DNA from: Minisyncoccota bacterium
Lineage (GTDB): Bacteria; Patescibacteriota; Minisyncoccia; Phycocordibacterales; UBA6065
Assembly: GCA_036400935.1 (NCBI GenBank)
Contig: DASWWW010000002.1
Coordinates: 1 to 61,938 of the forward strand
Direction of reading: 5' to 3'
DNA length: 61,938 bases
The notes beneath the pieces were generated by a model. That model searched no databases. It was not told where the DNA came from and saw only the letters and a program-made list of their open reading frames with translations. The position numbers were made by a program, and so were the translations under genes. How positions within the stretch are numbered: position 1 is the first letter of the stretch; each line of letters begins with the position of its first letter. Shown in pieces: positions 1 to 61,938 of this stretch.

Positions 1-1
1 G

Positions 2-1500
2 GGAACTAGCGCGACAACCACGTCGTTCTTCACGAGCGTCTTCCGCGCCGTGACGGGCAGCATCCAGGACTTCACCTCGACCCTCGCCACGATCGCCGGC
101 CTCAGCGTGACGAACTCCACGACGACGAACGCGACCTCGACCAACCAGTTCGCGACGAACCTTTCCTCGATTAGCGCCTCGTCTACAAGGTCTGATGTTG
201 GCTTTGGAACCACTACGAACTCAACTTCGACTAATCTCTATTCGAGCAATGCGGTATTCGGCGGCGCGACCACGACCGCCTTGAACACCGGCACCCTAAC
301 CGCCGCAAGCAGTACCATTGCGAACGGAACAGTGGGTGGCTTGAATTTCACAAATGCCACGGGTACAAACGCCACGACCACAAACTTCTACGCGACGAAT
401 TTTGCCGCGGCGAACCTCGTTTTCACGAATCAGACTACGGTCAACTCGACGACAACCAACTCGACCTCGACTAATTCGTTCACGACCAATCTCAACGCGA
501 CGAACGGAACGGTGGGGAATCTGCTCTTCACCAACGCTACGGGAACTGCGGCAACCACTACTTCATTCTTCACTAATATATTCCGCGCATTGAGCGGATC
601 GATCGACAATTTCACCTCGACCCTCGCGATTATCGTCGGCCTCAATGTCACGAACTCGACGACAACGAACGCGACGTCGACAAACCAGTTCGTGTCGAAC
701 CTTTTGTCGACCAATTTCACGACTACGAATGGAAACATCGGCTTTGGAACTACTACGAACTCGACCTCGACCAATTCGTTCGCAACAAACCTCACCGCGA
801 CCAACGGAACCGTTGGGAATTTGGCTTTTACGAACGCCACGGGCACGAACGCGACTACGACTTCGTTCTTCTCGACGATCGGACGCCTTACGACGGGCTT
901 CATTGGAACCCTTACTTCGACCCTTGCGAACATCACATCGCTTGTCGCGAGTGATATCACCGTAGGTGCATTGACTGCTACGAACTCGACTACTTCGAAC
1001 GCGACCTCGACAAACCAGTTTGCATCAAATCTTGTTTCGACAAATGGCAGTATCTCGAACCTTGCGTTCACTAACGCGACAGGAACGAATTCTACGACCA
1101 CCAATTCATTCGCTGGGAATCTTACGGCTACAAACGGAAACGTTGGAAATTTGCTCTTTACAAACGCTACGGGCACGGCAGCGACAACCACCTCGTTCTT
1201 CGCGAGCGTATTCCGCGCGGTAGCGGGCTCGATTGACAGCTTTACGTCAACCCTGGCGACAATCGTTGGATTGAACGTTACCAACTCGACTACAACCAAT
1301 GCTACGTCTACAAATTCATTCGCAACGAACCTTGTTTCGACAAATGGCAGCATCTCTAATCTCGCATTCACTAACGCTACCGGTACTAACGCGACGACTA
1401 CGAACTTCTTCTCGTCTACGGCATCGTCGACCAGCCTCTTTGCGACTAACGGAAACGTCGGCAATCTTACGACAAACAACCTCATCGTTAACGGCAACAC
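2..1500 (+). repeat. Asn/Thr/Ser-rich degenerate tandem repeat region of the giant protein, with higher-order units of about 100-180 aa
   Basis: The block SFF(T/A)(S/N)(V/I)FRA(V/L).GSI(Q/D).FTSTLA(T/I)I.GL.VTNSTTTNATSTN(Q/S)F recurs at about nt 23, 565 and 1193, with a diverged copy at about 863. Short units FTNATGTNATTTN recur throughout. Confidence 0.85.
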
Positions 1501-4500
1501 GACTTACACGGGAATAGGTACCACTACGTTCAATGGTGATATCTTTGCGCGGGGCATCGCAGCTTGGCAGTACCTTACGGCTCCAACCCTCCAGGCAACG
1601 TCTACGACAGGTACTTCGACATTCGCCGGAGGTGTCACTGGTCCTGGCGGATTCACCCTCCAGTCGTCTTCAGGACGAGTTGGCGTGGGCACGTCGTCTC
1701 TTTCTTTCGTCGGCAACCCTATCTTTATCGCCGGAGGAGGCAATTCAAACCAGTCGAACAACTTTGTCGTCGACAATGGCGTCTCTGCCGTTAGCAATAG
1801 AAGCCTTGTGGTGAATGGCAATAGGATCAACTCTTATTTCACAAACAGCGCATCTGCCGGCGCGAATCTCGTGCTTCAGGACGCGGGAGGTAACGTCGGC
1901 ATCGGCACGACGAGCCCGACGGGCAAGCTCTCAATCGAGACGAGCACGGGCAATGACGGCGTGTATATCAAGGGTTCGAGCTCCTCGGCGAACGCGGTTC
2001 TGAGGCTGTATAACGACACGGGCACCTTCAACCAGATGCTGACGGTTCGCTCGGGTTCGGGAGACACCGGAAAGTTCTTCTTGCAGACGAACGGCGGCAC
2101 GGTGAACGCTCTCGTCGCCGATTCTTCTGGAAACGTCGGCATCGGCACGACCTCTCCGGGGCAGAAGCTCTCTGTGGCCGGAAACGTGCTCGGTAACAAT
2201 TTCATCGGTACGTATTTCACCGCCACGTCATCTGTGTCAACGTCTACGTTCGCCGGCGCCGTAAAAATCCACGGAGCGATCGACATCCATCGCGGCCCAA
2301 GCTCTGACGACCAGAGCACATTCGTCGGCGCGGGCGCCGGTCAGTTCGCGCAGGCGGGCCCGCACGGCAACACCGCTTTCGGCTTCCAGGCCCTCTCATG
2401 GATATATAACGACGGCGTAACCGTGGCTTCGGGAGGCAGCAACACCGCGATAGGCTATAACTCGATGGCGTCCACGACCTCGGGCAACCACAACACGTGT
2501 CTCGGAAAGTACTCTTGTCAGAACCTCACTACGGGCGAGATGAACGTGGGCCTCGGCAACAGCGCGCTGCGCTTCATCGGCAGTGGTAAGTCGAACGTGG
2601 TCGTGGGGCACAGGGCATCGGGAAGCATGGCGGACACGTCGTATAACGTCGTGATCGGCGACCAGGCAGCCAACGCTTATACGGGCAGCGCGAGCTACGG
2701 AAACATATTCCTCGGCTATGCCGCGGCCTCGACCACTCTTTCGGGTACCAACAACATCATCATTGGAACGGACGCAGCGGCGCCTTTGCCGACCGGTTCG
2801 GGCCAGCTCAACATCGGAAACCTCATCTACGGAACGGGCATCTCGACCACCTCTCCTCGCACTGGCTTTGTCGGTATAGGAACCACAACGCCGGTTGTCA
2901 CCCTCGACGTGTGGGGCTCCGCGTCGACCCTGACCCGTATGAACAACGGCGCCCAGAACCCGGCGTTCAGGCTCCAGAAGGCGCGCGGCTCCTCGGGCGT
3001 GCCTGCAATCATAAACAGCGGCGACGTCCTGGGCGCGCTCGACTTCAGGGGCTTCGACGGGTCGGCCTTCGACACGGGCGCGAGCATCTCGGCTACGTCA
3101 GAGGGCACCATCGGGTCGTCGAACATCCCGGCGTCCCTGATCTTCTCCACGCGCGCGGATGGCGGCTCGTTCGCCGAGAGGATGCGCATTGCCGCGGGCG
3201 GCAACATCGGCATCGGAACATCCAGCCCTTCGGCGGCGCTCTCGGTGTCTGGAAACGCGCTCGTGAGCGGCGACCTTCTTGTTACCGGTTCCGGTACCAG
3301 CACTTTTTCTGGGAATCTGCGCGTAGACGGCAATGTCGAATTCGGCGACAGCGAATTCGACAATATTATCGTGAATGGCGTGGTCGCCGGCGACCTCGTG
3401 CCCGACGTCAACATAGTCCGCAATATCGGTTCGCCGGCATACTATTGGAACGTCGGCTACTTCGACTCGATCAACGTGAACAGCATCTCGGCCGCATCGA
3501 CCACCATCGCGGGCACCGCGTCGAACTCGTTTACGGTGAACTCCGACAACGCGTCATCTGACAGCGAGGACGTCGACCTTATCTTTAAGAGGGGAAGCGT
3601 GACTCCGAACGCGCTTATTTCATGGAACTCTATCCTCGACAAGTTCGACCTCAATCAGCCGACCTTCATCCAGAACGACTCTTCGACGACCACCGTGCCG
3701 ACGCTCGAGCTCCGAAGCCAGGTTGGGCAGCTCGGCGACGTATTCCGCGTTTCGACGACCACCGGATCGTCGTACCTCAACGTCACCTCGAACGGCAACG
3801 TCGGCATCGGTACGACGACCCCTGTTTCTAAATTGCAGGTGTACAGCGGCTCTGCCGGGGCATATACCCTTGCGACTTCGTATGATGATTTCGTGATCGA
3901 AAATTCGACGGCTGCCGGAATGAGCATTGTCAGCCCTGATGCTCAGGCAGCTGGAATACGGTTTAATTCTCCAGGTTCGGGACAATTCGGCTACGGTGGA
4001 GTCTATAGTGACGGATACACCGCAGGCAATATCTCGTTATATACGAACAAGGCAAGCGGTTACCTGACGTTCAATACTGCTGCTAATGTGGAACGAATGA
4101 GGATCGATTCTTCGGGCAACGTCGGTATCGGGACGACGACCCCGGGATCGAGGCTCGACATCACGTCGACCGCTTCTGCCGCCTCGCTCCTCCGTCTCGC
4201 GGCATCGAGCGGCGCGTTCTACTACGATTTCAACCGCGACGGAACGACGGGCGCCCTTACCATCCAGGGAAGCCAGACGGGCAACAACAACATAGCCCTC
4301 GCGCCGACGAGCGGTAACGTGGGCGTCGGAACGACGTCGCCGCAGACAACGCTTGACGTCCGGGCTGCCGCGCCGGTCATAACGGTAGGCACAAACACGG
4401 GAACCCTCGGCTCGCTGTACTTCGGTAACTCTGGCCATGGCCTCAAGAGGAACTACGCCGGTTCGGGAAACAACCTCGGACTGTACACGACGTCAGGCAA

Positions 4501-7500
4501 CATCTACCTTTCGACGACGGGAGACGGCGTTACGAGCCAGTTCGTTATGAGCTCTGCCGGTAATGTCGGCATCGGCACGTCGACGCCGTCGCAGGCGCTT
4601 TCGGTGCAGGGCAGCGGCCTCATCTCGGGGGACCTGAGCCTCGCCAACCTCACAGCGACTGGTACGGCGACCGTGTCGGGCAACATAGTCGTCCCTCTCC
4701 AGGCGAACACCTTCATCGGCAACTCCGTCTCGAACGGCATCAAGTTCGACGGGTCTGGCGTCTATAACCTGTCGACCCACAGCGCGCTTGGCATCGCGAA
4801 CGTGTTCGATACGGACAACAACGGCTCGGGCTCGTTCTTCGTCGGCAAGGGCACGACCGATCCTGATACGGCGACACACCTGTTCGATATTACTAATTCG
4901 GGTAACGTTGGCATCGGCACCACGACTCCGGCATACAAGCTCCATGTGTCGGGAGGCAACGTCGGCATCGACAATGCGAGCGAGTTCGTGATGCGCGATA
5001 CCGCGAACAACAACGGCGGCCGCATCTATTACAGCGCCGGCAACGACCTCACGCTCCAGCAGGGAAACAACGGAAGTGGCTTCGACATCGACTTCGTCGC
5101 CGCAGGAGGCACGCCTCTCAAGATACTGGGAGCAAACGGCAACGTCGGCGTCGGCAGCACCACCCCCGGCTCGCTACTCTCCGTCGGAAACACGAACGGC
5201 ATAAACTTCTCGACGGCGACCTCGACGTTCTCCTCGACCGGCGGCATCAACCTGGCCGCCGGATGCTTCGCCGTCAACGGGACCTGCGTCTCGAACGGCG
5301 GAGCCCTCGGCACGGGAACGACCGGCCAGGTCGCGTATTACAGCTCTGCCAACAACGCGGTGGGAACGTCCTCGCTGTTCATCGCGTCCAGCGGAAACGT
5401 CGGCATCGGCACGACGACGCCGCGCTACAAGCTCGGCATCGACGTCGCCACAGGCACTATTCAGCCTGGAATCGAGCTCAACAACTCGGCGACCAACGCG
5501 ACGGCCGGAAGGGGATCGGGCGTTCTTTTCACGGGCACGGGGTCGAACAACCTGGCTAACATCCAAGGCCACACCTTTACCGCTTCGAACAACAACGGCG
5601 CGCTCAGCTTCCAGACGGCGAACTCGGGAACGCTCTCGACGAGGATGCTCATCGACAGCAACGGATTCGTGGGCATCGGAAGCACGACGCCGAACAACGC
5701 CCTCGTCGCAGAGGACGGCAGCTTCATCCAGGCCGTGTTCAAGGGAACGAACACCGCCCGCACGGGAGCGCTGCAGGTCGTCAACAACGCGGGCGTGGGC
5801 CTCACGCTTCAGACGGCAGCGACGGCATCCGGCCTCTCGGGCCTCGCGGTCGGCGACAGCATGATCTCGTCGAACGGCAACCTCCAGTTCCGTGGCAACG
5901 ATTCGGCGGCGACCGACCGTACGCCGCAGCTCTTCCTTCAGGGCTCGACTGGAAATTTTGGTATCGGCTCCTCGTCGCCGTCGCAGTCTCTCACCGTCGA
6001 GCGAACGACGCTCAACGCGGTCGCGAACCTTCTCGTCAACCAGACGAACGCGAACACTGCTGGTACCGTATCAGTGATCGAGGCGCGCGCCCAGTCCGCC
6101 CGCGAGAGCGCCCTGCGCCTCGGGGACGGCTCTAACTACTGGGAATGGGCAAGGCCATACAACGCAGGAAGCGCGATAACGAGCGTCGCGCTCCGCAGGA
6201 ACGGCACGTCCATGATGACCGTTACCAGCGGCGGCAACGTCGGCATCGGCACCACGTCGCCCAACTGGACTCTAAGCACGGCGGCGTCTTTGGCCACCAT
6301 GGGTGTCCAGGGTTCGGCGAGGTTCGCAAACATGTACGCTGGATCGGGCAGCTCGGGCATCAATTTCGACAGCGCTTCGTACTTCGCGATCGGCGGTTCG
6401 ACGAGCTATAGCGGCACGAACGCGGGCGCCCTCGTTGTATCGGGCGGCGGAAATGTCGGCATAGGCACGACGACGCCCCTTTACAAGCTCAACGTCTATA
6501 ACGGCGCAAGCACCGGCATCGCGGCCCAGATCACGGGCAGCGCCGCAGGAACCCTCACAGACACGGCGCTCGACTTTGCCCTCATGAACGCCGTCGCGGC
6601 CTCGTACGGAAGGATCGGTATCCAGGCCGGTAACGGCTTGACGGGAAGCGAGCGCGGCGACATGTGGTTCGGTACGGTGAACGCAGGGTCTCTTACGGAG
6701 AAGATGAGGATCACTGGCACGGGCAATGTCGGTATCGGCACGACGAGCCCGGCGGCCAAGCTCGACATCTATAAGACGAGCCAGACTTATAACTCTGAGG
6801 GCACGGGCGCGCTCATGCTGAGCAACGGGGCGAGGAGGGTCGAATTCGGCTACGATACCAGCATAGACGCTGGCTATATCGCCGCATACCATTCGGGGAC
6901 GGCGAACAAGAACCTCGTGCTCAACCCTTCGGCGGGCAATGTCGGCATCGGCACGACGAGCCCGAGCGGCCTCCTGGAGGTCGGCAGCTCGTCGGCGAGC
7001 CCGATCAGGTCTTTCGTGACCAACGCGAACAGCGGCACGGGAGCGTACTCGGAACTGGTGGTCAGGAACGGCCTCGCCAATACGGTGGACGACTCGCTCC
7101 GCCTGATGACGATGGGAACCGGCTTCACTACGAGCCAGGGCTTCGTCCAGGACTCCGGCGTGCTGAACGCCGACGCGAACCTCTCCGGCGGCCTCTCGAT
7201 CATGACCCGCAACACGAGCGCGCCGATCAGGTTCTACACTGCGGGAGCTGGCAACGAGCGCATGAGGATCACCGAGGCGGGCAATGTCGGTATCGGCACG
7301 ACGTCGCCGTCGTCGAAGCTCACGGTCGAGGCGAACTCCGCGACGGCGAGCTCCACCATCAGGATTTCGACCTCGAACACGGCCGTCGGCCTAGACGAGG
7401 TCGTGGGCGCTCTCGAGTTCTACAACTCGGACGCAACCCTTCCTGGGGTAGCCGCTTCGATCAGGGCGTACTCTGCTCGACCAAACGGCGCTTCCATCGG

Positions 7501-10500
7501 CCTCCAGTTCCTTACGGGCAACTCGAGCACTCACTCGGAAAGGATGAGGATTGACCAGGCTGGCTATGTCAGCATCGGCACGACCACGACTGCGAGCAAG
7601 CTCACTATTGATGGCAACGGCGGCGCGTTTGAGGGCGTCCTTATCGCGAACAACGACGGTTCCGACATGCTGAGCTTCATAAACAAGAGCTCAAGCTACA
7701 AGGCGTGGTCGTTCTATCCAACAGGCGACGACTTTAAGCTGTTCGAATACGACGCGGGCCAGGCGATCGGCGGCAGCGGCTCTGACAGGTTCGTAGTGAA
7801 GGCCGGAGGCAACGTCGGTATCGGCACGACGAGCCCGTCCGCAAAGCTGGGCGTCGAGGGAGGCGCAGAGTTCAACGGCGCCCTGACCGTCTCTGGCTCG
7901 TACAACGGGATAGGCATACACATCTACCCGAATAACAACCACGCCTTCGGCGGCCTCAACAGCACCGCTTCCGGCAGCTGGAACCTCTCCATGGGCTATA
8001 ACCCTCTGTCTAACGTGACCTCTGGCTACGCGAACCTTGGAGTGGGTCACGGAGTCCTGGGGGCGGTCACGACTGGATCAAGGAATACCGCGCTCGGCGG
8101 CAGCGATCTGTCGGGACCGATGGTGCTCGGCTCGCTTACCACGGGATCGGACAACACGGCTATCGGCTATAGGTCTCTCGGGTCAATCGTCACCGGTGAT
8201 CATAACACCGCCGTTGGCGTGTATGCCGGAGACCAGCAGACTGGGGGAATGCGCAACATCATGATCGGCTATAACGCGCAGGTGGCGTCCTCGACGGCAA
8301 GCGACCAGCTTTCCATCGGCAACTGGATATACGGAACCAGCGGAAGGATCGGAATAGGGACCACGACGCCGGGGCTTAACTCGGAGCGGCTGACGGTGTT
8401 CAACTCGTCTGGCAATTATGCGCTTCGCGCCGCCGGATCCTCAGGATACGCGTCATTGGTCGGCGCGGGCTCGGGATACGCTCTGGTCCAAGGTTCAGAC
8501 AACGTCGGCGCCACCGCGGCGCTGTCGCTCCAGCCGGTTGGCGGCAATGTCGGCGTCGGTACCACCACCCCTACGAAGAAGCTCCAGGTCTACACGACCA
8601 CCTCGACGGACGGCATATCGGTGAACACCAACGGCGCCACGAGCGTGGCGTACAGCCTCATGCAGAACGGAACTGCCAAGTCTTACCTCGGCGTCGTCGG
8701 CGCCTCGGGCGAGTGGTCCGTCGGGTCGTCAGTGGGCGACACGGTGCTCCGCGCCGAGAACCAGAGGCTCATGTTCAACACGAACGGTGGCGGCGCCACC
8801 GCGATGACGATCGGCGCGACGGGAAGCGTCGGAATCGGCACCACCACTCCGGCGACGCTGCTCTCGCTTGGATCCGCTACGGGCAACAAGCTCGCCCTCT
8901 GGGAGGACGGCACCAACCGCTATGGCTTCGGCATCCAGACCAACCTCCTGCAGGTCTATACGCCGAACTCGTCTGGCGCCATCGGATTCGGCACGGGCAA
9001 CAGCTCGAGCTTCACGCAGAACGTGACGATTACGGGCGCTGGCAACGTCGGTATCGGCACGACGACCCCAGCGCAGAAGCTCGACGTAAACGGCAGCGTC
9101 GTGCTCAACAATAACAACTCATACATCATCAGGGACACCGCGTTCGCTAACGCGTTTACACTCACGTATACGAACGCCAACGTCGCTCGAATCAGGCAGG
9201 CGAACAACGGCCAGCTCGATATTGCGGCGGGCTTCTCGTCTAACGTCAACGCCGCCATCACCTTCAGCACCAGCGGCCTCAACGAGCGCATGAGGATCGA
9301 CGGCCTCGGCAACGTAGGAATCGGCACGTCGACGCCTGTCTCGACCCTCTCGGTCCAGGGATCGCTCTGCGTGCGCGACACCGGATCGTGTGGAACGACC
9401 GCGGGCACCATCTATGCGACGACGGCGTCCATCACCGACATCGACCTCGCCGAGAATTATCCGACCCTCGACGGCACGCTGTCGGCGGGCGAGATCGTGT
9501 CGCTCGACACTACAGCATCTACCACTATCAAGCGCGCGGCCCAGGGCGAAAAGGTCCTCGGTATTGTTTCGACCGCCCCAGGCCTCCTTCTGGGCAAGGA
9601 GCTTCCGAACTCGAAGCCTGTCGCTCTCAGCGGCCGCGTTCCGGTCAAGGTCAACGGCGAGAACGGCGACATCCAGATCGGCGACAAGATCGCGCTGTCG
9701 ACGACAGCGGGCGTCGGCCGCAAGGCGGCAGGATCGGAGGAGACGGTCGGTACGGCGCTCGAGGCGTGGTCAGGCGGTCCGCTCGACCAGGGTACTATTG
9801 TCGTGTTCGTGGCGAACAAGCAGGAGTTCAAGGCGGACCAGTTCAAGATCGACGCGTCGGGCAACGTCGGCGTCGGCATTACCGGTACCACGAGCCCTTC
9901 ATACAAGCTTCAAGTTAATGGCGATATTGCGGCGACGTCGTTCGTCAACGTATCGACCCGCGACTCAAAGCACGATATAAACTACATCGACGACGCTACA
10001 AAGGCCGGCATGCTCGCGAAGCTCAAGTCTATCGGCGTAGCGACGTACCGCTACAATACCGAGTCGGATTCGGCTCCTCTCCGCATGGGGTTGATCGCCG
10101 AGGAGGCTCCTGCCGAGGTCCTTGCGGCTGGCGGAAAGGGCGTCGACGTGTACAAGCTCTCGACCTTCATCCTTGCTGGCGTCCAGGAACTTGATCGAAG
10201 GTTCGAATCGCTCGCGGTGAAAGTTGATCAGAATACCGCAAGCATCGCGGCTATCAATGCCGAGCTTGCCTCGACTACCGCAGCTCTCGTCGACCTCCAG
10301 AACCGCCTCGCCCTCGCCGCGGCTGATCCTGCGGCGGCGGGAGCGACATCGACGGCTTCGACCACTATCGTCTGGTCATCTGATTTTGCCGCCTCGCTCG
10401 TCTCGTTCTTCGAGACCGCTGGATTGAAGCTCGCTGACGGTGTCGCTTACATCAAGAGCGCTATCGTCGAGACTTTGACTGCGAACGTGGCTTATATCAA

Positions 10501-10975
10501 AAACGCGGCAATCGAGTCGGCGTCGGTAGGCGCGCTCGAGGTAGGCAGCTCAGACAAGAGGGCGGGCATCACCCTCTATGACGAGATCACCGGCCAGCCG
10601 TACTGTCTCAAGATATCGGGCGGTCAGACGGTAAATACATTTGGCGCTTGCGTGCCTCTTCGCGGCCCGGCTGACGGAATCGTAAATACCGGTGGCGACG
10701 CTAACGGCGCGAATCCTGGCGGCGACAACGGAACTGCGGATGACCATCTTGGAAGCGGTACCGAAAGCGCGCCTGAAAGCGGAACCACGACTCCTGACGT
10801 GGTCGAGGGAGGGGACGCGGGAGGATCTGGCGATACGGGCACCACGACCCCTGACGGCACACCTGACCTGGAGCCTGAAACCACCCCTGAGCCGGAGGTC
10901 GCTGTAGATCCGGCGCCGACTCCGGTCTCAGTCCCAGAGACTACTCCTGAAGCGGCCCCCGCAGAGACGATTTAA
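2..10975 (+). CDS. Giant fibre/adhesin-like surface protein, 5'-partial (>3,657 aa; ORF is open to the window edge)
   Basis: Frame 2 is open from nt 2. The residues before the listed GTG at 50 (GTSATTTSFFTSVFRAVTGS) match the internal repeat seen again at about nt 565 and 1193, so the gene continues upstream. Stop is at 10973-10975. Contains about 27 GNVGIGTT(S/T)P..KLxV motifs and an S74-like domain. No TM segment is seen in the part present. Confidence 0.9.
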   Translation, partial: GTSATTTSFFTSVFRAVTGSIQDFTSTLATIAGLSVTNSTTTNATSTNQFATNLSSISASSTRSDVGFGTTTNSTSTNLYSSNAVFGGATTTALNTGTLTAASSTIANGTVGGLNFTNATGTNATTTNFYATNFAAANLVFTNQTTVNSTTTNSTSTNSFTTNLNATNGTVGNLLFTNATGTAATTTSFFTNIFRALSGSIDNFTSTLAIIVGLNVTNSTTTNATSTNQFVSNLLSTNFTTTNGNIGFGTTTNSTSTNSFATNLTATNGTVGNLAFTNATGTNATTTSFFSTIGRLTTGFIGTLTSTLANITSLVASDITVGALTATNSTTSNATSTNQFASNLVSTNGSISNLAFTNATGTNSTTTNSFAGNLTATNGNVGNLLFTNATGTAATTTSFFASVFRAVAGSIDSFTSTLATIVGLNVTNSTTTNATSTNSFATNLVSTNGSISNLAFTNATGTNATTTNFFSSTASSTSLFATNGNVGNLTTNNLIVNGNTTYTGIGTTTFNGDIFARGIAAWQYLTAPTLQATSTTGTSTFAGGVTGPGGFTLQSSSGRVGVGTSSLSFVGNPIFIAGGGNSNQSNNFVVDNGVSAVSNRSLVVNGNRINSYFTNSASAGANLVLQDAGGNVGIGTTSPTGKLSIETSTGNDGVYIKGSSSSANAVLRLYNDTGTFNQMLTVRSGSGDTGKFFLQTNGGTVNALVADSSGNVGIGTTSPGQKLSVAGNVLGNNFIGTYFTATSSVSTSTFAGAVKIHGAIDIHRGPSSDDQSTFVGAGAGQFAQAGPHGNTAFGFQALSWIYNDGVTVASGGSNTAIGYNSMASTTSGNHNTCLGKYSCQNLTTGEMNVGLGNSALRFIGSGKSNVVVGHRASGSMADTSYNVVIGDQAANAYTGSASYGNIFLGYAAASTTLSGTNNIIIGTDAAAPLPTGSGQLNIGNLIYGTGISTTSPRTGFVGIGTTTPVVTLDVWGSASTLTRMNNGAQNPAFRLQKARGSSGVPAIINSGDVLGALDFRGFDGSAFDTGASISATSEGTIGSSNIPASLIFSTRADGGSFAERMRIAAGGNIGIGTSSPSAALSVSGNALVSGDLLVTGSGTSTFSGNLRVDGNVEFGDSEFDNIIVNGVVAGDLVPDVNIVRNIGSPAYYWNVGYFDSINVNSISAASTTIAGTASNSFTVNSDNASSDSEDVDLIFKRGSVTPNALISWNSILDKFDLNQPTFIQNDSSTTTVPTLELRSQVGQLGDVFRVSTTTGSSYLNVTSNGNVGIGTTTPVSKLQVYSGSAGAYTLATSYDDFVIENSTAAGMSIVSPDAQAAGIRFNSPGSGQFGYGGVYSDGYTAGNISLYTNKASGYLTFNTAANVERMRIDSSGNVGIGTTTPGSRLDITSTASAASLLRLAASSGAFYYDFNRDGTTGALTIQGSQTGNNNIALAPTSGNVGVGTTSPQTTLDVRAAAPVITVGTNTGTLGSLYFGNSGHGLKRNYAGSGNNLGLYTTSGNIYLSTTGDGVTSQFVMSSAGNVGIGTSTPSQALSVQGSGLISGDLSLANLTATGTATVSGNIVVPLQANTFIGNSVSNGIKFDGSGVYNLSTHSALGIANVFDTDNNGSGSFFVGKGTTDPDTATHLFDITNSGNVGIGTTTPAYKLHVSGGNVGIDNASEFVMRDTANNNGGRIYYSAGNDLTLQQGNNGSGFDIDFVAAGGTPLKILGANGNVGVGSTTPGSLLSVGNTNGINFSTATSTFSSTGGINLAAGCFAVNGTCVSNGGALGTGTTGQVAYYSSANNAVGTSSLFIASSGNVGIGTTTPRYKLGIDVATGTIQPGIELNNSATNATAGRGSGVLFTGTGSNNLANIQGHTFTASNNNGALSFQTANSGTLSTRMLIDSNGFVGIGSTTPNNALVAEDGSFIQAVFKGTNTARTGALQVVNNAGVGLTLQTAATASGLSGLAVGDSMISSNGNLQFRGNDSAATDRTPQLFLQGSTGNFGIGSSSPSQSLTVERTTLNAVANLLVNQTNANTAGTVSVIEARAQSARESALRLGDGSNYWEWARPYNAGSAITSVALRRNGTSMMTVTSGGNVGIGTTSPNWTLSTAASLATMGVQGSARFANMYAGSGSSGINFDSASYFAIGGSTSYSGTNAGALVVSGGGNVGIGTTTPLYKLNVYNGASTGIAAQITGSAAGTLTDTALDFALMNAVAASYGRIGIQAGNGLTGSERGDMWFGTVNAGSLTEKMRITGTGNVGIGTTSPAAKLDIYKTSQTYNSEGTGALMLSNGARRVEFGYDTSIDAGYIAAYHSGTANKNLVLNPSAGNVGIGTTSPSGLLEVGSSSASPIRSFVTNANSGTGAYSELVVRNGLANTVDDSLRLMTMGTGFTTSQGFVQDSGVLNADANLSGGLSIMTRNTSAPIRFYTAGAGNERMRITEAGNVGIGTTSPSSKLTVEANSATASSTIRISTSNTAVGLDEVVGALEFYNSDATLPGVAASIRAYSARPNGASIGLQFLTGNSSTHSERMRIDQAGYVSIGTTTTASKLTIDGNGGAFEGVLIANNDGSDMLSFINKSSSYKAWSFYPTGDDFKLFEYDAGQAIGGSGSDRFVVKAGGNVGIGTTSPSAKLGVEGGAEFNGALTVSGSYNGIGIHIYPNNNHAFGGLNSTASGSWNLSMGYNPLSNVTSGYANLGVGHGVLGAVTTGSRNTALGGSDLSGPMVLGSLTTGSDNTAIGYRSLGSIVTGDHNTAVGVYAGDQQTGGMRNIMIGYNAQVASSTASDQLSIGNWIYGTSGRIGIGTTTPGLNSERLTVFNSSGNYALRAAGSSGYASLVGAGSGYALVQGSDNVGATAALSLQPVGGNVGVGTTTPTKKLQVYTTTSTDGISVNTNGATSVAYSLMQNGTAKSYLGVVGASGEWSVGSSVGDTVLRAENQRLMFNTNGGGATAMTIGATGSVGIGTTTPATLLSLGSATGNKLALWEDGTNRYGFGIQTNLLQVYTPNSSGAIGFGTGNSSSFTQNVTITGAGNVGIGTTTPAQKLDVNGSVVLNNNNSYIIRDTAFANAFTLTYTNANVARIRQANNGQLDIAAGFSSNVNAAITFSTSGLNERMRIDGLGNVGIGTSTPVSTLSVQGSLCVRDTGSCGTTAGTIYATTASITDIDLAENYPTLDGTLSAGEIVSLDTTASTTIKRAAQGEKVLGIVSTAPGLLLGKELPNSKPVALSGRVPVKVNGENGDIQIGDKIALSTTAGVGRKAAGSEETVGTALEAWSGGPLDQGTIVVFVANKQEFKADQFKIDASGNVGVGITGTTSPSYKLQVNGDIAATSFVNVSTRDSKHDINYIDDATKAGMLAKLKSIGVATYRYNTESDSAPLRMGLIAEEAPAEVLAAGGKGVDVYKLSTFILAGVQELDRRFESLAVKVDQNTASIAAINAELASTTAALVDLQNRLALAAADPAAAGATSTASTTIVWSSDFAASLVSFFETAGLKLADGVAYIKSAIVETLTANVAYIKNAAIESASVGALEVGSSDKRAGITLYDEITGQPYCLKISGGQTVNTFGACVPLRGPADGIVNTGGDANGANPGGDNGTADDHLGSGTESAPESGTTTPDVVEGGDAGGSGDTGTTTPDGTPDLEPETTPEPEVAVDPAPTPVSVPETTPEAAPAETI
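2363..2830 (+). other. YadA-head/Hep_Hag-like degenerate repeat block A within the giant protein
   Basis: Successive N(T/V)(A/C)(F/I/L)G...A(L/N) units: HGNTAFGFQAL, SNTAIGYNSM, HNTCLGKYS, MNVGLGNSAL, SNVVVGHRAS, YNVVIGDQAA, GNIFLGYAAA, NNIIIGTDAA, ending in QLNIGNLIYGT. Confidence 0.5.
7937..8345 (+). other. YadA-head/Hep_Hag-like degenerate repeat block B within the giant protein
   Basis: NHAFGGLNS, WNLSMGYNPL, ANLGVGHGVL, RNTALGGSDL, DNTAIGYRSL, HNTAVGVYAG, RNIMIGYNAQ, ending in QLSIGNWIYGT. Same architecture and same terminal motif as block A. Confidence 0.5.
9953..10215 (+). other. Peptidase-S74-type intramolecular chaperone / auto-cleavage domain (tail-fibre and endosialidase C-terminal type)
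   Basis: S-TRDS-K-HDINYI...LKSIGVATYRYN...RMGLIAEEAPAEVL...VDVYKLSTFILAGVQELDRR fits the SDxxxK...GxIAQEV...Y..L pattern. The Ser (9953) to Lys (9968) spacing is i+5, as in the endosialidase chaperone domain. Confidence 0.75.
10685..10972 (+). other. Low-complexity Gly/Asp then Pro/Thr/Glu-rich C-terminal tail of the giant protein
   Basis: NTGGDANGANPGGDNGTADD...TTTPDGTPDLEPETTPEPEVAVDPAPTPVSVPETTPEAAPAETI. Confidence 0.85.
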
Positions 10976-10982
10976 GCAAAAT

Positions 10983-11013
10983 AGCCAAGATTACCTTGGT
11001 TATTTTCGTTTTT
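10983..11013 (+). terminator. Weak candidate intrinsic terminator after the giant gene
   Basis: agccaag-attac-cttggtt hairpin (7 bp including one G-U) followed by attttcgttttt. Confidence 0.4.
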
Positions 11014-11040
11014 GGCAATACCTATTCTTGCAGGAAGGTC

Positions 11041-11049
11041 TGTTATAAT
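11041..11049 (+). promoter_or_regulatory. Candidate extended -10 promoter (TGtTATAAT) for gap
   Basis: tgttataat lies 22 nt upstream of the gap ATG. No good -35 is seen. Confidence 0.35.
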
Positions 11050-11071
11050 GAGTCCCTAACTTTTAAAAATC

Positions 11072-12109
11072 ATGGCAACAAAAAAAATCAGGGTGGCAAT
11101 CAACGGATTCGGCAGGATCGGACGCGCTTTTCTAAAGGTGGCTCGGGAGAATGACGCTATTGAGGTAGTGGCTGTAAATGACCTCGGCAATGCGGCTAAC
11201 CTCGCATACCTCCTCAAATACGACTCGGCATACGGAGTGAGCCCTTTCGAGGTCTCCGCGAAGGCTGACGGCAAAGCCCTTGTCGTTGACGGCAGGGAGA
11301 TAGCTTTCATTCAGGAGAAGGATGCCACAAAGCTTCCGTGGAAGGCTCTTGATATCGATGTCGTTGTCGAGTCGACAGGCCTCTTTACCGATTTTGCCAA
11401 GGCTAAAGTCCATATGGATGCGGGAGCGAAGCGCGTGGTAATCAGCGCGCCCGCAAAGGGCGACGCCGCCTCGGAGGCGATGGGAGCGACTATACTCATG
11501 GGCCTCAACGAGGACCGATTTAAGGGAGTCTCTATCACGTCGAATGCCTCGTGTACCACGAACGCAGGATCGCCCCTCATGGCCATCCTCGACGAGAAGA
11601 TCGGCATCCATAAGGCCGTGCTCAATACCGTTCACGCCTATACCGCCAGCCAGGCAATCGTAGACGGACCATCGAAGAAGGACCTCCGAGAGGGCCGCGC
11701 CGCAGCCATGAACATCGTGCCTTCGTCTACCGGCGCCGCCATCGCCGTAGCAAAGGCATTGCCTCAGCTTTCAGGCAAGTTTGACGGCATATCTATCCGC
11801 GTGCCGGTCGTCGTCGGCTCGATCGTGGACATCACTTTCATCGCCAAGAGGAAGACGTCGGCAGAGGAAGTCAATCAGATTCTGCGCGACGCGGCAAAGC
11901 AGGACCGATGGAAGAACATTTTCGCCGCGTCCGACGAGCCTCTCGTGTCGTCGGATATCAAGGGCAATCCTCACGCCTCGATCGCCGACCTTGAGATGAC
12001 GCGCGTCGTCGACGGAGACTTGGTAAAAGTCCTCGGCTGGTATGACAACGAGATGGGGTATACGCACACGCTCGTGCAGCATGTGATCAAGGCGGCGAAT
12101 CAGATATAG
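11072..12109 (+). CDS. gap: Glyceraldehyde-3-phosphate dehydrogenase, type I
   Basis: N-terminal INGFGRIGR Rossmann motif and active-site SNASCTTN; 345 aa. Confidence 0.95.
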   Translation: MATKKIRVAINGFGRIGRAFLKVARENDAIEVVAVNDLGNAANLAYLLKYDSAYGVSPFEVSAKADGKALVVDGREIAFIQEKDATKLPWKALDIDVVVESTGLFTDFAKAKVHMDAGAKRVVISAPAKGDAASEAMGATILMGLNEDRFKGVSITSNASCTTNAGSPLMAILDEKIGIHKAVLNTVHAYTASQAIVDGPSKKDLREGRAAAMNIVPSSTGAAIAVAKALPQLSGKFDGISIRVPVVVGSIVDITFIAKRKTSAEEVNQILRDAAKQDRWKNIFAASDEPLVSSDIKGNPHASIADLEMTRVVDGDLVKVLGWYDNEMGYTHTLVQHVIKAANQI

Positions 12110-12120
12110 ATGAAATAAAA

Positions 12121-12144
12121 AAGGCTCCGCGAATGCGGGGCCTT
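12121..12144. terminator. Bidirectional hairpin between gap and the convergent hypothetical gene
   Basis: aaggctccgc-gaat-gcggggcctt (10 bp, one G-U), with an A-run upstream. The better T-tail is on the minus strand. Confidence 0.55.
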
Positions 12145-12575
12145 TACGTTGATGTCGGCGGGACAACCGTGACCGCGAGGCTTTTCCTAAAGTCTCCCGC
12201 ACTCTGTTCGTCGTCATCGCATATGAAGTGTGCCGACCAGGATCCGTGCCGGTCCCGATAGATTTCAGTGATGGCAATCTTTGTGTCGCGAGAAAGCTTT
12301 TTCCCTCTTAGCTCCGGACAGTCCGGCAAGCAGGGATAGTCACCCAGACGCGCAACGATGTGGAAATTGTTGTAATCAAAGACTATCAACTCGGGAGTTA
12401 GTGTGACTATCGGTATAAGCGGGCGCCACACAGCCGGCAGAATCTGGCGGTTTCTGAATAGCCGCAGTGTGATGTGCAGACTGCAGCGGCGCAGATCCGA
12501 CAACTTCATCTCAAAGGGCTTGAGCAGGGCCTCGATTTGACGATCGCTAGGCTCTCCTGGTATTGGATAACTCAT
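12144..12575 (-). CDS. Hypothetical protein (143 aa)
   Basis: The only long ORF in the 500-nt gap between gap and rpiB, with plausible codon composition. No confident family match. Confidence 0.4.
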   Translation of the reverse strand: MSYPIPGEPSDRQIEALLKPFEMKLSDLRRCSLHITLRLFRNRQILPAVWRPLIPIVTLTPELIVFDYNNFHIVARLGDYPCLPDCPELRGKKLSRDTKIAITEIYRDRHGSWSAHFICDDDEQSAGDFRKSLAVTVVPPTST

Positions 12576-12604
12576 GCTGTATCCGATTATGCACTTTTGT
12601 GCTG

Positions 12605-12610
12605 TATAAT
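12605..12610 (+). promoter_or_regulatory. -10 box TATAAT 7 nt upstream of the rpiB ATG (leaderless-type geometry)
   Basis: tataat-caaatat-ATG. No Shine-Dalgarno sequence is possible in 7 nt. Confidence 0.45.
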
Positions 12611-12617
12611 CAAATAT

Positions 12618-13070
12618 ATGAAAATTTTTATTGCGTCAGATCATGCGGGGTTCGAGCTCAAGCGATTTTTAGTCGAGAGGCTCTCGCTGGGAGGGCATGA
12701 GGTAAAGGATCTCGGAGCTCCGAAGTTCGATCCTGAAGACGACTATCCGGATTTCATCTCGCTTGTCGGAAAGGAGGTCTCGCACAATCCCTCGGGCGTC
12801 CGCGGCATCGTCATTGGCGGCTCGGGCCAAGGCGAGGCGATCTGCGCGAACAAATTCTACGGCGTCCGCGCCGCCGCGTACTATGGGGGCAATATGGATA
12901 TCGTGCGGCTGTCCCGGGAGCACAATGATGCGAACGTCTTGTCTCTTGGCGCGCGCTTCGTCTCGCCGACTGACGCCCTCAGCGCCGTTACGGTGTGGCT
13001 CGCCACGCCTTTTTCCGGCGACGAAAGGCACAAGAGGCGCATTAACAAGCTCTATGTCGCGGGCAAATAG
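12618..13070 (+). CDS. rpiB: Ribose-5-phosphate isomerase B (RpiB/LacAB family)
   Basis: MKIFIASDHAGFELK..., GIVIGGSGQGEAICANK, NVLSLGARF. I chose the internal ATG at 12618 over the listed upstream start at 12474. Confidence 0.9.
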   Translation: MKIFIASDHAGFELKRFLVERLSLGGHEVKDLGAPKFDPEDDYPDFISLVGKEVSHNPSGVRGIVIGGSGQGEAICANKFYGVRAAAYYGGNMDIVRLSREHNDANVLSLGARFVSPTDALSAVTVWLATPFSGDERHKRRINKLYVAGK

Positions 13071-13566
13071 AGGATTCACCCTGATAGAGCTCCTGGTGGT
13101 GATCTCGATCATCGCGCTCTTGTCGTCCGTCGTCCTCTCGAGTCTGAATTCAGCCCGAGTAAAAAGTCGCGACGCGAAGAGGCAGGTCGACATGGCGAAT
13201 ATTTGGACAGCATTGAACCTCTTTTATACCCAGTATGGGTGCTTGCCGATTCCGAGCAGTACCAATTGCGCCGGATTCACTACTGACAGCAATTCCGGAG
13301 GCTGGGACTACAGCTCGCAGGGCGGATTTTTAACATTCCTCACCGCTTCGGGAGTAATGTCCCAGGTGCCCGTTGACCCGATCAACAACATGACGGGAGA
13401 CGGGAATCCCGCGGGCACATACGCCTACAGGTATTATTGCTATTCGCCACAGGAATCGAATGCCGGACTCCATCTGGGATACTACTCGGAAAGGACGGGC
13501 AATGAAGTGATGAAGAATCAGGCCATAGGCAATAGCTGGTCGGATAGCACTTATGTCTGCAGATAG
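13054..13566 (+). CDS. Type IV pilin / pseudopilin-like protein 1 (prepilin N-terminal cleavage/methylation domain)
   Basis: MSRANRG|FTLIELLVVISIIALLSSVVL, i.e. short leader, Gly-1, Phe+1 and Glu+5. The ATG at 13054 overlaps the rpiB 3' end by 17 nt. Confidence 0.85.
   Translation: MSRANRGFTLIELLVVISIIALLSSVVLSSLNSARVKSRDAKRQVDMANIWTALNLFYTQYGCLPIPSSTNCAGFTTDSNSGGWDYSSQGGFLTFLTASGVMSQVPVDPINNMTGDGNPAGTYAYRYYCYSPQESNAGLHLGYYSERTGNEVMKNQAIGNSWSDSTYVCR
13072..13142 (+). repeat. 71-nt near-identical DNA core shared by the three pilin genes (copy 1)
   Basis: ggattcacc..atagagctcctggtggtgatctcgatcatcgcgctcttgtcgtccgtcgtcctctcgag. A 59-nt stretch is identical to copy 2. Confidence 0.9.
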
Positions 13567-13580
13567 CGTACAATAGGAGC

Positions 13581-14102
13581 ATGTTCCAAGATTTTAAAGC
13601 AAATAGGGGATTCACTTTGATAGAGCTCCTGGTGGTGATCTCGATCATCGCGCTCTTGTCGTCCGTCGTCCTCTCGAGCCTTAACAGCGCGAGGGTTAAA
13701 GGCCGCGATGCTCGCAGGCAGATGGACATTAACAGCATTTGGACGGGAATAAATCTCTTTTACAATCAGTACGGCTGTCTGCCGATCACTGGCAGCACAG
13801 CGTGCGCGGGCTTTACCGCAGAGACTAATCTGGGCGCCTGGGATTACAGCTCGCAAGGGGGATTCCTTCCGTTTCTTACGGCATCGGGCATGATGTCCCA
13901 GGTGCCCGTCGACCCGATCAACAACATGACTGGAGACGGGACGCCGTCCGGGACTTATTCCTACAGGTATTACTGCTACCCGCAAGGCGATGCGAATGCG
14001 GGCTTGCATCTAGGATATTACTCGGAAAGGACGGGCAATGAGATATTTAAGAATCAGACTATAGGCAATAGCTGGTCAGATAGCACGTATATTTGCCGTT
14101 AG
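13581..14102 (+). CDS. Type IV pilin / pseudopilin-like protein 2 (paralogue of protein 1)
   Basis: MFQDFKANRG|FTLIELLVVISIIALL. It aligns over its full length with protein 1 (WDYSSQGGFL.FLTASG.MSQVPVDPINNMTGDG...GNSWSDSTY.C). Confidence 0.85.
   Translation: MFQDFKANRGFTLIELLVVISIIALLSSVVLSSLNSARVKGRDARRQMDINSIWTGINLFYNQYGCLPITGSTACAGFTAETNLGAWDYSSQGGFLPFLTASGMMSQVPVDPINNMTGDGTPSGTYSYRYYCYPQGDANAGLHLGYYSERTGNEIFKNQTIGNSWSDSTYICR
13608..13678 (+). repeat. Pilin N-terminal DNA core (copy 2)
   Basis: Same 71-nt core as 13072-13142. Confidence 0.9.
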
Positions 14103-14119
14103 CACATAATAAAATTGTC

Positions 14120-14569
14120 ATGTTTCGGATGAATGCCAAAGGATTCACACTCATAGAGCTCCTAGTGGTGATCTCGATCATCGCGCTTTTGTCGTCCGTG
14201 GTCCTCTCGAGCCTCAACAGCGCGCGGGCGAAGGGCAGGGATGCGCAGCGAGCCTTGAGCGTTAGGCAGCTGAAAGCCGCCCTTGAGCTGTATTACAGCA
14301 CGAACGGAATCTATCCCTCTTTAGGAACTGACGGCCAAGGCTACGCGATTGCCGGCCTCTCGGCAGCCCTCGTTCCTGGGTATATCGCTAAAATCCCGTC
14401 CGATCCGACGGTCGGGGCCTGGCAGTATGTAAGGGCTCCGGTAAACGATCCGAACGGCTATGGCTACGGCCTGTACATATACCGTGAGGCGACAAGCGCG
14501 TACTGCGGCACGGGAAACGGCTTTAATCCCGGGTGGTGGGCAATTAATTCGAATATGTGCCCATTCTAG
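14120..14569 (+). CDS. Type IV pilin / pseudopilin-like protein 3 (divergent C-terminal domain)
   Basis: MFRMNAKG|FTLIELLVVISIIALL. I preferred the ATG at 14120 over the listed TTG at 14093. The C-terminal part is unrelated to proteins 1 and 2. Confidence 0.85.
   Translation: MFRMNAKGFTLIELLVVISIIALLSSVVLSSLNSARAKGRDAQRALSVRQLKAALELYYSTNGIYPSLGTDGQGYAIAGLSAALVPGYIAKIPSDPTVGAWQYVRAPVNDPNGYGYGLYIYREATSAYCGTGNGFNPGWWAINSNMCPF
14141..14211 (+). repeat. Pilin N-terminal DNA core (copy 3, a few substitutions)
   Basis: ggattcacactcatagagctcctagtggtgatctcgatcatcgcgcttttgtcgtccgtggtcctctcgag. Confidence 0.9.
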
Positions 14570-14594
14570 ACTTAATGTTTAATTCAAAATCGAT

Positions 14595-15302
14595 ATGGCA
14601 GAGATAATCCCAGCGATACTCCCGAAATCATACGAAGAAGTCGAGAATGGCCTCGATATGGCAGCTGGCCACGCGCCGATAGTGCAGATCGACGTCTGCG
14701 ACGGCGGCTACGTGCCCTCGCGAACCTGGCCTTTCCTCAAGGGTCCCGGCGTAGAGGATATGATCTTTAACGAGATCGTCGAGCAAGAGAAGGCCTTGCC
14801 TCATTGGGAAAACGTGGAGTTCGAGTTCGACCTCATGATCAAGGGGGCGTACGAGAAAATTCCCGATTTCATATCCGCCGGAGCGGCCCGCATCATCGTC
14901 CACAAGGGTAGTGTTGACGAGGAAGAGCTCGCGAACATTGTCCGCGATTACGGAAACCATTCAGAAGAGCTCGGGCCGTTCGATGTAGAGCTCGGCATCG
15001 CCCTCATGCCCCAGGATTCTGCCGAATCGATTAGGGGTATCGTCGAAGATATCCATTTCGTCCAAGTTATGGGCATAGAGAAGATCGGATATCAGGGCCA
15101 GACCATGAGCTCGAGAGCGGTAGAGCTGGTCGCTGAGCTGCGTGCGGCGTATCCTGAGCTCGTCATTTCAGTTGATGGCGGCGTGAATCTGGACACGGGC
15201 AGGGAATTAGTGGCGGCAGGGGCGGACAGGCTCGTCGTCGGCAGCGCCCTCTTCGGCAATAGCGATTTTCTTGGTACACTGGAAGAGTTTAAGGCACTCT
15301 AA
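14595..15302 (+). CDS. Ribulose-phosphate 3-epimerase-like TIM-barrel protein (divergent)
   Basis: IIPAILPKS...VQIDVCDGGYVPS...FDLMI...VQVMGIEKIGYQGQ...ISVDGGVN...VVGSALF follows the Rpe pattern. The positions of the usual His ligands read Q-I-D and D-L-M. Confidence 0.65.
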   Translation: MAEIIPAILPKSYEEVENGLDMAAGHAPIVQIDVCDGGYVPSRTWPFLKGPGVEDMIFNEIVEQEKALPHWENVEFEFDLMIKGAYEKIPDFISAGAARIIVHKGSVDEEELANIVRDYGNHSEELGPFDVELGIALMPQDSAESIRGIVEDIHFVQVMGIEKIGYQGQTMSSRAVELVAELRAAYPELVISVDGGVNLDTGRELVAAGADRLVVGSALFGNSDFLGTLEEFKAL

Positions 15303-16193
15303 ATGGCACTTTCTACTGAAAAAATAAAAGAGATCGAGATAAAGGCGAACGACATCCGAGAGTCTATCATCGAGATGCTCGTCGCTGCAGGTTCCGGACA
15401 CACCGGCGGGCCCCTTGGCATGGCTGACGTCTTTGCCACCCTCTATTTCTACTCGCTCAATCACAAGCCTAAGAAGCCTGATTGGGAGGATCGCGACCGT
15501 GTGGTGCTCTCTAACGGCCATATCTGCCCGGTTCTCTATTCGACCATGGCTCATGCTGGCTATTTCCCAGTAGACGAGCTCAAGACCTTGCGAAAGTTTG
15601 GCTCGCGCCTGCAAGGACACCCTCATCGCGAGTATTTGCCTATGCTCGAGACATCCTCGGGACCTCTGGGCAGCGGCTTGTCGCAGGCTGTGGGCATGGC
15701 CTTGGCTGACCGCATGGATAACGGTAAGACGTCGTCAAAGCGCATCTACTGCCTCACGTCAGACGGCGAGCATGACGAAGGAAATACTTGGGAGGCAATC
15801 ATGCTTGCAGGCAAGGAGCGATTGCACAACCTCGTCTGCGTAGTTGATCGCAACAATATCCAGATCGATGGCAATACCGAGGATATCTTGCCGCTCGAGC
15901 CTTTTGTAAATAAGTATCTGACTTTCGGCTGGCATGTTATTGAGGTGGACGGGCACAATATCGCCGAGATTGCCGCCGCTTTTGAGGCAGCCAAGGGCAT
16001 TTTTGAGAAGCCGACCTGCATCATGGCTCACACTATTCCTGGAAAGGGCGTGAAGGAATTTGAATACGACTATAGGTGGCACGGCATTCCGCCGGGTTTT
16101 GGTCCTGAGGACAAGGTGCCGAAAGCGAAGCAGGCGGAGGTCGCGCTGGACCAGCTGCGCGCTACCGGAAGCAAGCTAGAGAGCGAAAAATAA
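15303..16193 (+). CDS. Transketolase, N-terminal (thiamine-diphosphate-binding) subunit
   Basis: GSGHTGGPLGMADVFATLYF, SNGHICPVLY, LTSDGEHDEGNTWEA. The ATG follows the previous stop codon immediately. Confidence 0.9.
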   Translation: MALSTEKIKEIEIKANDIRESIIEMLVAAGSGHTGGPLGMADVFATLYFYSLNHKPKKPDWEDRDRVVLSNGHICPVLYSTMAHAGYFPVDELKTLRKFGSRLQGHPHREYLPMLETSSGPLGSGLSQAVGMALADRMDNGKTSSKRIYCLTSDGEHDEGNTWEAIMLAGKERLHNLVCVVDRNNIQIDGNTEDILPLEPFVNKYLTFGWHVIEVDGHNIAEIAAAFEAAKGIFEKPTCIMAHTIPGKGVKEFEYDYRWHGIPPGFGPEDKVPKAKQAEVALDQLRATGSKLESEK

Positions 16194-16194
16194 T

Positions 16195-16446
16195 ATGGAA
16201 ACCAGAAAGAATATTTTGATAGAAATTTTCGGATGGTACGGCGCTGCCGGATTGATCGGCGCGTACGCTCTGTCGAGCTTCGGCATCCTCACTCCTGAGA
16301 ATATCTGGTATCAGGTTATAAATATCACGGCCGCTCTCGGCATCGTTACGGTCTCGTTCTACAAGAAGACGTATCAGCCCGGCGTGCTGAATATCATCTG
16401 GACGGTTATCGGCCTCGTCGCGCTTTTCAAAATTGTTGTAAAGTAA
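16195..16446 (+). CDS. Small 3-TM membrane protein (83 aa; possibly CBU_0592-like)
   Basis: Three hydrophobic helices. Starts 1 nt after the stop of the transketolase N-terminal gene. The family assignment is from memory of the pattern and is tentative. Confidence 0.6.
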   Translation: METRKNILIEIFGWYGAAGLIGAYALSSFGILTPENIWYQVINITAALGIVTVSFYKKTYQPGVLNIIWTVIGLVALFKIVVK

Positions 16447-16473
16447 TGGACTGGATGGGGGTCAAGGCATGTA

Positions 16474-16528
16474 TTTCCGTCACTCTGATTTTTGTTTAAA
16501 AATTAAACAAAAATCAGAGTGACGGAAA
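16474..16528. repeat. Perfect 26-bp-stem / 3-nt-loop palindrome (P1)
   Basis: tttccgtcactctgatttttgtttaa-aaa-ttaaacaaaaatcagagtgacggaaa. It ends 22 nt upstream of the HTH gene ATG. Confidence 0.9.
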
Positions 16529-16550
16529 AGAACTTAGCTCCTACCATTCT

Positions 16551-16853
16551 ATGTTTAAGAGATTAAATAAAGAGGAGATTTCAATCATAAAGGGTATTTT
16601 CGGCTTTTCTGAATCCGAAAGCAGGGTTTTCGCCGAAATCGTCGGCATGCCCAAAAGCCTCAGCGCTATCGCCCGTCACGCCAAGATTCCTCGTGGCTCA
16701 ATTCATTACATTGTTAAGAAATTCGAGAAAAGAGGCATTGCATCGGCGGCTCCTGACCTATCTGGAGGTAAAAACCTTAGATGGCGATCCGACATCCGGC
16801 TCATTGTTCGAAAACTTAATGCTATAATTCAGGGTAATAATTCAAGAAAATGA
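16551..16853 (+). CDS. Small winged-helix (TrmB/MarR-like) DNA-binding protein (100 aa)
   Basis: FGFSESESRVFAEIVGMPKSLSAIARHAKIPRGSIHYIVKKFEKRGI resembles the TrmB N-terminal wHTH. Its stop overlaps the start of the transketolase C-terminal gene (ATGA). Confidence 0.6.
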   Translation: MFKRLNKEEISIIKGIFGFSESESRVFAEIVGMPKSLSAIARHAKIPRGSIHYIVKKFEKRGIASAAPDLSGGKNLRWRSDIRLIVRKLNAIIQGNNSRK

Positions 16854-17848
16854 TCTCTCCTTCGCAAAAGCTCAATCCGAAGATCTTCGACAAGGACGTC
16901 GAGTGCGTGCCGATCCGAAAGGGCTTCGGTACCGGCCTTTTGGCTGCGGGGGAGAAGGACAAGAATGTCGTCGGCCTCTGCGCGGACCTCACCGAGTCTA
17001 CCCAGATGCACCTGTTCCGCGATAAGTTTCCGAACCGCTACGTGCAGGTTGGCGTCGCCGAGCAGAATCTCGCGACTGTGGCGTCGGGGATGGCTGCCAT
17101 GGGGAAGATCCCGTTCATCTCTTCGTATGCGATGTTTTCGCCTGGCCGAAATTGGGAGCAGATCCGTACGACTGTCGCGTACAACGACGTGCCGGTAAAG
17201 ATCGTCGGCTCGCATGCAGGAGTCTCTGTCGGCCCTGACGGCGGCACCCATCAGGCTATCGAGGACATCGCGCTGATGCGCGTGATCCCAAATATGGACG
17301 TCATCTCGCCCTGCGATTCTATCGAGGCGGAAAAGGCTACTATCGCGCTCGCGAAGACCGGGAAGCCGGCCTATATCCGCCTTATTCGCGAGAAAACGCC
17401 CGTTATAACGACGAAAGACACACCGTTTGAGATCGGAAAGGCTCGTACGTATTTCGAGCCTATAGCGGGCAAGCCGGAGGTCGCCATCATCGCGACGGGC
17501 GCGCTCGTCCATAACGCCCTCGTTGCCGCTCGTGAATTGGAGAAGGAAAAGATTGGCGTCATGGTGGTAAATCTTGCGACTATAAAGCCCCTCGACGAGG
17601 CCGCTGTTTTGGCCGCTGCAAAATCTGCTGGCGCAATCGTTACGGTTGAAGAGCATCAGGCTGCCGGAGGCATGGGGTCTGCCGTCGCTGAGTACCTGTC
17701 GAGCGTCTATCCGGTTTCCGTCACGCGCATGGGCATCAATGACAAGTTCGGCCAATCGGGAACTCCTGCGGAGCTTATCGAGCACTACGGATTAGGAGTT
17801 TCTCATATAAAGGAGGCGGTTAGGAAGGCGATTTCGAAAAAGAAGTAG
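16850..17848 (+). CDS. Transketolase, C-terminal (pyrimidine-binding plus C-terminal domain) subunit
   Basis: GFGTGLL..., VQVGVAEQNLATVASGMA, GGTHQAIEDIALMRVIPNM. Confidence 0.9.
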   Translation: MISPSQKLNPKIFDKDVECVPIRKGFGTGLLAAGEKDKNVVGLCADLTESTQMHLFRDKFPNRYVQVGVAEQNLATVASGMAAMGKIPFISSYAMFSPGRNWEQIRTTVAYNDVPVKIVGSHAGVSVGPDGGTHQAIEDIALMRVIPNMDVISPCDSIEAEKATIALAKTGKPAYIRLIREKTPVITTKDTPFEIGKARTYFEPIAGKPEVAIIATGALVHNALVAARELEKEKIGVMVVNLATIKPLDEAAVLAAAKSAGAIVTVEEHQAAGGMGSAVAEYLSSVYPVSVTRMGINDKFGQSGTPAELIEHYGLGVSHIKEAVRKAISKKK

Positions 17849-17877
17849 GGCGCGAATGTTCTTTTCCGGCCCCTCTG

Positions 17878-17904
17878 ATTTTGTAGTAAAAAATACTACA
17901 GAAT
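17878..17904. repeat. AT-centred hairpin (P3), related in sequence to P1
   Basis: attttgtagta-aaaaa-tactacagaat (11 bp including one G-U). The left flank ctctgattttgt matches P1. Confidence 0.6.
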
Positions 17905-17916
17905 AGCAATGCAAGA

Positions 17917-17942
17917 AAAAGAGATGCGCGCGCATCTCTTTT
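17917..17942. terminator. Bidirectional intrinsic terminator between the transketolase C-terminal gene (+) and recR (-)
   Basis: Perfect palindrome aaaagagatgcgc/gcgcatctctttt, with A- and T-tracts on either side. Confidence 0.7.
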
Positions 17943-17962
17943 GTGACTCCAATATCGCCTGC

Positions 17963-18595
17963 TTACAGAATCGTCTCCTGTTTGCGGCCCATCAGGGCGT
18001 TCTTAATAGTCTCGGCATCTGAGTATTCGAGCTCGGTTCCGGTAGAAAGGCCGCGGCCGAGGATGGTAACGCGGATATTGTGCGCCTTTACGAGCGGGGC
18101 GATGAGGGTCTCGACGTATTCGCGGGTATTTTCTCCCTCGGCATTCAGCGAGAGGGCGAGAATGATCTCCTTCAAGCCCTGCTTTGCGCGATGCTCGACG
18201 GCGAGCACAAGCTCCTGCGTCCGGATGCGCGACTCGGGCTCCTTTTCAATGAGAGAAAGCGTTGCGCCGAGTACAAAATAGTATCCGCGATACGAGCGGC
18301 TCTTCTCGACGACATCGAGGTCGACGTCCTTGGCGACGATCATAAGCGACTCATGGTCGCGGCTGTCGTCCGCGCACACGCCGCAATGCCTGCGATCCAG
18401 CCCCTTGCTGTCGAAATATCGGAAGCATGTGGCGCAGATCGAGACGCGCGATGCGAGCTCCGAGATCTCCTTGACCAAAGCGTCCCGGAAGCCGTCGGAA
18501 GTATTCAAAAGGAAATAGACAAAGCGCCTGGCCTGTCGCGGGCCGATGCCGGGGAACTGCTTGAAGAGGTCGTGGAGGCGGTTAAGGTGGTCCAT
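17963..18595 (-). CDS. recR: Recombination protein RecR
   Basis: FPGIGPRQARRFVYFLL helix-hairpin-helix, C4 zinc finger (CATC...CGVC), Toprim-like LMIVAKDVD. Confidence 0.9.
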   Translation of the reverse strand: MDHLNRLHDLFKQFPGIGPRQARRFVYFLLNTSDGFRDALVKEISELASRVSICATCFRYFDSKGLDRRHCGVCADDSRDHESLMIVAKDVDLDVVEKSRSYRGYYFVLGATLSLIEKEPESRIRTQELVLAVEHRAKQGLKEIILALSLNAEGENTREYVETLIAPLVKAHNIRVTILGRGLSTGTELEYSDAETIKNALMGRKQETIL

Positions 18596-18630
18596 GTGAT
18601 CCTATCTTATCAAAATTCTGCGCGGAGAGT

Positions 18631-20010
18631 TTAAAACCCGCCGGTCTCGTTTGGCTGGAAGGCGCCGAAGTCGGCCTTCTCGATAGGGAGGAACGTCGCC
18701 TTGTCCGCGTCGAAATGGAGCTGGATCTCTCCGGTAGGGCCGTTTCGGTGCTTTTCGATGAGGATCGTAGCGTCGTTCGATCGGGCCTGCTCGCCGGACT
18801 CGTCCTTCTCGCGATGGATGAACATAACCACGTCGGCGTCCTGCTCGATCGATCCCGAGTCTCGGAGGTCGGAGAGGCGAGGCTTGCCTCCGCGCTGCTC
18901 CACGGCTCGGGAAAGCTGCGAGAGGGCGATGACGGGCACTTCGAGGTCGCGCGCAAGGTTCTTCAGGGATCGCGAGATTTCGGTAACCTGCTGAACGACG
19001 TTGTCCTTTGCGGAATTCATAGGGGTCATCAGCTGGAGGTAGTCCACGATGACAAGGCCGAGGGACTTTTCGGATTTGAGGCGGCGGGCGATGGCGCGCA
19101 TCTTTAAGATGTTGTTTCCTGGCTGGTCGTCGATGAAAATAGGCGCTTTGGCGAGCTTTTCCATGGCGTCGCGGATGCGGGTAAAGTCCTGCTCGACGGA
19201 AAGTCCCTTACCGGTACGGAGCTTCCATGCGTCGACGCGCGATTCTGCGGCGAGCATACGGTCGACGAGCTGCTGGGAGCTCATTTCAAGCGAGAAGATG
19301 CCGACGGGGATCTTGTGATTGACGGCGGCCATGCGCGCGATGTCGAGGGCGAAGGATGTCTTTCCCATGGAAGGTCGGGCAGCGAGGATGATGAGGTCGG
19401 ATTTCTGGAAGCCGGATAGCTTGTTGTCGAGGGCTGCGAAGCCGGTCGGCACTCCGCGCAATTCGTCGCGGGTATTGTGGAGGCGGTCGATGCGGTCCCA
19501 TGCCTCGCCGAGGGTATCCTTGAGCTCGACGAACTTGTGCGAGCCGATGGCATTGGTCACGTCGAAGAGGCGCTTCTCGGCGGTGTCGATAATCTCTTCG
19601 AGCTCGCCCTCCTCGGCAAAGCCGGTGTGGGTGATGTGCTCGCCGGCCTCGATGAGCTTGCGCATCATGGCCTTCTTCTGGACGATGCCGGCGTAGTGGC
19701 GCGCGTTAGAGGCCGATGGTACCAGCTGGACTAGTTCGGACAGGTACGAAGCGCCGCCGACGCGGTCGAGCGAGCCGAGATCCTTCAATTTGGACGAGAG
19801 GGAGAGGAGGTCGATAGGGTTTCCCTTTGACGAGAGCTCCATCATGGCGTTCCAGATGACGCGGTGCTTGTCCGAGTAGAAGTCGTCCTCCTTTACGATG
19901 TCGTTCACATCGTGGATCGCTTCTGGTCGGAGGCAGACGGAACCCAGCAGGGCCTGCTCGGCCTCGAGTGACTGCGGAGGTATTCGGATATGGTCGCCTT
20001 TTCTTTGCAT
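18631..20010 (-). CDS. dnaB: Replicative DNA helicase DnaB
   Basis: PPQSLEAEQALLGS, Walker A ARPSMGKTSFAL, LVIVDYLQLM, ALSQLSR, DADVVMFIHR. Confidence 0.95.
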   Translation of the reverse strand: MQRKGDHIRIPPQSLEAEQALLGSVCLRPEAIHDVNDIVKEDDFYSDKHRVIWNAMMELSSKGNPIDLLSLSSKLKDLGSLDRVGGASYLSELVQLVPSASNARHYAGIVQKKAMMRKLIEAGEHITHTGFAEEGELEEIIDTAEKRLFDVTNAIGSHKFVELKDTLGEAWDRIDRLHNTRDELRGVPTGFAALDNKLSGFQKSDLIILAARPSMGKTSFALDIARMAAVNHKIPVGIFSLEMSSQQLVDRMLAAESRVDAWKLRTGKGLSVEQDFTRIRDAMEKLAKAPIFIDDQPGNNILKMRAIARRLKSEKSLGLVIVDYLQLMTPMNSAKDNVVQQVTEISRSLKNLARDLEVPVIALSQLSRAVEQRGGKPRLSDLRDSGSIEQDADVVMFIHREKDESGEQARSNDATILIEKHRNGPTGEIQLHFDADKATFLPIEKADFGAFQPNETGGF

Positions 20011-20016
20011 GGAGAC

Positions 20017-20022
20017 AGTATA
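20017..20022 (-). promoter_or_regulatory. -10 box TATACT 6 nt upstream of the dnaB ATG (leaderless-type geometry)
   Basis: The minus strand reads tatact-gtctcc-ATG, nearly identical to the scpB arrangement. Confidence 0.45.
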
Positions 20023-20122
20023 CCAACCGGTAAAGAAACCTTAAAGAAAAAATAAACGAAAAGTGAACGAAAAGGATGGATAAGCCGTGGACAAGTTGGG
20101 AATAGCGAAATTGCACAATAAA

Positions 20123-20154
20123 AAGAGTCCGCCGTATCGTTCTGGCGGACTCTT
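20123..20154. terminator. Intrinsic terminator downstream of cysS (bidirectional form)
   Basis: aagagtccgcc-N10-ggcggactctt, flanked by an A-run and a T-run. Confidence 0.65.
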
Positions 20155-20158
20155 CTTT

Positions 20159-21559
20159 TTATTTTTTAGTCAGCTTCTGGTCTTCGGTCGTATCTTTGAC
20201 GTCGTAGCCGAGCGATTCGATCTCGAGGCGGAGGTTATCGGACCTTTTCCAATCCTTGGCGGCGCGGGCGGCAATGCGCTCGTCGGCGAGCTTTTGAATT
20301 TCTGCGGGGATTGATGGAGCCGCTGTAGCTTTTGCGCTTTGTGGCTCTTCCTTTGCGAGGCCGAGCAGCGAATCGATCTTGAGTATCGTCGCTTTCTTGT
20401 TGGCAGGAGAAAGATTCGCGTCCTTGAGGATCTCCCACTGCAATGCGAGGACTTTTGGCGTGTCGAGATCGTCTCCGGCAGCGGCAAGGGCGCGATTCCA
20501 GTATCCGGAATCGGCCTTTCCGCCAAATGGAAGCTCGCATACGGCGTTGGTCAGGCGCTTGTAGGCGTTTTTAGCGGCATCCAATGCCTCGAATGAAAAT
20601 GACAGCGGGGTAGAGTAGCGGGCGCCAAGCAAGAAGTAGCGGTAATCCATCGGCGAGTAGCCTTTCTCGACGAGGGTCTTGAGAGTGATGTAATTTCCGG
20701 CGGATTTTGCCATTTTCGCCTCGCCTACATTCACGAAAGCGTTGTGAAGCCAGTATTTCGCGAAATCGTGGCCCGTAGCATGCTCCGACTGGGCGATCTC
20801 GTTGTTGTGGTGGATAGGAATGAGGTCGATGCCGCCCGTATGGATATCGAACGTCTCGCCCAAGTATTTCATAGACATGGCGGAGCACTCGATATGCCAG
20901 CCGGGGAAGCCTTTGCCCCACGGAGAATCCCATCCAAGGGAATCGTTGAACTTCCAAAGGGCGAAATCGCGAGGATTCTTCTTTTCCGAGTTCATGCCGA
21001 TGCGGGATTTCTCGTTCGCCATGTCCGGAACCTGTCCGAGCTTGCCGTAATCGTCTGTTTTCGAGGTGTCGAAGTAAATGCCGTCTTTTATCTTGTACGT
21101 GAGGCCCTTCCTTTCGAGCTTCTTTATCACGTCTATGTCCTCCGCGATATGCTCGCTTGCCTTGGGGAGCTTGTGGGGAAGCTGGATGTTGAGATCCTTC
21201 AAATCGCCGACGAATGCTGCGGTGTAGAAATCGGCGAGCTCTCGCATCGCCTCGAGGGTGAGGGGTTTGCCCTCGCGCTTGAGGGCGATCGTCATCTTGT
21301 CCTCGGCATTGTCGCTCTCGAGCAGGCCGACATCGGTCACGTTCATGACCTGCTTCACCTTGTAGCCGTGGCCCTCGAACATGCGCCGGGTGATATCGGC
21401 CAAAAAGAAAGCGCGCAGGTTGCCGATATGGATGTAGTTGTAGACGGTCGGCCCGCAGTGGTACATGCCGACCTTCGGAGTGCCGAAGATCGTCTTCTTG
21501 AGCGGCTTGAACTCCTCCTTCTTTCCGGACAGGGTGTTATGAAATTGGATCGGTGTCAT
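20159..21559 (-). CDS. cysS: Cysteinyl-tRNA synthetase
   Basis: HIGN (HIGH motif), KMAKSAGN (KMSKS motif), WHIEC. Confidence 0.95.
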   Translation of the reverse strand: MTPIQFHNTLSGKKEEFKPLKKTIFGTPKVGMYHCGPTVYNYIHIGNLRAFFLADITRRMFEGHGYKVKQVMNVTDVGLLESDNAEDKMTIALKREGKPLTLEAMRELADFYTAAFVGDLKDLNIQLPHKLPKASEHIAEDIDVIKKLERKGLTYKIKDGIYFDTSKTDDYGKLGQVPDMANEKSRIGMNSEKKNPRDFALWKFNDSLGWDSPWGKGFPGWHIECSAMSMKYLGETFDIHTGGIDLIPIHHNNEIAQSEHATGHDFAKYWLHNAFVNVGEAKMAKSAGNYITLKTLVEKGYSPMDYRYFLLGARYSTPLSFSFEALDAAKNAYKRLTNAVCELPFGGKADSGYWNRALAAAGDDLDTPKVLALQWEILKDANLSPANKKATILKIDSLLGLAKEEPQSAKATAAPSIPAEIQKLADERIAARAAKDWKRSDNLRLEIESLGYDVKDTTEDQKLTKK

Positions 21560-21566
21560 TGCGTCT

Positions 21567-21578
21567 TATGATATCATA
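21567..21578. promoter_or_regulatory. 12-bp perfect palindrome TATGATATCATA in the 26-bp divergent cysS/protease spacer
   Basis: It reads TATGAT on both strands, each 13 nt from the respective ATG (21559 and 21586). Confidence 0.4.
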
Positions 21579-21585
21579 TTGGCAT

Positions 21586-22848
21586 ATGTATCAATCCAAA
21601 CGCCTTTCGCTCGCTCTCATATTCGTCGCTGCGCTCGGCGTGGCATTCGTTTTCGGCTTTAGGTCGGGATCTGTCGGCGCTTCGCCTGACGCAAAGGTCG
21701 CGGGCTTGAGCAACATGACCGACGGCAAGCCTGACGACGTCGATTTCGCCGCCTTCTGGAAGGCGTGGAATATCTTGAACGAGCGGTACGCCGGCACGTC
21801 CACGAGCGACCAGGCAAAGGTCTATGGCGCGATCGAGGGATTGGCTTCCTCGCTCGGCGACCCGTATACGGTCTTTTTTCCGCCCGAGGAGTCAAAGATC
21901 TTCGCGTCTGAAATCGCCGGTGCCTTCGAAGGAGTCGGCATGGAGGTCGGCATCAAAGACGGCAAGCTCGTCGTCGTAGCCCCTATAAAGGATGCTCCGG
22001 CAGAAAAGGCGGGCGTTCGCGCGGGCGACTTTATCGTAAAGATTGACGATACCGACTCTCTCTATTTGCAGACCGATGAGGCGGTAAAGCTCATCCGCGG
22101 CAAGGCAGGAACGAAAGTGAAGCTCACTCTTTCTCGTGAGACGAGCAAGGCGCCTCTCGAGATCTTCATTACTCGAGCGACTATCGACCTTCCTACGGTA
22201 AAGACTTCGATCAAGGGCGACGCGGCGAGCGCGGGCGAGACATCCGGCGGCACCGGCCTGCGCAAAGACGGCATATTCGTCATCTCGCTTTATAGCTTTA
22301 GCGCGAACTCCGCGAATCTTTTCCGCGGCGCCTTGAAGGAGTTCATCGATTCGGGCTCGCATAAGCTCGTGCTCGACCTGCGCGGCAATCCGGGCGGATA
22401 CCTCGAGGCGTCCGTCGATATGGCAAGCTGGTTCTTGCCAAAGGACAAGGTTATCGTGAGCGAGGAGTTCGGAAAGGACCGCGATCCGCACGTCTATTAC
22501 AGCAAGGGCTACGATATCTTTACCGACCAGCTCAAGATGGTCATCCTCGTGGACGGAGGCAGCGCGTCGGCTTCGGAAATCCTCGCTGGCGCGCTGTCTG
22601 AAAACGGCGTGGCGAAGCTCGTCGGAACAAAGACCTTCGGCAAGGGCTCGGTCCAGCAGCTCGTCGACATCACCGAGGACACGTCGCTCAAGGTCACCAT
22701 CGCGAAGTGGCTTACCCCTAACGGCAACTCGATTTCAAAGCAGGGTATCGTCCCAGACTACGTCGTGCCGATTACCGAGGCCGATTTGGCGGCAAAGCGC
22801 GATCCGCAGATGGACAAGGCCGTGGAATTGCTCTCGAAGGAAAAATAG
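21586..22848 (+). CDS. Carboxy-terminal processing protease (peptidase S41) with PDZ domain
   Basis: N-terminal TM segment, PDZ (GVRAGDFIVKID), S41 core (LDLRGNPGGYL, GSASASEILAGAL, TFGKGSVQ). I preferred the ATG at 21586 over the listed GTG at 21553. Confidence 0.85.
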   Translation: MYQSKRLSLALIFVAALGVAFVFGFRSGSVGASPDAKVAGLSNMTDGKPDDVDFAAFWKAWNILNERYAGTSTSDQAKVYGAIEGLASSLGDPYTVFFPPEESKIFASEIAGAFEGVGMEVGIKDGKLVVVAPIKDAPAEKAGVRAGDFIVKIDDTDSLYLQTDEAVKLIRGKAGTKVKLTLSRETSKAPLEIFITRATIDLPTVKTSIKGDAASAGETSGGTGLRKDGIFVISLYSFSANSANLFRGALKEFIDSGSHKLVLDLRGNPGGYLEASVDMASWFLPKDKVIVSEEFGKDRDPHVYYSKGYDIFTDQLKMVILVDGGSASASEILAGALSENGVAKLVGTKTFGKGSVQQLVDITEDTSLKVTIAKWLTPNGNSISKQGIVPDYVVPITEADLAAKRDPQMDKAVELLSKEK

Positions 22849-22890
22849 GCTACTATCGACTAGCTAATAAACAGAATAACTTTAAACCAG

Positions 22891-23334
22891 ATGAAGATCG
22901 TAATGCTCAAAGACGTAAAGGGAGTAGGCAAGAAGCACGACGTAAAGGTTGTCGCTGACGGCTTCGCGCTCAACAGCCTTATCCCTCAGGGCAAGGCAGA
23001 GGTCGCTACCACAAAGGCTTTGGCCCGCGTAGAGGCAGTAAAGAAGACCGAGGAGGCGGAGAAGAAGGTCCATGCAGACCTCCTTGCCAAGAACCTCAAG
23101 TCTATCCACGACGCTACCGTAACCTATACGGCTGACGCGAACGAGAAGGGCCACCTTTTCGCAGGTCTCCACGCGGCGGACATCGCGCCTTTGATCAAGG
23201 AGCAGACCCGCATCGACGTCCTTCCTGAATTCATTCAGATCGAGAAGCCTATCAAGGAAATAGGCGATCACAGGATCGACATCAAGGTTCACGGCCAGAG
23301 CGCGACCTTCAATCTCGTCATCAAGGCGAAGTAA
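22891..23334 (+). CDS. rplI: Ribosomal protein L9
   Basis: [36 protein letters not shown]; 147 aa. Confidence 0.9.
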
Positions 23335-23340
23335 GCCAGA

Positions 23341-23370
23341 AAGCCGGACCTTGCGGTCCGGCTTTTGCTT
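23341..23370 (+). terminator. Intrinsic terminator of rplI
   Basis: aagccggacc-ttgc-ggtccggctt (10 bp) followed by ttgctt. Confidence 0.75.
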
Positions 23371-23650
23371 GCAAACTGTCCGTGGCTTTGTAGACTGATA
23401 GGGATGATTCGTCCTTCTTCAGGTTCTGGCGGGGAACCCAATCCCGTTCCGCTGGCCCCAAGCGGCCTGGCGTGTCTGAGCGATGGCACTGATCCCGTGG
23501 ATGCGATTCGTGCGGCGGGAATCCGATTAAAAGGTGATCCGCCGGCAGGGGCACCAACTCCACCGCCAACCTTCGTATTCCATCCCGGCGCAGGCCATCA
23601 TCCTCGCGATTTTCGCAAATTCTGACGCGGGGATTTTTTATTGGGCAAGC
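23371..23650. ncRNA. Candidate structured RNA of unknown class (or a gene remnant) between convergent rplI and rpmA
   Basis: About 280 nt, GC-rich relative to other spacers, bracketed by two terminators. An 11-nt complementarity links the ends (23362-23372 with 23645-23655). The only ORFs are Pro/Gly/Arg-rich and unconvincing. Confidence 0.25.
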
Positions 23651-23681
23651 AAAAGGCCGCTCGATGAGCGGCCTTTTGATT
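23651..23681. terminator. Intrinsic terminator of rpmA (bidirectional form)
   Basis: aaaaggccgctc-gat-gagcggcctttt (12 bp). Confidence 0.75.
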
Positions 23682-23954
23682 TTAGATAACGTTTACGACG
23701 TTCTTTACCTTTGACTTGCCGTTGAAGCCCATCTTTCGCTTTGTTGAGTTCGAGACGATGCCTTCCTTTGTAGAGTAGATGGTGTAGTCCTTGCCGATAT
23801 CGGTGTTCTTGCCTGGGAGGGTGTTGAGGCCTTCCTGTCGGATGATGATAGAACCGACCTTAGCTTTCTCGCCGGCGTAGAGCTTTACGCCCAAGTATCG
23901 TGGGTTTGAGTCTCGTCCGTTTTTTGTTGTTCCGGCTGATTTTTTTGTTGCCAT
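23682..23954 (-). CDS. rpmA: Ribosomal protein L27
   Basis: MATKKSAGTTKNGRDSNPRYLGVK...IIIRQ.G. Confidence 0.9.
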   Translation of the reverse strand: MATKKSAGTTKNGRDSNPRYLGVKLYAGEKAKVGSIIIRQEGLNTLPGKNTDIGKDYTIYSTKEGIVSNSTKRKMGFNGKSKVKNVVNVI

Positions 23955-24019
23955 GGCTTTATTTTGTAAAAGGCCTGCGGGTTTAGATTTCCTTTACCTG
24001 CAAACCGTATTATATACGT

Positions 24020-24496
24020 ATGTTTAGACTTCGAAGTATAGACCATATCGGGGCAAAAATCAAGGGTCTGGCCGAAAAAGGCCGGGGAGGGGTGGGGCGT
24101 GCGTACGGCTGGATAGATTGCCGGCTGAATCGCTGGGACGTCTATACGGTGGCTATCGCGGTCCTGGTGGGGATCATATCCGGCTTTTCAGGCCTGATTT
24201 GGGGCACGCGTACGGCGCGGCCGCCGGTCAGGATAGAGCGGTTTGCCCTCGAGGCTCCCGTTCCGGCGGCCGCCACCCAAATAGAGCCAGAAACCACTAC
24301 TAAACCCACCGCCGATTCGAGTCCTAAACCCCTTAAAACCTACGTTGCGTCCAAAAGTGGCACCAAGTACCATCTGCCCTCTTGCTCGAGCGCCAAAAGC
24401 ATTTCTGAGGCCAACAAGGTCTGGTTTGCGACCAAGGAAGAAGCTGAAAAGGCGGGCTATTCTCCCGCAGGGAACTGCAAGGGTTTGCAGCAATAA
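24020..24496 (+). CDS. Membrane-anchored protein with a C-terminal Ada-Zn-binding-like ('sunset'-type) domain
   Basis: One TM segment (VYTVAIAVLVGIISGFSGLIWG). The C-terminus YVASKSGTKYHLPSCSSAKSISEANKVWFATKEEAEKAGYSPAGNC fits the YH.P.C....I...N...F....EA...GY.P motif. Confidence 0.5.
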   Translation: MFRLRSIDHIGAKIKGLAEKGRGGVGRAYGWIDCRLNRWDVYTVAIAVLVGIISGFSGLIWGTRTARPPVRIERFALEAPVPAAATQIEPETTTKPTADSSPKPLKTYVASKSGTKYHLPSCSSAKSISEANKVWFATKEEAEKAGYSPAGNCKGLQQ

Positions 24497-24529
24497 GCGT
24501 CATATACGGCATAGTGTATACTAAATAAC

Positions 24530-24787
24530 ATGAACAAATACTTACGAATAGCCCTCATACTGATTGCCGCCTGCCTGATATTTATGGGATTTATCGGACT
24601 TTTCGTGCCGGTCCTCCAGGGAATCCTCTTTTTGGCCGTAGGAATCTACATTCTTACCCTCGTTTCCGACAAATTTAAGGCCTGGGTCGATCGCCATTTG
24701 CTGCGTTTTCCAAAGTTCAAGCATCACTACGATACTCATACCGCCAGGGTATCATCCTTCTTCAAGGGCAGGGAAGGACAGAAATAG
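24530..24787 (+). CDS. Small 2-TM membrane protein (DUF454/YbaN-like, short)
   Basis: GFIGLFVPVLQGILFLAVGIYILTLVSDKFKAWVDRHLLRFPKF resembles the YbaN N-terminal half. Confidence 0.5.
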   Translation: MNKYLRIALILIAACLIFMGFIGLFVPVLQGILFLAVGIYILTLVSDKFKAWVDRHLLRFPKFKHHYDTHTARVSSFFKGREGQK

Positions 24788-24853
24788 AATTTATATGGCT
24801 CTATTGAGCCGTTTTATGCTACCTACGTAGCGGCTTTTTCTGTGAAAAGTACT

Positions 24854-24882
24854 TGACAATTTGATTCAAAGGTGCTATACTG
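24854..24882 (+). promoter_or_regulatory. Near-consensus sigma70-type promoter (TTGACA-17 nt-TATACT)
   Basis: ttgaca at 24854-24859, an exact 17-nt spacer, and tatact at 24877-24882. It lies about 100 nt upstream of the transglycosylase-like gene. Confidence 0.65.
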
Positions 24883-24983
24883 TATGCACATCAGAGTTAA
24901 TCCTCTGGTGATCTGTTTTTAGGGGCGAAACTCTCAAAGGCGCAAGCCGATAGGGTCGAGTCGCTAGAATCCAACCAAACCTT

Positions 24984-25463
24984 ATGATCGAATTTACAAC
25001 TAGTTTCCTTATGCTCGCTTCTGCGTTCTCGCCAATGACTTCAAAGGCGGTGACCGAGGCGAAGGGTGCGACCACCACTGCTACAGAGGCGACTACTACT
25101 GTAGAAACGCTTGATGCAGATCACCCTCTCACGACAGTGTCGGTAGAAGGATACGTCCGCGATTATTACAAGAAGAATCCTATCCTTGCCGAGATCTCGA
25201 AGTGTGAGTCCACATTCCGACAGTTCGACTCGAAGGGACGCGTAGTGCGCGGTATCGTAAATCCTGACGACGTCGGCCTCATGCAGATCAACCTCTTCTA
25301 TCACGGAGAGACTGCCGAGAAGCTCGGTTACGACCTCTATACTATCGATGGGAACCTTGCGTACGGCCAGTATCTCTATGACAAGTACGGCGACTCGCCT
25401 TGGATCCACTCGAAGCCTTGCTGGAAGAAGTCTGAGGTGTATCAGGAACTCGCTCGAAACTAA
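24984..25463 (+). CDS. Secreted lytic transglycosylase / lysozyme-like (SLT-type) protein
   Basis: ISKCESTFRQF...DVGLMQIN...NLAYGQYLY...G..PW, with the catalytic-Glu context CES and the GLMQIN motif. Has a signal-like N-terminus and a Thr-rich linker. Confidence 0.7.
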   Translation: MIEFTTSFLMLASAFSPMTSKAVTEAKGATTTATEATTTVETLDADHPLTTVSVEGYVRDYYKKNPILAEISKCESTFRQFDSKGRVVRGIVNPDDVGLMQINLFYHGETAEKLGYDLYTIDGNLAYGQYLYDKYGDSPWIHSKPCWKKSEVYQELARN

Positions 25464-25477
25464 TACAAGCTAAAGGG

Positions 25478-25512
25478 AAGGGCCGCTCCTTACGGAGCGG
25501 CCCTTTCTGTTG
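25478..25512 (+). terminator. Intrinsic terminator
   Basis: aagggccgctcc-ttac-ggagcggccctt (12 bp) followed by tctgttgc. Confidence 0.7.
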
Positions 25513-25548
25513 CAAAAAAGTCGCGGCGCGGTAGCATGTCCCTCAGGC

Positions 25549-25821
25549 ATGACAATACCCGCACTTACCCAAACCATCACGCAGGCAGCGCAGGGCCGGT
25601 TCCTCGAAAGCGATCGCAGGAAAGCCTTTGAAGAGCATCTTGCCCAGCTCGAAAGGGAAACCTGCATCCAATCGGTGCCTGACGGGCAGGAGGGAATCAG
25701 ATTTGGCACCTGGCATGGAAGCGAGTCCGGAGCCAGCATTGGCGTTCAGACCGACTTCGATGCCGGCACCACGACCCTGATGACCCTTGAAGAGGGCACG
25801 GCTCTTGGCATGACTCTGTAG
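25549..25821 (+). CDS. Hypothetical small protein (90 aa from the ATG at 25549)
   Basis: An ORF flanked by terminators on both sides. No recognisable motif. Confidence 0.4.
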   Translation: MTIPALTQTITQAAQGRFLESDRRKAFEEHLAQLERETCIQSVPDGQEGIRFGTWHGSESGASIGVQTDFDAGTTTLMTLEEGTALGMTL

Positions 25822-25840
25822 TGCTCCACTGGTTTCTGGT

Positions 25841-25862
25841 CCCGACACTGTCGGGGCTTTTT
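25841..25862 (+). terminator. Candidate terminator of the small plus-strand gene
   Basis: cccgac-act-gtcggg followed by gcttttt. Confidence 0.5.
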
Positions 25863-25865
25863 ATT

Positions 25866-25890
25866 AAAAAAGCACCCGTTGAAGGGTGCT
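25866..25890 (-). terminator. Intrinsic terminator of methyltransferase 1
   Basis: The minus strand reads agcaccc-ttcaac-gggtgct followed by tttttt. Confidence 0.65.
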
Positions 25891-26515
25891 AGGGCTTTGA
25901 ACAGATTACTTCAATGTAATGTCTTCCGTCGTCGGATTCCTCGATGATATGCAGGCCTTTCATATCTGCAAACCGTTTCTCGGCCCAGTCTTTGGACACG
26001 GTTACGACATCGTTGCGGAAGCGAAGCATCACATGCTTGGTACCAAAGAAGGTGGCAGCAAAGAGGCCGCCGGCCTTGAGCGATCGGAGGGACGCCTCAA
26101 TCACGGGCTCGAAGTGAACCTCGCCGGCATATGGCAAGGAGTTGTCTGCGTGTATGAGGTCGAACCGCTGCGCGCCGAACTCGAACTGGTGAAAGAATTG
26201 CTGATAAAACTCGAATCGGCCACGCTTGTGCTCAACGAGGGCGCTTGAGAGAATTGCCGCCTTTTCGTCATAATCAACGGCCGTTACTCTACGGAACCCT
26301 GCTCCCAGGAAAAGCAGCGATGCGGCGAGCATTCCGCTGCCGAGGTCAAGGGCCGAGCCTCTTGATTTGTCTATGTATGCCGATTTTAGTGCTAGGCCTG
26401 CAGGCTTGTTTCCTTGCGTGAGCGTGTGTTCATAGTATCCTGTCCAGTCAAAGAAGGGGACGGTGGGGACTGATGTAAGGGGCATGAATGAAGGTGCTTG
26501 AGTCCCAAAATACAT
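25889..26515 (-). CDS. Class I SAM-dependent methyltransferase (paralogue 1)
   Basis: Motif I ALDLGSGMLAASLLFLGAGF..VTAVDYD and post-I/II elements; 208 aa. Confidence 0.8.
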   Translation of the reverse strand: MYFGTQAPSFMPLTSVPTVPFFDWTGYYEHTLTQGNKPAGLALKSAYIDKSRGSALDLGSGMLAASLLFLGAGFRRVTAVDYDEKAAILSSALVEHKRGRFEFYQQFFHQFEFGAQRFDLIHADNSLPYAGEVHFEPVIEASLRSLKAGGLFAATFFGTKHVMLRFRNDVVTVSKDWAEKRFADMKGLHIIEESDDGRHYIEVICSKP

Positions 26516-26577
26516 TGAATAATCTATTTAGTCAAGTTAAAGCAAAAGACCGCCCGAAGGCGGTCTTTCTTTTGTTA

Positions 26578-26787
26578 CTAAATCTTGCTCGTAAGGCAGC
26601 TGACGGTATTTTTTATGTACTCCGACACGTCCTGTCCGTCCACCTTGTCCTCGAGCGACATCGCTATCATCGAGCACTGGGCGATGGCCCTCGGCACTAC
26701 TATATGGGTAAAGAAGAGCAGGTAGACGATGCCTATGAGGCAGATTATGAGCAAGACGTTTGTTGTTCTGATTGAGTTCATGCACAT
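26578..26787 (-). CDS. Small single-TM protein (67-69 aa)
   Basis: N-terminal hydrophobic helix NVLLIICLIGIVYLLFF. Two in-frame ATGs at 26787 and 26781. Confidence 0.45.
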   Translation of the reverse strand: MCMNSIRTTNVLLIICLIGIVYLLFFTHIVVPRAIAQCSMIAMSLEDKVDGQDVSEYIKNTVSCLTSKI

Positions 26788-26821
26788 ATTTTATCACGCC
26801 GAGTAAGGCGGTAAAGTAAAT

Positions 26822-26844
26822 AAAAAGCACCCGTTAACGGGTGC
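26822..26844 (-). terminator. Intrinsic terminator of methyltransferase 2 (same core as the one at 25866-25890)
   Basis: The minus strand reads gcacccg-ttaa-cgggtgc followed by ttttt. Confidence 0.65.
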
Positions 26845-26848
26845 GGCG

Positions 26849-27469
26849 CTATCTCCGGCGGGCGATAACGACATGATTGGCTACCATGTCGTCGGGATCG
26901 TTGTTGGTATCCAGCTCGTGATGAAGGAGCTCCATGCCGGCGATCAGCCTGTCGATATCGTCCCGGCTCATAGAGGCAAGCACAGGATACCGCTCGATTA
27001 CCTGGTGGCCAGGGTCGCAAATCGTAAATGCGGCAATGCCTCCAGGCCTGACAGCACCAACGAGCCTCTGCATAAAGGGAATGAATCCTTCTGTGCGATG
27101 GAACGCCAGCGATCCGTGCGAAAAGACGAGGTCGTAGCCATTGGGATCGAACTGAAAGTCCTGGAACGGAGTTAGCTGAAAGCGGACCTTGCTGCGGTAC
27201 TCGACAGTCCTGAATCCTTCAATGGCAATCTGGGCCTGAGGATTGGAATCGACGGCGACGATTTGCTCGAAGCCTCCGTCTAGGAGGTATTCAATGTCGT
27301 TTGCGGGGCCCGAACCAAGGTCGAGCGCAAGACTGCGATTCCGCACGAAGGGGAGGGTGCGCTGAGCCAGTTCCGAACCGAACTGGCCGGCCTTCATGAA
27401 TATGTAGTACTGCCAGAACTCGGATTCGCGCTCGAGGCTAAACTCGGGGTGAGAATTTGTGAGGAACAT
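26849..27469 (-). CDS. Class I SAM-dependent methyltransferase (paralogue 2)
   Basis: Motif I ALDLGSGPANDIEYLLDGGF..IVAVDSN; 206 aa, same layout as paralogue 1. Confidence 0.8.
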   Translation of the reverse strand: MFLTNSHPEFSLERESEFWQYYIFMKAGQFGSELAQRTLPFVRNRSLALDLGSGPANDIEYLLDGGFEQIVAVDSNPQAQIAIEGFRTVEYRSKVRFQLTPFQDFQFDPNGYDLVFSHGSLAFHRTEGFIPFMQRLVGAVRPGGIAAFTICDPGHQVIERYPVLASMSRDDIDRLIAGMELLHHELDTNNDPDDMVANHVVIARRR

Positions 27470-27641
27470 ATATTGGGAGTGGCGGGGTTTGATCTGACAT
27501 TACAGGAATCTGCCAAAGACTCAAGCTGGGCGCTCGACGTCCGGCCTTATAGGGAAGCTCCGCCGTCGTTTATATAGTAGTGTCGCACAATATATCTTTT
27601 CGGCTATTAAGATACAAAGCTGCTGCTCTGTATATGTGGAA

Positions 27642-28724
27642 CTAAAACATTGGCTCGAACCTCCCGTTCCTGTAGATGTGCACGTCGGGCGCTATGTCGA
27701 ATCGGGTTCCGTCTTCATTGAATCTGATCTTCCCTGATGCGTATCCGTCGAACTCAAAGTCTCTCGAGCTTAGCATGTTGATCCACGTATCGGCCGGACC
27801 TGCCTCTGAAAGGCCTTTTATAATGCCCAAGGAGTCGTATGCGTAATCCCCCGTGAGGTTTGGTTCAGCCTTGAACCTTTCTTGGTACCTTTCTTTGAAC
27901 CCCTGGGTCGCAGTATCCGCCAGGTTGGTCGAAAGGCATCCTTCGAGCCGCTCTTGGCCGATCGCCGCAGCATACTCATTGACAGCAAGCTCTGTTCCGA
28001 AGTCGCAGATGATCCTTACGGTGCCTTTGGGGTCTTGGGTGCGGAGCGCCTTCAGGAACCTGATCGCATCTTCTTTTGCCATGAATGTCGTGACGGCGTC
28101 CGGACCTTTGTTAAGAATCTTCTGGATCTCGGTCCTGTAATCGAGCGCCGGTGCGAGTGCTACATCGTCTATTTTGACCGTCGGAGGCAATCCTTTCTTG
28201 AATGAGTTCGCGTTGAGGGTAAAAAGCGCGGCATTGCTATGCGCGACAGCTATATATGGATACGTATCGCCGTAAACCTGGCCAAGTTTCACGAAAAGCG
28301 TATCTCCGGAAGGCATGATCTGAAATACGGAGTCTTTCTCATATACGAGCGTGCCGCCAAGGCCCAAAAGCGGAATCCTATCGGCATTCGTAAGCGGTGC
28401 CAGCGCCTGGATTGATGGCGCACTTAGTACGACCACGGCGTCTATATCGTGAACACTTCGCAGCTGCCTGTATGCCGACACGGCCTTTTTGGCATCGTAA
28501 GCGTCATCTTCGAAGTGAAGCTCTATGTTGCTGGCCGCCAAGTCTTCTTTGGCCATAAGCATGGCGTTTCTGTCACTTTCTCCCAAACTTGCGTACTGGC
28601 CGGTCAAAGGCAAAATCACTCCAACATGGACTTTGCTGGCGGTCTTTTCTGGCAAGCTGACAAGCATGATCATTCCGATCGCTAAGACCAATCCACCTGC
28701 AAAAGCTAATTTATTTTTAAGCAT
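27642..28724 (-). CDS. Type I periplasmic-binding-fold solute-binding protein (Leu/Ile/Val-binding-like), membrane-anchored
   Basis: TM/signal anchor followed by VHVGVILPLTGQYASLGESDRNAMLMAKEDL, which is typical of LivJ/K-like ABC substrate-binding proteins. No permease or ATPase gene is adjacent. Confidence 0.8.
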   Translation of the reverse strand: MLKNKLAFAGGLVLAIGMIMLVSLPEKTASKVHVGVILPLTGQYASLGESDRNAMLMAKEDLAASNIELHFEDDAYDAKKAVSAYRQLRSVHDIDAVVVLSAPSIQALAPLTNADRIPLLGLGGTLVYEKDSVFQIMPSGDTLFVKLGQVYGDTYPYIAVAHSNAALFTLNANSFKKGLPPTVKIDDVALAPALDYRTEIQKILNKGPDAVTTFMAKEDAIRFLKALRTQDPKGTVRIICDFGTELAVNEYAAAIGQERLEGCLSTNLADTATQGFKERYQERFKAEPNLTGDYAYDSLGIIKGLSEAGPADTWINMLSSRDFEFDGYASGKIRFNEDGTRFDIAPDVHIYRNGRFEPMF

Positions 28725-28752
28725 TACTGGACTGTAGCAAGCCTCTTTCTAT

Positions 28753-28769
28753 TGACGAAATACTCGTCA
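28753..28769. promoter_or_regulatory. Inverted repeat TGACGA-N5-TCGTCA in the divergent spacer (candidate operator)
   Basis: Lies between the solute-binding gene (-) and the TrmB-like gene (+), directly abutting a tataat at 28770-28775. Confidence 0.3.
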
Positions 28770-28786
28770 TATAATAGCCTTAGGCT

Positions 28787-29596
28787 ATGTTTAACGAATC
28801 GCTCAAGAAGCTCCTGAATTTGTCCGTTCACGAGAGCGCTATTCTCAATGCCCTCAAGCATGGAAGCCAAAATATCAGCTCCTTGTCGGGCTCTACTGGC
28901 TTTGCTCGCACGACGCTCTATACTGCCCTCGCGACGCTCGAGGGCCGCGGACTCATACAGACCGAGGCGTGGGGCCGATCCGTGAAAGTCAGCCTCCTCT
29001 CCCCCGCAGGGATCGGTACGGCAAGAGCTGGCTCTGTAGTTTTTGCCGATTCGGCCAGTTCACCTACAGAAGACTCAGGTTTCAGAATCATAAAGGGCAA
29101 GGAGTCCATGTTCCAGATATGGGCCAACATATCGCGTATGAAAAACTCCCGTATTCTCTGTATTCAGCCTACGCGATCGCTCGTTCATACCATAAAAAAG
29201 TTCAAGCCGGGAGAATTTATTCCGCTTAACGAGGCAGTAAAGAAGAATAAGATCATTATGGAGGTGGTTGCGCGCGAGGATATCATTCCTGCCTACTTGA
29301 GCCTGCACAAAGGTACTCCTGCGATTCAGAAAGGCATACTGAAAAGCTTCCTTGGCAGGATGGCTGATGTAGTGCACGTCAAAAACGAGTTTCTCGACAG
29401 CGATTCGGAAATGATAATTACCCCAAAAAGCGCTTACCTGTTGAATTGGAAAAGCGAGATTGCCGTAGAGATCAGAAATGCCGACATGGTCGGCTTTCTG
29501 AGGGAGCTATTTGACCTGGCCAAAGGATATGGCGACAAGGTCGACTTCAACTCGTACGTGGCGAAGTTTATTACTGAGGCATCTCGACGCCCATAG
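28787..29596 (+). CDS. TrmB-family-like transcriptional regulator (N-terminal wHTH plus uncharacterised C-terminal domain)
   Basis: LNLSVHESAILNALKHGSQNISSLSGSTGFARTTLYTALATLEGRGLI. Confidence 0.65.
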   Translation: MFNESLKKLLNLSVHESAILNALKHGSQNISSLSGSTGFARTTLYTALATLEGRGLIQTEAWGRSVKVSLLSPAGIGTARAGSVVFADSASSPTEDSGFRIIKGKESMFQIWANISRMKNSRILCIQPTRSLVHTIKKFKPGEFIPLNEAVKKNKIIMEVVAREDIIPAYLSLHKGTPAIQKGILKSFLGRMADVVHVKNEFLDSDSEMIITPKSAYLLNWKSEIAVEIRNADMVGFLRELFDLAKGYGDKVDFNSYVAKFITEASRRP

Positions 29597-29942
29597 TCTC
29601 GGCATCGGCATTCTTGATGCACATGGCGAGGGCTTCGGTCTCGGTCCATCCGCAGTTTCCGGTAGACTGTCGCTCGCACTTCGCGCCGGTAGACTTGTAG
29701 CAAGCGAACTGAGGCCGGTACATGCAGTTCGATACCATGTCAGGCTGGTCGCTGCAGATCTCCGCGCTGCATCCGCCGACGTAGCAGGCTCCGGTAGTCG
29801 TATTGCCCGGCTGAGTGATGCCGGTAATAGGCTCATTTTTGCTATTCATCTGCGCTGTCGCCGATACGGCGATCGCGGTGATGAGGAATGCCGCTCCGAA
29901 CGAGATCAAGGCTATCTTATAACCGCGTGAGTGCTTGTGCAT
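29571..29942 (-). CDS. Membrane-anchored or secreted eight-cysteine small protein
   Basis: N-terminal TM segment, then ACYVGGCSAEICSD...SNCMYRPQFACYK..AKCERQSTGNCGWTETEALAMC with exactly 8 Cys. Its 3' end overlaps the convergent regulator gene by 26 nt. Confidence 0.6.
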   Translation of the reverse strand: MHKHSRGYKIALISFGAAFLITAIAVSATAQMNSKNEPITGITQPGNTTTGACYVGGCSAEICSDQPDMVSNCMYRPQFACYKSTGAKCERQSTGNCGWTETEALAMCIKNADAETMGVEMPQ

Positions 29943-29986
29943 GATTTTATTATGTAAATAACAACTAATTCCTGGCTTTTTGACCG

Positions 29987-30304
29987 CTACTGTCCGATCG
30001 GCTGGTACGGCTGATCCCCTATATTCATGAGGCGGCTCGCCGCATTCTCGAGCTCTGTCGGCGCACCGGCGTCGATTCGGCCCAAGTTATGAACGAATGC
30101 GTTCCAAAGGATGCCGATGAACACGTTCTTGTAGAGATACGTGAGCGGCTCCTTGAGATACTCGTTCCAGACGTACGAAACCCCGCTTCCTGCATACTGA
30201 AGATTGCTCTGCGTGACCGGCGCCTCGATGATTGCCTTGAGGTCGTATCCGAAGAAGCTCAGTACGATAATGGCAACCAAAGCGAGTATGATGTATTTGA
30301 TCAT
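29987..30304 (-). CDS. Small N-terminally anchored membrane protein (105 aa)
   Basis: MIKYIILALVAIIVLSFFGY... The upstream part of the listed 282-aa ORF overlaps the M23 gene in another frame and was discarded. Confidence 0.55.
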   Translation of the reverse strand: MIKYIILALVAIIVLSFFGYDLKAIIEAPVTQSNLQYAGSGVSYVWNEYLKEPLTYLYKNVFIGILWNAFVHNLGRIDAGAPTELENAASRLMNIGDQPYQPIGQ

Positions 30305-30357
30305 GCACACAGTATATATCAGAAATGGCCAGATATAAGGCCCGCGCTGTGCATAAA

Positions 30358-31665
30358 TTATATCTTTGGCAGGTATGCCGATGGGTCGAGATACGACGTC
30401 GGATTCGCGGCCACGGTCTTGATTCCCTTGCAGTTCGCCGATCCGAGAGACGACGAGTCCACGATGCGAACGCCTGCCGAGGCGTATACACCCATGTGGA
30501 GGTGTGGGCCGGTCGCATATCCGGTCGCTCCGCTGTACCCTATCGTCTCCCCTGTCACGACCTTTTCCCCCGGATTTACGCTGACGACCGAGAGGTGCCC
30601 ATAAATGGTAGTGAGGCCGTTGGCATGCTTGATAAGCACCCATTTTCCGTACTGGCAGCCTGCCTTGTGCTTGACCGCCTCGGTGTCTATGACGGTTCCA
30701 GAAAGCGCTGCCATGACTTTCGAGCCGGTGCTCGCGCCAAAGTCGATGCCTCCGTGCGATCCCGAGGTGTAGAGTCGCTGCGCCGCGACGGTCTTGCCGA
30801 AATACTGGGTCACGCGAATGCTTTCGAGCGGCCACGACAGCACGCCTCCTCGGGCGCTCGGCACGGCTGACGGATCGACCGTCACCTTGAGCTGCGATTC
30901 GTAGTTGAAGAGCTCCCTTTCGTAGGTCTCGCGCTGCTTGATGGCCGTATCAAGGAGTGTCTTGTACTGGGACTCCTGGTTCTGGGTCGTCTTCAGGAGC
31001 TGGTCTTTCTCCGCCTTGTTTGATGCCACGACTTTCGTCTGGTCGGCGAGCGATTTTTGGTAGGACCTGAGGCGTGCCTCCTCGTTCAATGCCTGATCGC
31101 GCTTTGCCCCGAGTATCATGCGCGCCTCGCGCACGTCCTGCAGCTCGATCTTTACGCGGCCCTCGATCGTCTTGAGGGCGTTTATATAGTCAAAAGAGTC
31201 GGAGATGGTCTTGTTGGCCAAGAACTGCTCGATGCCGGACTCGGACTCGGCGATATTCATGTCCTGAATGTTGCGGGCCATTGCCGTCGAGTTGATCTCG
31301 ATCTGCTGTTCGGCGAGCTCGATATCGCTCTCGAGGTCCTCGAGGGTAAGCGATGTCTTCGATATCTGGGTCGAGGTCAGGGCCAGGTTTGCCTCGAGCT
31401 TCTTCTGGGTAAGCTCAAGCGTCGACAAGGCGTTCTTTAGGGTCGTTGCCTGCTTTGAGGTTGAGTTCAAAAGCGTCGAGTACTGGTTGATCTGCTTCTG
31501 GATATCCTCGATTTTTTGGTTATTCTCATTGATTTTCTGCTGGATTTCGGCGGTCGTGGCGGCCTCTGCCGACGGGCTGGCGACGCTCGCTCCTGCGCAC
31601 AAAAAGGCCGCAATGAGGGCGGCCAAGGCATTCCTTAGGATGTTTGCTTTATATGATCGGTGCAT
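30358..31665 (-). CDS. M23 family metallopeptidase with N-terminal coiled coil (EnvC-like murein endopeptidase)
   Basis: Signal peptide, about 250 aa of heptad-rich sequence, then HGGIDFGA...GKWVLIKHANGLTTIYGHL...GYSGATGYATGPHLH. Confidence 0.9.
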   Translation of the reverse strand: MHRSYKANILRNALAALIAAFLCAGASVASPSAEAATTAEIQQKINENNQKIEDIQKQINQYSTLLNSTSKQATTLKNALSTLELTQKKLEANLALTSTQISKTSLTLEDLESDIELAEQQIEINSTAMARNIQDMNIAESESGIEQFLANKTISDSFDYINALKTIEGRVKIELQDVREARMILGAKRDQALNEEARLRSYQKSLADQTKVVASNKAEKDQLLKTTQNQESQYKTLLDTAIKQRETYERELFNYESQLKVTVDPSAVPSARGGVLSWPLESIRVTQYFGKTVAAQRLYTSGSHGGIDFGASTGSKVMAALSGTVIDTEAVKHKAGCQYGKWVLIKHANGLTTIYGHLSVVSVNPGEKVVTGETIGYSGATGYATGPHLHMGVYASAGVRIVDSSSLGSANCKGIKTVAANPTSYLDPSAYLPKI

Positions 31666-33229
31666 CGGCGCATTTCTTAAGCGCCTCGTCGATTCGCCTG
31701 ATGGTGGTTTCTTTTCCGAGTATGTCAGCGAGCGTAAACGGATTTGGTGATTTGTCTTTTCCTGAAAGGGCGTATCTCAAAGGCCACAATACCTGTCCCC
31801 TGCCCTCCTTCTCGGCATACGGCCAGACGACCTCCTTTATGGAAGCCTCTTTCCAATCCGAGTCGGCAAGGCCGTTCAAAATATTCTTTACGGACGAGAG
31901 GTGCTCTACGGTCTTTGCCGTGTCCCTCTCGTCCTTCCAGCGCAATGACAGCGCGTCGTACGCCGGCTCGCTGAAATAGTAGTCGAGGTCGCGGTCGGCG
32001 AGCATGGCGTCGATGTCCGAATAGACCTCGATGCGCTCCAAAACCACCGGCGCGATGCGCGCGGCGGTCTCCGGCGTGACGTTCCAGCCGAGGTCCTTTA
32101 CGCGCTCCGACTTGTCGAGGCGCTTCTTGATCTCGGCGGCGATCTCATCTTTCGGCACTTTCTTTAGGTGTTCCTTGTTCATCCAGCGGAGCTTTTCCTC
32201 GTTAAAGACGCCTCCGGACTTCTGCACCTGGGCGAGGTCGAATGCCTCGACGAGCTGCGTGCGGGAGAATACCTCCTGCTCGGTGCCCGGATTCCATCCC
32301 ACGAGGGCGAGGAAATTGACCATCGCGTCAGGCAAGAAGCCCTCCCTCTCGTACTCGAGAATGTCTTTGGCGCCATCTCTCTTGCCGAGCTTCTTGGTCT
32401 TGTCATTACGCAGGATTGGAGGCAGGGTGACGAGCGTCGGCGGCGTGATGCCGAGGCCTTCATAGAGGGCAAGGAATTTCGGCGTGCTCGAGATGAACTC
32501 CTCGCCGCGCATGATATGGGTGACGCCCATCATGAGATCGTCGATGATATGCGCGAAATTGTAGGTCGGATAGCCGTCCTTCTTGATGAGGATAAAGTCG
32601 TCGACAGCTTCCTCCCCTGCCTCGAGGTCTCCGCGCACGACGTCGTGCCACTTCATGCGGCGGGGATTCTCAACCTTGAAGCGCAAAGCCTGCGAGCCGT
32701 CCCATTTCGGGCGCTCCGGAGAGTTTGCTGGCAAGTCGGCGAATGCCGGTCGGTGCTTGCGGTATAGGAATGGGCGCTTCTCTGCCTCCGCCATTTTGCG
32801 GAACGATTCGAGCTCCTCTGAGGTGTATGGATCAGGGTAAGCCAGGCCTTTGTCGATAAGTTTCTGGGCGTAGACCTTGTACGTGTCGAGGCGCTCGGAC
32901 TGGATGCACGAGCCGAAAGGGCCCGGCTTGTCCGGACCGTATTTCCAATCGATGCCGAGCCACTTGAGGGACTTCTGGATGTGCTCGATAGAGCCTTCTA
33001 CCTGGCGCTCCGTGTCGGTGTCCTCGATGCGCAGGATGAAGGTGCCGCCCTTCTTGAGCGCCCACATATAGGCATAGAGCGCCGTTCGCACGCCTCCGAT
33101 ATGCATCATGCCTGTTGGTGATGGCGCAAAGCGCGTAACCACGCCGTTTCCGCCGCTGTTTGGATTGCTACCTGCGCCCGTGCGCCCAGCGCCGATCTTG
33201 GTCAAAAGGCCTTTGATACGAGAAATCAT
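31649..33229 (-). CDS. gltX: Glutamyl-tRNA synthetase
   Basis: RFAPSPTGMMHIGG (HIGH motif), KLGKRDG (KMSKS-like motif). I preferred the ATG at 33229 to the listed GTG at 33247 because of the -10 box. The 3' end overlaps the M23 start by 17 nt. Confidence 0.92.
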   Translation of the reverse strand: MISRIKGLLTKIGAGRTGAGSNPNSGGNGVVTRFAPSPTGMMHIGGVRTALYAYMWALKKGGTFILRIEDTDTERQVEGSIEHIQKSLKWLGIDWKYGPDKPGPFGSCIQSERLDTYKVYAQKLIDKGLAYPDPYTSEELESFRKMAEAEKRPFLYRKHRPAFADLPANSPERPKWDGSQALRFKVENPRRMKWHDVVRGDLEAGEEAVDDFILIKKDGYPTYNFAHIIDDLMMGVTHIMRGEEFISSTPKFLALYEGLGITPPTLVTLPPILRNDKTKKLGKRDGAKDILEYEREGFLPDAMVNFLALVGWNPGTEQEVFSRTQLVEAFDLAQVQKSGGVFNEEKLRWMNKEHLKKVPKDEIAAEIKKRLDKSERVKDLGWNVTPETAARIAPVVLERIEVYSDIDAMLADRDLDYYFSEPAYDALSLRWKDERDTAKTVEHLSSVKNILNGLADSDWKEASIKEVVWPYAEKEGRGQVLWPLRYALSGKDKSPNPFTLADILGKETTIRRIDEALKKCADAPII

Positions 33230-33238
33230 ATAAGGACA

Positions 33239-33244
33239 ATTATA
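33239..33244 (-). promoter_or_regulatory. -10 box TATAAT 9 nt upstream of the gltX ATG at 33229
   Basis: The minus strand reads tataat-tgtccttat-ATG. Confidence 0.4.
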
Positions 33245-33335
33245 CACTTTTGGGGCGGTTTTTGGAAGAAATGGATGTGGCCCGCTGTGGCTGGGTTCGA
33301 ATGAGTTGTCCTGCCGATTGTCTTTTTTTGCCCGT

Positions 33336-33370
33336 GGGTGTTTTGCATTAAAAATTAATGCAAAACACCC
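33336..33370. repeat. Perfect 16-bp-stem / 3-nt-loop palindrome (P2), with a centre shared with P1
   Basis: gggtgttttgcattaa-aaa-ttaatgcaaaacaccc. The core ttttg-NN-ttaaaaattaa-NN-caaaa is the same as in P1. Confidence 0.9.
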
Positions 33371-33381
33371 AAGTAAGGAAA

Positions 33382-33942
33382 CTAGAGTTTTTCGAGCTCC
33401 TCAATGATTGCTGGCAGCTCCTTGCAACCTTCGTCCTCGGTAAAGTGTCCACCATCCGGTATTACGACGATTTTTGAACCAATTTCCGCAAACTTTCGCT
33501 TGTTCTCATCAAAGCAGCCGTATGGATCGTTGTCAGAAATTATCAAAGTCGAAGACGACAAGGCCGTCCTAACCTTTGCGGCATCGATTTTCCCTTCAAT
33601 CCAAGATCTCGCGATCGATCTGACCTCATCTGATTCAAGATTTTCTAAATTAAACCAACCTGCTACAAAGACCGCTCCTCCAACGGGCGTGCTTGTCCTT
33701 TCAAGATATCGCAAGATCGTCTGGCATCCGATCGAGTGTCCTACAAAATACGTGTTCTTGTCAGGAGTTCCAACTGCTTTTGCGAGAGCCGCTACCCATT
33801 TATCTATGGCTGGTGCGAAGGTGTCGGGCATATCCGGAGCGATTACCTCAAAACCCTTTCTTTCGAGCTCGGATTTGAGCCATGCCCTCCAATCATTCCC
33901 AGAGTTTCCATCCCACCTGTGTACGATGATGACTCTTTTCAT
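33382..33942 (-). CDS. Alpha/beta serine hydrolase (YdeN/RBBP9-like)
   Basis: MKRVIIVHRWDGNSGNDW..., nucleophile elbow GHSIGC, and ...DPYG...IPDGGHF. Start set at the ATG at 33942. Confidence 0.75.
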   Translation of the reverse strand: MKRVIIVHRWDGNSGNDWRAWLKSELERKGFEVIAPDMPDTFAPAIDKWVAALAKAVGTPDKNTYFVGHSIGCQTILRYLERTSTPVGGAVFVAGWFNLENLESDEVRSIARSWIEGKIDAAKVRTALSSSTLIISDNDPYGCFDENKRKFAEIGSKIVVIPDGGHFTEDEGCKELPAIIEELEKL

Positions 33943-33950
33943 GGCGATTT

Positions 33951-35096
33951 CTAATTTATGTGCGTCAGTGCAATCCTCAAAATCTCCCGCGCGATAGTGT
34001 CCGCCGCGTCCTTGTGTGCGAATGTGCCTGCGCCCTGCTTCATGCGGTCGGCGACACCCGGCTTCTCGATAATGCGCTCGATTTCTGCCGCCAAGACGTG
34101 CGGAGACAGGTTTACCTCCTCGATGACCGAACACGCGCCGCTTGCCGCGTACGCGAAGGCGTTAGACGTCTGATCGTGGCTGATTTCAGGCGGAATCGGG
34201 ATGATAATCGACGGAACTTGCCACAAGGCGATCTCGAAGATCTGGGAGCCTGCTCGCGAGACGATGAGCGATGACGCTCCAGCAGCCATGCGCAGTGCGA
34301 GCGAGTTCAAATACGCGAACGGCTTGTAGCGGTCGCGATGGATGCTCTCGTTCAAAATGACTTTCGCCGTGTTGGTCATCTCGTCGATGTTATTTTTGCC
34401 GGTTTGGTGGATGACGTAATACTTTTTAACAAGATCAGGAAGAATGTCGATGATCGCGTCGTTGATTTTCTGCGAGCCCTGGGAGCCGCCGAGGATAAGG
34501 ATGGTCGGAATGCTGTCCTCGAGCTTCAAATATTCGCGTGCGCCATTCGTGATGGTGCTCGCGATCTCCTTTCGTACGGGGTTTCCGGTAAAAGCCACCT
34601 TGCTTGCCGGGAAATACGATGCCGCCTCTTTGTACGAGATGGCGATGCGCTCTGCGAACTTTGCAGACCACAGGCTGACGCGCCCTGGATGCGAGTCTGA
34701 CTCATGAATGACGACCGGAATGCGCAAAAGGCGCGCTGCGAACAGAACTGGAAATGCCACATAGCCTCCCTTGCTGAAAACCACGTCGGGATATATGCGC
34801 CAGACGGAAATGACGGCGTTTACGAGGCCGAATGCCGTCTTGAACATGTCCGTGAAGTTCAAAAGCGAGAAGTAGCGGCGCATCTTGCCCGCGTATGACT
34901 GCTCGAATTGGATGCCGTTCTCGAACAGGGCTGCCTCGTCGTACTTTGCCGGCGCCATATAGAAAAGCTCGGGGTCGAGGAGCTTGTCCTCCTTGGAAAT
35001 CTTTCGGATAGATTCAGCGACCGCGATGATCGGATAGAAATGGCCTCCAGTGCCTCCGCCGGTAAGTAGGATTTTCATGCCAAAATATTGTACCAC
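33951..35096 (-). CDS. murG: UDP-N-acetylglucosamine--N-acetylmuramyl-(pentapeptide)-PP-undecaprenol GlcNAc transferase (MurG)
   Basis: MKILLTGGGTGGHFYPIIAVA, ...ILGGSQGS..., ...SRAGSQIFEIA... The alternative ATG at 35078 (MKILL) is equally plausible. Confidence 0.9.
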   Translation of the reverse strand: MVQYFGMKILLTGGGTGGHFYPIIAVAESIRKISKEDKLLDPELFYMAPAKYDEAALFENGIQFEQSYAGKMRRYFSLLNFTDMFKTAFGLVNAVISVWRIYPDVVFSKGGYVAFPVLFAARLLRIPVVIHESDSHPGRVSLWSAKFAERIAISYKEAASYFPASKVAFTGNPVRKEIASTITNGAREYLKLEDSIPTILILGGSQGSQKINDAIIDILPDLVKKYYVIHQTGKNNIDEMTNTAKVILNESIHRDRYKPFAYLNSLALRMAAGASSLIVSRAGSQIFEIALWQVPSIIIPIPPEISHDQTSNAFAYAASGACSVIEEVNLSPHVLAAEIERIIEKPGVADRMKQGAGTFAHKDAADTIAREILRIALTHIN

Positions 35097-35099
35097 ATA

Positions 35100-36239
35100 C
35101 TAATTTCCAATATGCGATAGCGGAGTCGGACTCGTCTGCCGCCTGATTTTCGCGTAGCGAGAGATGTTGAGGAGGATTCCGCACTCTGCGAGCACGAAGA
35201 AGAGCGCCGTTCCACCTTGCGAGACGAATAGGAGCGGGATTCCGGAGATCGGCAGCACGCCGACCATGGCCGCGATGTTCACGAACGACTGGATGATGAT
35301 GAATGTGGTGATTCCGACTGCTAGCAGGCCTCCAAAGAGGTCTTTTGCCCCCGTGGCGACCTTCAGCGCGCGCATGGCGAATAGGACGTAAAGGATGATG
35401 AGGGTCAGGCCGCCGATAAGTCCAAACTCCTCTGCAGCGACAGCAAAGATAGAGTCTCCCACCGGCTCAGGCAGGTAGTTGAATTTCTGGATGCTCTGCC
35501 CAAAGCCTCGGCCGGTGATGCCGCCAGACCCAATTGCGATCAGAGACTGCTGGATCTGGTATCCGGCGCTCTGCCCTGCCTCGGCCGGATTGATGAACGT
35601 CTGGATACGGGCCATGATGTACGGCCTGCTGAATGCCAGGACCGTCAGGCCGAGCACGCCCGCCAAAACAAGCACGCCGAGGTGCTTCCACTTCCCTCCC
35701 GCCGTGATGTACATGGCGACGAGCGATGTAGCGATGATGATGAACGTGTCGGTATCCGGCTCGATCAAAAGCACGAATCCGACGATGCCGAGCATGATCA
35801 AGAGCGGCATGAAGCCGTGCTTGAAGTCGTGGATCTTATCCTTAATGAAGGAAAGCCATGCCGCGAAGTAGATTACGGCCGCGATCTTCAAAACTTCCGA
35901 TACCTGGAACGAGAACGAGCCGATCAAAAGCCATCGGGTCGCGCCTCCGTGCGTCAGGCCCAGTCCCGGGATGAAAATACTCAGGCTCAGGAGCAAGGAG
36001 AAGCTGAAAATCCAGAAAGACATCTTTTTCCAGTAGGTATACGGGATCCGTGACGTGAAATACATGGCCACGAGGCCCGGTACGAGGCCGAGAAAGATCT
36101 GCTTGAGCGCGATCGAGCTTGCGTGCGAGGCGTCACGCGCCAAAAGGCCGAGCGAGGCCGAGAGGAAAATCAAAAATCCCGCACTGATGAGGGCGAGTAT
36201 CGAGACAAGGAGCTGCGTATCCATCCGCGCTTTCTTCAT
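35100..36239 (-). CDS. ftsW: SEDS-family peptidoglycan polymerase FtsW/RodA
   Basis: About 10 TM segments; RWLLIGSFSFQVSEVLKIAAVIYFA, GFGQSIQKFNYLPEPVGDSIFAV. Confidence 0.9.
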   Translation of the reverse strand: MKKARMDTQLLVSILALISAGFLIFLSASLGLLARDASHASSIALKQIFLGLVPGLVAMYFTSRIPYTYWKKMSFWIFSFSLLLSLSIFIPGLGLTHGGATRWLLIGSFSFQVSEVLKIAAVIYFAAWLSFIKDKIHDFKHGFMPLLIMLGIVGFVLLIEPDTDTFIIIATSLVAMYITAGGKWKHLGVLVLAGVLGLTVLAFSRPYIMARIQTFINPAEAGQSAGYQIQQSLIAIGSGGITGRGFGQSIQKFNYLPEPVGDSIFAVAAEEFGLIGGLTLIILYVLFAMRALKVATGAKDLFGGLLAVGITTFIIIQSFVNIAAMVGVLPISGIPLLFVSQGGTALFFVLAECGILLNISRYAKIRRQTSPTPLSHIGN

Positions 36240-36255
36240 CTCACTAATATATCAC

Positions 36256-37215
36256 TTAACGCGCGGCTACGGGAATGGCGACTTCGGTTGTCGAGGCGTT
36301 CGTGAGGTACGAGAGCGTCGCGTTGGCAAGATTCGTCAGGTCGTCGAAGCGTCCGTCATACGATGAGCCGAGGACCGAGATAATGACGGGATGATTTATG
36401 CTCGCGTCAAAGGCGATGACCACGTTTCCGCCCGACAAATCGGTAAATCCGGTTTTCGAAGCGATGACGTTCGGTATATTGTTGATCGCCTTGTTGGTGT
36501 TTCGTGCTCCATGAGCCTCGTTTTTCGATGCGACGACCGTCTCGCCGTATGAGGTCGCCTCCATGAGGTGCGGATCTACGCTGATCACATGCTTTACGAG
36601 CAAAACCATGTCGCGAGCGGACCCGTATCCGCCGGAGAGCGTGTCGGATACATCGAGTCCCGATGGGTTGAGGAAATAGCTCTCGCGCATGCCGAGCTTT
36701 ACAGCGTTCTCGTTCATCGTGCGGACGAAGGATTCCTGCGCGGTCGTGGTCGGGCTCACGCCGATCTGCGATCCGGCGACGGAAGCGATGGCTCGCATAC
36801 CGTCATTCGAGGAGACGATGAGGCTGTAGTCAATGAGCTTGTCGATAGTCCACTCCTCGTCCGGGCGCAGGCCTGTGTCCCCTTCCTCGCGCAAGTCGTC
36901 GGGGGTGATCCTTACGAGCATGTAGTGCGGCACGATCTGCGCGGCGGTGTATGCCGACATTATCTTGGTAAGCGAGGCGAGCGGCCACTGGAGCTCGCCG
37001 TCTTTCTCGTACAAGACCTTGCCGGTGGTTACGTCGTAAACCATCGCGGACTTTGCCTCGATGTTTACCTCTGGAAAAAGGGCGACTCGGGTGGTCGTAG
37101 CCTTGTCGGTCGGCTCTTGGGCGACCTCGGCGTGCGGCATAAAGAGCCAGACAGCAAAGCCGATGGCGAATGCGAGAAATGCGAAATGCAGTATGGCTGT
37201 AGTTCGGGGGTTCAT
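36256..37215 (-). CDS. D-alanyl-D-alanine carboxypeptidase (peptidase S11, PBP5-like)
   Basis: SxxK (ASLTK), SxN (SSND) and KTG (KTGFT) motifs in the correct order; N-terminal anchor. Confidence 0.85.
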   Translation of the reverse strand: MNPRTTAILHFAFLAFAIGFAVWLFMPHAEVAQEPTDKATTTRVALFPEVNIEAKSAMVYDVTTGKVLYEKDGELQWPLASLTKIMSAYTAAQIVPHYMLVRITPDDLREEGDTGLRPDEEWTIDKLIDYSLIVSSNDGMRAIASVAGSQIGVSPTTTAQESFVRTMNENAVKLGMRESYFLNPSGLDVSDTLSGGYGSARDMVLLVKHVISVDPHLMEATSYGETVVASKNEAHGARNTNKAINNIPNVIASKTGFTDLSGGNVVIAFDASINHPVIISVLGSSYDGRFDDLTNLANATLSYLTNASTTEVAIPVAAR

Positions 37216-37220
37216 GCTCT

Positions 37221-37796
37221 TTAGACGGTTTCTGGCTTAATTTCTGTCGCAGGGGCTGGCTGCTCGGCCGATTCGGCGGCAAAAGCCTCCATTTCGGCCT
37301 TTACCTTGGCGAAATCAGGCAAATCCTCGAGCTTTGCTACCCCAAGGTGCGCCAGGAGGTCTATAGTCGGCTTATACGAGTATCCGCGGCCCATTCCCTC
37401 CTTTTCCGTCACTCGCTCGATTAGGCCTCGGATAAGGAGGTTTCGGACGATAAATGACGAATTGACGCCTCGAATATAGTCGATTTCAGAACGCTTGATC
37501 GGGCCTTTATAGAGGATGATGGCGAGGGTCTCGAGTCCGGCCTTGCCGAGGTCCCGCATAAGCTCTTCTTTTGTCAGCTTTATGATCATGTCGCTCGTCT
37601 CCGGCGAGGTACGCAGCTCTACCTCATCCTCGATGCGCATCAGGCGGACGCCGCGCGTCGAAAGGCTTGCCTCGAGCGATGCCAAAGCGGTTGCAAGCTC
37701 GTCTGCGGTACAGCCGAGAGCGGCCTCGATCTTCTTCTTGGAGATCGGCTCGCCCTTCCAGAATAGGAGCGCTTCGAGTTTGGCTTCGAGATTCAT
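37221..37796 (-). CDS. scpB: Segregation and condensation protein B
   Basis: LEALLFWKGEPIS, ...GLETLAIILYKGPIKRSEIDYIRGVNSSFIVRNLLIRGLI. Start set at the ATG at 37796. Confidence 0.85.
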   Translation of the reverse strand: MNLEAKLEALLFWKGEPISKKKIEAALGCTADELATALASLEASLSTRGVRLMRIEDEVELRTSPETSDMIIKLTKEELMRDLGKAGLETLAIILYKGPIKRSEIDYIRGVNSSFIVRNLLIRGLIERVTEKEGMGRGYSYKPTIDLLAHLGVAKLEDLPDFAKVKAEMEAFAAESAEQPAPATEIKPETV

Positions 37797-37802
37797 GGGA
37801 AC

Positions 37803-37808
37803 AGTATA
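37803..37808 (-). promoter_or_regulatory. -10 box TATACT 6 nt upstream of the scpB ATG (leaderless-type geometry)
   Basis: The minus strand reads tatact-gttccc-ATG. Confidence 0.45.
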
Positions 37809-38038
37809 ATTCATTACGACACAGATAAAAAGACCGCGCTGAAACATTTGGCTGGCCGATTCGTATTAATCAATGGCTGACACGGATAAGGTCAGCTCCA
37901 AAACTTAACGTATGCCGGCGGATTTACAACTCAATAGAAACGAAACACGGCTCTAAGAGCCTATCCTCAATGCCACTAATCATGACATCGAACAGGAGGC
38001 AAACCTTATCGGATCTCCTGCTCGTATATAAAATCGTA

Positions 38039-38062
38039 AAAGCCGCCTTTGTAGGCGGCTTT
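38039..38062 (-). terminator. Intrinsic terminator of scpA
   Basis: aaagccgcc-tttgta-ggcggcttt (9 bp). The minus strand follows with ttttacgatttt. Confidence 0.65.
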
Positions 38063-38073
38063 GCGTTTTACTT

Positions 38074-38793
38074 TTAATATCTCGGCACTCCCACCTGCTC
38101 CGTCTGCATGTGGATGTCGTCGAAATGCTTTTCCTGGGTGACGTCGATGACGCCTTGCTTTACGAGCTCGAGCATGGCGAGAAACGAGACGATCACGTTC
38201 ACCTTTTCCGCCTTGTGGGCGCTCGAGAACTCGCGGAAGCTCATCTTGAGACTCTCGGTGACGCGCTTTGTCAGGCTCTCGATCATGTTCTCGAGGCTGA
38301 TGACCTTGTCTACGACGACTTTTGGCAGGAATTCCTTTTTCGGCAGATTCGAGAGCACGCGGTTAGCTGCTGCAAAGAGGTTCACGACGGTCATATCGGC
38401 GTCCGGCGAGAATACCGGCTCCTGCTTGCGATCGCCGCGCGGATGCATGACGCTCGTGCCAAAAAGGGGCTTGATCTTCTGGGCCAGCTCGCGCATGCGC
38501 TCGTATACCTTGAGGCGCGTCTCGAGATCCTGGATAGAAGCCTGCTCCTCGACGGTCAGGTTAAGGGTCGGCAGGAGCGATTTCGACTTGATCAGGAGGA
38601 GCGTGGAGGCCACGAGCACGAAATGCGCGCTGTCCGCGATGGGCACATTGCTATTGTTCTGGACGTACGCGATATAGTCGTCGGCGACCTTGGCAAGCGA
38701 GACGTCGTTAACAAAAAGCTTCCTCTTCTCGATGAGGTCGAGCAAAAGGTCGAGCGGTCCTTCGAATCGTTCCTGCTTCACAGTAAACGCCAT
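38074..38793 (-). CDS. scpA: Segregation and condensation protein A
   Basis: FEGPLDLLLDLIEKRKL... Confidence 0.85.
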   Translation of the reverse strand: MAFTVKQERFEGPLDLLLDLIEKRKLFVNDVSLAKVADDYIAYVQNNSNVPIADSAHFVLVASTLLLIKSKSLLPTLNLTVEEQASIQDLETRLKVYERMRELAQKIKPLFGTSVMHPRGDRKQEPVFSPDADMTVVNLFAAANRVLSNLPKKEFLPKVVVDKVISLENMIESLTKRVTESLKMSFREFSSAHKAEKVNVIVSFLAMLELVKQGVIDVTQEKHFDDIHMQTEQVGVPRY

Positions 38794-38831
38794 ATTCCCT
38801 TCAGTATAGCCAATAGTCTATACTTAGACCA

Positions 38832-39740
38832 ATGAAAAACTTCATACAATCGCATCGCGTTACTTTGGCGGCCGTCCTCCTCCTTGTTCTCGCTTTCGTC
38901 GTCTATTCGCTCGCGTCGGACGCATCAAAGATGGATATGTCCATGGGCGAGCACATGAAGCACCTCAAGGCAGCCCAGGATCAGCTCAAAAAGCCAACTA
39001 TCGTACCGCCAAAATTCAACGTATCGCTCGGCAAGCCCGATATGATTACTCCGGGCGCATCGACTACCATTGATTTTACCGTCTATGATGCAAAGACCGG
39101 CGATCAGGTAACCAAATTCGATATCATCAGCGACAAGCTGATGCACCTCATCGTGGTAAACGACGCCCTCACCTATTTCGATCACATTCATCCGGTTTTC
39201 GACGGCAAGAAGTTCTCCGTAACGCACAAGTTTCCAAAGGCAGATTCGTACCGCCTCTATACGGATTTCCAGCCTCGGGGCGCCGAAGAGACTCAGGTCG
39301 GATTCAAAGTAATTGCCGGTGCCCCGACAGCCTCCGCAAAGCCTTTCGACAGGTCTCCTTTCGATTCTTCCCTTTCGCGTAAATTCGGTGCGTATAACGT
39401 CGCTCTCTCCGGCTCTTTCAAGGCCACCGATATCGTCAGCGGCGCATCTCCTTTCGTATTTACCATTACTGATGCAAAGACCGGCAAGCCTGTCACCGAT
39501 TTGCGCACCTATCTGGGCGCTTTCGGCCATATGGTCATGATCAATACCGATACCCTCTCGTACATTCATGTGCATCCGATGACCACCGACCTCAGTACGG
39601 GCATGGCGGGGCCGGAAGTGCGCTTTCAGCCCATGGGACTTGGCGGCACGACCGTCTATCCCGGTACGTACCGAGTCTTTGCTCAATTCCAGCCTACATC
39701 AGGTCTCTTTACGTCGGATTTCATAATCGATATCAAATAA
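38832..39740 (+). CDS. Membrane-anchored secreted protein with a Met/His-rich motif and two tandem Ig-like repeats (putative metal-binding)
   Basis: TM anchor, then MDMSMGEHMKH. An internal duplication contains (F/I)T(V/I).DAKTG..VT...H(L/M)(I/V)(V/M)(V/I)N.D.L.Y..(I/V)HP at about aa 85-125 and 205-245. Confidence 0.6.
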   Translation: MKNFIQSHRVTLAAVLLLVLAFVVYSLASDASKMDMSMGEHMKHLKAAQDQLKKPTIVPPKFNVSLGKPDMITPGASTTIDFTVYDAKTGDQVTKFDIISDKLMHLIVVNDALTYFDHIHPVFDGKKFSVTHKFPKADSYRLYTDFQPRGAEETQVGFKVIAGAPTASAKPFDRSPFDSSLSRKFGAYNVALSGSFKATDIVSGASPFVFTITDAKTGKPVTDLRTYLGAFGHMVMINTDTLSYIHVHPMTTDLSTGMAGPEVRFQPMGLGGTTVYPGTYRVFAQFQPTSGLFTSDFIIDIK

Positions 39741-39751
39741 TACAAAAAGAT

Positions 39752-39780
39752 AACCGCGCTCAGATGAGTGCGGTTTGTGT
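39752..39780 (+). terminator. Candidate intrinsic terminator
   Basis: aaccgcgctca..tgagtgcggtt followed by tgtgt. Confidence 0.55.
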
Positions 39781-40180
39781 AAGGGAAGGAATGTGAGGAA
39801 TGGCGCGTCGAGGGGTGGTGACGGCGCCTAGAGAATGTGGGAATGAAAGAGCTGTTGGCGCTGACCTAAGTGTCAGATGTGCATTATAGCTACGCCAGAT
39901 TGAGGAACTGCAGCGTCATGCGAAAGAAAAACCTTTCGCCCTGCTGTTGCTCGATGTGAAGAGCTTCGGAGGAGGAGAGAATCTATCCCCTTCTCCACTG
40001 ATAATACGCTCGAGCAGGGCCATTTCTTTCAAATCCGCAGATACGACGAGCCGCGCCCATAGGGAGCGCGGCTCAAGTTAATTTCTGCGTTAAATCAAAA
40101 GGTTCAGCACCGAAATAAACCCCATTTTAAAGAGCGAGAGTTGGTGCTAGCGCGTATTGACCGTCGACTAGCTCCAAAAG

Positions 40181-40206
40181 GAAAGACGCTCTCGCGAGCG
40201 CCTTTC
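40181..40206 (-). terminator. Intrinsic terminator of aspS
   Basis: gaaagacgctc-tcgc-gagcgcctttc (one mismatch). The minus strand follows with cttttgg. Confidence 0.55.
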
Positions 40207-40212
40207 TTACAG

Positions 40213-41547
40213 TTATTCCTCCTTGGTGAGGCGGTTGTCGATGCGGTTGATGTCTCGCGGGAATGCCGTGGCTTCCTTCACGTTTGCGATCTCGAGCATG
40301 CGGGCCGTGAATCGCTCGAGGCCGGTCGAGCATCCTCCGTGCGGAGGCATGCCGTACTTGAAGGCCTGAAGGTAGAATGAGAACTTTTCCGGGTCCATGC
40401 CGCGCTCCTTGATGCGCTCGACGAGCGAGTCGTAGCTGTGGATTCGCTGCGCTCCGCTGTTTATCTCAAGTCCGCGGAACAAGAGGTCAAAGCCTCGCGA
40501 CTGCGGCGCCTCCGAAGGCTCCTCATAGGTATAGAATGCGCGCTTCTTTGTCGGGAACTTCGTAATGAATACGAAGTCTGAGCCGAGATTCTTCTTTGCG
40601 TACTCGCAGATCTGCCTCTCGTCCTCAGGGGCCATGTCGTTCGTGTCCTCGATCGTGCGGTTGTACTCCTTTGCGACGAGATCCTGCGCCTCCTTCAGGG
40701 TAAAGATCGGGAATTTCTCAGGAGTGAGAGGGGCTGTCGTGCCGAATTTCTTGAATATGTCCTCGTGCTTCGAGGCTTCGCGGACGACGTCCTTGATGGT
40801 CGTCTCGAGCTCCTTCATGACCTCGAACTCGTTGTTGATGAAGCCCATCTCGAAGTCCATTTGGACGATCTCGGAGAGGTGCCTAGTCGTGGCGCTCTTC
40901 TCGGCGCGGAAGACCTTTGCGATCGTAAAGGCCCGCTCCTGCGCGCCCACCATGATCTGCTTGTAGAACTGCGGGCTCGTGGCGAGGTAGGCGTTCTTGT
41001 CGTTGAAGTACTCTACCTTGAATACCGCCGCGCCTCCCTCCGCGTCCCCTCCTACGAGGGCTGGAGACATGAATTCGGTGAACCCACGGGCCCGCAGCGA
41101 CGCTCGGTATGCTTCAAGTATGACCGACTGCATCTTGAACAATGCGCGGCTCTTATCGCTTCGCAATGTGTAAGGAAGATAGTCGAGGTTGGTGTCGAGA
41201 TTTACCTCGGTTCCCAATTCGAACGGGGTCTCCTTTGCCTCTGAAAGGATGTCGATCGAGAGGATCTCGAGCTCTATCGCTCCGTTCTGCTTGTCCTTCT
41301 GGACGTTTCGCTCAGGGCGGGCGTTTACCTTGCCCTTAACCGTTACGACCCACTCGGCGCGCAGCTTTGTACCCACGGCGTGTGCCTCCTTTGCGTTTGG
41401 CAGGATGACTCCCTGGACGTATCCCGTCATGTCGCGGAAATCGAAGAATATGAGCTTGCCCTGGTCGCGGCGCACGCTCACCCAGCCCGAGATGCTAACT
41501 TCTTGCCCTACTTTGGATGTAAGATCCTTTATGTATGTTCGTTCCAT
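40213..41547 (-). CDS. aspS: Aspartyl-tRNA synthetase, short archaeal/eukaryal-type class IIb
   Basis: OB-fold N-terminus (VSISGWV...RRDQGKLIFFDFRD), motif 2 FRAEKSATTRHLSEIVQMDFE, C-terminal GLERFTARML...FPRDINR. About 444 aa from the ATG at 41547. Confidence 0.85.
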   Translation of the reverse strand: MERTYIKDLTSKVGQEVSISGWVSVRRDQGKLIFFDFRDMTGYVQGVILPNAKEAHAVGTKLRAEWVVTVKGKVNARPERNVQKDKQNGAIELEILSIDILSEAKETPFELGTEVNLDTNLDYLPYTLRSDKSRALFKMQSVILEAYRASLRARGFTEFMSPALVGGDAEGGAAVFKVEYFNDKNAYLATSPQFYKQIMVGAQERAFTIAKVFRAEKSATTRHLSEIVQMDFEMGFINNEFEVMKELETTIKDVVREASKHEDIFKKFGTTAPLTPEKFPIFTLKEAQDLVAKEYNRTIEDTNDMAPEDERQICEYAKKNLGSDFVFITKFPTKKRAFYTYEEPSEAPQSRGFDLLFRGLEINSGAQRIHSYDSLVERIKERGMDPEKFSFYLQAFKYGMPPHGGCSTGLERFTARMLEIANVKEATAFPRDINRIDNRLTKEE

Positions 41548-41583
41548 ATTAATGCTATTAGATAGAGGCTTTTGCCTAATGGG

Positions 41584-41735
41584 CAAAGAAAAGCGCCCCT
41601 CAAAGTCCAGTTTCCTAGGCTTTCAGGGGCGATTTTTGTCGCGGTGCCACCCTGTCTTATAACTCGTTTGCCGTAACGGCGGCTGCCGGAGGCCTTCCTC
41701 GCCCTCGCCGGTTGTCAGCCGGGTCATCGGATAGC
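41584..41735 (-). promoter_or_regulatory. T-box riboswitch leader (transcription attenuation) controlling aspS
   Basis: The minus strand carries AGGGUGGCACCGCG (rc of 41640-41653). The antiterminator (aggg/ccct and gcg/cgc around a UGGCACC bulge) shares cgcccct with the terminator cgcccctgaaag...ctttgaggggcg followed by cuuuucuuu. Upstream there is a GAUGA/GA K-turn-like motif and the hairpin ccgg-CUGACAA-ccgg (41708-41722) with GAC in its loop. Confidence 0.8.
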
Positions 41736-41738
41736 AAT

Positions 41739-41767
41739 AATCTACAGGAAAATCGGGGTTTGGGCAA
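41739..41767 (-). promoter_or_regulatory. Candidate promoter of the aspS T-box leader (TTGCCC-17 nt-TAGATT)
   Basis: -35 at 41767-41762 and -10 at 41744-41739, with a 17-nt spacer. Confidence 0.45.
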
Positions 41768-41770
41768 ATA

Positions 41771-41793
41771 AAAAACAGAGCCGTAAGGCTCTG
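41771..41793 (-). terminator. Intrinsic terminator of the upstream hypothetical gene
   Basis: The minus strand reads cagagcc-ttac-ggctctg followed by tttttt. Confidence 0.7.
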
Positions 41794-41794
41794 C

Positions 41795-42313
41795 TCAGAT
41801 GTCTGCGCCCGCTATCCACCAGCGCCGGACAATGCGTGAACCGAGAAAGGCCTGTACGTCGTCCTGATTCGACATCCAGTGACTCTGTTCGGCTAGCTCT
41901 TTGTTCACTCTCGAGGTACGCTCGATTCGATCGAAGATGATGCCAGAGGCGTTCTGAAAGTCGCGGTAGGTCTCCGTCTGGAGGATGAACAGCTTCCAGA
42001 TCTCGTCGATTTGCGGAGCGGGCGTGACAAACCTCCCTGCCGGCTTGATAAGCGACAGCCAGAGGAATGTGATGACTTGTCGGAAGCCTTCTCGCGCATC
42101 GGCCTCGCTGATTCTGAACTCGGCTGTGATAATCTCGATAAGGTCGGCTGTCTCCAGCCGCTGGGCTATCGATTGCAGCCGCTTGAGGAGTTCAAGCTGA
42201 GGCTTATTCGGCTTGACCTGATGACCCAGGCCGGCCGGGATCTGTACGGCTGATGAGGATACGCGCGCTAGGCCCGCATCGCCCACTTCGTAGGGATGTA
42301 ACTCTTTTGCCAT
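41795..42313 (-). CDS. Hypothetical protein (172 aa)
   Basis: Clean ORF with its own terminator. PQIDEIWKLFILQTETYRDF weakly recalls the VD.VWH.H.L.T..Y motif of glycine-rich-domain proteins; not confident. Confidence 0.55.
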   Translation of the reverse strand: MAKELHPYEVGDAGLARVSSSAVQIPAGLGHQVKPNKPQLELLKRLQSIAQRLETADLIEIITAEFRISEADAREGFRQVITFLWLSLIKPAGRFVTPAPQIDEIWKLFILQTETYRDFQNASGIIFDRIERTSRVNKELAEQSHWMSNQDDVQAFLGSRIVRRWWIAGADI

Positions 42314-42382
42314 AAAAAGGACGTGGTTGAAAACGAGGGTTTACTTGCCCATATCAACATAATTGTCCTATCGAGTCAAATT

Positions 42383-44140
42383 CTAGAGTTTCTGCTTCTC
42401 CCAGAGCTCGAAGAACCTGCCTTTTTTGCCGTAGAGGTCTGCAAAGCTTCCCTGCTCGAGTATCTTGCCGCCCTCGATGACGACGATCTTGTCCATCTCC
42501 TTGATGGTGGTCAGGCGGTGCGCGATAACTACCGCGGTGACCGTCTTGAAAAATTGATGGAGCGAGTCCTGGATCTTTTCCTCAGACTCAACGTCGAGAT
42601 GCGACGTCGCCTCGTCCAGCAAAAGCAGTTCCGGATCCTTGAATACGGCGCGGGCCACTCCGACGCGCTGCTTTTCTCCGCCCGACAGCCTGATTCCCTT
42701 CTCGCCGATCTGGGTATCGACGCCGAGCGGCAGGGTTTTGGCGAATTCGCTGACATGGGCGACATTGAGAGCCTTGTCGAGGAGCTTCGCGTCGTCCGCC
42801 TTGTCGTAATTAGAGAGCACGATGTTCTCCTTTAGGGAGAAGTTGAACACCTCGGTATCCTGCAATACGACGGCCGTGTGGTTGAAGTAGTCAGACTTGC
42901 TGATCGTGCGCAAAGGCGTGCCGTCTACGAGGATCTCGCCTGTGTACGTCTCGCGCTCCTTGAGGAGGAGCTTGAACAGCGTGGATTTGCCCGCGCCCGA
43001 CAGTCCCATGATGCCGATTTTCTCGCCGCGGCTGATCGTGAGGTTGATATTGTCGAGAACTTTCTTCTCGCCGTACGAGAAAGACACGTCGCGGAACTCG
43101 ATCGATTTCCAATCTGACGGGAACGGCTTCTTGCCCTCTTCGATTTCGGTCATCGGCTTTGTCTCGAACAAGTCGGCAAGGCGCGCGACGGCCTGCTTCC
43201 TGACCGCGAAGTCCTGCGAGGTCTCAGCCATGCGCGACACCGCGGCCTGTATCCTGCCGAAATACGTATAGAACAAGACCATGAACCCTAGGTCATAATT
43301 GCCTTTGAGGATGCCCCAGCCGATATAGCACATGACCGCGATGCGGAATACTTGGGCCGACAGGTTTTTGGTCGCGCCGCCGATCTGATACAGGTGCAGG
43401 CGCCTCTCGCACAGCAGGTAGTATTCCTTGCAGACTTTGGTGAGACGGCCCATGAGCGGTTGGATCATGGACATGATCTTGGCGCTGCGAATATTGTTCA
43501 CGAGCTCGAATACGAGGCCGGACAGCTCCTCTTCCTTGATGTGCTCAACCTTCTGCACTTTTACTGCCCTGTTCGTCAGATAAACGGACATAAAGAAATA
43601 GAGGATGAGGAATACTACGGTCGCGGTAGCGATCGGGCCGTCGAATTTTGCGATGACGATGAGCACGCCGAATATGCTGACGGCTATCTCGATGAACGAG
43701 TAGAACCACATGCGGATAAGGTTGTTCACGGCATCCGTTCCTCGGGCGATCCTCTTTACGCGGTTGCCTGTGTTCTCCTTCTCGTGCCAGTCCATGTCGA
43801 GGGAATACGTATGCCTCATGGCTCTGAGCTCGATATCTATGGCTGCCCTTTTCGCTATGCGGAAGCCCCAGAAGCTCGATAGGTACGTGCCGACAAAATA
43901 GACGGCATTGGTCAGGGCGAAGAGCGCCATGATGTTCCAGAAGCCCTGAAGCGACTGCCCCTGCTGGTATGAGGTGAAGAAATTGGTGATTGCTGCCAGA
44001 GCGTATGCTGGATAGAGCCACGCGACCTCTCCTGCGATGCGCACGAGCGTTGCCGCGATGAACCTTGCCCGATACGGCCGGATGGCGCCTAGAAGCTCTC
44101 GAATGAGGGACGTCGTCGGATAGATTTTGTCAGGTTGCAT
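42383..44140 (-). CDS. ABC exporter, fused permease/ATPase (MsbA/type I exporter-like)
   Basis: 6-TM N-terminal domain; Walker A GLSGAGKST, signature LSGGEKQR, Walker B LLLLDEATSHLD. Confidence 0.9.
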   Translation of the reverse strand: MQPDKIYPTTSLIRELLGAIRPYRARFIAATLVRIAGEVAWLYPAYALAAITNFFTSYQQGQSLQGFWNIMALFALTNAVYFVGTYLSSFWGFRIAKRAAIDIELRAMRHTYSLDMDWHEKENTGNRVKRIARGTDAVNNLIRMWFYSFIEIAVSIFGVLIVIAKFDGPIATATVVFLILYFFMSVYLTNRAVKVQKVEHIKEEELSGLVFELVNNIRSAKIMSMIQPLMGRLTKVCKEYYLLCERRLHLYQIGGATKNLSAQVFRIAVMCYIGWGILKGNYDLGFMVLFYTYFGRIQAAVSRMAETSQDFAVRKQAVARLADLFETKPMTEIEEGKKPFPSDWKSIEFRDVSFSYGEKKVLDNINLTISRGEKIGIMGLSGAGKSTLFKLLLKERETYTGEILVDGTPLRTISKSDYFNHTAVVLQDTEVFNFSLKENIVLSNYDKADDAKLLDKALNVAHVSEFAKTLPLGVDTQIGEKGIRLSGGEKQRVGVARAVFKDPELLLLDEATSHLDVESEEKIQDSLHQFFKTVTAVVIAHRLTTIKEMDKIVVIEGGKILEQGSFADLYGKKGRFFELWEKQKL

Positions 44141-44255
44141 AGTATTATGTTTAGCCTGCTAATTATCTCTTGCCGGAACAGTAAAGCAAGGAACAACATA
44201 CTTGCGCAAGCGTCAACTGATTTGCTATACTTCAGGTATAAGAAAGTGACTCAAG

Positions 44256-44283
44256 AAAAAGCCGCCCTCATGGGTGGCTTTTT
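44256..44283. terminator. Intrinsic terminator of trpS (bidirectional form)
   Basis: aaaaagccgccc-tcat-gggtggcttttt. Confidence 0.6.
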
Positions 44284-44284
44284 G

Positions 44285-45238
44285 CTAGAGAGTGACTCCA
44301 ACCGCCTTCTTGACCCTCTCCATCGTCTCGTTCGCCTTCTTGTTCGCCTTCTTGCCTCCCTTGGCGAGGATTTTGATTATCTTGTTGCGATTCTTGGCGA
44401 GCTTTTCGCGGCGCTCGCGCATAGGACGGATGAAATTCTGAACGTCTGCCACCAGGGCTTCCTTCAAATCCTTGTACTTGCCTGCCTTCTCTGCGTAAAG
44501 CGTATCGAGATACGCTTTGTCGCGGAACAATTCGTGAATGGCGCGGACATTTACCGGAACTCCGCCCGATGAATCGGTTACGATGGACATGACGGCCTTT
44601 TTGATCTCGTCATCAGTGGCAAAAAGCGGAATAGTGTTGCCGTATGACTTCGACATTTTGCGGCCGTCTGTGCCGGGGACGATCTTTACGCTCTCGACGA
44701 TCATTTCTTTCGGCAAGATGAAAGTCTCTCCGAATGTGTTGTTGAATTTCTGGGCGGTGTCGCGTGCATACTCGACGTGCTGCTTCTGATCCTGGCCGAC
44801 AGGCACGATTTCTGTCCCATAAAGGAGAATATCGGCAGCCATAAGCATCGGATAATTGAATGTTCCGACGGTGATCTCCTTGTCCTTCGCCTCGGCGTCC
44901 TTGAAAGCGTGCGCGCGCATGAGGTAAGGCATGGTCGTGATGGTATCAAATATCCATGCGAGCTCGGTGTGGGCTGTAACGTCCGATGATTTGAACAAAA
45001 CACACTTCTTTGGATCGAGCCCGATCGCTACATAGTCGAGGGCGAGATCGATTATATTCTGGCGCATCTGCTCCGCGTTCTGGATGAAATTCAGGCTGTG
45101 GTAATCAGCGATCATAAAGTAGCACTGGTACTCGCCCGTGTTGAGCATGTCCACGAATTGCTTCATAGCGCCGAAATAGTTGCCTATGTGGGGGCGGCCA
45201 GTCGGCTTTACGCCCGAGAGAAGAATTTTCTTTGTCAT
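44285..45238 (-). CDS. trpS: Tryptophanyl-tRNA synthetase
   Basis: GVKPTGRPHIGNYFGA (HIGH motif), KMSKS present; 317 aa. Confidence 0.92.
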   Translation of the reverse strand: MTKKILLSGVKPTGRPHIGNYFGAMKQFVDMLNTGEYQCYFMIADYHSLNFIQNAEQMRQNIIDLALDYVAIGLDPKKCVLFKSSDVTAHTELAWIFDTITTMPYLMRAHAFKDAEAKDKEITVGTFNYPMLMAADILLYGTEIVPVGQDQKQHVEYARDTAQKFNNTFGETFILPKEMIVESVKIVPGTDGRKMSKSYGNTIPLFATDDEIKKAVMSIVTDSSGGVPVNVRAIHELFRDKAYLDTLYAEKAGKYKDLKEALVADVQNFIRPMRERREKLAKNRNKIIKILAKGGKKANKKANETMERVKKAVGVTL

Positions 45239-45251
45239 ATATTGATGGTAT

Positions 45252-45279
45252 CAAAAAAAGCCTTATTTTCAAAGGCTTT
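45252..45279 (-). terminator. Intrinsic terminator of the upstream membrane-protein gene
   Basis: The minus strand reads aaagcctt-tgaaaat-aaggcttt followed by tttttt. Confidence 0.6.
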
Positions 45280-45291
45280 ATTCGATCTCTG

Positions 45292-46116
45292 TTAGTCTGC
45301 AGCGACGACTGCCTGCTGCTTGATCTTGTTAAAGCCTAGCAATCCGAATGTGATGAGCGATACCGCGATAGTGAAGAAGAGATCGCCAAGGTCAGGGCTG
45401 TACGAGGTTCCGATGCTCGTAGTGTACGAGAGCCAGCAGTCCGCGACGAACATCGACGCCAATCCAAAAAGGATTGCGATGACCTCGTACTTGTACATGC
45501 CTCCGATGTACTTAAAGGACAGTCCCGCCACCACGACCGCCACGGAAAGCGCGATGGCGTCGCCCAGTGGGTATGCGATGTCGAGAATCGACTTAATAAT
45601 TGAAGATGAGTCTGTAAATATCTCGCCTCCGTGACCCAGAACGATCAGAACGTAATACGTTACCGCAAAAAGCGCTACAGGAGTGAGGACCGAGAAGAGC
45701 TTGCCGCCCGCGCTGCGCAGCGCGAATCGGGTTCCAGTCGTCATGGCGAGGAAAATCGCACCGATATTGTAGAGGAACATGCTCGGAGCAAAGAAGAGGT
45801 CGGCCCACGACGGATACGGAACCTCGACATCAAGGAAAAAGTTATAGTACGACCAAATGGTCTCGCCGATTCCCCAGAATATGAGTCCCCAGCCGATAAA
45901 GAAGATCGCTTTGCCGAGAGCGGTAGAGAGTCCACCCCATGTCTTGTACCCTTTGACGGCGACGATGCCTCCGAAGAGCGGGATGAGGCCGTAGAGGAAC
46001 GCGTAGAGGTAGCCGAAGAATCCGTCGCGGATGTCGAGTATCCGTAGCACGATCCAAGAGATGAGTAATGCAGCCGCAAATGCTAAACAAATCTTTTGGA
46101 ATGCGTTAAAGTTCAT
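45292..46116 (-). CDS. Polytopic membrane protein (about 7-8 TM, 274 aa), function unknown
   Basis: Start set at the ATG at 46116 (MNFNAFQKICLAFAAALL). The listed N-terminal extension overlaps the upstream gene. Confidence 0.7.
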   Translation of the reverse strand: MNFNAFQKICLAFAAALLISWIVLRILDIRDGFFGYLYAFLYGLIPLFGGIVAVKGYKTWGGLSTALGKAIFFIGWGLIFWGIGETIWSYYNFFLDVEVPYPSWADLFFAPSMFLYNIGAIFLAMTTGTRFALRSAGGKLFSVLTPVALFAVTYYVLIVLGHGGEIFTDSSSIIKSILDIAYPLGDAIALSVAVVVAGLSFKYIGGMYKYEVIAILFGLASMFVADCWLSYTTSIGTSYSPDLGDLFFTIAVSLITFGLLGFNKIKQQAVVAAD

Positions 46117-46133
46117 GACTATAGAGTACGACG

Positions 46134-46646
46134 CTAATTTTGAGTCGTCAAAGGATAACTTTCCAACTCCCTTTTGATCTCTTTGAGCGAATATAGGTGC
46201 GTAACCTTCTCGGGATACGGCGAGATCATTTGCAGCTGGCTGGGCTTGTGATTTCGATAGCTTTTGACGTAGCGGGCCTTCGTCACATGCTTGAGCAATC
46301 CCCATAGATTGGCGAACGTCTCATGCTTTCTGCTGAATTTGCGAGTTATCAGGAAATAATACTGAGGAAGCATGTATTTGAAACGAAGGCTGTAGATCTT
46401 GTCTGCAAGAGGAATACCCTTCTCTATCAGATGCCGAGTCCCGCCTTCCATGATCCAGGATTCCTGATCATAAACTTTTGAAATATCCGAAATACTTTGC
46501 GCCTTGTCATTTGGCTCTGAAAACTTTGTTTTCCAATAGAAATCGTCCGTTGAATACAGGGGTAGGCCGGTTCGCTGAGCGAGTTTGCCGGCGAAAGTGC
46601 TTTTGCCGCGTCCAGAGTCGCCGATAATGAGAATTCTCTTATGCAT
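46134..46646 (-). CDS. P-loop NTPase, adenylate-kinase-fold (topology-modulation FlaR-like)
   Basis: MHKRILIIGDSGRGKSTFAGKLA...LYSTDDFYW...WIMEGG. Confidence 0.7.
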   Translation of the reverse strand: MHKRILIIGDSGRGKSTFAGKLAQRTGLPLYSTDDFYWKTKFSEPNDKAQSISDISKVYDQESWIMEGGTRHLIEKGIPLADKIYSLRFKYMLPQYYFLITRKFSRKHETFANLWGLLKHVTKARYVKSYRNHKPSQLQMISPYPEKVTHLYSLKEIKRELESYPLTTQN

Positions 46647-46650
46647 GAGA

Positions 46651-47898
46651 TTATCTGTTAGGAGTACACGCCAAGCTGCTGGATGGAGTCATTCGACAGG
46701 TTCCCGAGACGGTCTCGCCTCGCCCGCCTTTGAATGAGCAGGAAGTATTTGTTGTTTTGCCCGAACAAGCAGAAATTGCTTCCTGAGGAGGTGTCTGACC
46801 GCTCTGCTGGCCTCCCTGCTGCATTTGCTGTTGGTTCTGCTGTCCCGCTCCTGCCGGACGCGTCATATATGACTTGCCTCTGTAGCAGCTTGCTGAATAT
46901 GGGAAATCCTGTGTCATTACGTAGTGATAGGTGGTCTTTTTGACCCCATCGATGACGATCTCGCTCGTAATGCCGTGGCAGATGTCGAGATCCTCGGTTG
47001 TCAGGTACTCGTCCTTTGCTACGAGCGGCCCGGTGATCGGAAATCCGTCATAAGCGTAGCCGAGAACGGTCGTGACGGAGACACCCTTGAAGCATTTGCT
47101 CATGCTGTGATAGTGGTACTGGCCGTCTCCCTGAGGATGGCCGTCGCAGGAGTCCTGAAGCTCGTGAGCGGCCGCGTCCCGCAGGCCCGCGTCGAATCCG
47201 TTGAAGAGCGGCACGCCCGTAAGCATGATGCCGACCTCGCCTGTCATGCAGTATGGGGTATCCGAATAGACGGGATCGGCTGGAATGCTCTGCTTGAGGG
47301 TTTGAGCCGAGATCGTGCTCGGGTTCGGGTCGATCTTCGCCGCAGGGTCGTTCGCGGCTACAGGAAACACACCGGTCGTATGGTTGATAGGCAGAGCATT
47401 GCCCGTCAGCACGCGCATGCCAGCAGAGATCACGTTCGAAAAGGCCGCATTCGGCCAGCTGACCGAGCCAGATACCGAGATTTTCTTGAGAAAATTCCAG
47501 GTATCGCCATTGATCCACGATCCGTTGACCATCGAGCCGGGATTGTCCTGCCGCGCATTGCACAGATAGATGTAGCCCTTCTTCGGCGCGTCGGTGGTAT
47601 ACCTGTAGTCTCCGAGAGGCACATTGCCGTCAGCGTATTTGTTGTCGGCGAGAGCGAGGAGGTCGGAATAAGAGAGCGAGCCGCCCGCGCTTTTTGCGGG
47701 ACTCTGGGCTTCAGCTTTGACCGTCTCGAGGGTTCCAGTCGCCTCAACGGGAGTCGAAAATGCGGTCGCCTCTTGGTTCGCGACAGCCTCCTTCATTGCT
47801 ACGACCGGCGCCTCAATATAGGTGTCGAGCTTCTTCTTGAGGTAGAAAGCTCCGCCGATAACCGCGACCGCGATAAGGACACCCGCAACGTACTTCAT
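46651..47898 (-). CDS. Membrane-anchored YHYH-domain protein with a Gln-rich linker and Cys-rich tail
   Basis: TM anchor; CDGHPQGDGQYHYHS; then QQNQQQMQQGGQQSGQ and a C-terminal region with 4 Cys. Confidence 0.75.
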   Translation of the reverse strand: MKYVAGVLIAVAVIGGAFYLKKKLDTYIEAPVVAMKEAVANQEATAFSTPVEATGTLETVKAEAQSPAKSAGGSLSYSDLLALADNKYADGNVPLGDYRYTTDAPKKGYIYLCNARQDNPGSMVNGSWINGDTWNFLKKISVSGSVSWPNAAFSNVISAGMRVLTGNALPINHTTGVFPVAANDPAAKIDPNPSTISAQTLKQSIPADPVYSDTPYCMTGEVGIMLTGVPLFNGFDAGLRDAAAHELQDSCDGHPQGDGQYHYHSMSKCFKGVSVTTVLGYAYDGFPITGPLVAKDEYLTTEDLDICHGITSEIVIDGVKKTTYHYVMTQDFPYSASCYRGKSYMTRPAGAGQQNQQQMQQGGQQSGQTPPQEAISACSGKTTNTSCSFKGGRGETVSGTCRMTPSSSLACTPNR

Positions 47899-47902
47899 GT
47901 GA

Positions 47903-48448
47903 TTATTTTAATTCTGAAAAGAAGCCAATAAGATTCTTGATATGGGAATCGAGGTCGACGCCCAAAGCCTCGCAGCCGCGGTATATGGTTTCCCGCTCGA
48001 TTTTCGCCGCAAAACCTTTTTCCTTGAGCCGCTTCTTGATCGAGCTCTCCTTCATATCCTTGTATGCGACTGGATTGAGCTTGCGGTAGGCGTAGAATAT
48101 GCCGCTGATCTCGTCGCACGCCATGAGCGCTGCCGCCAATTTCGTCTGCGGCAAGGTCGTAAAGCCGTTATAGCCGTACGCGTGCGCCTCGACGGCATGG
48201 ATCAGATCTGACGGATAGTCCCACTGCTTGAACCAGCCCAATGATTCTTTTGGATGCGTTTCAGGCTGCTGCTCGAAATCGATATCGTGCAAGAGGCCCG
48301 TCACATACCAGAGGTTCGGGTCCTCGTTGAAGATCTTGGCGTAGCCTTCCATTGCGACCGCGACCATTACAGCGTGATATCGCTGGTATTCGTCCTTTAC
48401 GTATTGTTCAAGGAGGACTTGAGCCTCGGATTTTGTTGGAAGTCTCAT
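47903..48448 (-). CDS. HD-domain metal-dependent phosphohydrolase
   Basis: RYHAVMVAVAME...GLLHDIDFE...HA. Confidence 0.75.
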   Translation of the reverse strand: MRLPTKSEAQVLLEQYVKDEYQRYHAVMVAVAMEGYAKIFNEDPNLWYVTGLLHDIDFEQQPETHPKESLGWFKQWDYPSDLIHAVEAHAYGYNGFTTLPQTKLAAALMACDEISGIFYAYRKLNPVAYKDMKESSIKKRLKEKGFAAKIERETIYRGCEALGVDLDSHIKNLIGFFSELK

Positions 48449-49038
48449 TGTATTTGCGCGTTAGGACCCATCCTCCTTCTGCCAAAATACAAAATAAGGC
48501 ACATGACTCCATTGGTAACGAACAGCGAAGATAAGTACAGAGCAGTCGTTAGTGAGTAAGCTTCTAGGGCGGCAAGACTCATCACGTTTGCTACGGCGCT
48601 CAGGAAAAACGTTGAGAATGTTTCGCTCCAAGGTTCTTGATGCGCCTTTCTGAAAGTCGGAAGAAAGCCTATGAAGTCTGTCAAAGCGACAAGCAAGACC
48701 GAATATAGAGGATTCTCGACGAGAAAATACATTCCGATCGCCACGAATGCAGCGATAAGGCAAAAGAGATCGGATCTGTGTATGTTTTTCGTGCCGTACT
48801 TGAACGAAAGCAGGAATATGAGGAGGCAAAATAACGCCCCTACCCCTAAAGCCCAAGACCCGAAGCCCGCGCCAGCCTTTAATGCTGCTGCAGTTCCAAC
48901 AATTTGCAATATTCCCCAAATAAGCCAAGAGTAAAGGTGCGGCTGGGTCTTCTGCTTAAAGATGTCTATGAAATAAGGAATAAAGACGATAATCGCTAGG
49001 ATGGAGGAAGCAATAGCGAGTACGAATTTCAATTCCAT
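48445..49038 (-). CDS. Polytopic membrane protein (about 6 TM, 197 aa), function unknown
   Basis: Six hydrophobic helices. Its stop overlaps the HD gene start (ATGA). Confidence 0.65.
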   Translation of the reverse strand: MELKFVLAIASSILAIIVFIPYFIDIFKQKTQPHLYSWLIWGILQIVGTAAALKAGAGFGSWALGVGALFCLLIFLLSFKYGTKNIHRSDLFCLIAAFVAIGMYFLVENPLYSVLLVALTDFIGFLPTFRKAHQEPWSETFSTFFLSAVANVMSLAALEAYSLTTALYLSSLFVTNGVMCLILYFGRRRMGPNAQIQ

Positions 49039-49042
49039 AGAT

Positions 49043-50344
49043 TTATTCTAGTGACTTTATAACTTGGCCGAGAGCGATCTTCTCCTGAGTCCCCTTCTCC
49101 AAATCCTTTACCATTACCACCCCTTCCTTTGCCTCGTTTGCTCCATAGATGAGCGCGTATCGGATGCCCTTGTCGCTCGCGTACGAGAGCTGCTTCTTCA
49201 TGTCGGCGGAATCGAGATAGAGCATGGTGTTTACGCCAGCTTCGCGCAGTTCCGACGCGAGCTTGAGATAATCGTCGGTCAGCGCCTCGTCGAAATTGAC
49301 TATCAGCGCCTTTGCGGTAGATTTCTTTTCCTTAACGAGCTTGAGTTCCTCGAGCGCCGCATAAAGTCGGTCGAGACCAATGGACGCACCGACGGCTGGA
49401 ATAGTCTTGCCCGAGAACATGCCGACGAGATTGTCGTAACGGCCGCCCGCGCAAACGGTTCCAAAGCCCGGAACGTTGGTGAGTCGAGCCTCAAAGATGA
49501 GTCCGGTGTAGTAATCGAGCCCGCGAGCGATCGAGAGGTCGATTACGAACTGAGTGTCAGGGCTGAGGGTGTACGCGTATTCAATAATTGACGCAAGCTT
49601 TGCGAGCGGAGCCTTGATAGCGGGAAAAGCCTCTTCGATCTTTGAGATATCCGACGCGTTTTTGATGCTATCAATGGAAGTATCGGCAAAGGCGAGAATG
49701 CTGTTTGCAGTCTCGTCTGAAAAACCGTATTTCTTGAGTTCTTCGCCTACTCCCGGCGCTCCGATCTTGTCCATCTTGTCTACGGCGCGGATCGCGGAGA
49801 GCTTTTGCTCTTCGGAAAGGCCGAGCGACTCGTAGAAGGCGGCAATAATTTCGCGCGAGTTCACGCGGACGACGAATTCTGTCACGCCGAGCCTCTTGAG
49901 CGTCGTCGAAGCGAGGGCGAGGATCTCGGTGTCCGCCAAAGGACTGGTCGAGCCCACGATATCGGCGTCGCACTGGTAGAATTCGCGGTAGCGGCCCTTC
50001 TGGGTATTGTCCGCGCGCCACACGGGGCTGACCTGGTAGCGCTTGAAAGGCTTCTTGAGCTCGCCGTTCATGGCGACGACGCGGGCAAGAGGGATCGTCA
50101 GGTCGTAGCGCATCGCGACGTCGCGATCGCCGTTATCCTTGAACTTGTACATGAGCTTGTCCCCCTCGTCGCCGTACTTTCCGGTAAGAATGTCGGCGTA
50201 TTCCAAAACAGGAGTCTCGAGCGGCTCAAAAGCGAACGTCTCGTATGACGCCTTGATGGTTTCGATCATTTTCTGGCGGGCGATCTGCTTTTCAGGCAGG
50301 AAATCTCGGAAGCCTTTGAGGGTTCGTGGTTCGATCTGTGACAT
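49043..50344 (-). CDS. hisS: Histidyl-tRNA synthetase
   Basis: PRTLKGFRDFLP, MRYDLTIPLAR, WRADNTQKGRYREFYQCD, GGRYDNLV. Confidence 0.95.
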   Translation of the reverse strand: MSQIEPRTLKGFRDFLPEKQIARQKMIETIKASYETFAFEPLETPVLEYADILTGKYGDEGDKLMYKFKDNGDRDVAMRYDLTIPLARVVAMNGELKKPFKRYQVSPVWRADNTQKGRYREFYQCDADIVGSTSPLADTEILALASTTLKRLGVTEFVVRVNSREIIAAFYESLGLSEEQKLSAIRAVDKMDKIGAPGVGEELKKYGFSDETANSILAFADTSIDSIKNASDISKIEEAFPAIKAPLAKLASIIEYAYTLSPDTQFVIDLSIARGLDYYTGLIFEARLTNVPGFGTVCAGGRYDNLVGMFSGKTIPAVGASIGLDRLYAALEELKLVKEKKSTAKALIVNFDEALTDDYLKLASELREAGVNTMLYLDSADMKKQLSYASDKGIRYALIYGANEAKEGVVMVKDLEKGTQEKIALGQVIKSLE

Positions 50345-50357
50345 ATATTTGGTGATG

Positions 50358-51302
50358 CTATTTTAACATAGTTTGCTTAATCAGCTTTTTAACAATTGAT
50401 TTTGCCTCTTCTAGATATTTTTCCTCTATAAGATCCGACGTGTCGGCGTCACTGTGATAGATTTCCATCAATTTCTCGATATTCGAGCCCAAAGTGACGA
50501 CGTCTCCCTTGATGGCTTTCATATTCCAGAGCGGAAATGCCAGCTTTAGGATCTTTGGATCCCTAATTTCCTGAACCGGGCCGTTTCCGACGCAATCAAC
50601 TACGACCACCGACCTCGCCTGAGCCAAAAGGTCTCCGTATCTCTCTTCGAATACCCTGTAGCCCCCGCCCCAATACGTAGGGTAGTCATATGAAAGCTCC
50701 TCGTTCGGGTCAAAGACGAAAAGGGCATCCTGAAGCAGCTCCGGGTTGGAGCATGCGAGCGACAGGCAGACGGCCGTGCCCGACGCATTGTCGAGGGCAC
50801 CGGGACCAATCGAGTCATAATGCGAAAATATGATCGTTTTTGGGTTTATCGCATTGCCTACGAGTATTTGGGACAGACCATATTTCTTCTTAGTTACTTT
50901 TACTTCAGCGGAAACCTTTTTTGCCTTCACGATTGTGCTGATATCCGTCGCCCTTACCGCGACTGACGGCGCGAAATAGAAATTTGATCTCGATACCGTC
51001 TCGCTTTTCGGGTTGAAATTTATATTTGGTACGTCAATGAGGTATTTTGAGCTGATGAGCGAGCTCGTTATCGCGGAATTGCCCGATATCGTGCCGCCGA
51101 CAAACGACGCCGGCATCGATTCCACGGCTTTTCCGTCCGCGACGAGCTTTGATTTTGCAGTTGGCAGCTCTGTTTCTATTGGCTCGACGGAAAAGGCGAC
51201 CTTCTTACTTTTTAAGTAAGCCATCAAATATTCCCCTGCCTCGATTGCGGTCTTTCCTTGCCTTTCGCCGAGCGATTCCAGCTTTTTGACTATATCCATC
51301 AT
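50358..51302 (-). CDS. M28-family zinc peptidase-like protein
   Basis: SHYDS, GALDNASG, PNEE, VVDCVG and YHSDAD occur in the order of the M28 metal ligands. Confidence 0.75.
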   Translation of the reverse strand: MMDIVKKLESLGERQGKTAIEAGEYLMAYLKSKKVAFSVEPIETELPTAKSKLVADGKAVESMPASFVGGTISGNSAITSSLISSKYLIDVPNINFNPKSETVSRSNFYFAPSVAVRATDISTIVKAKKVSAEVKVTKKKYGLSQILVGNAINPKTIIFSHYDSIGPGALDNASGTAVCLSLACSNPELLQDALFVFDPNEELSYDYPTYWGGGYRVFEERYGDLLAQARSVVVVDCVGNGPVQEIRDPKILKLAFPLWNMKAIKGDVVTLGSNIEKLMEIYHSDADTSDLIEEKYLEEAKSIVKKLIKQTMLK

Positions 51303-51405
51303 ATATTTCGCATATTATCCTATTAATTTGCTTTAACCTCTAACCTACCGACAGAAAGTTCGATCCGAGGCCCGTAAAGGCCAAGGATCGAACTGTTCTC
51401 GTCTC

Positions 51406-52377
51406 TCAGCGATACGCGATGACCTGGTCTGCGATCTTGCGGAAGAAAGCGACCGTGTCATTCGTATCAAGAGCGAGCGCCGACGCGGACAACTTGGCCA
51501 TGGCGGCCTTGCCATCCGAAAGGATGTGCTTGTTGCAATAGAGCATATCCATGGACAGGTGCGGGACTTTGACTACCAAGGGACTGAAGCCAGTGCCCGT
51601 GATGATCTTCCCTACCGTGTCCTCAAAGAGCGACTTCGCGTGAACCACCTCTGAGAGAGGATTATCGTATGTCTCGAACAGAACGTACGTGCCGTCGATG
51701 AACCACGACAAGTACAGGACGTAGTACCAGGAAGCCGGCGGGCGGTCCCGGTCGAGGATGCCCTCGGCGCCGACGCTTGCCTTGGTCTCGCCTCCGCCCT
51801 TCTCGCGATAGACGAACGGCGGCTTCTTGCGGGCGACCCTGAGCATGTCCGTATACAGGAGCGACACGTCGAGCGGGGGCCTCTCGCCTGTCACCTGCTC
51901 GCGCAAGTCCGAATGGTACGACACCAGATCTCCGGAAAACGCGATCGGGATGCGGTCGAGGGGCATGCCCTCGATATCCGAGCCCGGGACTCGCGTCGCC
52001 TTCTCGTACTCGATGGCCATTTCCGACTTCTCATTCCAAGAGATCCATGGCATCTTCACGCGGTGAAGCTTGTCGTGGTTCTTGGAGGTGTAGGCGTCGC
52101 GGCCGAACGGAATGGTGATCGGCTGAAGGCCGAGCGATTCCGCTCCTATCGTGAACGATATGTCTTCCGCGCAGACTGAGGCTACCTGCCTTGCCAGAAC
52201 TGCGAGCGGCCTGTCTTTCCTGACCGGCTCAAAGAAGGCGTCGATGCGCGCGAACACGTCATCGATGCCGTATTGAGACTGGATGAACGAGCTAACAGAA
52301 GCCCTGATCTGCGCCCGTTTCGAGGCGCGAATCGAGAGCTCCGAGTGGAGCTGACTTTTCGAGGTTATGTAGTGCAT
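51406..52377 (-). CDS. Hypothetical protein (323 aa), no recognisable family
   Basis: Long clean ORF isolated by spacers of 103 and 232 nt. Confidence 0.6.
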   Translation of the reverse strand: MHYITSKSQLHSELSIRASKRAQIRASVSSFIQSQYGIDDVFARIDAFFEPVRKDRPLAVLARQVASVCAEDISFTIGAESLGLQPITIPFGRDAYTSKNHDKLHRVKMPWISWNEKSEMAIEYEKATRVPGSDIEGMPLDRIPIAFSGDLVSYHSDLREQVTGERPPLDVSLLYTDMLRVARKKPPFVYREKGGGETKASVGAEGILDRDRPPASWYYVLYLSWFIDGTYVLFETYDNPLSEVVHAKSLFEDTVGKIITGTGFSPLVVKVPHLSMDMLYCNKHILSDGKAAMAKLSASALALDTNDTVAFFRKIADQVIAYR

Positions 52378-52415
52378 AGCGAAAATTCTCTCTAGCGGTT
52401 TGTTAAGGAACGCAA

Positions 52416-52439
52416 AACCAGCCCCGAAAAGGGCTGGTT
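52416..52439. terminator. Hairpin about 170 nt downstream of the Nudix gene
   Basis: aaccagccc-cgaaaa-gggctggtt (9 bp). Confidence 0.45.
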
Positions 52440-52609
52440 CCTGACTTCATAACGATGCGATTCTGAGACTATTCGCGCGGCATAAAAGCAGATACAAGCC
52501 CTATTCGTGGGGTTGTATAAAAATGCCATGCGAAATTGTTGGCGTTTGCTTTTATGGATACGAATGTATTCATGGGTATAAGGATAACCTGATTTGCTGC
52601 GTTGTCAAC

Positions 52610-53101
52610 TTAGCGTCTTGAAAGGACTTCCTCAATCCTTCTCATGATATGATCCTGGACCTCGCCGTAATCGAAATGCTTCTTGTAGTCTTTCCGGTCG
52701 ACGAGCTTTATTTCAGTGATATCGCCGTCGGGATCGGCGACGAACGGGCCATAAGGCTCGACGATGCAGAGCGTCCTGCTCTGATGGATGGTCCGATGCG
52801 GCTCGAACACCGTCTGATAGCCGATAGGAATCTGCTTGAGGACTTTCATGTTCGATTCCTCCTTGACCTCGCGCTCCGTTGCGGCCGCGAGCGACTCGCC
52901 CGCCTCCAGCTTGCCTCCGATCGGCGTCCAACGCTCGCGGCTCTTGTCGTATACAAGGACCAATTCGCCGCCCGTGGTTATGCAGACCGCCCCGATGCTT
53001 TCGAAGCTCAAATCCTTAACGTCGTCATACGACTCGATATCGTGATAGTGGACGTCTACCTCGCCCATCGTACGGGTTTTTACCCTGAGCTTGATCTCCA
53101 T
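52610..53101 (-). CDS. NUDIX hydrolase
   Basis: Nudix box GGKLEAGESLAAATEREVKEESNM. ATG at 53101; an alternative TTG lies at 53110. Confidence 0.8.
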   Translation of the reverse strand: MEIKLRVKTRTMGEVDVHYHDIESYDDVKDLSFESIGAVCITTGGELVLVYDKSRERWTPIGGKLEAGESLAAATEREVKEESNMKVLKQIPIGYQTVFEPHRTIHQSRTLCIVEPYGPFVADPDGDITEIKLVDRKDYKKHFDYGEVQDHIMRRIEEVLSRR

Positions 53102-53152
53102 GATCTTCAAAGTGTAGCATCAAGTAGTGCTAGTATTAAGGCCTACGACGCC

Positions 53153-54559
53153 ATGATATCCCTCAAGAACATAACTATCGGCTTTCATAACCAGGAACCA
53201 CTCAAGGATGTGAGCCTCAAGGTCGCCCGCGGCGAGCGCGTCGGCCTGATTGGCGAGAACGGTTCCGGCAAGTCCACCCTGCTCAAGATCATGGCCGGCC
53301 TGCTTGAGGCTGATTCCGGTGGTATCGATCGCAAAGGGTCGGTTGGATATTTGGTGCAGGAGCCTGTCGTGATTGGCTCGGACGGGATGTCGGGCGGAGA
53401 AAGGAGCCGCGCCGCGCTCGAGACCGCCCTGGGCACGGACGCGAGCGAGCACGACGTGTACCTTTTGGACGAGCCGACGAACAATTTGGACGTAGTCGCC
53501 CTCGAATGGCTCGAGAATCTGATAAAGAGGTCTCCGGCCGGGTTCGTCATCGTGTCTCACGACCGAAAATTCCTCGACAATACCGTCACGAAGATCGTCG
53601 AGATCGATTCATTCACTAAAAAGCTCGTCCCGTACGGAGGAAATTACTCGTATTTCAGGGAAAAGAAACAGTCTGAGCGCGACAATGAGCTGAAAAGGCG
53701 CGACGCGTACGAAAAGAAGGTCGATCGCCTGAACGATTCGATCCGGGAAAAGAAAAATTGGGCCAAGACCGGCTCGACAGAGACCGTCATGACCGATACT
53801 GAAAAGATGGGAGCCGGCGTGCGCATGGACCGCTCCGTGCACATCTTCAGCTTGGCCAAGAATCTGGAGCGGCAGCTGGCAAGGACGCATGAGGAAGCGC
53901 CGCTCGATCGCCATGTCCCCACTCCCCTTTCATTCGAGTTCCTTCCTGCGGAAAGATCGGGCGCAGTGGCCTTTGAGGCAAGGGATCTGGTCAAAAAATT
54001 TGCTGGAAAAGCGGGCGACTCCGTCACGATCGGCCCAATAAGCGCCCATATAGAGTACGGCGACACTGTGGGCATCGTTGGACTCAATGGCGCCGGTAAG
54101 AGTACGTTTATCGAGATGCTTCTCGGGCATATTGCGCCGGACTCGGGCGAGCTTTCAAGGGCAAAGAATTTGGCACTCGGCTATTTGAGGCAGAAGCCCC
54201 TCATAGAAGAGCAAAATGTCGTTGATTCCATGCCAAACTCCACTCGCGAAGAGATTACCCGCACGCGCCACATTCTGTTCCGATTCGGCTTTACGGAGAA
54301 TCAGGTTACGCGGCCAATTTCACTGCTCTCTCCTGGCGAACGGTCGCGTCTTGTGCTGGCGCAGCTCGTAGTGACCCGGCCAAACTGCATCATTCTCGAC
54401 GAGCCATCGAACCATTTGGATATAGAGGCGTTGGAGGCGCTTGAGGAAGCATTGCGAAGCTTCGAGGGTACGGTTATCGTAGTAAGCCATGACCGATATT
54501 TCCTCGAGAGAATCAAGCCGAATAAAATGATTGAGATGGTGCGTAAAGCTAGGCCCTAA
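53153..54559 (+). CDS. ABC-F-type ATPase (two ABC domains, no TM domain)
   Basis: GENGSGKST / MSGGERSR / YLLDEPTNNLD, then GLNGAGKST / LSPGERSR / IILDEPSNHLD. Start set at the ATG at 53153; the listed upstream part is antisense to the Nudix gene. Confidence 0.85.
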   Translation: MISLKNITIGFHNQEPLKDVSLKVARGERVGLIGENGSGKSTLLKIMAGLLEADSGGIDRKGSVGYLVQEPVVIGSDGMSGGERSRAALETALGTDASEHDVYLLDEPTNNLDVVALEWLENLIKRSPAGFVIVSHDRKFLDNTVTKIVEIDSFTKKLVPYGGNYSYFREKKQSERDNELKRRDAYEKKVDRLNDSIREKKNWAKTGSTETVMTDTEKMGAGVRMDRSVHIFSLAKNLERQLARTHEEAPLDRHVPTPLSFEFLPAERSGAVAFEARDLVKKFAGKAGDSVTIGPISAHIEYGDTVGIVGLNGAGKSTFIEMLLGHIAPDSGELSRAKNLALGYLRQKPLIEEQNVVDSMPNSTREEITRTRHILFRFGFTENQVTRPISLLSPGERSRLVLAQLVVTRPNCIILDEPSNHLDIEALEALEEALRSFEGTVIVVSHDRYFLERIKPNKMIEMVRKARP

Positions 54560-55676
54560 TGACCTTCTCGAAGATCTTTGCGAGATTCACTGCATGTTTT
54601 TTCCAGCTAATATTCTTTTCAATATACATCTCTGCATTTTTCCCTAACAAGTGCCGCAGGTTTTCGTCAGAGAGTAGCTTTAAGGCAGCCTCGGCTATCT
54701 GGGCTTGATCGTAAGGACGAACAAGGAAGCCGCTTTTCATGTGGACCATCACATCCTCATTGCCATTATCGGTCGTGGCTATAATAGGTCGTCCCGCCGC
54801 CATAGCTTCTAGCACTGTCCCCATAAGACCGTCTCCCCTATGGGATGGAAACAAGCATATGTCGGCCATTTTGAAGTAATCGGAAGGATTGCTGACCAGG
54901 CCAGTAAAGGTTATATGATCCTTAACCCCCAACGAGCTCGCTTTCTTTTCGAGCTCATCCCTCAGTTCGCCGTCTCCAACTATCCAAAGATGGACATCGT
55001 CCCTTTTTGACAAAATAAGCGGAAAAGATTCCATCAGTGTCATAACACCTTTTCGTTCAATTAATCTTCCCGCAAAAACTAAATTGAATTGAGCCTTTGG
55101 GAGGATCTTCTGAGTGATTGGGACAGGATAATCAACACCGGTAGGCAGTTTGTAGGACTGCTTAATATTTGACAGAATGTCTTTCCAATTTTTTTGCACA
55201 ATTGAACTGATGGATATAGCCGCGTCGCAAAACTGCATAAATGAGCTGTAGGCCGGGATTTCCACTGATGGCGTTCCTAATATGTATACAATATTTGGAA
55301 TTTCCTGCGGCTTGAACAGGCAGTCTGGCATATAGTAGGTCAGTATTATGTCAGGCGCGCTTGATGACAGGTCTTCCCGGATCACTTCGCTAAATGCGAT
55401 AGATTCGGCCACCCATCGAATATGTTTGCTATCCGGCTTGATGTCATAGATTCCAGGCAGCCTTTTCGATACGTCGAATTTCTTGATGGAGAGCCCTTCT
55501 ATTCTTTTCAGGCTCAATTCCTTGAAGAAAAAGGTCTCCCTGAGACTGGGGACGTCGGAAGTATAAAGCACAACCTCGTGCCCCAAATCGGCCAAATGCT
55601 CCGCATGCTTCAAAGACACCCTTTCGGATCCGGCGATAAAATACGAAGCCCTTGGCTCTATGAGGGCTATTTTCAT
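54549..55676 (-). CDS. Glycosyltransferase family 4 (GT-B, group 1)
   Basis: C-terminal ...FPSHRGDGLMGTVLEAMAAGRPIIAT...G.LV (E-x7-E-type motif region). Confidence 0.85.
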   Translation of the reverse strand: MKIALIEPRASYFIAGSERVSLKHAEHLADLGHEVVLYTSDVPSLRETFFFKELSLKRIEGLSIKKFDVSKRLPGIYDIKPDSKHIRWVAESIAFSEVIREDLSSSAPDIILTYYMPDCLFKPQEIPNIVYILGTPSVEIPAYSSFMQFCDAAISISSIVQKNWKDILSNIKQSYKLPTGVDYPVPITQKILPKAQFNLVFAGRLIERKGVMTLMESFPLILSKRDDVHLWIVGDGELRDELEKKASSLGVKDHITFTGLVSNPSDYFKMADICLFPSHRGDGLMGTVLEAMAAGRPIIATTDNGNEDVMVHMKSGFLVRPYDQAQIAEAALKLLSDENLRHLLGKNAEMYIEKNISWKKHAVNLAKIFEKVIRA

Positions 55677-56200
55677 AAAGACAATTTACCTTCTATGTGG
55701 TCGCAAAGCATGTCGAACTGCATTTTACCAGTCGTGTATTTGTCAATGAAGCCTACGTATTTTGGCAAATCCCTGTAATGCACGAAGATCCTTTCTTCGA
55801 CCTCAAAGCCATCCTTGAGTGGAACAAACGCATCGAGCTTCCCTGTCGTACAAACGAAGCGCACTTGCAAATTGTGCCTGTCGATCTCCTTTTCGCCTGA
55901 TGGATTTATGATTTCCAGCGAACCCAGGAGCCTTATGTCTAGAGGCTCAAATTGGGCCTCTTCCTTGAATTCTCTTACTAATCCCTGAAGGGCAGTCTCT
56001 CCGCTTTCGACTCCGCCGCCAGGTGGAGTGAATCGTTCTTCCCCCTTATCCCTCACGAGAGCAATGAGGCCGGAAGGGCTTAGTGAAAATCCATAGACTT
56101 GATGAACAGGGATGCCTTCGGGCATGGACCCCGGATGCCATACATATGTCATCGCTTTTCCATTCCTTTCCCTATTTTCTGTCAATTTATATTTTTCCAT
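55673..56200 (-). CDS. NUDIX hydrolase
   Basis: Nudix box GGGVESGETALQGLVREFKEEAQF. I preferred the start at 56200 (MEKYK) because the upstream 13 codons are encoded by a terminator hairpin plus T-run; the alternative start is 56239. Confidence 0.75.
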   Translation of the reverse strand: MEKYKLTENRERNGKAMTYVWHPGSMPEGIPVHQVYGFSLSPSGLIALVRDKGEERFTPPGGGVESGETALQGLVREFKEEAQFEPLDIRLLGSLEIINPSGEKEIDRHNLQVRFVCTTGKLDAFVPLKDGFEVEERIFVHYRDLPKYVGFIDKYTTGKMQFDMLCDHIEGKLSL

Positions 56201-56210
56201 GATTGCAAAT

Positions 56211-56216
56211 ATTATA
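56211..56216 (-). promoter_or_regulatory. -10 box TATAAT 10 nt upstream of the ATG at 56200
   Basis: The minus strand reads tataat-atttgcaatc-ATG. Confidence 0.35.
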
Positions 56217-56223
56217 GCAATAA

Positions 56224-56247
56224 AAAAGCCTATGTTCATAGGCTTTT
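56224..56247 (-). terminator. Hairpin plus T-run spanning the stop codon of the histidine-phosphatase gene
   Basis: The minus strand reads aaaagcctatg-aa-cataggctttt followed by ttatt. Confidence 0.55.
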
Positions 56248-57057
56248 GGTGATCATGTTTAGGTATGAAATCTCCTTCTGAAGAACTAATGCGGACCTCG
56301 ACTTGGGCGGCTTGCTAATAACTATCCCTGACGCAAAGCCGATTGGCTGTCTTGAGCCCCTTTTTTCCAAGTAGCGTACGAAATAGCCGGGATCATGGGC
56401 GTGAGCATCTTCAAATACAGAGATCGAGCTTGAAATTCTCTGAATGCGCGAGCATGTTGCCTGATGGGCAACGGCTATGTTCAAGTGCGGCCCGGTATCT
56501 GAATAGATCTGGCTAAGAAACCTATATATCCTCAGCGAAAAATCCCCTTGATGCTCTCCAAACTCGCTAAACCAGCCGGCTATGTCTGGATACTTTGGGA
56601 CTCCCTTCGGATCCATTTTCGGATCGCCAAACCGATAGAGCATCTCCGAATCGTCGAGCTCCTTCTGCCAGGCCTTCCAGGCATTGACGAGAGGCTTGTA
56701 TTCGGTTCCTTCTCGATGATCCTTGATAAGGAATTTCCCTTGCCGGACCTCCCTGAGCATGTCCGTTTCCTTCATTTCCACCGATATGCCAGATCCGAAC
56801 AGCTCTTGTGCTATGATCGACGCGGTCTGAATTGTGCGGAGCCTATTGCTGTAGCTCAACCGCACCTTCATGATACCTGTTGTTCCACAATATCCGATTA
56901 TCTGGACAGCCAGATTTCTGATATCGGGTTTCGTCTCCTCGGTGAGTGGCTGGTTAAGCTCTTGTGAGAGCTCGGATACGTCAATCCCGTGACGAACCAG
57001 CACAAGAACATCCTCCGGCCCTTTGCCCAAAACGTCTGGATTTTCAATAAGTTGCAT
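56236..57057 (-). CDS. Histidine phosphatase superfamily (phosphoglycerate-mutase-like) protein
   Basis: VLVLVRHG (RHG motif) near the N-terminus and a second His in VAHQAT. Confidence 0.6.
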   Translation of the reverse strand: MQLIENPDVLGKGPEDVLVLVRHGIDVSELSQELNQPLTEETKPDIRNLAVQIIGYCGTTGIMKVRLSYSNRLRTIQTASIIAQELFGSGISVEMKETDMLREVRQGKFLIKDHREGTEYKPLVNAWKAWQKELDDSEMLYRFGDPKMDPKGVPKYPDIAGWFSEFGEHQGDFSLRIYRFLSQIYSDTGPHLNIAVAHQATCSRIQRISSSISVFEDAHAHDPGYFVRYLEKRGSRQPIGFASGIVISKPPKSRSALVLQKEISYLNMITKSL

Positions 57058-57137
57058 GTATTGTCCTTTCCTGGCTGAACCTTATATCAAAGACTCGCCA
57101 GTGGCAATATCCTCCGCCCCGTCATATTATTAGGGTA

Positions 57138-58052
57138 ATGAATCAAAGTCGCAGAAGCGCCGTATTGGGAGTTTGCGCCAGAAATGAAGAATCTGGGATT
57201 TTGTTGACCCTAGACAGTATCGTCCGATCGGCGCAGAGGTCGAATCTTGCAGATTGGCACCTTGCCATATGCGCAAATGGCTGCACAGATATGACTGTCC
57301 CTCAGGTGAGATCGTGGCAGGCGAGAAATCCAAAAGTGGTCAGCGTCTTGCTCGTAAGGGACGAGGGCAGCCTTGTCGAGGCTCAGCGCGAAATTTCTCA
57401 ATATAAGAACAAGTCGGGCCTGACGGATCTTATCTTTTTTGGAGCCGACGTTTTGGTGGATGAAGATTGCATAAAAGAGCTCCTCAATGCCTCTTTTCCG
57501 TCAAACATAGTCGCGGCCTATGCGGTAAGCGTTCCTATTACTAACAAGAAGGAGACCTTTGTTGAGCAGGTGCTCAACCAGTACGACCTTTCTCCCACTA
57601 TTTTCTCGCCGAGAAAGCACTTGCATGGAAGGTCCTTTCTGATAAAGGACTGGAATATGCCCATAACAAATCCGCCTCTTTTTGTCGACGATATATACCT
57701 CTCTTTCTACTTGCTCACGAAATATGGCCCCGGCTCAATCGCTCGGGCCGAAAAGGCAAAGGTCCATTTCCATCAGATATCCTCTTATCGGGATTTTCAT
57801 AATACATTCAAGAGAAGGAAGAAAGAGCTGCAAAAGTGCTTCTCTCTCTTTCCGGAGTTCAAGTCTTTGCCTGCGGATCAAATAAACAGGGAAATCAGCT
57901 TTCGAAAGCTTTTAAAGGAGCCGCCGAAAAGATTCATTAAATGGATGGCCCTCCTTCTACTTCGGAAGGCATCATCAGTTCGCCTTAAGCTGTCGCGTGG
58001 TGGCAAGGCTAAAAACTGGATAGCTGCAGGTAGCACAAAGAAGGGCTTTTAG
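57138..58052 (+). CDS. Glycosyltransferase family 2 (GT-A)
   Basis: LGVCARNEE..I..TLDSI....LAICANGCTDMT...DxD-like VDED. Confidence 0.75.
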   Translation: MNQSRRSAVLGVCARNEESGILLTLDSIVRSAQRSNLADWHLAICANGCTDMTVPQVRSWQARNPKVVSVLLVRDEGSLVEAQREISQYKNKSGLTDLIFFGADVLVDEDCIKELLNASFPSNIVAAYAVSVPITNKKETFVEQVLNQYDLSPTIFSPRKHLHGRSFLIKDWNMPITNPPLFVDDIYLSFYLLTKYGPGSIARAEKAKVHFHQISSYRDFHNTFKRRKKELQKCFSLFPEFKSLPADQINREISFRKLLKEPPKRFIKWMALLLLRKASSVRLKLSRGGKAKNWIAAGSTKKGF

Positions 58053-58062
58053 ATACAGAATT

Positions 58063-58668
58063 ATGCTTATAATTGCGCACAGAATAAACAGAATATCCCA
58101 GCTCGCCGAAGTGCCCCATAGATACGGAGTGGAAGTGGACGTAAGGGCTTATATGGATGATCTGGTACTGAATCACGAGCCGTTTGAGACGGGCGATTCT
58201 CTTGACGAATACATCAAGAATTTTAGCCACGCTTTCATCATTTTCAATATCAAAGAGGCGGGTATCGAAAAGAGGGTTATCGAAACAGCGAAACGCCATG
58301 GGATCGAGAATTACTTCCTTCTCGATGTGGAGGCGTATTGGATACATCATGCAACAGAAAGAGGATTCAAGAAAATCGCCGTCCGCTACTCTGAAAACGA
58401 ACCCTTGCAATCAGCGCTTGTCTATAAGGGCAGGGCTGAATGGCTGTGGATAGATATCCCAACCAAACTTCCCTTGTCAGAAGAGATCGTCAGCCAGATA
58501 AGGGAATTCAGGACTTGCCTCGTATGCCCGGAGCGTTGGAATCGTCCTCATGAAATACAGGGCTACATAGATGAGATCAAAAGCCTGGACTTCAAGCTCG
58601 ATGCGGTCATGACCTCGCTCAAGCATGCTGAGCAGTGGGAGGAGCTGGGGCGTCATTACCAAAACTAG
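58063..58668 (+). CDS. GDPD / PI-PLC-like TIM-barrel phosphodiesterase-like protein
   Basis: MLIIAHRIN...GVEVDVRAYMDDLVLNHEP follows the AHR...E.D.R...L...H(D/E) pattern. Confidence 0.5.
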   Translation: MLIIAHRINRISQLAEVPHRYGVEVDVRAYMDDLVLNHEPFETGDSLDEYIKNFSHAFIIFNIKEAGIEKRVIETAKRHGIENYFLLDVEAYWIHHATERGFKKIAVRYSENEPLQSALVYKGRAEWLWIDIPTKLPLSEEIVSQIREFRTCLVCPERWNRPHEIQGYIDEIKSLDFKLDAVMTSLKHAEQWEELGRHYQN

Positions 58669-58669
58669 C

Positions 58670-59431
58670 ATGCAGATAATTATTCCTTTGGCAGGCATCG
58701 GATCGAGATTCTCTATGGCAGGCTACTCTGATCCGAAGCCGCTTATCAAAATTGACGGCAGGCCTCTGATAAGCCATGTCATATCCTTGTTTCCAAAGGA
58801 TTCCGATTTCCTGTTCATCTGCAACGAAAACCATCTCAAGGAGACAAAACTTGGTTCGGTTATTAAGGCGACTGCCGCCAATGCGACCATAATCGGCATT
58901 CCAGAGCACAAGCTCGGCCCGGTTTTTTCGATCATGCAGGCGAAAGAGCATATTAGGGACAATGATTCTGCGATGATATGCTATTGCGATGTGCGTGTTC
59001 ACTGGAATTATTCTGATTTTGCCAAAGAAATGAAGGTTAGCGGTGCGGACGCAGGATTTGTAGCATTCAAAGGCTTTCACCCTGCCCTAGTTCGAAGCGG
59101 CCTCTACGCCACCGCACGGATAGATAGGGACAATCGCCTAATAGAGGTGCGCGAAAAGTTTTCATTTACGGAAAATAAAATGGATTCCTGGACGTCTTCG
59201 GGAATACACTATTTTAAAAGCGGCCTAATAATCAAAAAGTATTTCGGAAGGCTAATTGACCGAAAAATCACTTGCAATAACGAATATTTCGTAAGCTTGG
59301 TTCATAACCTCCTGATCGAGGACGGGTTGGCCAATATTCTTTATCCAGTCGATTTTTTCATATCTTGGGGTAAGCCGGAGGATGTCAGGGAGTACTCGTT
59401 CTGGTCGAGCTATTTTAATCCCCAACCTTAA
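58670..59431 (+). CDS. Sugar-phosphate nucleotidyltransferase-like protein (paralogue 1)
   Basis: MQIIIPLAGIGSRFSMAGYSDPKPLIKIDGRPLI; C-terminal FISWGKPEDVREYSFW. ATG at 58670. Confidence 0.65.
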   Translation: MQIIIPLAGIGSRFSMAGYSDPKPLIKIDGRPLISHVISLFPKDSDFLFICNENHLKETKLGSVIKATAANATIIGIPEHKLGPVFSIMQAKEHIRDNDSAMICYCDVRVHWNYSDFAKEMKVSGADAGFVAFKGFHPALVRSGLYATARIDRDNRLIEVREKFSFTENKMDSWTSSGIHYFKSGLIIKKYFGRLIDRKITCNNEYFVSLVHNLLIEDGLANILYPVDFFISWGKPEDVREYSFWSSYFNPQP

Positions 59432-59436
59432 GCCAT

Positions 59437-60210
59437 ATGAACACAAACATTATGCTTCTTGCCGGTCACGGAAAACGTTTCTCTGACGACGGGTACGCTC
59501 TTCCAAAGCCTCTCATCGATATTGGTGGAGTGCCTATGGCGGTCGCAGCTGCGCGTCGCCTGCCTTCGGCGGATATACTTATATTTGTCGTTTCGCAAGG
59601 TCACGTTGAGAAATATCAGATCGACGTTGTACTCAGATCTTATTTTCCCGAATCAAAGATAGTGATTCAGGCATCTGGCCCTAAGGGACAGGCGTATAGC
59701 CTGCTTGAGGCAGAAAAATTTGTAAACCCGGAATCGATACTGACAGTGGCGAGCTGCGATGCGGGTCCTGAGTACAACGAGGGTCTTTTAAAGGCGATGC
59801 TCGATGACCCAACGACTGATTCCCTGCTCTGGAGCTTCAGTGGACACCCGATGCAGGAAATCCAACCAAACTCGTACAGCTGGATCATTTCAGGCAAAGG
59901 CGATTCCGTCCGGCATGTAAGCTACAAATCGCCCGTATCTACGACGCCCTTTTTCGACAGCGCTGTCGCTGGCTGGTTTAGCTATAGAAATGCAAGGAGC
60001 TGCTTTGAATTGATAAGAGCGGAAATCACCCGAAACCCGGACCGTTCTACGGAATTTTCTCTTGACGAATTGGCGAACACCCAGCTAGACAAAGGCATGA
60101 GTGTCAAAAAATTCGAAGTCCGGGCCTTTATTTCTTGGGGCACTCCTTTGGAGCTCAATGAGTACTTATATTGGAAAAAATATTTCAGTCTTAATAGTGA
60201 GCTTCAATAA
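59437..60210 (+). CDS. Sugar-phosphate nucleotidyltransferase-like protein (paralogue 2)
   Basis: MLLAGHGKRFSDDGYALPKPLIDIGGVPM; C-terminal FISWGTPLELNEYLYW. Confidence 0.65.
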   Translation: MNTNIMLLAGHGKRFSDDGYALPKPLIDIGGVPMAVAAARRLPSADILIFVVSQGHVEKYQIDVVLRSYFPESKIVIQASGPKGQAYSLLEAEKFVNPESILTVASCDAGPEYNEGLLKAMLDDPTTDSLLWSFSGHPMQEIQPNSYSWIISGKGDSVRHVSYKSPVSTTPFFDSAVAGWFSYRNARSCFELIRAEITRNPDRSTEFSLDELANTQLDKGMSVKKFEVRAFISWGTPLELNEYLYWKKYFSLNSELQ

Positions 60211-60222
60211 TTTTTCCAATAA

Positions 60223-60248
60223 AAAGAGCCTCAATTAAGAGGCTCTTT
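60223..60248. terminator. Bidirectional intrinsic terminator between convergent genes
   Basis: aaagagcctc-aattaa-gaggctcttt (10 bp). Confidence 0.7.
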
Positions 60249-60265
60249 GCGTCCCGTCCAATAAC

Positions 60266-61938
60266 CTATAGTGCCGGCTGCTTGATCTGAACGCCCTGCT
60301 CGTCGGCGAGGCAGCGGAACGTCGGAGAGAGCTCGTAAAGCTCCTCGAACGACCCCGCGATCGCTTCGATCTGGGACTCTCCTTCGGCAAGTCCGGCAGC
60401 AGCCCGCAATACGACGAACGTATCGCAGATCTGCCGCACCGTGCTCAGCCGATGGGTGATAATTACCGCGCTGCGGTCACCCGTAAGCGCCGCCGCGAGC
60501 CCTTGCTGGACTTGGCGCTCGGTGCGAGCATCAAGATTCGCAGTGCCCTCGTCGATGACGAGAAGCCAAGGATTCTTGACCACGGCCGCTGCCAGAAGCA
60601 GGCGCTGCGCCTGGCCTCCGGACAGCTTCAGGCCGCGCGTGCCGACGATGGTGTCGAGGCTCTTGAAGTCGGCCTTCATCAGGCGCATGATCTCCATAAG
60701 CTTCTCGTCCGTCATCTTTGCCCGCTCCTCGAGCGTGAGGCCGTAGAGGAGGTTGTCGCGGATAGTTCCGTCAAAGACTTCGCCGGCCTGTGCCGCATAT
60801 CCGACGCTCCTCAGGTATGAGGTTTGTCGGATGCGTCGCGTGTCGACGTCGTCGATGAGGATGGATCCCTGCGCAGGATCGGCAAAGCGCATGAGCAATT
60901 TCATGAGCGTCGTCTTGCCCGCGCCAGATTCGCCTATTACGGCGACCTTCCTGCCCTTTTCGATGACGAGGTCGATGCCGCGAAGGGTCGCTGCCGCCGC
61001 TTGCGGCTCTTGCGTCGACTCTTTCGAAGGCTTGTACGAGTATCCGACATCCCGAAATTCGATTCGGTGAGGAATCGAGCCGTCGATGTCAACTGAATCC
61101 GGCCCGTCTGCGATATCCGGAGGCATATCGAGAGTCGCGAGGACGGGCTTTACCGCCGACACGTACTTGTTGATATGCCGCTCCAGATGGTCGAAGTGCC
61201 ACAGGTTGTCCGCGATCCTGCTTGCCCAGAGGGAAAGCGGGAATAGGAATCCTACGTGGCGGGCTCCGGTCCAGATCTCGTACGACACCCATGCGAGAAC
61301 GCACGAGAAGCCAATGATGTTCACGACGGCTCGGGCGCTGGACTGGCTGATGAACCAGAGCCAGAACGTCCGGTCGCGCTCCATGATCTTCTCCAGGATG
61401 GCATTCATCTCCGTCACTTCCTGATTCTCGTGCCCCGAGGTTTTCACCCGGGTGCAGTGTTCGTGCCGCTCGTCGGCCCTCCGAAACAGCGCCTTGAAGG
61501 CCTTTTCGATCGGATCGCACACTTTCGCGACCCGATAGTTGAGGAAAAGGCTCCAGGAGAAGTAGCAGAGGACGACTCCGACCATGATGAGTCCCGCGAC
61601 CCAGTCGAAGCAGAGCGTGACGATAACCGACAGGATGGTCTGGATGACGATCGAAGTGCCGCCAAACAGGACCATGAATTGCAAGTCGATCATCTTCCAC
61701 TTGCCGCTCGACACGGTCGATGCGGAGAGGGCCTGGCTTTCTTGGGAATGCTGCCCGAGCGACTTCTCGAGAAAGAGATCGCTTATGCGGCTCTGCGCCC
61801 GCACCATGTTCAGGCCGATGCAGTACTCGCGGTGCTTTTCCTGGCGGGATTCGGCAAGCCGAATGGCCAAGGCGAGCGCCGTAGATGCCTCAATCGAGAG
61901 GATAATCATATCCAGATCCCGATTCGAGAGCCCCTTGA
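60266..61938 (-). CDS. ABC exporter, fused permease/ATPase, probably 5'-partial (ORF is open to the window edge)
   Basis: Walker A GESGAGKTT, signature LSGGQAQR, Walker B LLVIDEGTANLD. The reading frame stays open upstream of the listed ATG at 61909 (..KGLSNRDLD-M). Confidence 0.85.
   Translation of the reverse strand, partial: KGLSNRDLDMIILSIEASTALALAIRLAESRQEKHREYCIGLNMVRAQSRISDLFLEKSLGQHSQESQALSASTVSSGKWKMIDLQFMVLFGGTSIVIQTILSVIVTLCFDWVAGLIMVGVVLCYFSWSLFLNYRVAKVCDPIEKAFKALFRRADERHEHCTRVKTSGHENQEVTEMNAILEKIMERDRTFWLWFISQSSARAVVNIIGFSCVLAWVSYEIWTGARHVGFLFPLSLWASRIADNLWHFDHLERHINKYVSAVKPVLATLDMPPDIADGPDSVDIDGSIPHRIEFRDVGYSYKPSKESTQEPQAAAATLRGIDLVIEKGRKVAVIGESGAGKTTLMKLLMRFADPAQGSILIDDVDTRRIRQTSYLRSVGYAAQAGEVFDGTIRDNLLYGLTLEERAKMTDEKLMEIMRLMKADFKSLDTIVGTRGLKLSGGQAQRLLLAAAVVKNPWLLVIDEGTANLDARTERQVQQGLAAALTGDRSAVIITHRLSTVRQICDTFVVLRAAAGLAEGESQIEAIAGSFEELYELSPTFRCLADEQGVQIKQPAL

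What the first reader, a model, noticed from the sequence alone, without database searches (positions are those of the whole stretch)
2..10975. 11-kb, 5'-truncated giant fibre-like ORF (>3,657 aa)
Seen: one uninterrupted reading frame runs from the window edge to 10975 (18% of the window). Its first residues repeat an internal unit, so the gene is longer than what is visible. It combines five parts: (i) an Asn/Thr/Ser-rich repeat region; (ii) about 27 copies of the motif G-N-V-G-I-G-T-T-(S/T)-P-x-x-K-L-x-V, spaced roughly 70-150 aa apart and often preceded by ERMRI; (iii) two YadA-head-like blocks; (iv) a peptidase-S74-type chaperone domain; (v) a coiled coil and a Pro/Thr/Glu tail. Established: the ERMRI..GNVGIGT..KL.V motif together with S74 is the signature of trimeric tail-fibre or endosialidase-like fibres. 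Inference: this is a cell-surface or phage-derived trimeric fibre of extreme length. In a reduced, pilin-rich genome it is a plausible host-attachment organelle.
Basis: partly seen in the sequence, partly recalled or inferred. Interest (0 to 1): 0.75.

Follow-up and report, generated by a model that had tools for sequence, protein, structure and literature searches.

The report
Giant phage-fibre-like surface protein (Patescibacteria)
The 11-kb open frame is real and encodes most of a giant surface fibre built from phage tail-fibre parts; it belongs to a very large, little-studied family that ultra-small Patescibacteria keep at a fixed chromosomal position and probably use to reach and grip other cells.

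Summary
Window 2-10975 (+) is one open frame of 3,657 codons that runs off the 5' edge. It carries 27 G-N-V-G-I-G-T-type motifs (0.04 expected by shuffling) and a Peptidase_S74 domain above Pfam's cutoff.

It is a chromosomal gene of a Patescibacteria (Paceibacterota/Parcubacteria-type) genome, not a prophage gene.

- **Shaft:** the modules match the solved Bdellovibrio MAT fibres (PDB 8OL4, E 3e-10) and cyanophage tail fibres.
- **Tip:** a phi29-gp12-type barrel is followed by an S74 intramolecular chaperone with an intact Ser3318/Lys3323 pair, a long helix, a Cys-pair domain and an acidic Pro/Thr tail.
- **"YadA-head" blocks:** these are 17-residue Asn-ladder repeats with no Hep_Hag, PDB or Foldseek support.

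Extreme length is normal for the family. The search found 48,483 cluster representatives, with members up to 7,725 aa.

In about 36 of 79 Patescibacteria loci the fibre gene lies just upstream of gap-rpiB-rpe-tkt, as it does here.

Complete relatives that share the Asn/Thr/Ser repeats start with a cytoplasmic HTH_17 domain and one membrane helix. That anchor differs from the MAT anchor. The missing 5' end could not be recovered.

Most likely function, by inference: a membrane-anchored, trimeric, self-processing adhesion fibre at least 0.2 µm long.

The parts
2..10975 (+). 5'-truncated giant fibre gene (3,657 codons plus stop); the N-terminus lies outside the window
   Evidence: 100% identical independent Logan contig L001 over window 1072-13111
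2..1561 (+). Asn/Thr/Ser-rich repeat stalk (aa 1-520). It has a ~30-aa period nested in ~190-250-aa super-repeats, and 7.7 N-x-S/T sequons per 100 aa
   Evidence: Its few homologues (12) are Patescibacteria proteins; those with complete N-termini start with HTH + TM
1673..9361 (+). Fibre shaft (aa 558-3120): ~25 beta-rich modules, each closed by a G-N-V-G-I-G-T-T-x-P-x-x-K-L-x-V capping-loop motif
   Evidence: 27 motifs against 0.04 by chance. phmmer to PDB 8ol4_A E 3e-10, 8ond_A 1.3e-6, 8oml_A 5.2e-6. PHROG tail-fibre families down to E 3e-30. Cyanophage tail fibres at 33-41% identity
2954..3286 (+). Module aa 985-1095, the best match to a solved structure (Bd2439 fibre region, PDB 8OL4)
   Evidence: alignment; identity of the PDB entry from PMC10769870
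2363..2836 (+). Repeat block 1 (aa ~788-945): 17-residue Asn-ladder repeats (N-T-A-x-G-x-x-A-L-x-x-N-T-T-G-x-x), a probable beta-solenoid insert
   Evidence: 17-residue autocorrelation; conserved Asn every 17 columns in alignment A2; strands every ~17 residues in the AF2 model; no Hep_Hag, PDB or Foldseek match
7934..8371 (+). Repeat block 2 (aa ~2645-2790), same 17-residue repeat type
   Evidence: (phrog_4636, 6002 and 23837)
9443..9826 (+). phi29-gp12-type (Peptidase_G2-like / DUF2190-like) beta-barrel (aa 3148-3275), beginning with D3148-L-A-E3151. It is either the distal knob or a second autochaperone
   Evidence: PF11962 24.1 bits against a cutoff of 25. phmmer alignment to the first residues of 3gqh_A. 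AF2 pLDDT above 90. Foldseek 3gqh_A E 3.3e-6 with TMt 0.58. BFVD preneck appendage barrel E 3e-12
9860..9916 (+). Last capping motif (aa 3287-3305, SGNVGVGITGTTSPSYKLQV), immediately before the S74 site
   Evidence: aligns to the Bd3182 capping loop in the profile search
9953..10336 (+). Peptidase_S74 intramolecular chaperone (aa 3318-3445). The predicted scissile and nucleophilic Ser3318 is at nt 9953-9955 and Lys3323 at nt 9968-9970. Includes a 59-residue helix (aa 3383-3441)
   Evidence: PF13884 27.3 bits against a cutoff of 22. S-x4-K spacing as in T5 pb1 S1264/K1269. Foldseek MyRF ICA 7dc3 E 0.026 with TMt 0.55. Helix
10424..10666 (+). Conserved post-chaperone beta domain with a Cys pair (aa ~3475-3555; G-I-T-L-Y-D-E-I-T-G-Q-P-Y-C3535 ... 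G-A-C3550)
   Evidence: Conserved in relatives P0003, P0051, P0090 and L003; model pLDDT 84-88; Cys positions
10682..10972 (+). Acidic Pro/Thr/Gly-rich C-terminal tail (aa 3561-3657) with no K or R and no hydrophobic anchor
10978..11016 (+). Terminator-like hairpin (12-bp stem) plus T-run, 3 nt after the stop codon
   Evidence: consensus scan only
11072..17848 (+). Conserved downstream neighbourhood: gap, rpiB, three pilin genes, rpe and split transketolase (tktN, tktC)
   Evidence: Pfam; the same order is found downstream of the fibre gene in ~36 of 79 Patescibacteria loci and in L002

Best explanation
The frame encodes the C-terminal 3,657 or more residues of a chromosomally encoded giant surface fibre of a Patescibacteria (Paceibacterota/Parcubacteria-type) bacterium. 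It belongs to a Patescibacteria branch of the phage-tail-fibre / Bdellovibrio MAT (mosaic adhesive trimer) fibre superfamily.

**Shown here.**
- The shaft is a chain of ~25 modules homologous to the intertwined beta-helix modules of solved MAT fibres and of cyanophage tail fibres. Each module ends in the capping-loop motif.
- Two 17-residue Asn-ladder blocks are inserted in the shaft.
- The distal end carries a phi29-gp12-type barrel and then an S74 intramolecular chaperone with the Ser/Lys pair intact.
- The gene sits at a conserved chromosomal position next to gap-rpiB-rpe-tkt.
- Relatives are equally large.

**Inferred from the known S74 mechanism (K1F endosialidase, T5 pb1, Bd3182).** Three chains associate at the C-terminal helices of the chaperone. 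The chaperone then templates folding of the triple beta-helix towards the N-terminus. Correct trimerisation triggers cleavage before Ser3318. This releases the ~340-residue C-terminal piece and exposes the gp12-like knob and last capping loop as the distal tip.

**Inferred from complete relatives.** The missing N-terminus is probably a cytoplasmic HTH_17 domain plus one membrane helix (N-in, C-out). The heavily sequon-rich Asn/Thr/Ser stalk and the shaft would then project at least ~0.2 µm from the cell. That figure extrapolates from ~0.7 Å per residue in Bd3182.

**Inferred function.** Long-range recognition of, and adhesion to, a host or partner cell surface, most likely a glycan.
For: **Reality of the gene.** The frame is open. 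The independent contig L001 is identical.

**Fibre homology.**
- PDB 8ol4_A E 3e-10, 8ond_A and 8oml_A. These entries are Bdellovibrio MAT fibres.
- 23 capping-loop motifs against 0.055 expected by chance.
- PHROG tail-fibre families down to E 3e-30.
- Cyanophage tail fibres.

**S74.**
- Pfam score above the cutoff.
- S3318/K3323 spaced as in T5 pb1.
- Foldseek match to the MyRF ICA domain.

**gp12-type barrel.**

**Cellular rather than phage.**
- Housekeeping neighbours.
- Fibre followed by gap-rpiB-rpe-tkt synteny in ~36 of 79 loci, including a complete genome.
- No match in 2.9 M viral contigs.

**Family size and lengths.**

**Anchor.**
- HTH_17/MerR scores above Pfam cutoffs, plus a hydrophobic helix, in relatives. 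These include all five complete relatives that share the Asn/Thr/Ser repeats (P0122, P0124, P0126, P0129, P0292) and the syntenic L031.
- The eight Cys form four close pairs, which fits an extracellular location.
Against: - The N-terminus of this gene is not in the window and could not be recovered. Anchoring and export are therefore inferred from relatives, and about half of the relatives with recognisable N-termini use a signal-peptide-type start instead.
- Trimerisation, autocleavage and surface display were not testable.
- The monomer AF2 model of a shaft piece was poor (pLDDT 65) and had no significant Foldseek match.
- The S74 motif reads S-T-R-D-S-K rather than the S-D-x-x-x-K consensus quoted for MAT proteins.
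- Sequence-level PDB matches of the S74 core are weak.
- No direct evidence bears on the ligand or on a host-attachment role.
Confidence: 0.72

Rival explanations
1. It is a phage or prophage tail fibre or tailspike gene (a virion component) that happens to lie in this contig.
For: - All recognisable parts are phage-fibre parts: PHROG tail-fibre families, S74 and the gp12-type barrel.
- The modules are shared with cyanophage tail fibres.
- Several gene calls in relatives lack a signal peptide.
Against: - No phage gene occurs in the 51 kb downstream.
- The locus is syntenic with gap-rpiB-rpe-tkt across ~36 divergent Patescibacteria genomes.
- Complete relatives carry HTH+TM or signal-anchor N-termini.
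- The Patescibacteria-type S74 cassette was not found in IMG/VR.
- Lengths of 3,000-7,700 aa exceed those of known virion fibres.
Confidence: 0.05
2. It is a structural envelope component, such as a glycosylated surface coat, spacer or S-layer-associated fibre that shapes or protects the cell. It would not be a specific host-recognition adhesin.
For: - It occupies a conserved, core-like chromosomal position in many lineages.
- The sequon-rich Asn/Thr/Ser stalk suggests heavy glycosylation.
- Nearly every genome sampled has at least one such gene.
Against: - The shaft is non-collinear even in the closest genome (GAPDH 88% identical). The tip segments are mosaic, each with a different closest relative. 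This pattern is typical of receptor-binding proteins rather than of structural coats.
- The solved homologues are adhesins.
Confidence: 0.15
3. It is a trimeric autotransporter adhesin (YadA/Hia type), as the "YadA-head-like" blocks would imply.
For: - The blocks are Asn-ladder repeats with an N-T-A-x-G signature that resembles Hep_Hag repeats.
- UniRef names some Bacteroidota relatives "YadA-like head".
- One relative (P0075) carries a precomputed PF05658 hit.
Against: - There is no Hep_Hag hit even at E<=10, no PDB sequence hit and no Foldseek hit.
- The repeat period is 17 residues. From my own knowledge, YadA head repeats are ~14 residues.
- There is no YadA_anchor: the C-terminus is S74 plus an acidic tail.
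- From general knowledge, Patescibacteria lack an outer membrane into which an anchor could insert.
Confidence: 0.02
4. The giant frame is an assembly artefact (repeat collapse or chimera) or a decaying pseudogene.
For: - The contig breaks inside the repeats, and so do L001, L002 and many related contigs.
- The relative L003 carries frameshifted copies.
Against: - 3,657 codons have no stop.
- Internal DNA repeats are at most 83% identical, and the longest exact repeat is 26 bp.
- The Logan assembly agrees at 100%.
- Catalytic and motif residues are conserved.
Confidence: 0.04

Closest known systems
Bdellovibrio bacteriovorus MAT (mosaic adhesive trimer) fibres: Bd2439, Bd2133, Bd1334, Bd3182 (Caulton et al. 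2024, PMC10769870)
   Same: - The shaft modules are sequence-homologous (8OL4 E 3e-10, 8OND, 8OML).
- The capping-loop motif V-G-G/N-pi-x-x-P-x-x-x-L is the same.
- An S74 C-terminus occurs in one MAT subfamily.
- The gene is chromosomal, in a bacterium that lives on other bacteria.
- The evolution is mosaic.
   Different: - This protein is at least 3.5-7 times longer than the ~1,000-aa MAT proteins.
- MAT proteins start with a signal peptide and a conserved ~130-aa beta-rich domain. Patescibacteria relatives start with HTH_17 + TM, or with a different signal-anchor domain.
- It has extra parts: the Asn/Thr/Ser stalk, the 17-residue blocks, the gp12-type barrel before S74, and the Cys-pair domain and acidic tail after S74.
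- The S74 motif reads S-T-R-D-S-K rather than S-D-x-x-x-K.
Phage S74 fibres and spikes: K1F endosialidase (3GW6) and T5 L-shaped tail fibre pb1 (4UW8)
   Same: - A C-terminal Peptidase_S74 intramolecular chaperone follows a triple beta-helix.
- The Ser/Lys pair has +5 spacing.
- A long C-terminal helix is present.
   Different: - This protein is not part of a virion.
- About 215 further residues follow the chaperone.
- The fold match to 3GW6 is weak (E 0.4).
phi29 gp12 pre-neck appendage autochaperone (Peptidase_G2; 3GQH, 3SUC)
   Same: - The fold of aa 3148-3275 matches (Foldseek E 3.3e-6, TMt 0.58).
- The domain starts with D-x-A-E, as the 3GQH chain does.
   Different: - Here the barrel is internal and followed by S74, not terminal.
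- The Pfam score is just below the cutoff (24.1 against 25).
- Whether it cleaves is unknown.
- The same fold also matches phage head-decoration proteins.
Myelin regulatory factor (MyRF) ICA domain (7DC3)
   Same: - It is an S74-type trimerisation-dependent self-cleaving domain in a membrane-tethered protein that also has a DNA-binding domain.
- Foldseek E 0.026, TMt 0.55.
   Different: In MyRF the S74 domain lies between the DNA-binding domain and the membrane helix, so cleavage frees the transcription factor. In the Patescibacteria fibres S74 lies thousands of residues away on the outside, so it cannot release the HTH.
Cyanophage tail fibres (S-TIM5, S-CBP1/2/3, S-B05 and others)
   Same: They are the only cultured-phage matches to the shaft module: 33-41% identity in 34 records.
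   Different: They are virion proteins of ordinary size encoded in phage genomes.

Membership tests
Peptidase_S74 intramolecular chaperone (K1F endosialidase / T5 pb1 type) | Match to Pfam PF13884 at or above the gathering score | tested here: met
   26.1 and 27.3 bits against a cutoff of 22, aa 3320-3371
Peptidase_S74 intramolecular chaperone (K1F endosialidase / T5 pb1 type) | Catalytic Ser and Lys five residues apart at the start of the domain (S-D-x-x-x-K) | tested here: met
   S3318-T-R-D-S-K3323. The spacing matches T5 S1264/K1269. The Asp at +1 is replaced by Thr, and the consensus of the Patescibacteria relatives is S-T-R-x-x-K
Peptidase_S74 intramolecular chaperone (K1F endosialidase / T5 pb1 type) | Fold similarity to solved IMC/ICA domains | tested here: inconclusive
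   Foldseek 7dc3 (MyRF ICA) E 0.026 with TMt 0.55; 3gw6 E 0.4. The profile search against PDB gave only 7dc3 at E 0.45
Peptidase_S74 intramolecular chaperone (K1F endosialidase / T5 pb1 type) | Trimerisation-dependent autoproteolysis | not testable with these tools
   Needs expression of the wild-type fragment against S3318A/K3323A
MAT fibre superfamily (Caulton et al. 2024) | Shaft homologous to the intertwined beta-helix modules, with the capping-loop motif | tested here: met
   8ol4_A E 3e-10, 8ond_A 1.3e-6, 8oml_A 5.2e-6; 23 motif copies against 0.055 by chance
MAT fibre superfamily (Caulton et al. 2024) | Signal peptide followed by the conserved ~130-aa beta-rich N-terminal domain | not testable with these tools
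   The 5' end is missing and was not recovered. Complete Patescibacteria relatives have HTH_17+TM or a different signal-anchor start, so the feature is probably not met. For this reason I file it as MAT-like, not as a MAT family member
MAT fibre superfamily (Caulton et al. 2024) | C-terminal S74 or an alternative adhesive tip domain | tested here: met
   S74 is present, preceded here by a gp12-type barrel
MAT fibre superfamily (Caulton et al. 2024) | Homotrimer along the whole length | not testable with these tools
   Only monomer AF2 was available; the shaft model was poor
Trimeric autotransporter adhesin (YadA/Hia) | Hep_Hag / YadA-head repeats | tested here: not met
   No PF05658 hit at E<=10 on either block; no PDB hit; no Foldseek hit; period 17
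Trimeric autotransporter adhesin (YadA/Hia) | C-terminal YadA-type membrane anchor | tested here: not met
   The C-terminus is S74 + Cys-pair domain + acidic tail, with no anchor family hit and no hydrophobic segment
phi29 gp12-type autochaperone (Peptidase_G2, PF11962) | Pfam match at the gathering score | tested here: inconclusive
   24.1 bits against a cutoff of 25, covering profile positions 38-99 of 228
phi29 gp12-type autochaperone (Peptidase_G2, PF11962) | Fold of the C-terminal barrel | tested here: met
   3gqh_A E 3.3e-6, TMt 0.58, rmsd 3.6; BFVD preneck appendage barrel E 3e-12. The fold is shared with head-decoration proteins
phi29 gp12-type autochaperone (Peptidase_G2, PF11962) | Terminal position and self-cleavage at the domain start | tested here: not met
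   The position is internal, with S74 following. Cleavage is not testable, although the D-x-A-E start is conserved in relatives
Phage virion tail fibre | Encoded within a phage or prophage structural gene cluster | tested here: not met
   Housekeeping neighbours and conserved cellular synteny; no viral-contig match. The upstream side was not seen

The most novel reading that the evidence does not exclude
The giant fibre may be more than an adhesin: it could be the outside half of a one-component transmembrane signalling device.

In complete relatives a MerR/excisionase-type HTH sits in the cytoplasm. It is joined by a single membrane helix to thousands of residues of extracellular fibre. That topology resembles ToxR/CadC, with a fibre at least 0.2 µm long as the sensor.

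Contact or tension on the fibre when a host cell is caught could then be relayed directly to DNA binding. This would switch an ultra-small epibiont between free and attached programmes, or tether the nucleoid at the attachment site.

For the window's own gene this rests on the unseen N-terminus being of the HTH+TM type.
Probability: 0.1. Interest if true: 0.85.

Novelty: new variant of a known kind. Interest (0 to 1): 0.55.

Why it matters
How ultra-small Patescibacteria find and hold their host cells is largely unknown outside a few cultured Saccharibacteria, where type IV pili are implicated (abstract listed).

This gene exemplifies a very large family: 48,483 cluster representatives. Its members are giant proteins, encoded at a fixed chromosomal position and built from phage receptor-binding parts.

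Three features make the family a concrete candidate for host-range determination in Paceibacteria:
- the tip segments are mosaic, each with a different closest relative;
- the shafts are non-collinear even between close genomes;
- the C-terminal folding cassette is comparatively conserved.

The work gives testable handles: the S3318/K3323 cleavage site, the gp12-type knob as a probable ligand-binding tip, and an unusual HTH+TM anchor in relatives. It extends the MAT fibre concept from predatory Bdellovibrio to a whole bacterial radiation.

In six full-text searches I found no paper describing these Patescibacteria fibres (with related reading). Databases label them only "tail fiber domain-containing" or "hypothetical".

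The individual gene is nevertheless an ordinary member of its family, and its function is inferred.

Tried and rejected
**Searches that gave nothing or failed.**
- The whole-protein homologue search timed out.
- I tried to recover the 5' end in two ways. The Logan contig L001 stops even earlier than the window. Pattern scans of genome contigs and metagenome contigs with aa 500-1100 found no relative.
- Alignment A1 was too diverse for a locus scan. It was replaced by the S74 core alignment A3.
- NCBIfam gave no hits on any tile.
- No tRNA, tmRNA or Rfam element occurs in the window.
- PF26696, which is precomputed on relatives, is absent from the Pfam copy at hand, so it could not be named.

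**Readings tested and rejected.**
- The YadA-head reading was tested with Pfam at E<=10, with PDB phmmer and with AF2 plus Foldseek. All were negative.
- Diversity-generating retroelement: no template/variable-repeat-like DNA match links the gene to the rest of the window, and none of the downstream ORFs put through Pfam was a reverse transcriptase.
- Prophage: no phage genes lie downstream, and no viral-contig relatives of the cassette were found.
- eCIS (extracellular contractile injection system) tail fibre: no eCIS genes are in the window.
- Repeat collapse: rejected on DNA self-comparison and the identical independent contig.
Full report
**1. Observation**

Window 2-10975 (+) translates to 3,657 residues followed by a single stop. 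The ORF listing reports it from the first GTG as 50..10975, 3,641 aa. This truncated call is itself in the public protein library (P0253).

The frame runs off the 5' edge inside a repeat. Nt 1-235 match nt 541-775 at 74% identity, and nt 11-163 match nt 1181-1333 at 73%. The gene is therefore longer than the window shows.

- Residues 1-~520 are 54-55% Asn+Thr+Ser, with a 30-residue period and 7.7 N-x-S/T sequons per 100 aa, against 1.2 elsewhere.
- The G-N-V-G-I-G-T-type motif occurs 27 times, against 0.04 expected in 1,000 shuffles. Of these, 23 are full capping-loop-type motifs (0.055 expected) and 10 match the strict consensus.
- E[RK]MRI occurs six times, so "often preceded by ERMRI" is too strong.
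- Two further repeat blocks, at aa ~788-945 and ~2645-2790, have a 17-residue period.
- Peptidase_S74 scores 26-27 bits against a cutoff of 22.
- A 59-residue helix and an acidic Pro/Thr/Gly tail without Lys or Arg close the protein.

The sequence is unlikely to be a repeat-collapse artefact. The longest exact internal DNA repeat is 26 bp, and the best internal repeat reaches 83% identity over 60 bp. An independent Logan contig (SRR11449181) is 100% identical over 12,040 bp.

**2. Genome context**

Downstream lie GAPDH, RpiB, three N_methyl pilins, Rpe, a split transketolase, DnaB, CysS, a CtpA-type protease, further aminoacyl-tRNA synthetases, MurG, FtsW, a D-Ala-D-Ala carboxypeptidase and ABC transporters. 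No phage gene, tRNA or Rfam element is present.

Homologues of the C-terminal 558 residues are almost all from Patescibacteria MAGs: Paceibacterota, Parcubacteria, Kaiser-, Taylor- and Niyogibacteria. A scan of one genome per GTDB species with the S74 core found 79 loci, essentially all Patescibacteria. The closest genomes by housekeeping genes are Paceibacterota MAGs: GAPDH is 88% identical in L009 and DnaB 84% in L006. A terminator-like hairpin follows the stop codon.

**3. What the parts are**

*Shaft.* phmmer of the whole protein against PDB sequences gave three hits, all "cell wall surface anchor family protein" chains. They are 8OL4 (E 3e-10, aa 985-1095), 8OND (Bd2133) and 8OML. These entries are the Bdellovibrio bacteriovorus MAT (mosaic adhesive trimer) fibres of Caulton et al. 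2024.

That paper describes the fibres as intertwined trimeric beta-helix fibres. Their edges are closed by capping loops with the motif V-G-G/N-pi-x-x-P-x-x-x-L. Their C-termini are either an S74 chaperone or other adhesive domains.

PHROG tail-fibre families match every tile of the shaft, down to E 3e-30. Among cultured phages, only cyanophage tail fibres match the module, at 33-41% identity in 34 records.

*17-residue blocks.* Pfam gives no Hep_Hag hit even at E<=10, and PDB phmmer gives nothing. The AF2 monomer model (pLDDT 65) shows short strands every ~17 residues but has no significant Foldseek match. Related blocks occur in Bacteroidota proteins that UniRef calls "YadA-like head". That is a name, not a test. 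I treat the blocks as Asn-ladder solenoid inserts of unresolved fold.

*Tip.* An AF2 model of aa 3085-3590 was built on 38 aligned relatives (pLDDT 74; above 90 for two domains).
- For aa ~3148-3275, Foldseek matches the phi29 gp12 C-terminal autochaperone (3GQH E 3.3e-6, TMt 0.58; 3SUC) and phage head-decoration proteins.
- For the S74 part, it matches the MyRF ICA domain (E 0.026, TMt 0.55).
- In BFVD, preneck-appendage barrels reach E 3e-12, and many S74 phage fibres also match.
- The barrel begins D3148-L-A-E, which aligns with the first residues (D-F-A-E) of the 3GQH chain. D-x-A-E-x-Y is conserved in relatives. The Pfam Peptidase_G2 score is just below the cutoff, at 24.1 against 25.
- One more capping motif follows at aa 3287-3305.
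- Next comes the S74 site, V|S3318-T-R-D-S-K3323. The Ser-to-Lys spacing matches T5 pb1, where cleavage falls at T1263|S1264 and the lysine is K1269. The Asp of the S-D-x-x-x-K consensus is replaced by Thr throughout the Patescibacteria clade.
- Behind the chaperone helix lies a small beta domain with a conserved Cys pair (G-I-T-x-Y-D-x-x-T-G-x-P-Y-C ... G-x-C), which relatives share.
- The acidic tail comes last.

All eight cysteines form four close pairs.

**4. The family**

phmmer of aa 1231-2430 against 1.84 billion cluster representatives found 48,483 proteins at E<=1e-3, 12,216 at E<=1e-10 and 998 at E<=1e-30. Among the best 150 the median length is 2,628 aa, 41 are at least 3,657 aa long, and the longest has 7,725 aa.

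In the 79 genome loci, the ORF carrying the S74 core is 1,100-3,500 aa long when it is complete. In seven mid-contig loci it is still open 10 kb upstream, so it exceeds 3,660 aa. Giant size is thus the family norm. Most copies are cut by contig ends.

*Synteny.* In ~36 of the 79 loci the fibre gene is followed by gap, rpiB, rpe, tktN and tktC, as in the window. GAPDH identity across these loci ranges from 58% to 88%. Examples are L002 and the complete genome CP174360 (L031).

*Mosaicism.*
- Against L009, the closest genome, the knob is 86% identical but S74 only 56%.
- Against L002 the knob is 54%, S74 80% and the post-chaperone domain 84%.
- Against L004 the last ~400 residues are 69% identical.
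- Shafts are non-collinear everywhere, with only ~30% module-level similarity.

The Patescibacteria-type S74 cassette was not found in 2.9 million viral contigs.

**5. The missing N-terminus**

It could not be recovered.

Homologues of the Asn/Thr/Ser region are few: 12, all from Patescibacteria. The four of them with complete N-termini all begin the same way. An HTH-like segment (..G-R-S-W-Y-V..) comes first, then a Lys/Arg-rich linker and one hydrophobic helix, and then the repeats. The helix was confirmed by hydropathy scan in three of the four.

HTH_17 or MerR passes Pfam's own cutoffs in several giant members. P0292 scores 34 bits; it is 4,420 aa long and has HTH, TM, Asn/Thr/Ser repeats, modules and S74. 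P0285 scores 62 bits, P0261 and P0270 score 53-55 bits for MerR, and the Kaiserbacteria locus L076 scores 35 bits. Scores are weaker in the others.

An HMM built here from these segments finds the HTH in 28 of the 150 best representatives (1,990-7,634 aa). It also finds it in seven complete loci, including the syntenic gene of the complete genome CP174360. Another 28 representatives and four loci begin instead with a signal-peptide-like segment and a Q-I-N-Y-Q-G-K-L-T-D domain.

The window's gene therefore most probably has an HTH_17+TM anchor. This is an inference, and it differs from the MAT N-terminus described.

The relative L003 shows the full layout, split by indels into 850-aa and 1,914-aa pieces, next to a second paralogous fibre gene.

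**6. Mechanism**

*Shown:* the parts list, the homologies, the catalytic residues, the synteny and the family sizes.

*Inferred from K1F, T5 and Bd3182.*
- The C-terminal helices nucleate a trimer.
- The chaperone templates the triple beta-helix from the C-terminus towards the N-terminus.
- Correct trimerisation triggers cleavage before Ser3318, which frees a ~340-residue fragment.
- The gp12-type knob and the last capping loop then become the distal tip.
- Whether the knob also self-cleaves at D3148 is open.

*Inferred length:* Bd3182 is modelled at ~550 Å, with cleavage at residue 782, which is ~0.7 Å per residue. The 3,317 visible mature residues would then span roughly 0.2 µm. From my own knowledge, that is about the diameter of such cells.

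*Inferred function:* recognition of, and adhesion to, partner-cell surfaces. The mosaic tip and fast-changing shaft fit a receptor-binding role better than a purely structural one.

**7. Rivals**

- Prophage fibre (0.05), trimeric autotransporter (0.02) and artefact or pseudogene (0.04) are disfavoured by the tests above.
- A structural, glycosylated coat fibre without specific adhesion (0.15) cannot be excluded.
- The most novel reading is that the HTH-TM-fibre architecture is a ToxR-like contact sensor. Nothing excludes it, but nothing here supports it (about 0.1).

**8. Novelty and verdict**

The kind is known: S74-matured phage-type fibres, and MAT fibres in Bdellovibrio. The Patescibacteria version is a distinct variant in five respects:
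- giant size;
- an Asn/Thr/Ser stalk;
- a gp12-type barrel stacked before S74;
- a conserved post-chaperone Cys domain;
- an HTH+TM anchor in relatives, at a conserved chromosomal locus.

Full-text searches found no description of it. Papers on other Patescibacteria note only that very large proteins tend to be surface-targeted. The individual gene is an ordinary, truncated member of this family, and its function is inferred. Interest 0.55.

Noticed in passing
window 11072-17848; loci L002, L004, L006, L009, L017, L031 and ~30 others: The order giant fibre gene, gap, rpiB, rpe, tktN, tktC (split transketolase) is conserved across ~36 of 79 Patescibacteria loci, with GAPDH only 58-88% identical. 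That is an unexpectedly stable linkage between a fast-evolving surface gene and sugar-phosphate metabolism genes.
   Followed up: partly
window 12763-14569: Three genes with the prokaryotic N-methylation (type IV pilin) motif are interleaved with rpiB and rpe. The first ORF (12763-13566) overlaps rpiB, and its pilin motif sits at residue 100, so its true start is probably near nt 13050. In the syntenic locus L002 one pilin carries a Laminin_G_3 lectin-like domain, and two Laminin_G_3 genes sit between the fibre gene and gap.
   Followed up: partly
window 2001-10000 against the rest: The fibre gene is 60-62.5% G+C, against 47-56% for the rest of the window. This is probably a composition effect of Gly, Ala and Thr codons. 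A foreign origin was not tested.
   Followed up: no
window 54001-60000: The last ~8 kb has a lower G+C (47-48%) and includes a GT4 glycosyltransferase (54549-55676). It may be a surface-polysaccharide or glycosylation island, which would be relevant to the sequon-rich stalk.
   Followed up: no
L003 2528-18564 (ENA ERZ25039529 contig_26968): Two tandem paralogous giant fibre genes have near-identical C-terminal ends. Both are split into pieces. In the second, a ~270-nt stretch with stops lies between two copies of the NVGIGTT-coding 20-mer. This could reflect long-read indel errors, decay, or recombination at the motif.
   Followed up: partly
relatives P0086, P0100, P0101: Some Patescibacteria relatives join a Hint/intein-type domain (PF14890) directly to a capping motif and the S74 cassette. 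This is a different N-terminal partner for the same C-terminal module.
   Followed up: no
relatives P0006, P0009-P0024, P0292 and others: Many relatives carry DUF5011 (PF16403, Ig-like) domains after the S74 chaperone, on the part that would be cleaved off. The window's protein has the Cys-pair domain there instead. The cleaved C-terminal fragment may therefore have a function of its own.
   Followed up: no
window aa 833/839, 1755/1762, 3123/3130, 3535/3550: All eight cysteines of the 3,657 residues occur as four close pairs. The pair at 3123/3130 (L-C-V-x-x-x-T-x-x-C-G) is conserved in relatives, just before the gp12-type barrel.
   Followed up: partly
window 45292-46305, 51406-52377, 38832-39740, 48445-49038: Four ORFs of 197-337 aa have no Pfam match at E<=1e-3.
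   Followed up: no

Follow-up and report, generated by a model that had tools for sequence, protein, structure and literature searches.

The aspS locus and its tRNAs

The window, by which we mean the whole stretch of 61,938 nucleotides that was analysed, belongs to a 0.84-Mb assembly (836,744 bases in 5 contigs, 54% G+C, 96% complete). It carries aspS, which encodes an archaeal-type AspRS whose closest orthologues come from Paceibacteria/Parcubacteria MAGs (Patescibacteria). A gap of 250 nt on the minus strand extends from the intrinsic terminator of the upstream gene to the ATG of aspS at 41547, and the leader lies inside this gap (Table 1). The upstream gene ends at its own terminator, and the aspS leader is thereby isolated as a transcription unit of its own. 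The initial annotation had proposed a compact T-box leader in front of an archaeal-type aspS in a reduced genome, which was borne out by the protein family assignment and by the size of the genome.

We found no tRNA genes in the window with ARAGORN, and the tRNAs were identified from the whole genome. Both tRNA-Asp(GUC) and tRNA-Asn(GUU) are encoded, each with G73, and tRNA-Thr(GGU) has U73. The comparison with the tRNA genes of the genome, as suggested in the initial annotation, agreed with the proposed pairing of the variable base of UGGN with the tRNA discriminator: UGGC of the aspS leader is complementary to the G73-CCA end of tRNA-Asp. Since tRNA-Asn has G73 as well, UGGC fits either of the two tRNAs. 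The genome also encodes gatB (488 bits), and no asnS was detected in it above the cut-off. Because tRNA-Asn is encoded together with gatB and without a detected asnS, the AspRS must be non-discriminating.

Table 1. Features of the aspS leader and its surroundings (positions in the window)
Feature	Position	Strand	Details or basis
Intrinsic terminator of the upstream gene	41773..41796	minus	terminator scan
Candidate sigma-70-type promoter	41739..41767	minus	-35 TTGCCC at 41767-41762, 17-nt spacer, -10 TAGATT at 41744-41739
Leader of aspS	41731-41584	minus	every element listed in the initial annotation is present
Ultrashort Stem I including predicted K-turn	41702..41731	minus	RF00230 alignment, covariation, RNAalifold
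Candidate specifier GAC (Asp)	41714..41716	minus	loop positions 3-5, followed by purines A41713 and A41712
Vestigial Stem II GAGG-AAGG-CCUC, 4 bp	41689..41700	minus	comparison with long-form L025 and same-genus L032
H-type Stem IIA/B pseudoknot with F-box CCGUUA	41670..41688	minus	RF00230 aligns CGG......CCGUUA to the IIA element
Purine-rich strap AAACGAGUUAUAAGA in place of Stem III	41655..41669	minus	Rfam alignment deletes the 7-bp Stem III
Antiterminator (discriminator core)	41624..41654	minus	A1 CAGGG/CCCUG, 7-nt bulge UGGCACC at 41649-41643, A2 GCGA/UCGC, loop CAAAAA
Intrinsic terminator of the leader	41584..41631	minus	hairpin 41631-41594, U tract CUUUUCUUUG at 41593-41584; MFE fold
aspS, archaeal-type Asp-tRNA(Asn) ligase, 444 aa	40213..41547	minus	NF003483, 455 bits (cut-off 353)

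Architecture of the leader

The candidate promoter proposed in the initial annotation is present but weak, matching the consensus at 8 of 12 positions, and neither this promoter nor the T-box terminator was called by the promoter/terminator scan. The pattern TTGCCC-17-TAnnnT recurs at the same offset in two relatives of the same genus, L027 (TTGCCC-17-TAATCT) and L028 (TTGCCC-17-TACAGT). From this promoter, transcription would start at about 41732-41735, just 5' of the K-turn.

The predicted K-turn places UCC-GAU-GA (41731-41724) opposite GA-GGG (41706-41702), with the C-stem UCC/GGG, the bulge GAU, tandem G.A/A.G pairs at 41725-24 and 41706-05, and a C.C mismatch. The rest of Stem I is a 4-bp helix CCGG/CCGG (41722-19/41711-08) capped by the 7-nt loop CUGACAA (41718-41712), in which the candidate specifier lies. 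The landmarks of a long Stem I, namely the Specifier Loop as an internal S-turn loop, the AG bulge and the distal loop of the elbow platform, are absent from the aspS leader.

Stem II is likewise reduced: its upper helix and the S-turn, which reads AGUAGA/GAAA in relatives, are deleted. The remaining 4 bp were recognised by comparison with GAGGAAAGAAAUGGC...GCCAGAGUAGACUCCUC in the long-form relative L025 and with GAGG-AAAG-CCUC in L032. The adjoining pseudoknot consists of S1 CGG/CCG (41688-86/41679-77), L1 CA, S2 GCCG/CGGC (41683-80/41673-70) and L3 UUA. The sequences that the initial annotation had described as two small hairpins are thus present, but they are better read as the vestigial Stem II and helix IIB of this pseudoknot. 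Stem III is missing, as the 15 nt that separate the pseudoknot from A1 contain no hairpin. The strap that occupies this place keeps the purine flanks of the RRRxG-Stem III-AA motif described in a review (PMC7583486), namely AAACG, which fits RRRxG, followed by AA; short-form relatives carry AAAGUUAUAAA(A/C)C at the same position. The distance from the K-turn to the T-box is 78-91 nt, shorter than the estimate of about 95 nt made from the sequence at first.

The T-box sequence AGGGUGGCACCGCG spans 41653-41640. The A2 base pair adjoining the bulge is G-C, whereas a G.U wobble at the base of A2 has been described as a steric sensor (PMC7583486). This G-C pair and the weak consensus match of the promoter both count against a T-box assignment. 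The terminator takes its 5' arm from the 3' strands of helices A2 and A1 (UCGC-CCCUG), and nucleotides 41624-41631 are common to the two structures. We folded both conformers and obtained -10.2 kcal/mol for the antiterminator by itself and -24.5 kcal/mol for the terminator, in agreement with the earlier claim that they are mutually exclusive. This difference implies that the default state is "off", as expected from T-box logic. The terminator stem, which had been put at 12 bp, does exist but contains one G.G mismatch (7 bp, the mismatch and 4 bp, then 4 more bp). The leader fold is more stable than those of shuffled sequences (z = -2.6). The hairpin and the following CUUUUCUUU end 37 nt before the ATG of aspS and leave the start region untouched.

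Scoring against Rfam

When the whole window was searched against Rfam at the gathering thresholds, no family was reached. A permissive search aligned RF00230 to the leader across all 219 model positions with 32.4 bits, compared with the gathering threshold of 93. The search with this model had been recommended in the initial annotation, and its outcome is divided: the E value is low (1e-5 in the region, 6e-6 across the genome), but the score stays below the threshold. The latter shortfall is large and weighs against identifying the leader as a T-box. The alignment shrinks 74 Stem I positions to 5 nt and 19 Stem II positions to 4 nt and deletes Stem III, which agrees with the earlier description of a specifier in a terminal 7-nt loop and of a Stem I lacking the distal platform. 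A covariance model of the family itself (R1, see below) scores the aspS leader at 81 bits.

Among 61 related genomes, RF00230 gave sub-threshold matches of 24-49 bits in 30, and a match above the cut-off in none. An AspRS-type gene lies downstream at 21 of the 31 loci examined, which comprise 30 from the relatives and the one in the window. Standard Rfam-based annotation misses the aspS leader and its relatives.

Conservation and covariation among related leaders

We aligned 22 leaders with MAFFT, which is blind to structure (alignment A1). Compensatory changes occur at all four Stem I pairs and in the C-stem, where CG is found 16 times and GC 5 times, and the helices A1 and A2 of the antiterminator are 100% paired in the 22 leaders, again with compensatory changes. 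Over the alignment 88.6% of the cells are paired, compared with 29-52% in slid controls; double changes were found at 12 pairs, and none of 500 shuffles reached the covariation score. Stem II is paired in 52.6% of the cells, in an inconsistent register, and we therefore claim no covariation for it from this alignment. RNAalifold, applied to an unfitted alignment of 11 short forms, predicted three elements and no others: the stem of the K-turn, the hairpin of Stem I capped by the 7-nt loop, and A1-bulge-A2.

The covariance model R1 was built from alignment A1. Within the order it found hits in 83 of 301 genomes, representing 58 of 190 genera; in a phylum-wide sample of 401 genomes there were hits in 98, from 82 of 320 genera. 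A second alignment, A2, contains 100 hits fitted to the covariance model; the model misaligned the thrS leaders, which were checked separately. A K-turn, a helix of 3-5 bp and a terminal loop of 5-8 nt recur among the 100 hits. A terminator overlapping the antiterminator was found in 88 of 105 related leaders. The IIA/B pseudoknot is present in 35 of 75 linkers of relatives, compared with a mean of 6.0 and a maximum of 12 in shuffles. Its topology is the same while its helices vary, S1 as CAG/CUG or CGU/ACG, and S2 as CUGCU/AGCAG, UCGCA/UGCGA, GUCGU/ACGAC and others.

The loop triplet corresponds to the downstream synthetase in about 85 leaders, for which the synthetase families were confirmed. 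AspRS genes are preceded by GAC (42), AAC (23) or GAU (1) together with UGGC or, in a few cases, UGGU; IleRS genes by AUC (7) and UGGU; one SerRS gene by AGC and UGGC; and ThrRS genes by ACC within CUACCAA (8 of 8) and UGGA. The base at the variable position of UGGN accordingly follows the discriminator class, with C for Asp/Asn/Ser, U for Ile and A for Thr. The earlier assignment of GAC as an Asp specifier is thus in accord with a loop triplet that changes with the synthetase in more than 80 related leaders.

A survey of other aminoacyl-tRNA synthetase leaders in the same genome, also put forward in the initial annotation, was fruitful. R1 located a second leader outside the window, before thrS (C2:154662-154758), with the hairpin CCUUGG-CUACCAA-CCAGGG, the T-box AGGUGGAACCGCG (UGGA) and a terminator. 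Its CUACCAA loop and UGGA fit tRNA-Thr(GGU) with U73, the A of UGGA standing opposite U73 as the C of UGGC stands opposite G73 of tRNA-Asp. The genome therefore has a pair of leaders that agree with their respective tRNAs at anticodon and discriminator alike.

We also considered that the leader might be kept across orthologous aspS genes. This was rejected: of the 80 closest archaeal-type AspRS orthologues, 77 lack UGGNACC in the 330 nt upstream, so that the presence of the leader is not tied simply to the archaeal-type AspRS.

Loop length and loss of the S-turn

The majority of relatives combine a 6-nt loop (CUGACA) with a full Stem II bearing the AGUAGA S-turn. A 7-nt loop, mostly CUGACAA, is found in 13 leaders, namely the one in the window, that of the congener L032 and eleven others. 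All 13 together come from GTDB families f1, f6, f30, f56, f69 and f101 and precede genes of two enzyme types. Among AspRS leaders, 12 with a 7-nt loop lack the S-turn and 1 has it, whereas 7 with a 6-nt loop lack it and 40 have it (Fisher's exact test, 4e-7, without phylogenetic correction). At least five GTDB families (f1, f30, f56, f69 and f101) include short forms that have no S-turn, again with two enzyme types. Only the leader in the window and L032 have kept the pseudoknot while losing the S-turn. Four others (L026, L027, L028 and L156), which span 82-88 nt between the K-turn and the end of A1, have neither.

The loop C-U-NNN-A-A is shaped like an anticodon loop. Its U2 and A6 are complementary to A37 and U33 of both tRNA-Asp and tRNA-Thr.

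We tentatively propose a reduction series of terminator-coupled T-boxes in Patescibacteria, a scheme that seems possible but falls short of being probable. The leader in the window would be an intermediate, already without elbow platform, S-turn and Stem III but still with the pseudoknot, which the relatives of 82-88 nt would have lost too. In this series, growth of the loop from 6 to 7 nt (C-U-NNN-A-A) might coincide exactly with loss of the S-turn. The hairpin would then imitate an anticodon stem-loop and might bind the tRNA through a kissing contact resembling an anticodon-anticodon interaction.

Comparison with known T-box classes

The aspS leader shares many features with canonical class I T-boxes (RF00230, e.g. 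Bacillus subtilis tyrS): the GA/K-turn motif, the F-box CCGUUA, the T-box sequence AGGGUGGNACCGCG, an A1-bulge-A2 antiterminator competing with a terminator, a specifier that obeys the "C rule" and is followed by a purine, and a position before an aminoacyl-tRNA synthetase gene. It differs from them in lacking the internal Specifier Loop with its S-turn, the AG bulge and the distal loop, in having a Stem II of 4 bp and no Stem III, and in the G-C instead of G.U base pair of A2.

Ultrashort Stem I elements are known from the translational T-boxes of actinobacterial ileS, the nearest known relatives of the aspS leader and a class described by Sherwood, Grundy & Henkin in 2015, for which structures from Mycobacterium tuberculosis and Nocardia farcinica are available (reviewed in PMC7583486). 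The aspS leader has in common with them a K-turn followed by a very short Stem I without the interdigitated T-loop platform, a codon near the 5' end followed by a purine, the IIA/B pseudoknot and a bulge that reads NCCA; their Stem II S-turn (AGUAGA) is matched in the long-form relatives of the aspS leader. The actinobacterial T-boxes act by sequestering the Shine-Dalgarno sequence of ileS, whereas the aspS leader, from Patescibacteria, carries an intrinsic terminator, and its relatives control thrS, ileS and serS genes. As far as this class is known from the review, the S-turn is essential in it, in contrast to the aspS leader, which has neither S-turn nor Stem III. The initial annotation had singled out the specifier in a terminal loop as unusual. 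This arrangement is already known from actinobacterial ileS T-boxes; what is unusual is that a terminator accompanies it and that the S-turn and Stem III have been lost as well.

The absent elements are those to which most importance has been attached. According to the same 2020 review, transcriptional T-boxes generally depend on the distal part of a long Stem I, the platform by which the tRNA elbow is captured rapidly; a truncated Stem I depends on the Stem II S-turn for tRNA binding; and the discriminator cannot do without Stem III (PMC7583486). That all three are missing counts against a T-box function of the aspS leader. The glyQS T-box offers a partial parallel, as it works without Stem II and has a GC-rich codon (GGC there, GAC here). 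In glyQS, Stem II is held to be dispensable because of the GC-rich codon pairing (PMC7583486), but glyQS keeps both a long Stem I with the elbow platform and Stem III, neither of which is found in the aspS leader.

In TBDB, the class II model was searched in Actinobacteria only. Our literature search found no paper that links T-box riboswitches with CPR/Patescibacteria. A precedent for tRNA-Asn acting through T-boxes on the indirect Asn-tRNA pathway has reportedly been described by Saad in 2012 and 2013 (cited in PMC4206432). Those leaders parallel the 23 AspRS leaders of relatives with an AAC specifier. They are of the long canonical Firmicute type, however, and the leader in the window has GAC as its specifier, with an adjacent AAC that is not conserved.

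Proposed mechanism

From its conserved elements, its two alternative folds, the covariation, the correspondence of codon with gene and of UGGN with discriminator, and the spread of the family, we conclude that the leader is very probably a T-box riboswitch through which uncharged tRNA-Asp would govern attenuation of aspS transcription. Judged by its predicted elements, it falls within the functional definition of a T-box and outside the architecture of both the canonical and the actinobacterial classes.

Transcription would begin a few bases before the K-turn. The nascent 4-bp hairpin could then present the Asp codon in the 7-nt loop C-U-GAC-A-A in the way an anticodon loop presents its anticodon, and GAC would pair with the GUC anticodon of tRNA-Asp. 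No Stem II S-turn would clamp the codon-anticodon helix, and the tRNA elbow would not be held since there is no distal Stem I platform; the pseudoknot and the purine-rich strap would provide the link to the discriminator core. The G73-C-C-A end of an uncharged tRNA would pair with UGGC in the 7-nt bulge, and this pairing is proposed to stabilise the weak antiterminator (-10 kcal/mol), so that RNA polymerase reads into aspS. A charged tRNA, or none at all, would leave the 3' strands of both antiterminator helices free to form the stronger terminator, and transcription would halt at the U tract upstream of the ATG.

Alternative explanations

An unlikely alternative explanation is that the leader is a decaying relic, that it needs a helper for tRNA binding, such as an L7Ae-type K-turn-binding protein or another factor, or that it is a constitutive partial terminator that merely sets the level of aspS. 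The parts that grip the tRNA (platform, S-turn and Stem III) are gone, a truncated Stem I without Stem II bound tRNA barely detectably in calorimetry (PMC7583486), and the aspS gene can manage without such a leader, as the 77 orthologues without the motif illustrate. However, what is left of the leader shows precise conservation and covariation across families of the order and phylum, specifier and UGGN continue to agree with the downstream gene, and the occurrence of forms without the S-turn in at least five families and with two enzyme types suggests a maintained function rather than decay. In addition, the GAC:GUC pairing includes two G-C pairs, and a strong codon is held in the review to make Stem II unnecessary, glyQS being the example (PMC7583486). 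It is much less likely still that the leader acts on translation by sequestering the Shine-Dalgarno sequence like the actinobacterial ultrashort class. All ultrashort Stem I T-boxes described so far are translational (PMC7583486), but the alternative helix here is a GC-rich hairpin with a U tract that ends well before the ATG, and this layout of hairpin and U tract is shared by the 88 relatives noted above. Chance resemblance, in which UGGCACC occurs by accident in a short upstream transcript followed by an ordinary terminator, would account for the lack of a match at the Rfam gathering score. It is extremely improbable in view of the full-length RF00230 alignment with its genome-wide E value, the 81 bits to the family model, and the conservation and covariation seen in hundreds of genomes.

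The remaining alternative concerns the ligand: the leader might read tRNA-Asn besides, or in place of, tRNA-Asp. It could do so through the AAC that overlaps the specifier in GACAAC, an Asn codon to which the initial annotation had drawn attention, or because an unclamped GAC might accept U36 of the tRNA-Asn anticodon GUU in a G.U wobble. In that case the two substrates of a non-discriminating AspRS would be sensed by a single leader, and the enzyme must indeed charge both tRNAs. Moreover, 23 AspRS leaders of relatives carry AAC, even in the genus to which the window belongs (L006, L014 and L022), which indicates that tRNA-Asn is a used ligand for this class of gene. Nevertheless, the final C of GACAAC already belongs to the helix, whose first pair it forms (C41711-G41719). 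The nucleotide 3' of CUGACAA varies among C, U and G in relatives and is U or G in the 7-nt-loop leaders L027, L028, L032 and L150, so that AAC is not conserved; leaders that do read Asn have AAC at loop positions 3-5, in the same register as GAC. We rejected the overlapping codon on these grounds, and its overlap with GAC is probably coincidental; the wobble is purely conjectural. Reading of tRNA-Asn by this leader thus appears quite improbable, and we retain tRNA-Asp as the probable ligand. The switching between GAC and AAC within one genus fits a sensor that may be re-aimed by a single transition between the two tRNA substrates of the enzyme.

Implications

An intrinsic terminator is found in the aspS leader and its relatives together with the loss of three elements that the review regards as needed: the long Stem I platform, the S-turn and Stem III. 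If such RNAs work unaided, co-transcriptional capture of tRNA and sensing of its charging need far fewer parts than current models hold, and a natural minimal tRNA sensor of about 85-110 nt would become available for structural and synthetic-biology work. As predicted from the genomes sampled, truncated T-box leaders are conserved across a whole phylum of ultra-small bacteria (Patescibacteria/CPR), and genomes of about 0.8 Mb with few regulators would thus still couple the expression of synthetases to tRNA charging. On the genes for non-discriminating AspRS, the alternation of GAC and AAC suggests that one base change may suffice to re-aim the sensor between two tRNA substrates.

A second T-box leader in the source genome

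A minimal T-box leader precedes thrS (L002) in the same genome as the aspS leader, about 92.7 kb past the end of the window. Its hairpin, CCUUGG-CUACCAA-CCAGGG, presents the loop triplet ACC, a Thr codon, and the UGGA of its T-box (AGGUGGAACCGCG) fits U73 of tRNA-Thr(GGU). A terminator lies downstream, followed by CUUUUCUUU. The 3' GA of the K-turn appears to be missing from this leader. All eight thrS leaders that we found have in common the loop CUACCAA and a 5' AGAU(U/C)G.

Coordinates of the leaders, gene and site discussed
Feature	Location	Strand
thrS leader (L002)	G000, contig C2:154640-154810	+
AspRS leader of a relative (L190)	G075:C1:605163-605425	
Archaeal-type AspRS gene	window, 40213-41547	-
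Promoter-like site	window, 41712-41741	+

The promoter-like site, TTGTCA-18-AATAAT, was the only one called by the scan and lies on the strand opposite to the aspS leader. It is the specifier loop reverse-complemented and is probably a chance occurrence.

Variation among related leaders

We searched for UGGNACC within 330 nt upstream of the 80 closest archaeal-type AspRS orthologues (54-73% identity; loci given as the range L034-L112). The motif was absent from 77 of them and was found only at L033, L098 and L102. T-box control of archaeal-type AspRS is therefore patchy across Paceibacteria.

Some AspRS leaders (L120, L142, L145, L147, L155, L157, L159 and L166) carry UGGU in place of UGGC, which would point either to a mismatch or to host organisms whose tRNA-Asp or tRNA-Asn has A73. 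Two overlapping matches to the covariance model, together with a 263-nt alignment, precede the single AspRS gene at L190, which may have a tandem T-box arrangement. The leader L178 (G184:C2) has the loop GAUGAUAA with perhaps GAU as the specifier. Next comes a 163-aa ORF of unknown function; a bacterial-type AspRS lies beyond this ORF, about 590 nt downstream.

A different 5' module, GAUUUCUGCG(A/U)(U/A)AGUGGAAAUCCGG...CCUCCGUAA(C/U)CAU(A/G)GGA, is common to the T-box discriminators L004, L008, L012, L013, L015, L019, L188, L189, L192, L193, L195, L197, L200 and L202. This module possibly holds a UGG (Trp) specifier. The genes that follow encode non-synthetase proteins resembling Leu/Glu dehydrogenase, anthranilate synthase and low-molecular-weight phosphatase.

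AspRS types behind homologous leaders

The AspRS encoded in the window looks chimeric in sequence comparisons with L025, L006, L032 and L028. Residues 1-105, the N-terminal anticodon-binding domain, share 67-74% identity with the corresponding domain of the bacterial-type AspRS of the same genus, which lack the GAD domain and comprise about 465 aa; the catalytic core shows only about 30% identity to these enzymes and 55-58% to archaeal-type orthologues. Three AspRS enzyme types stand behind homologous leaders in one genus, which suggests that the catalytic body of AspRS was replaced while the leader and the N-terminal domain were retained.
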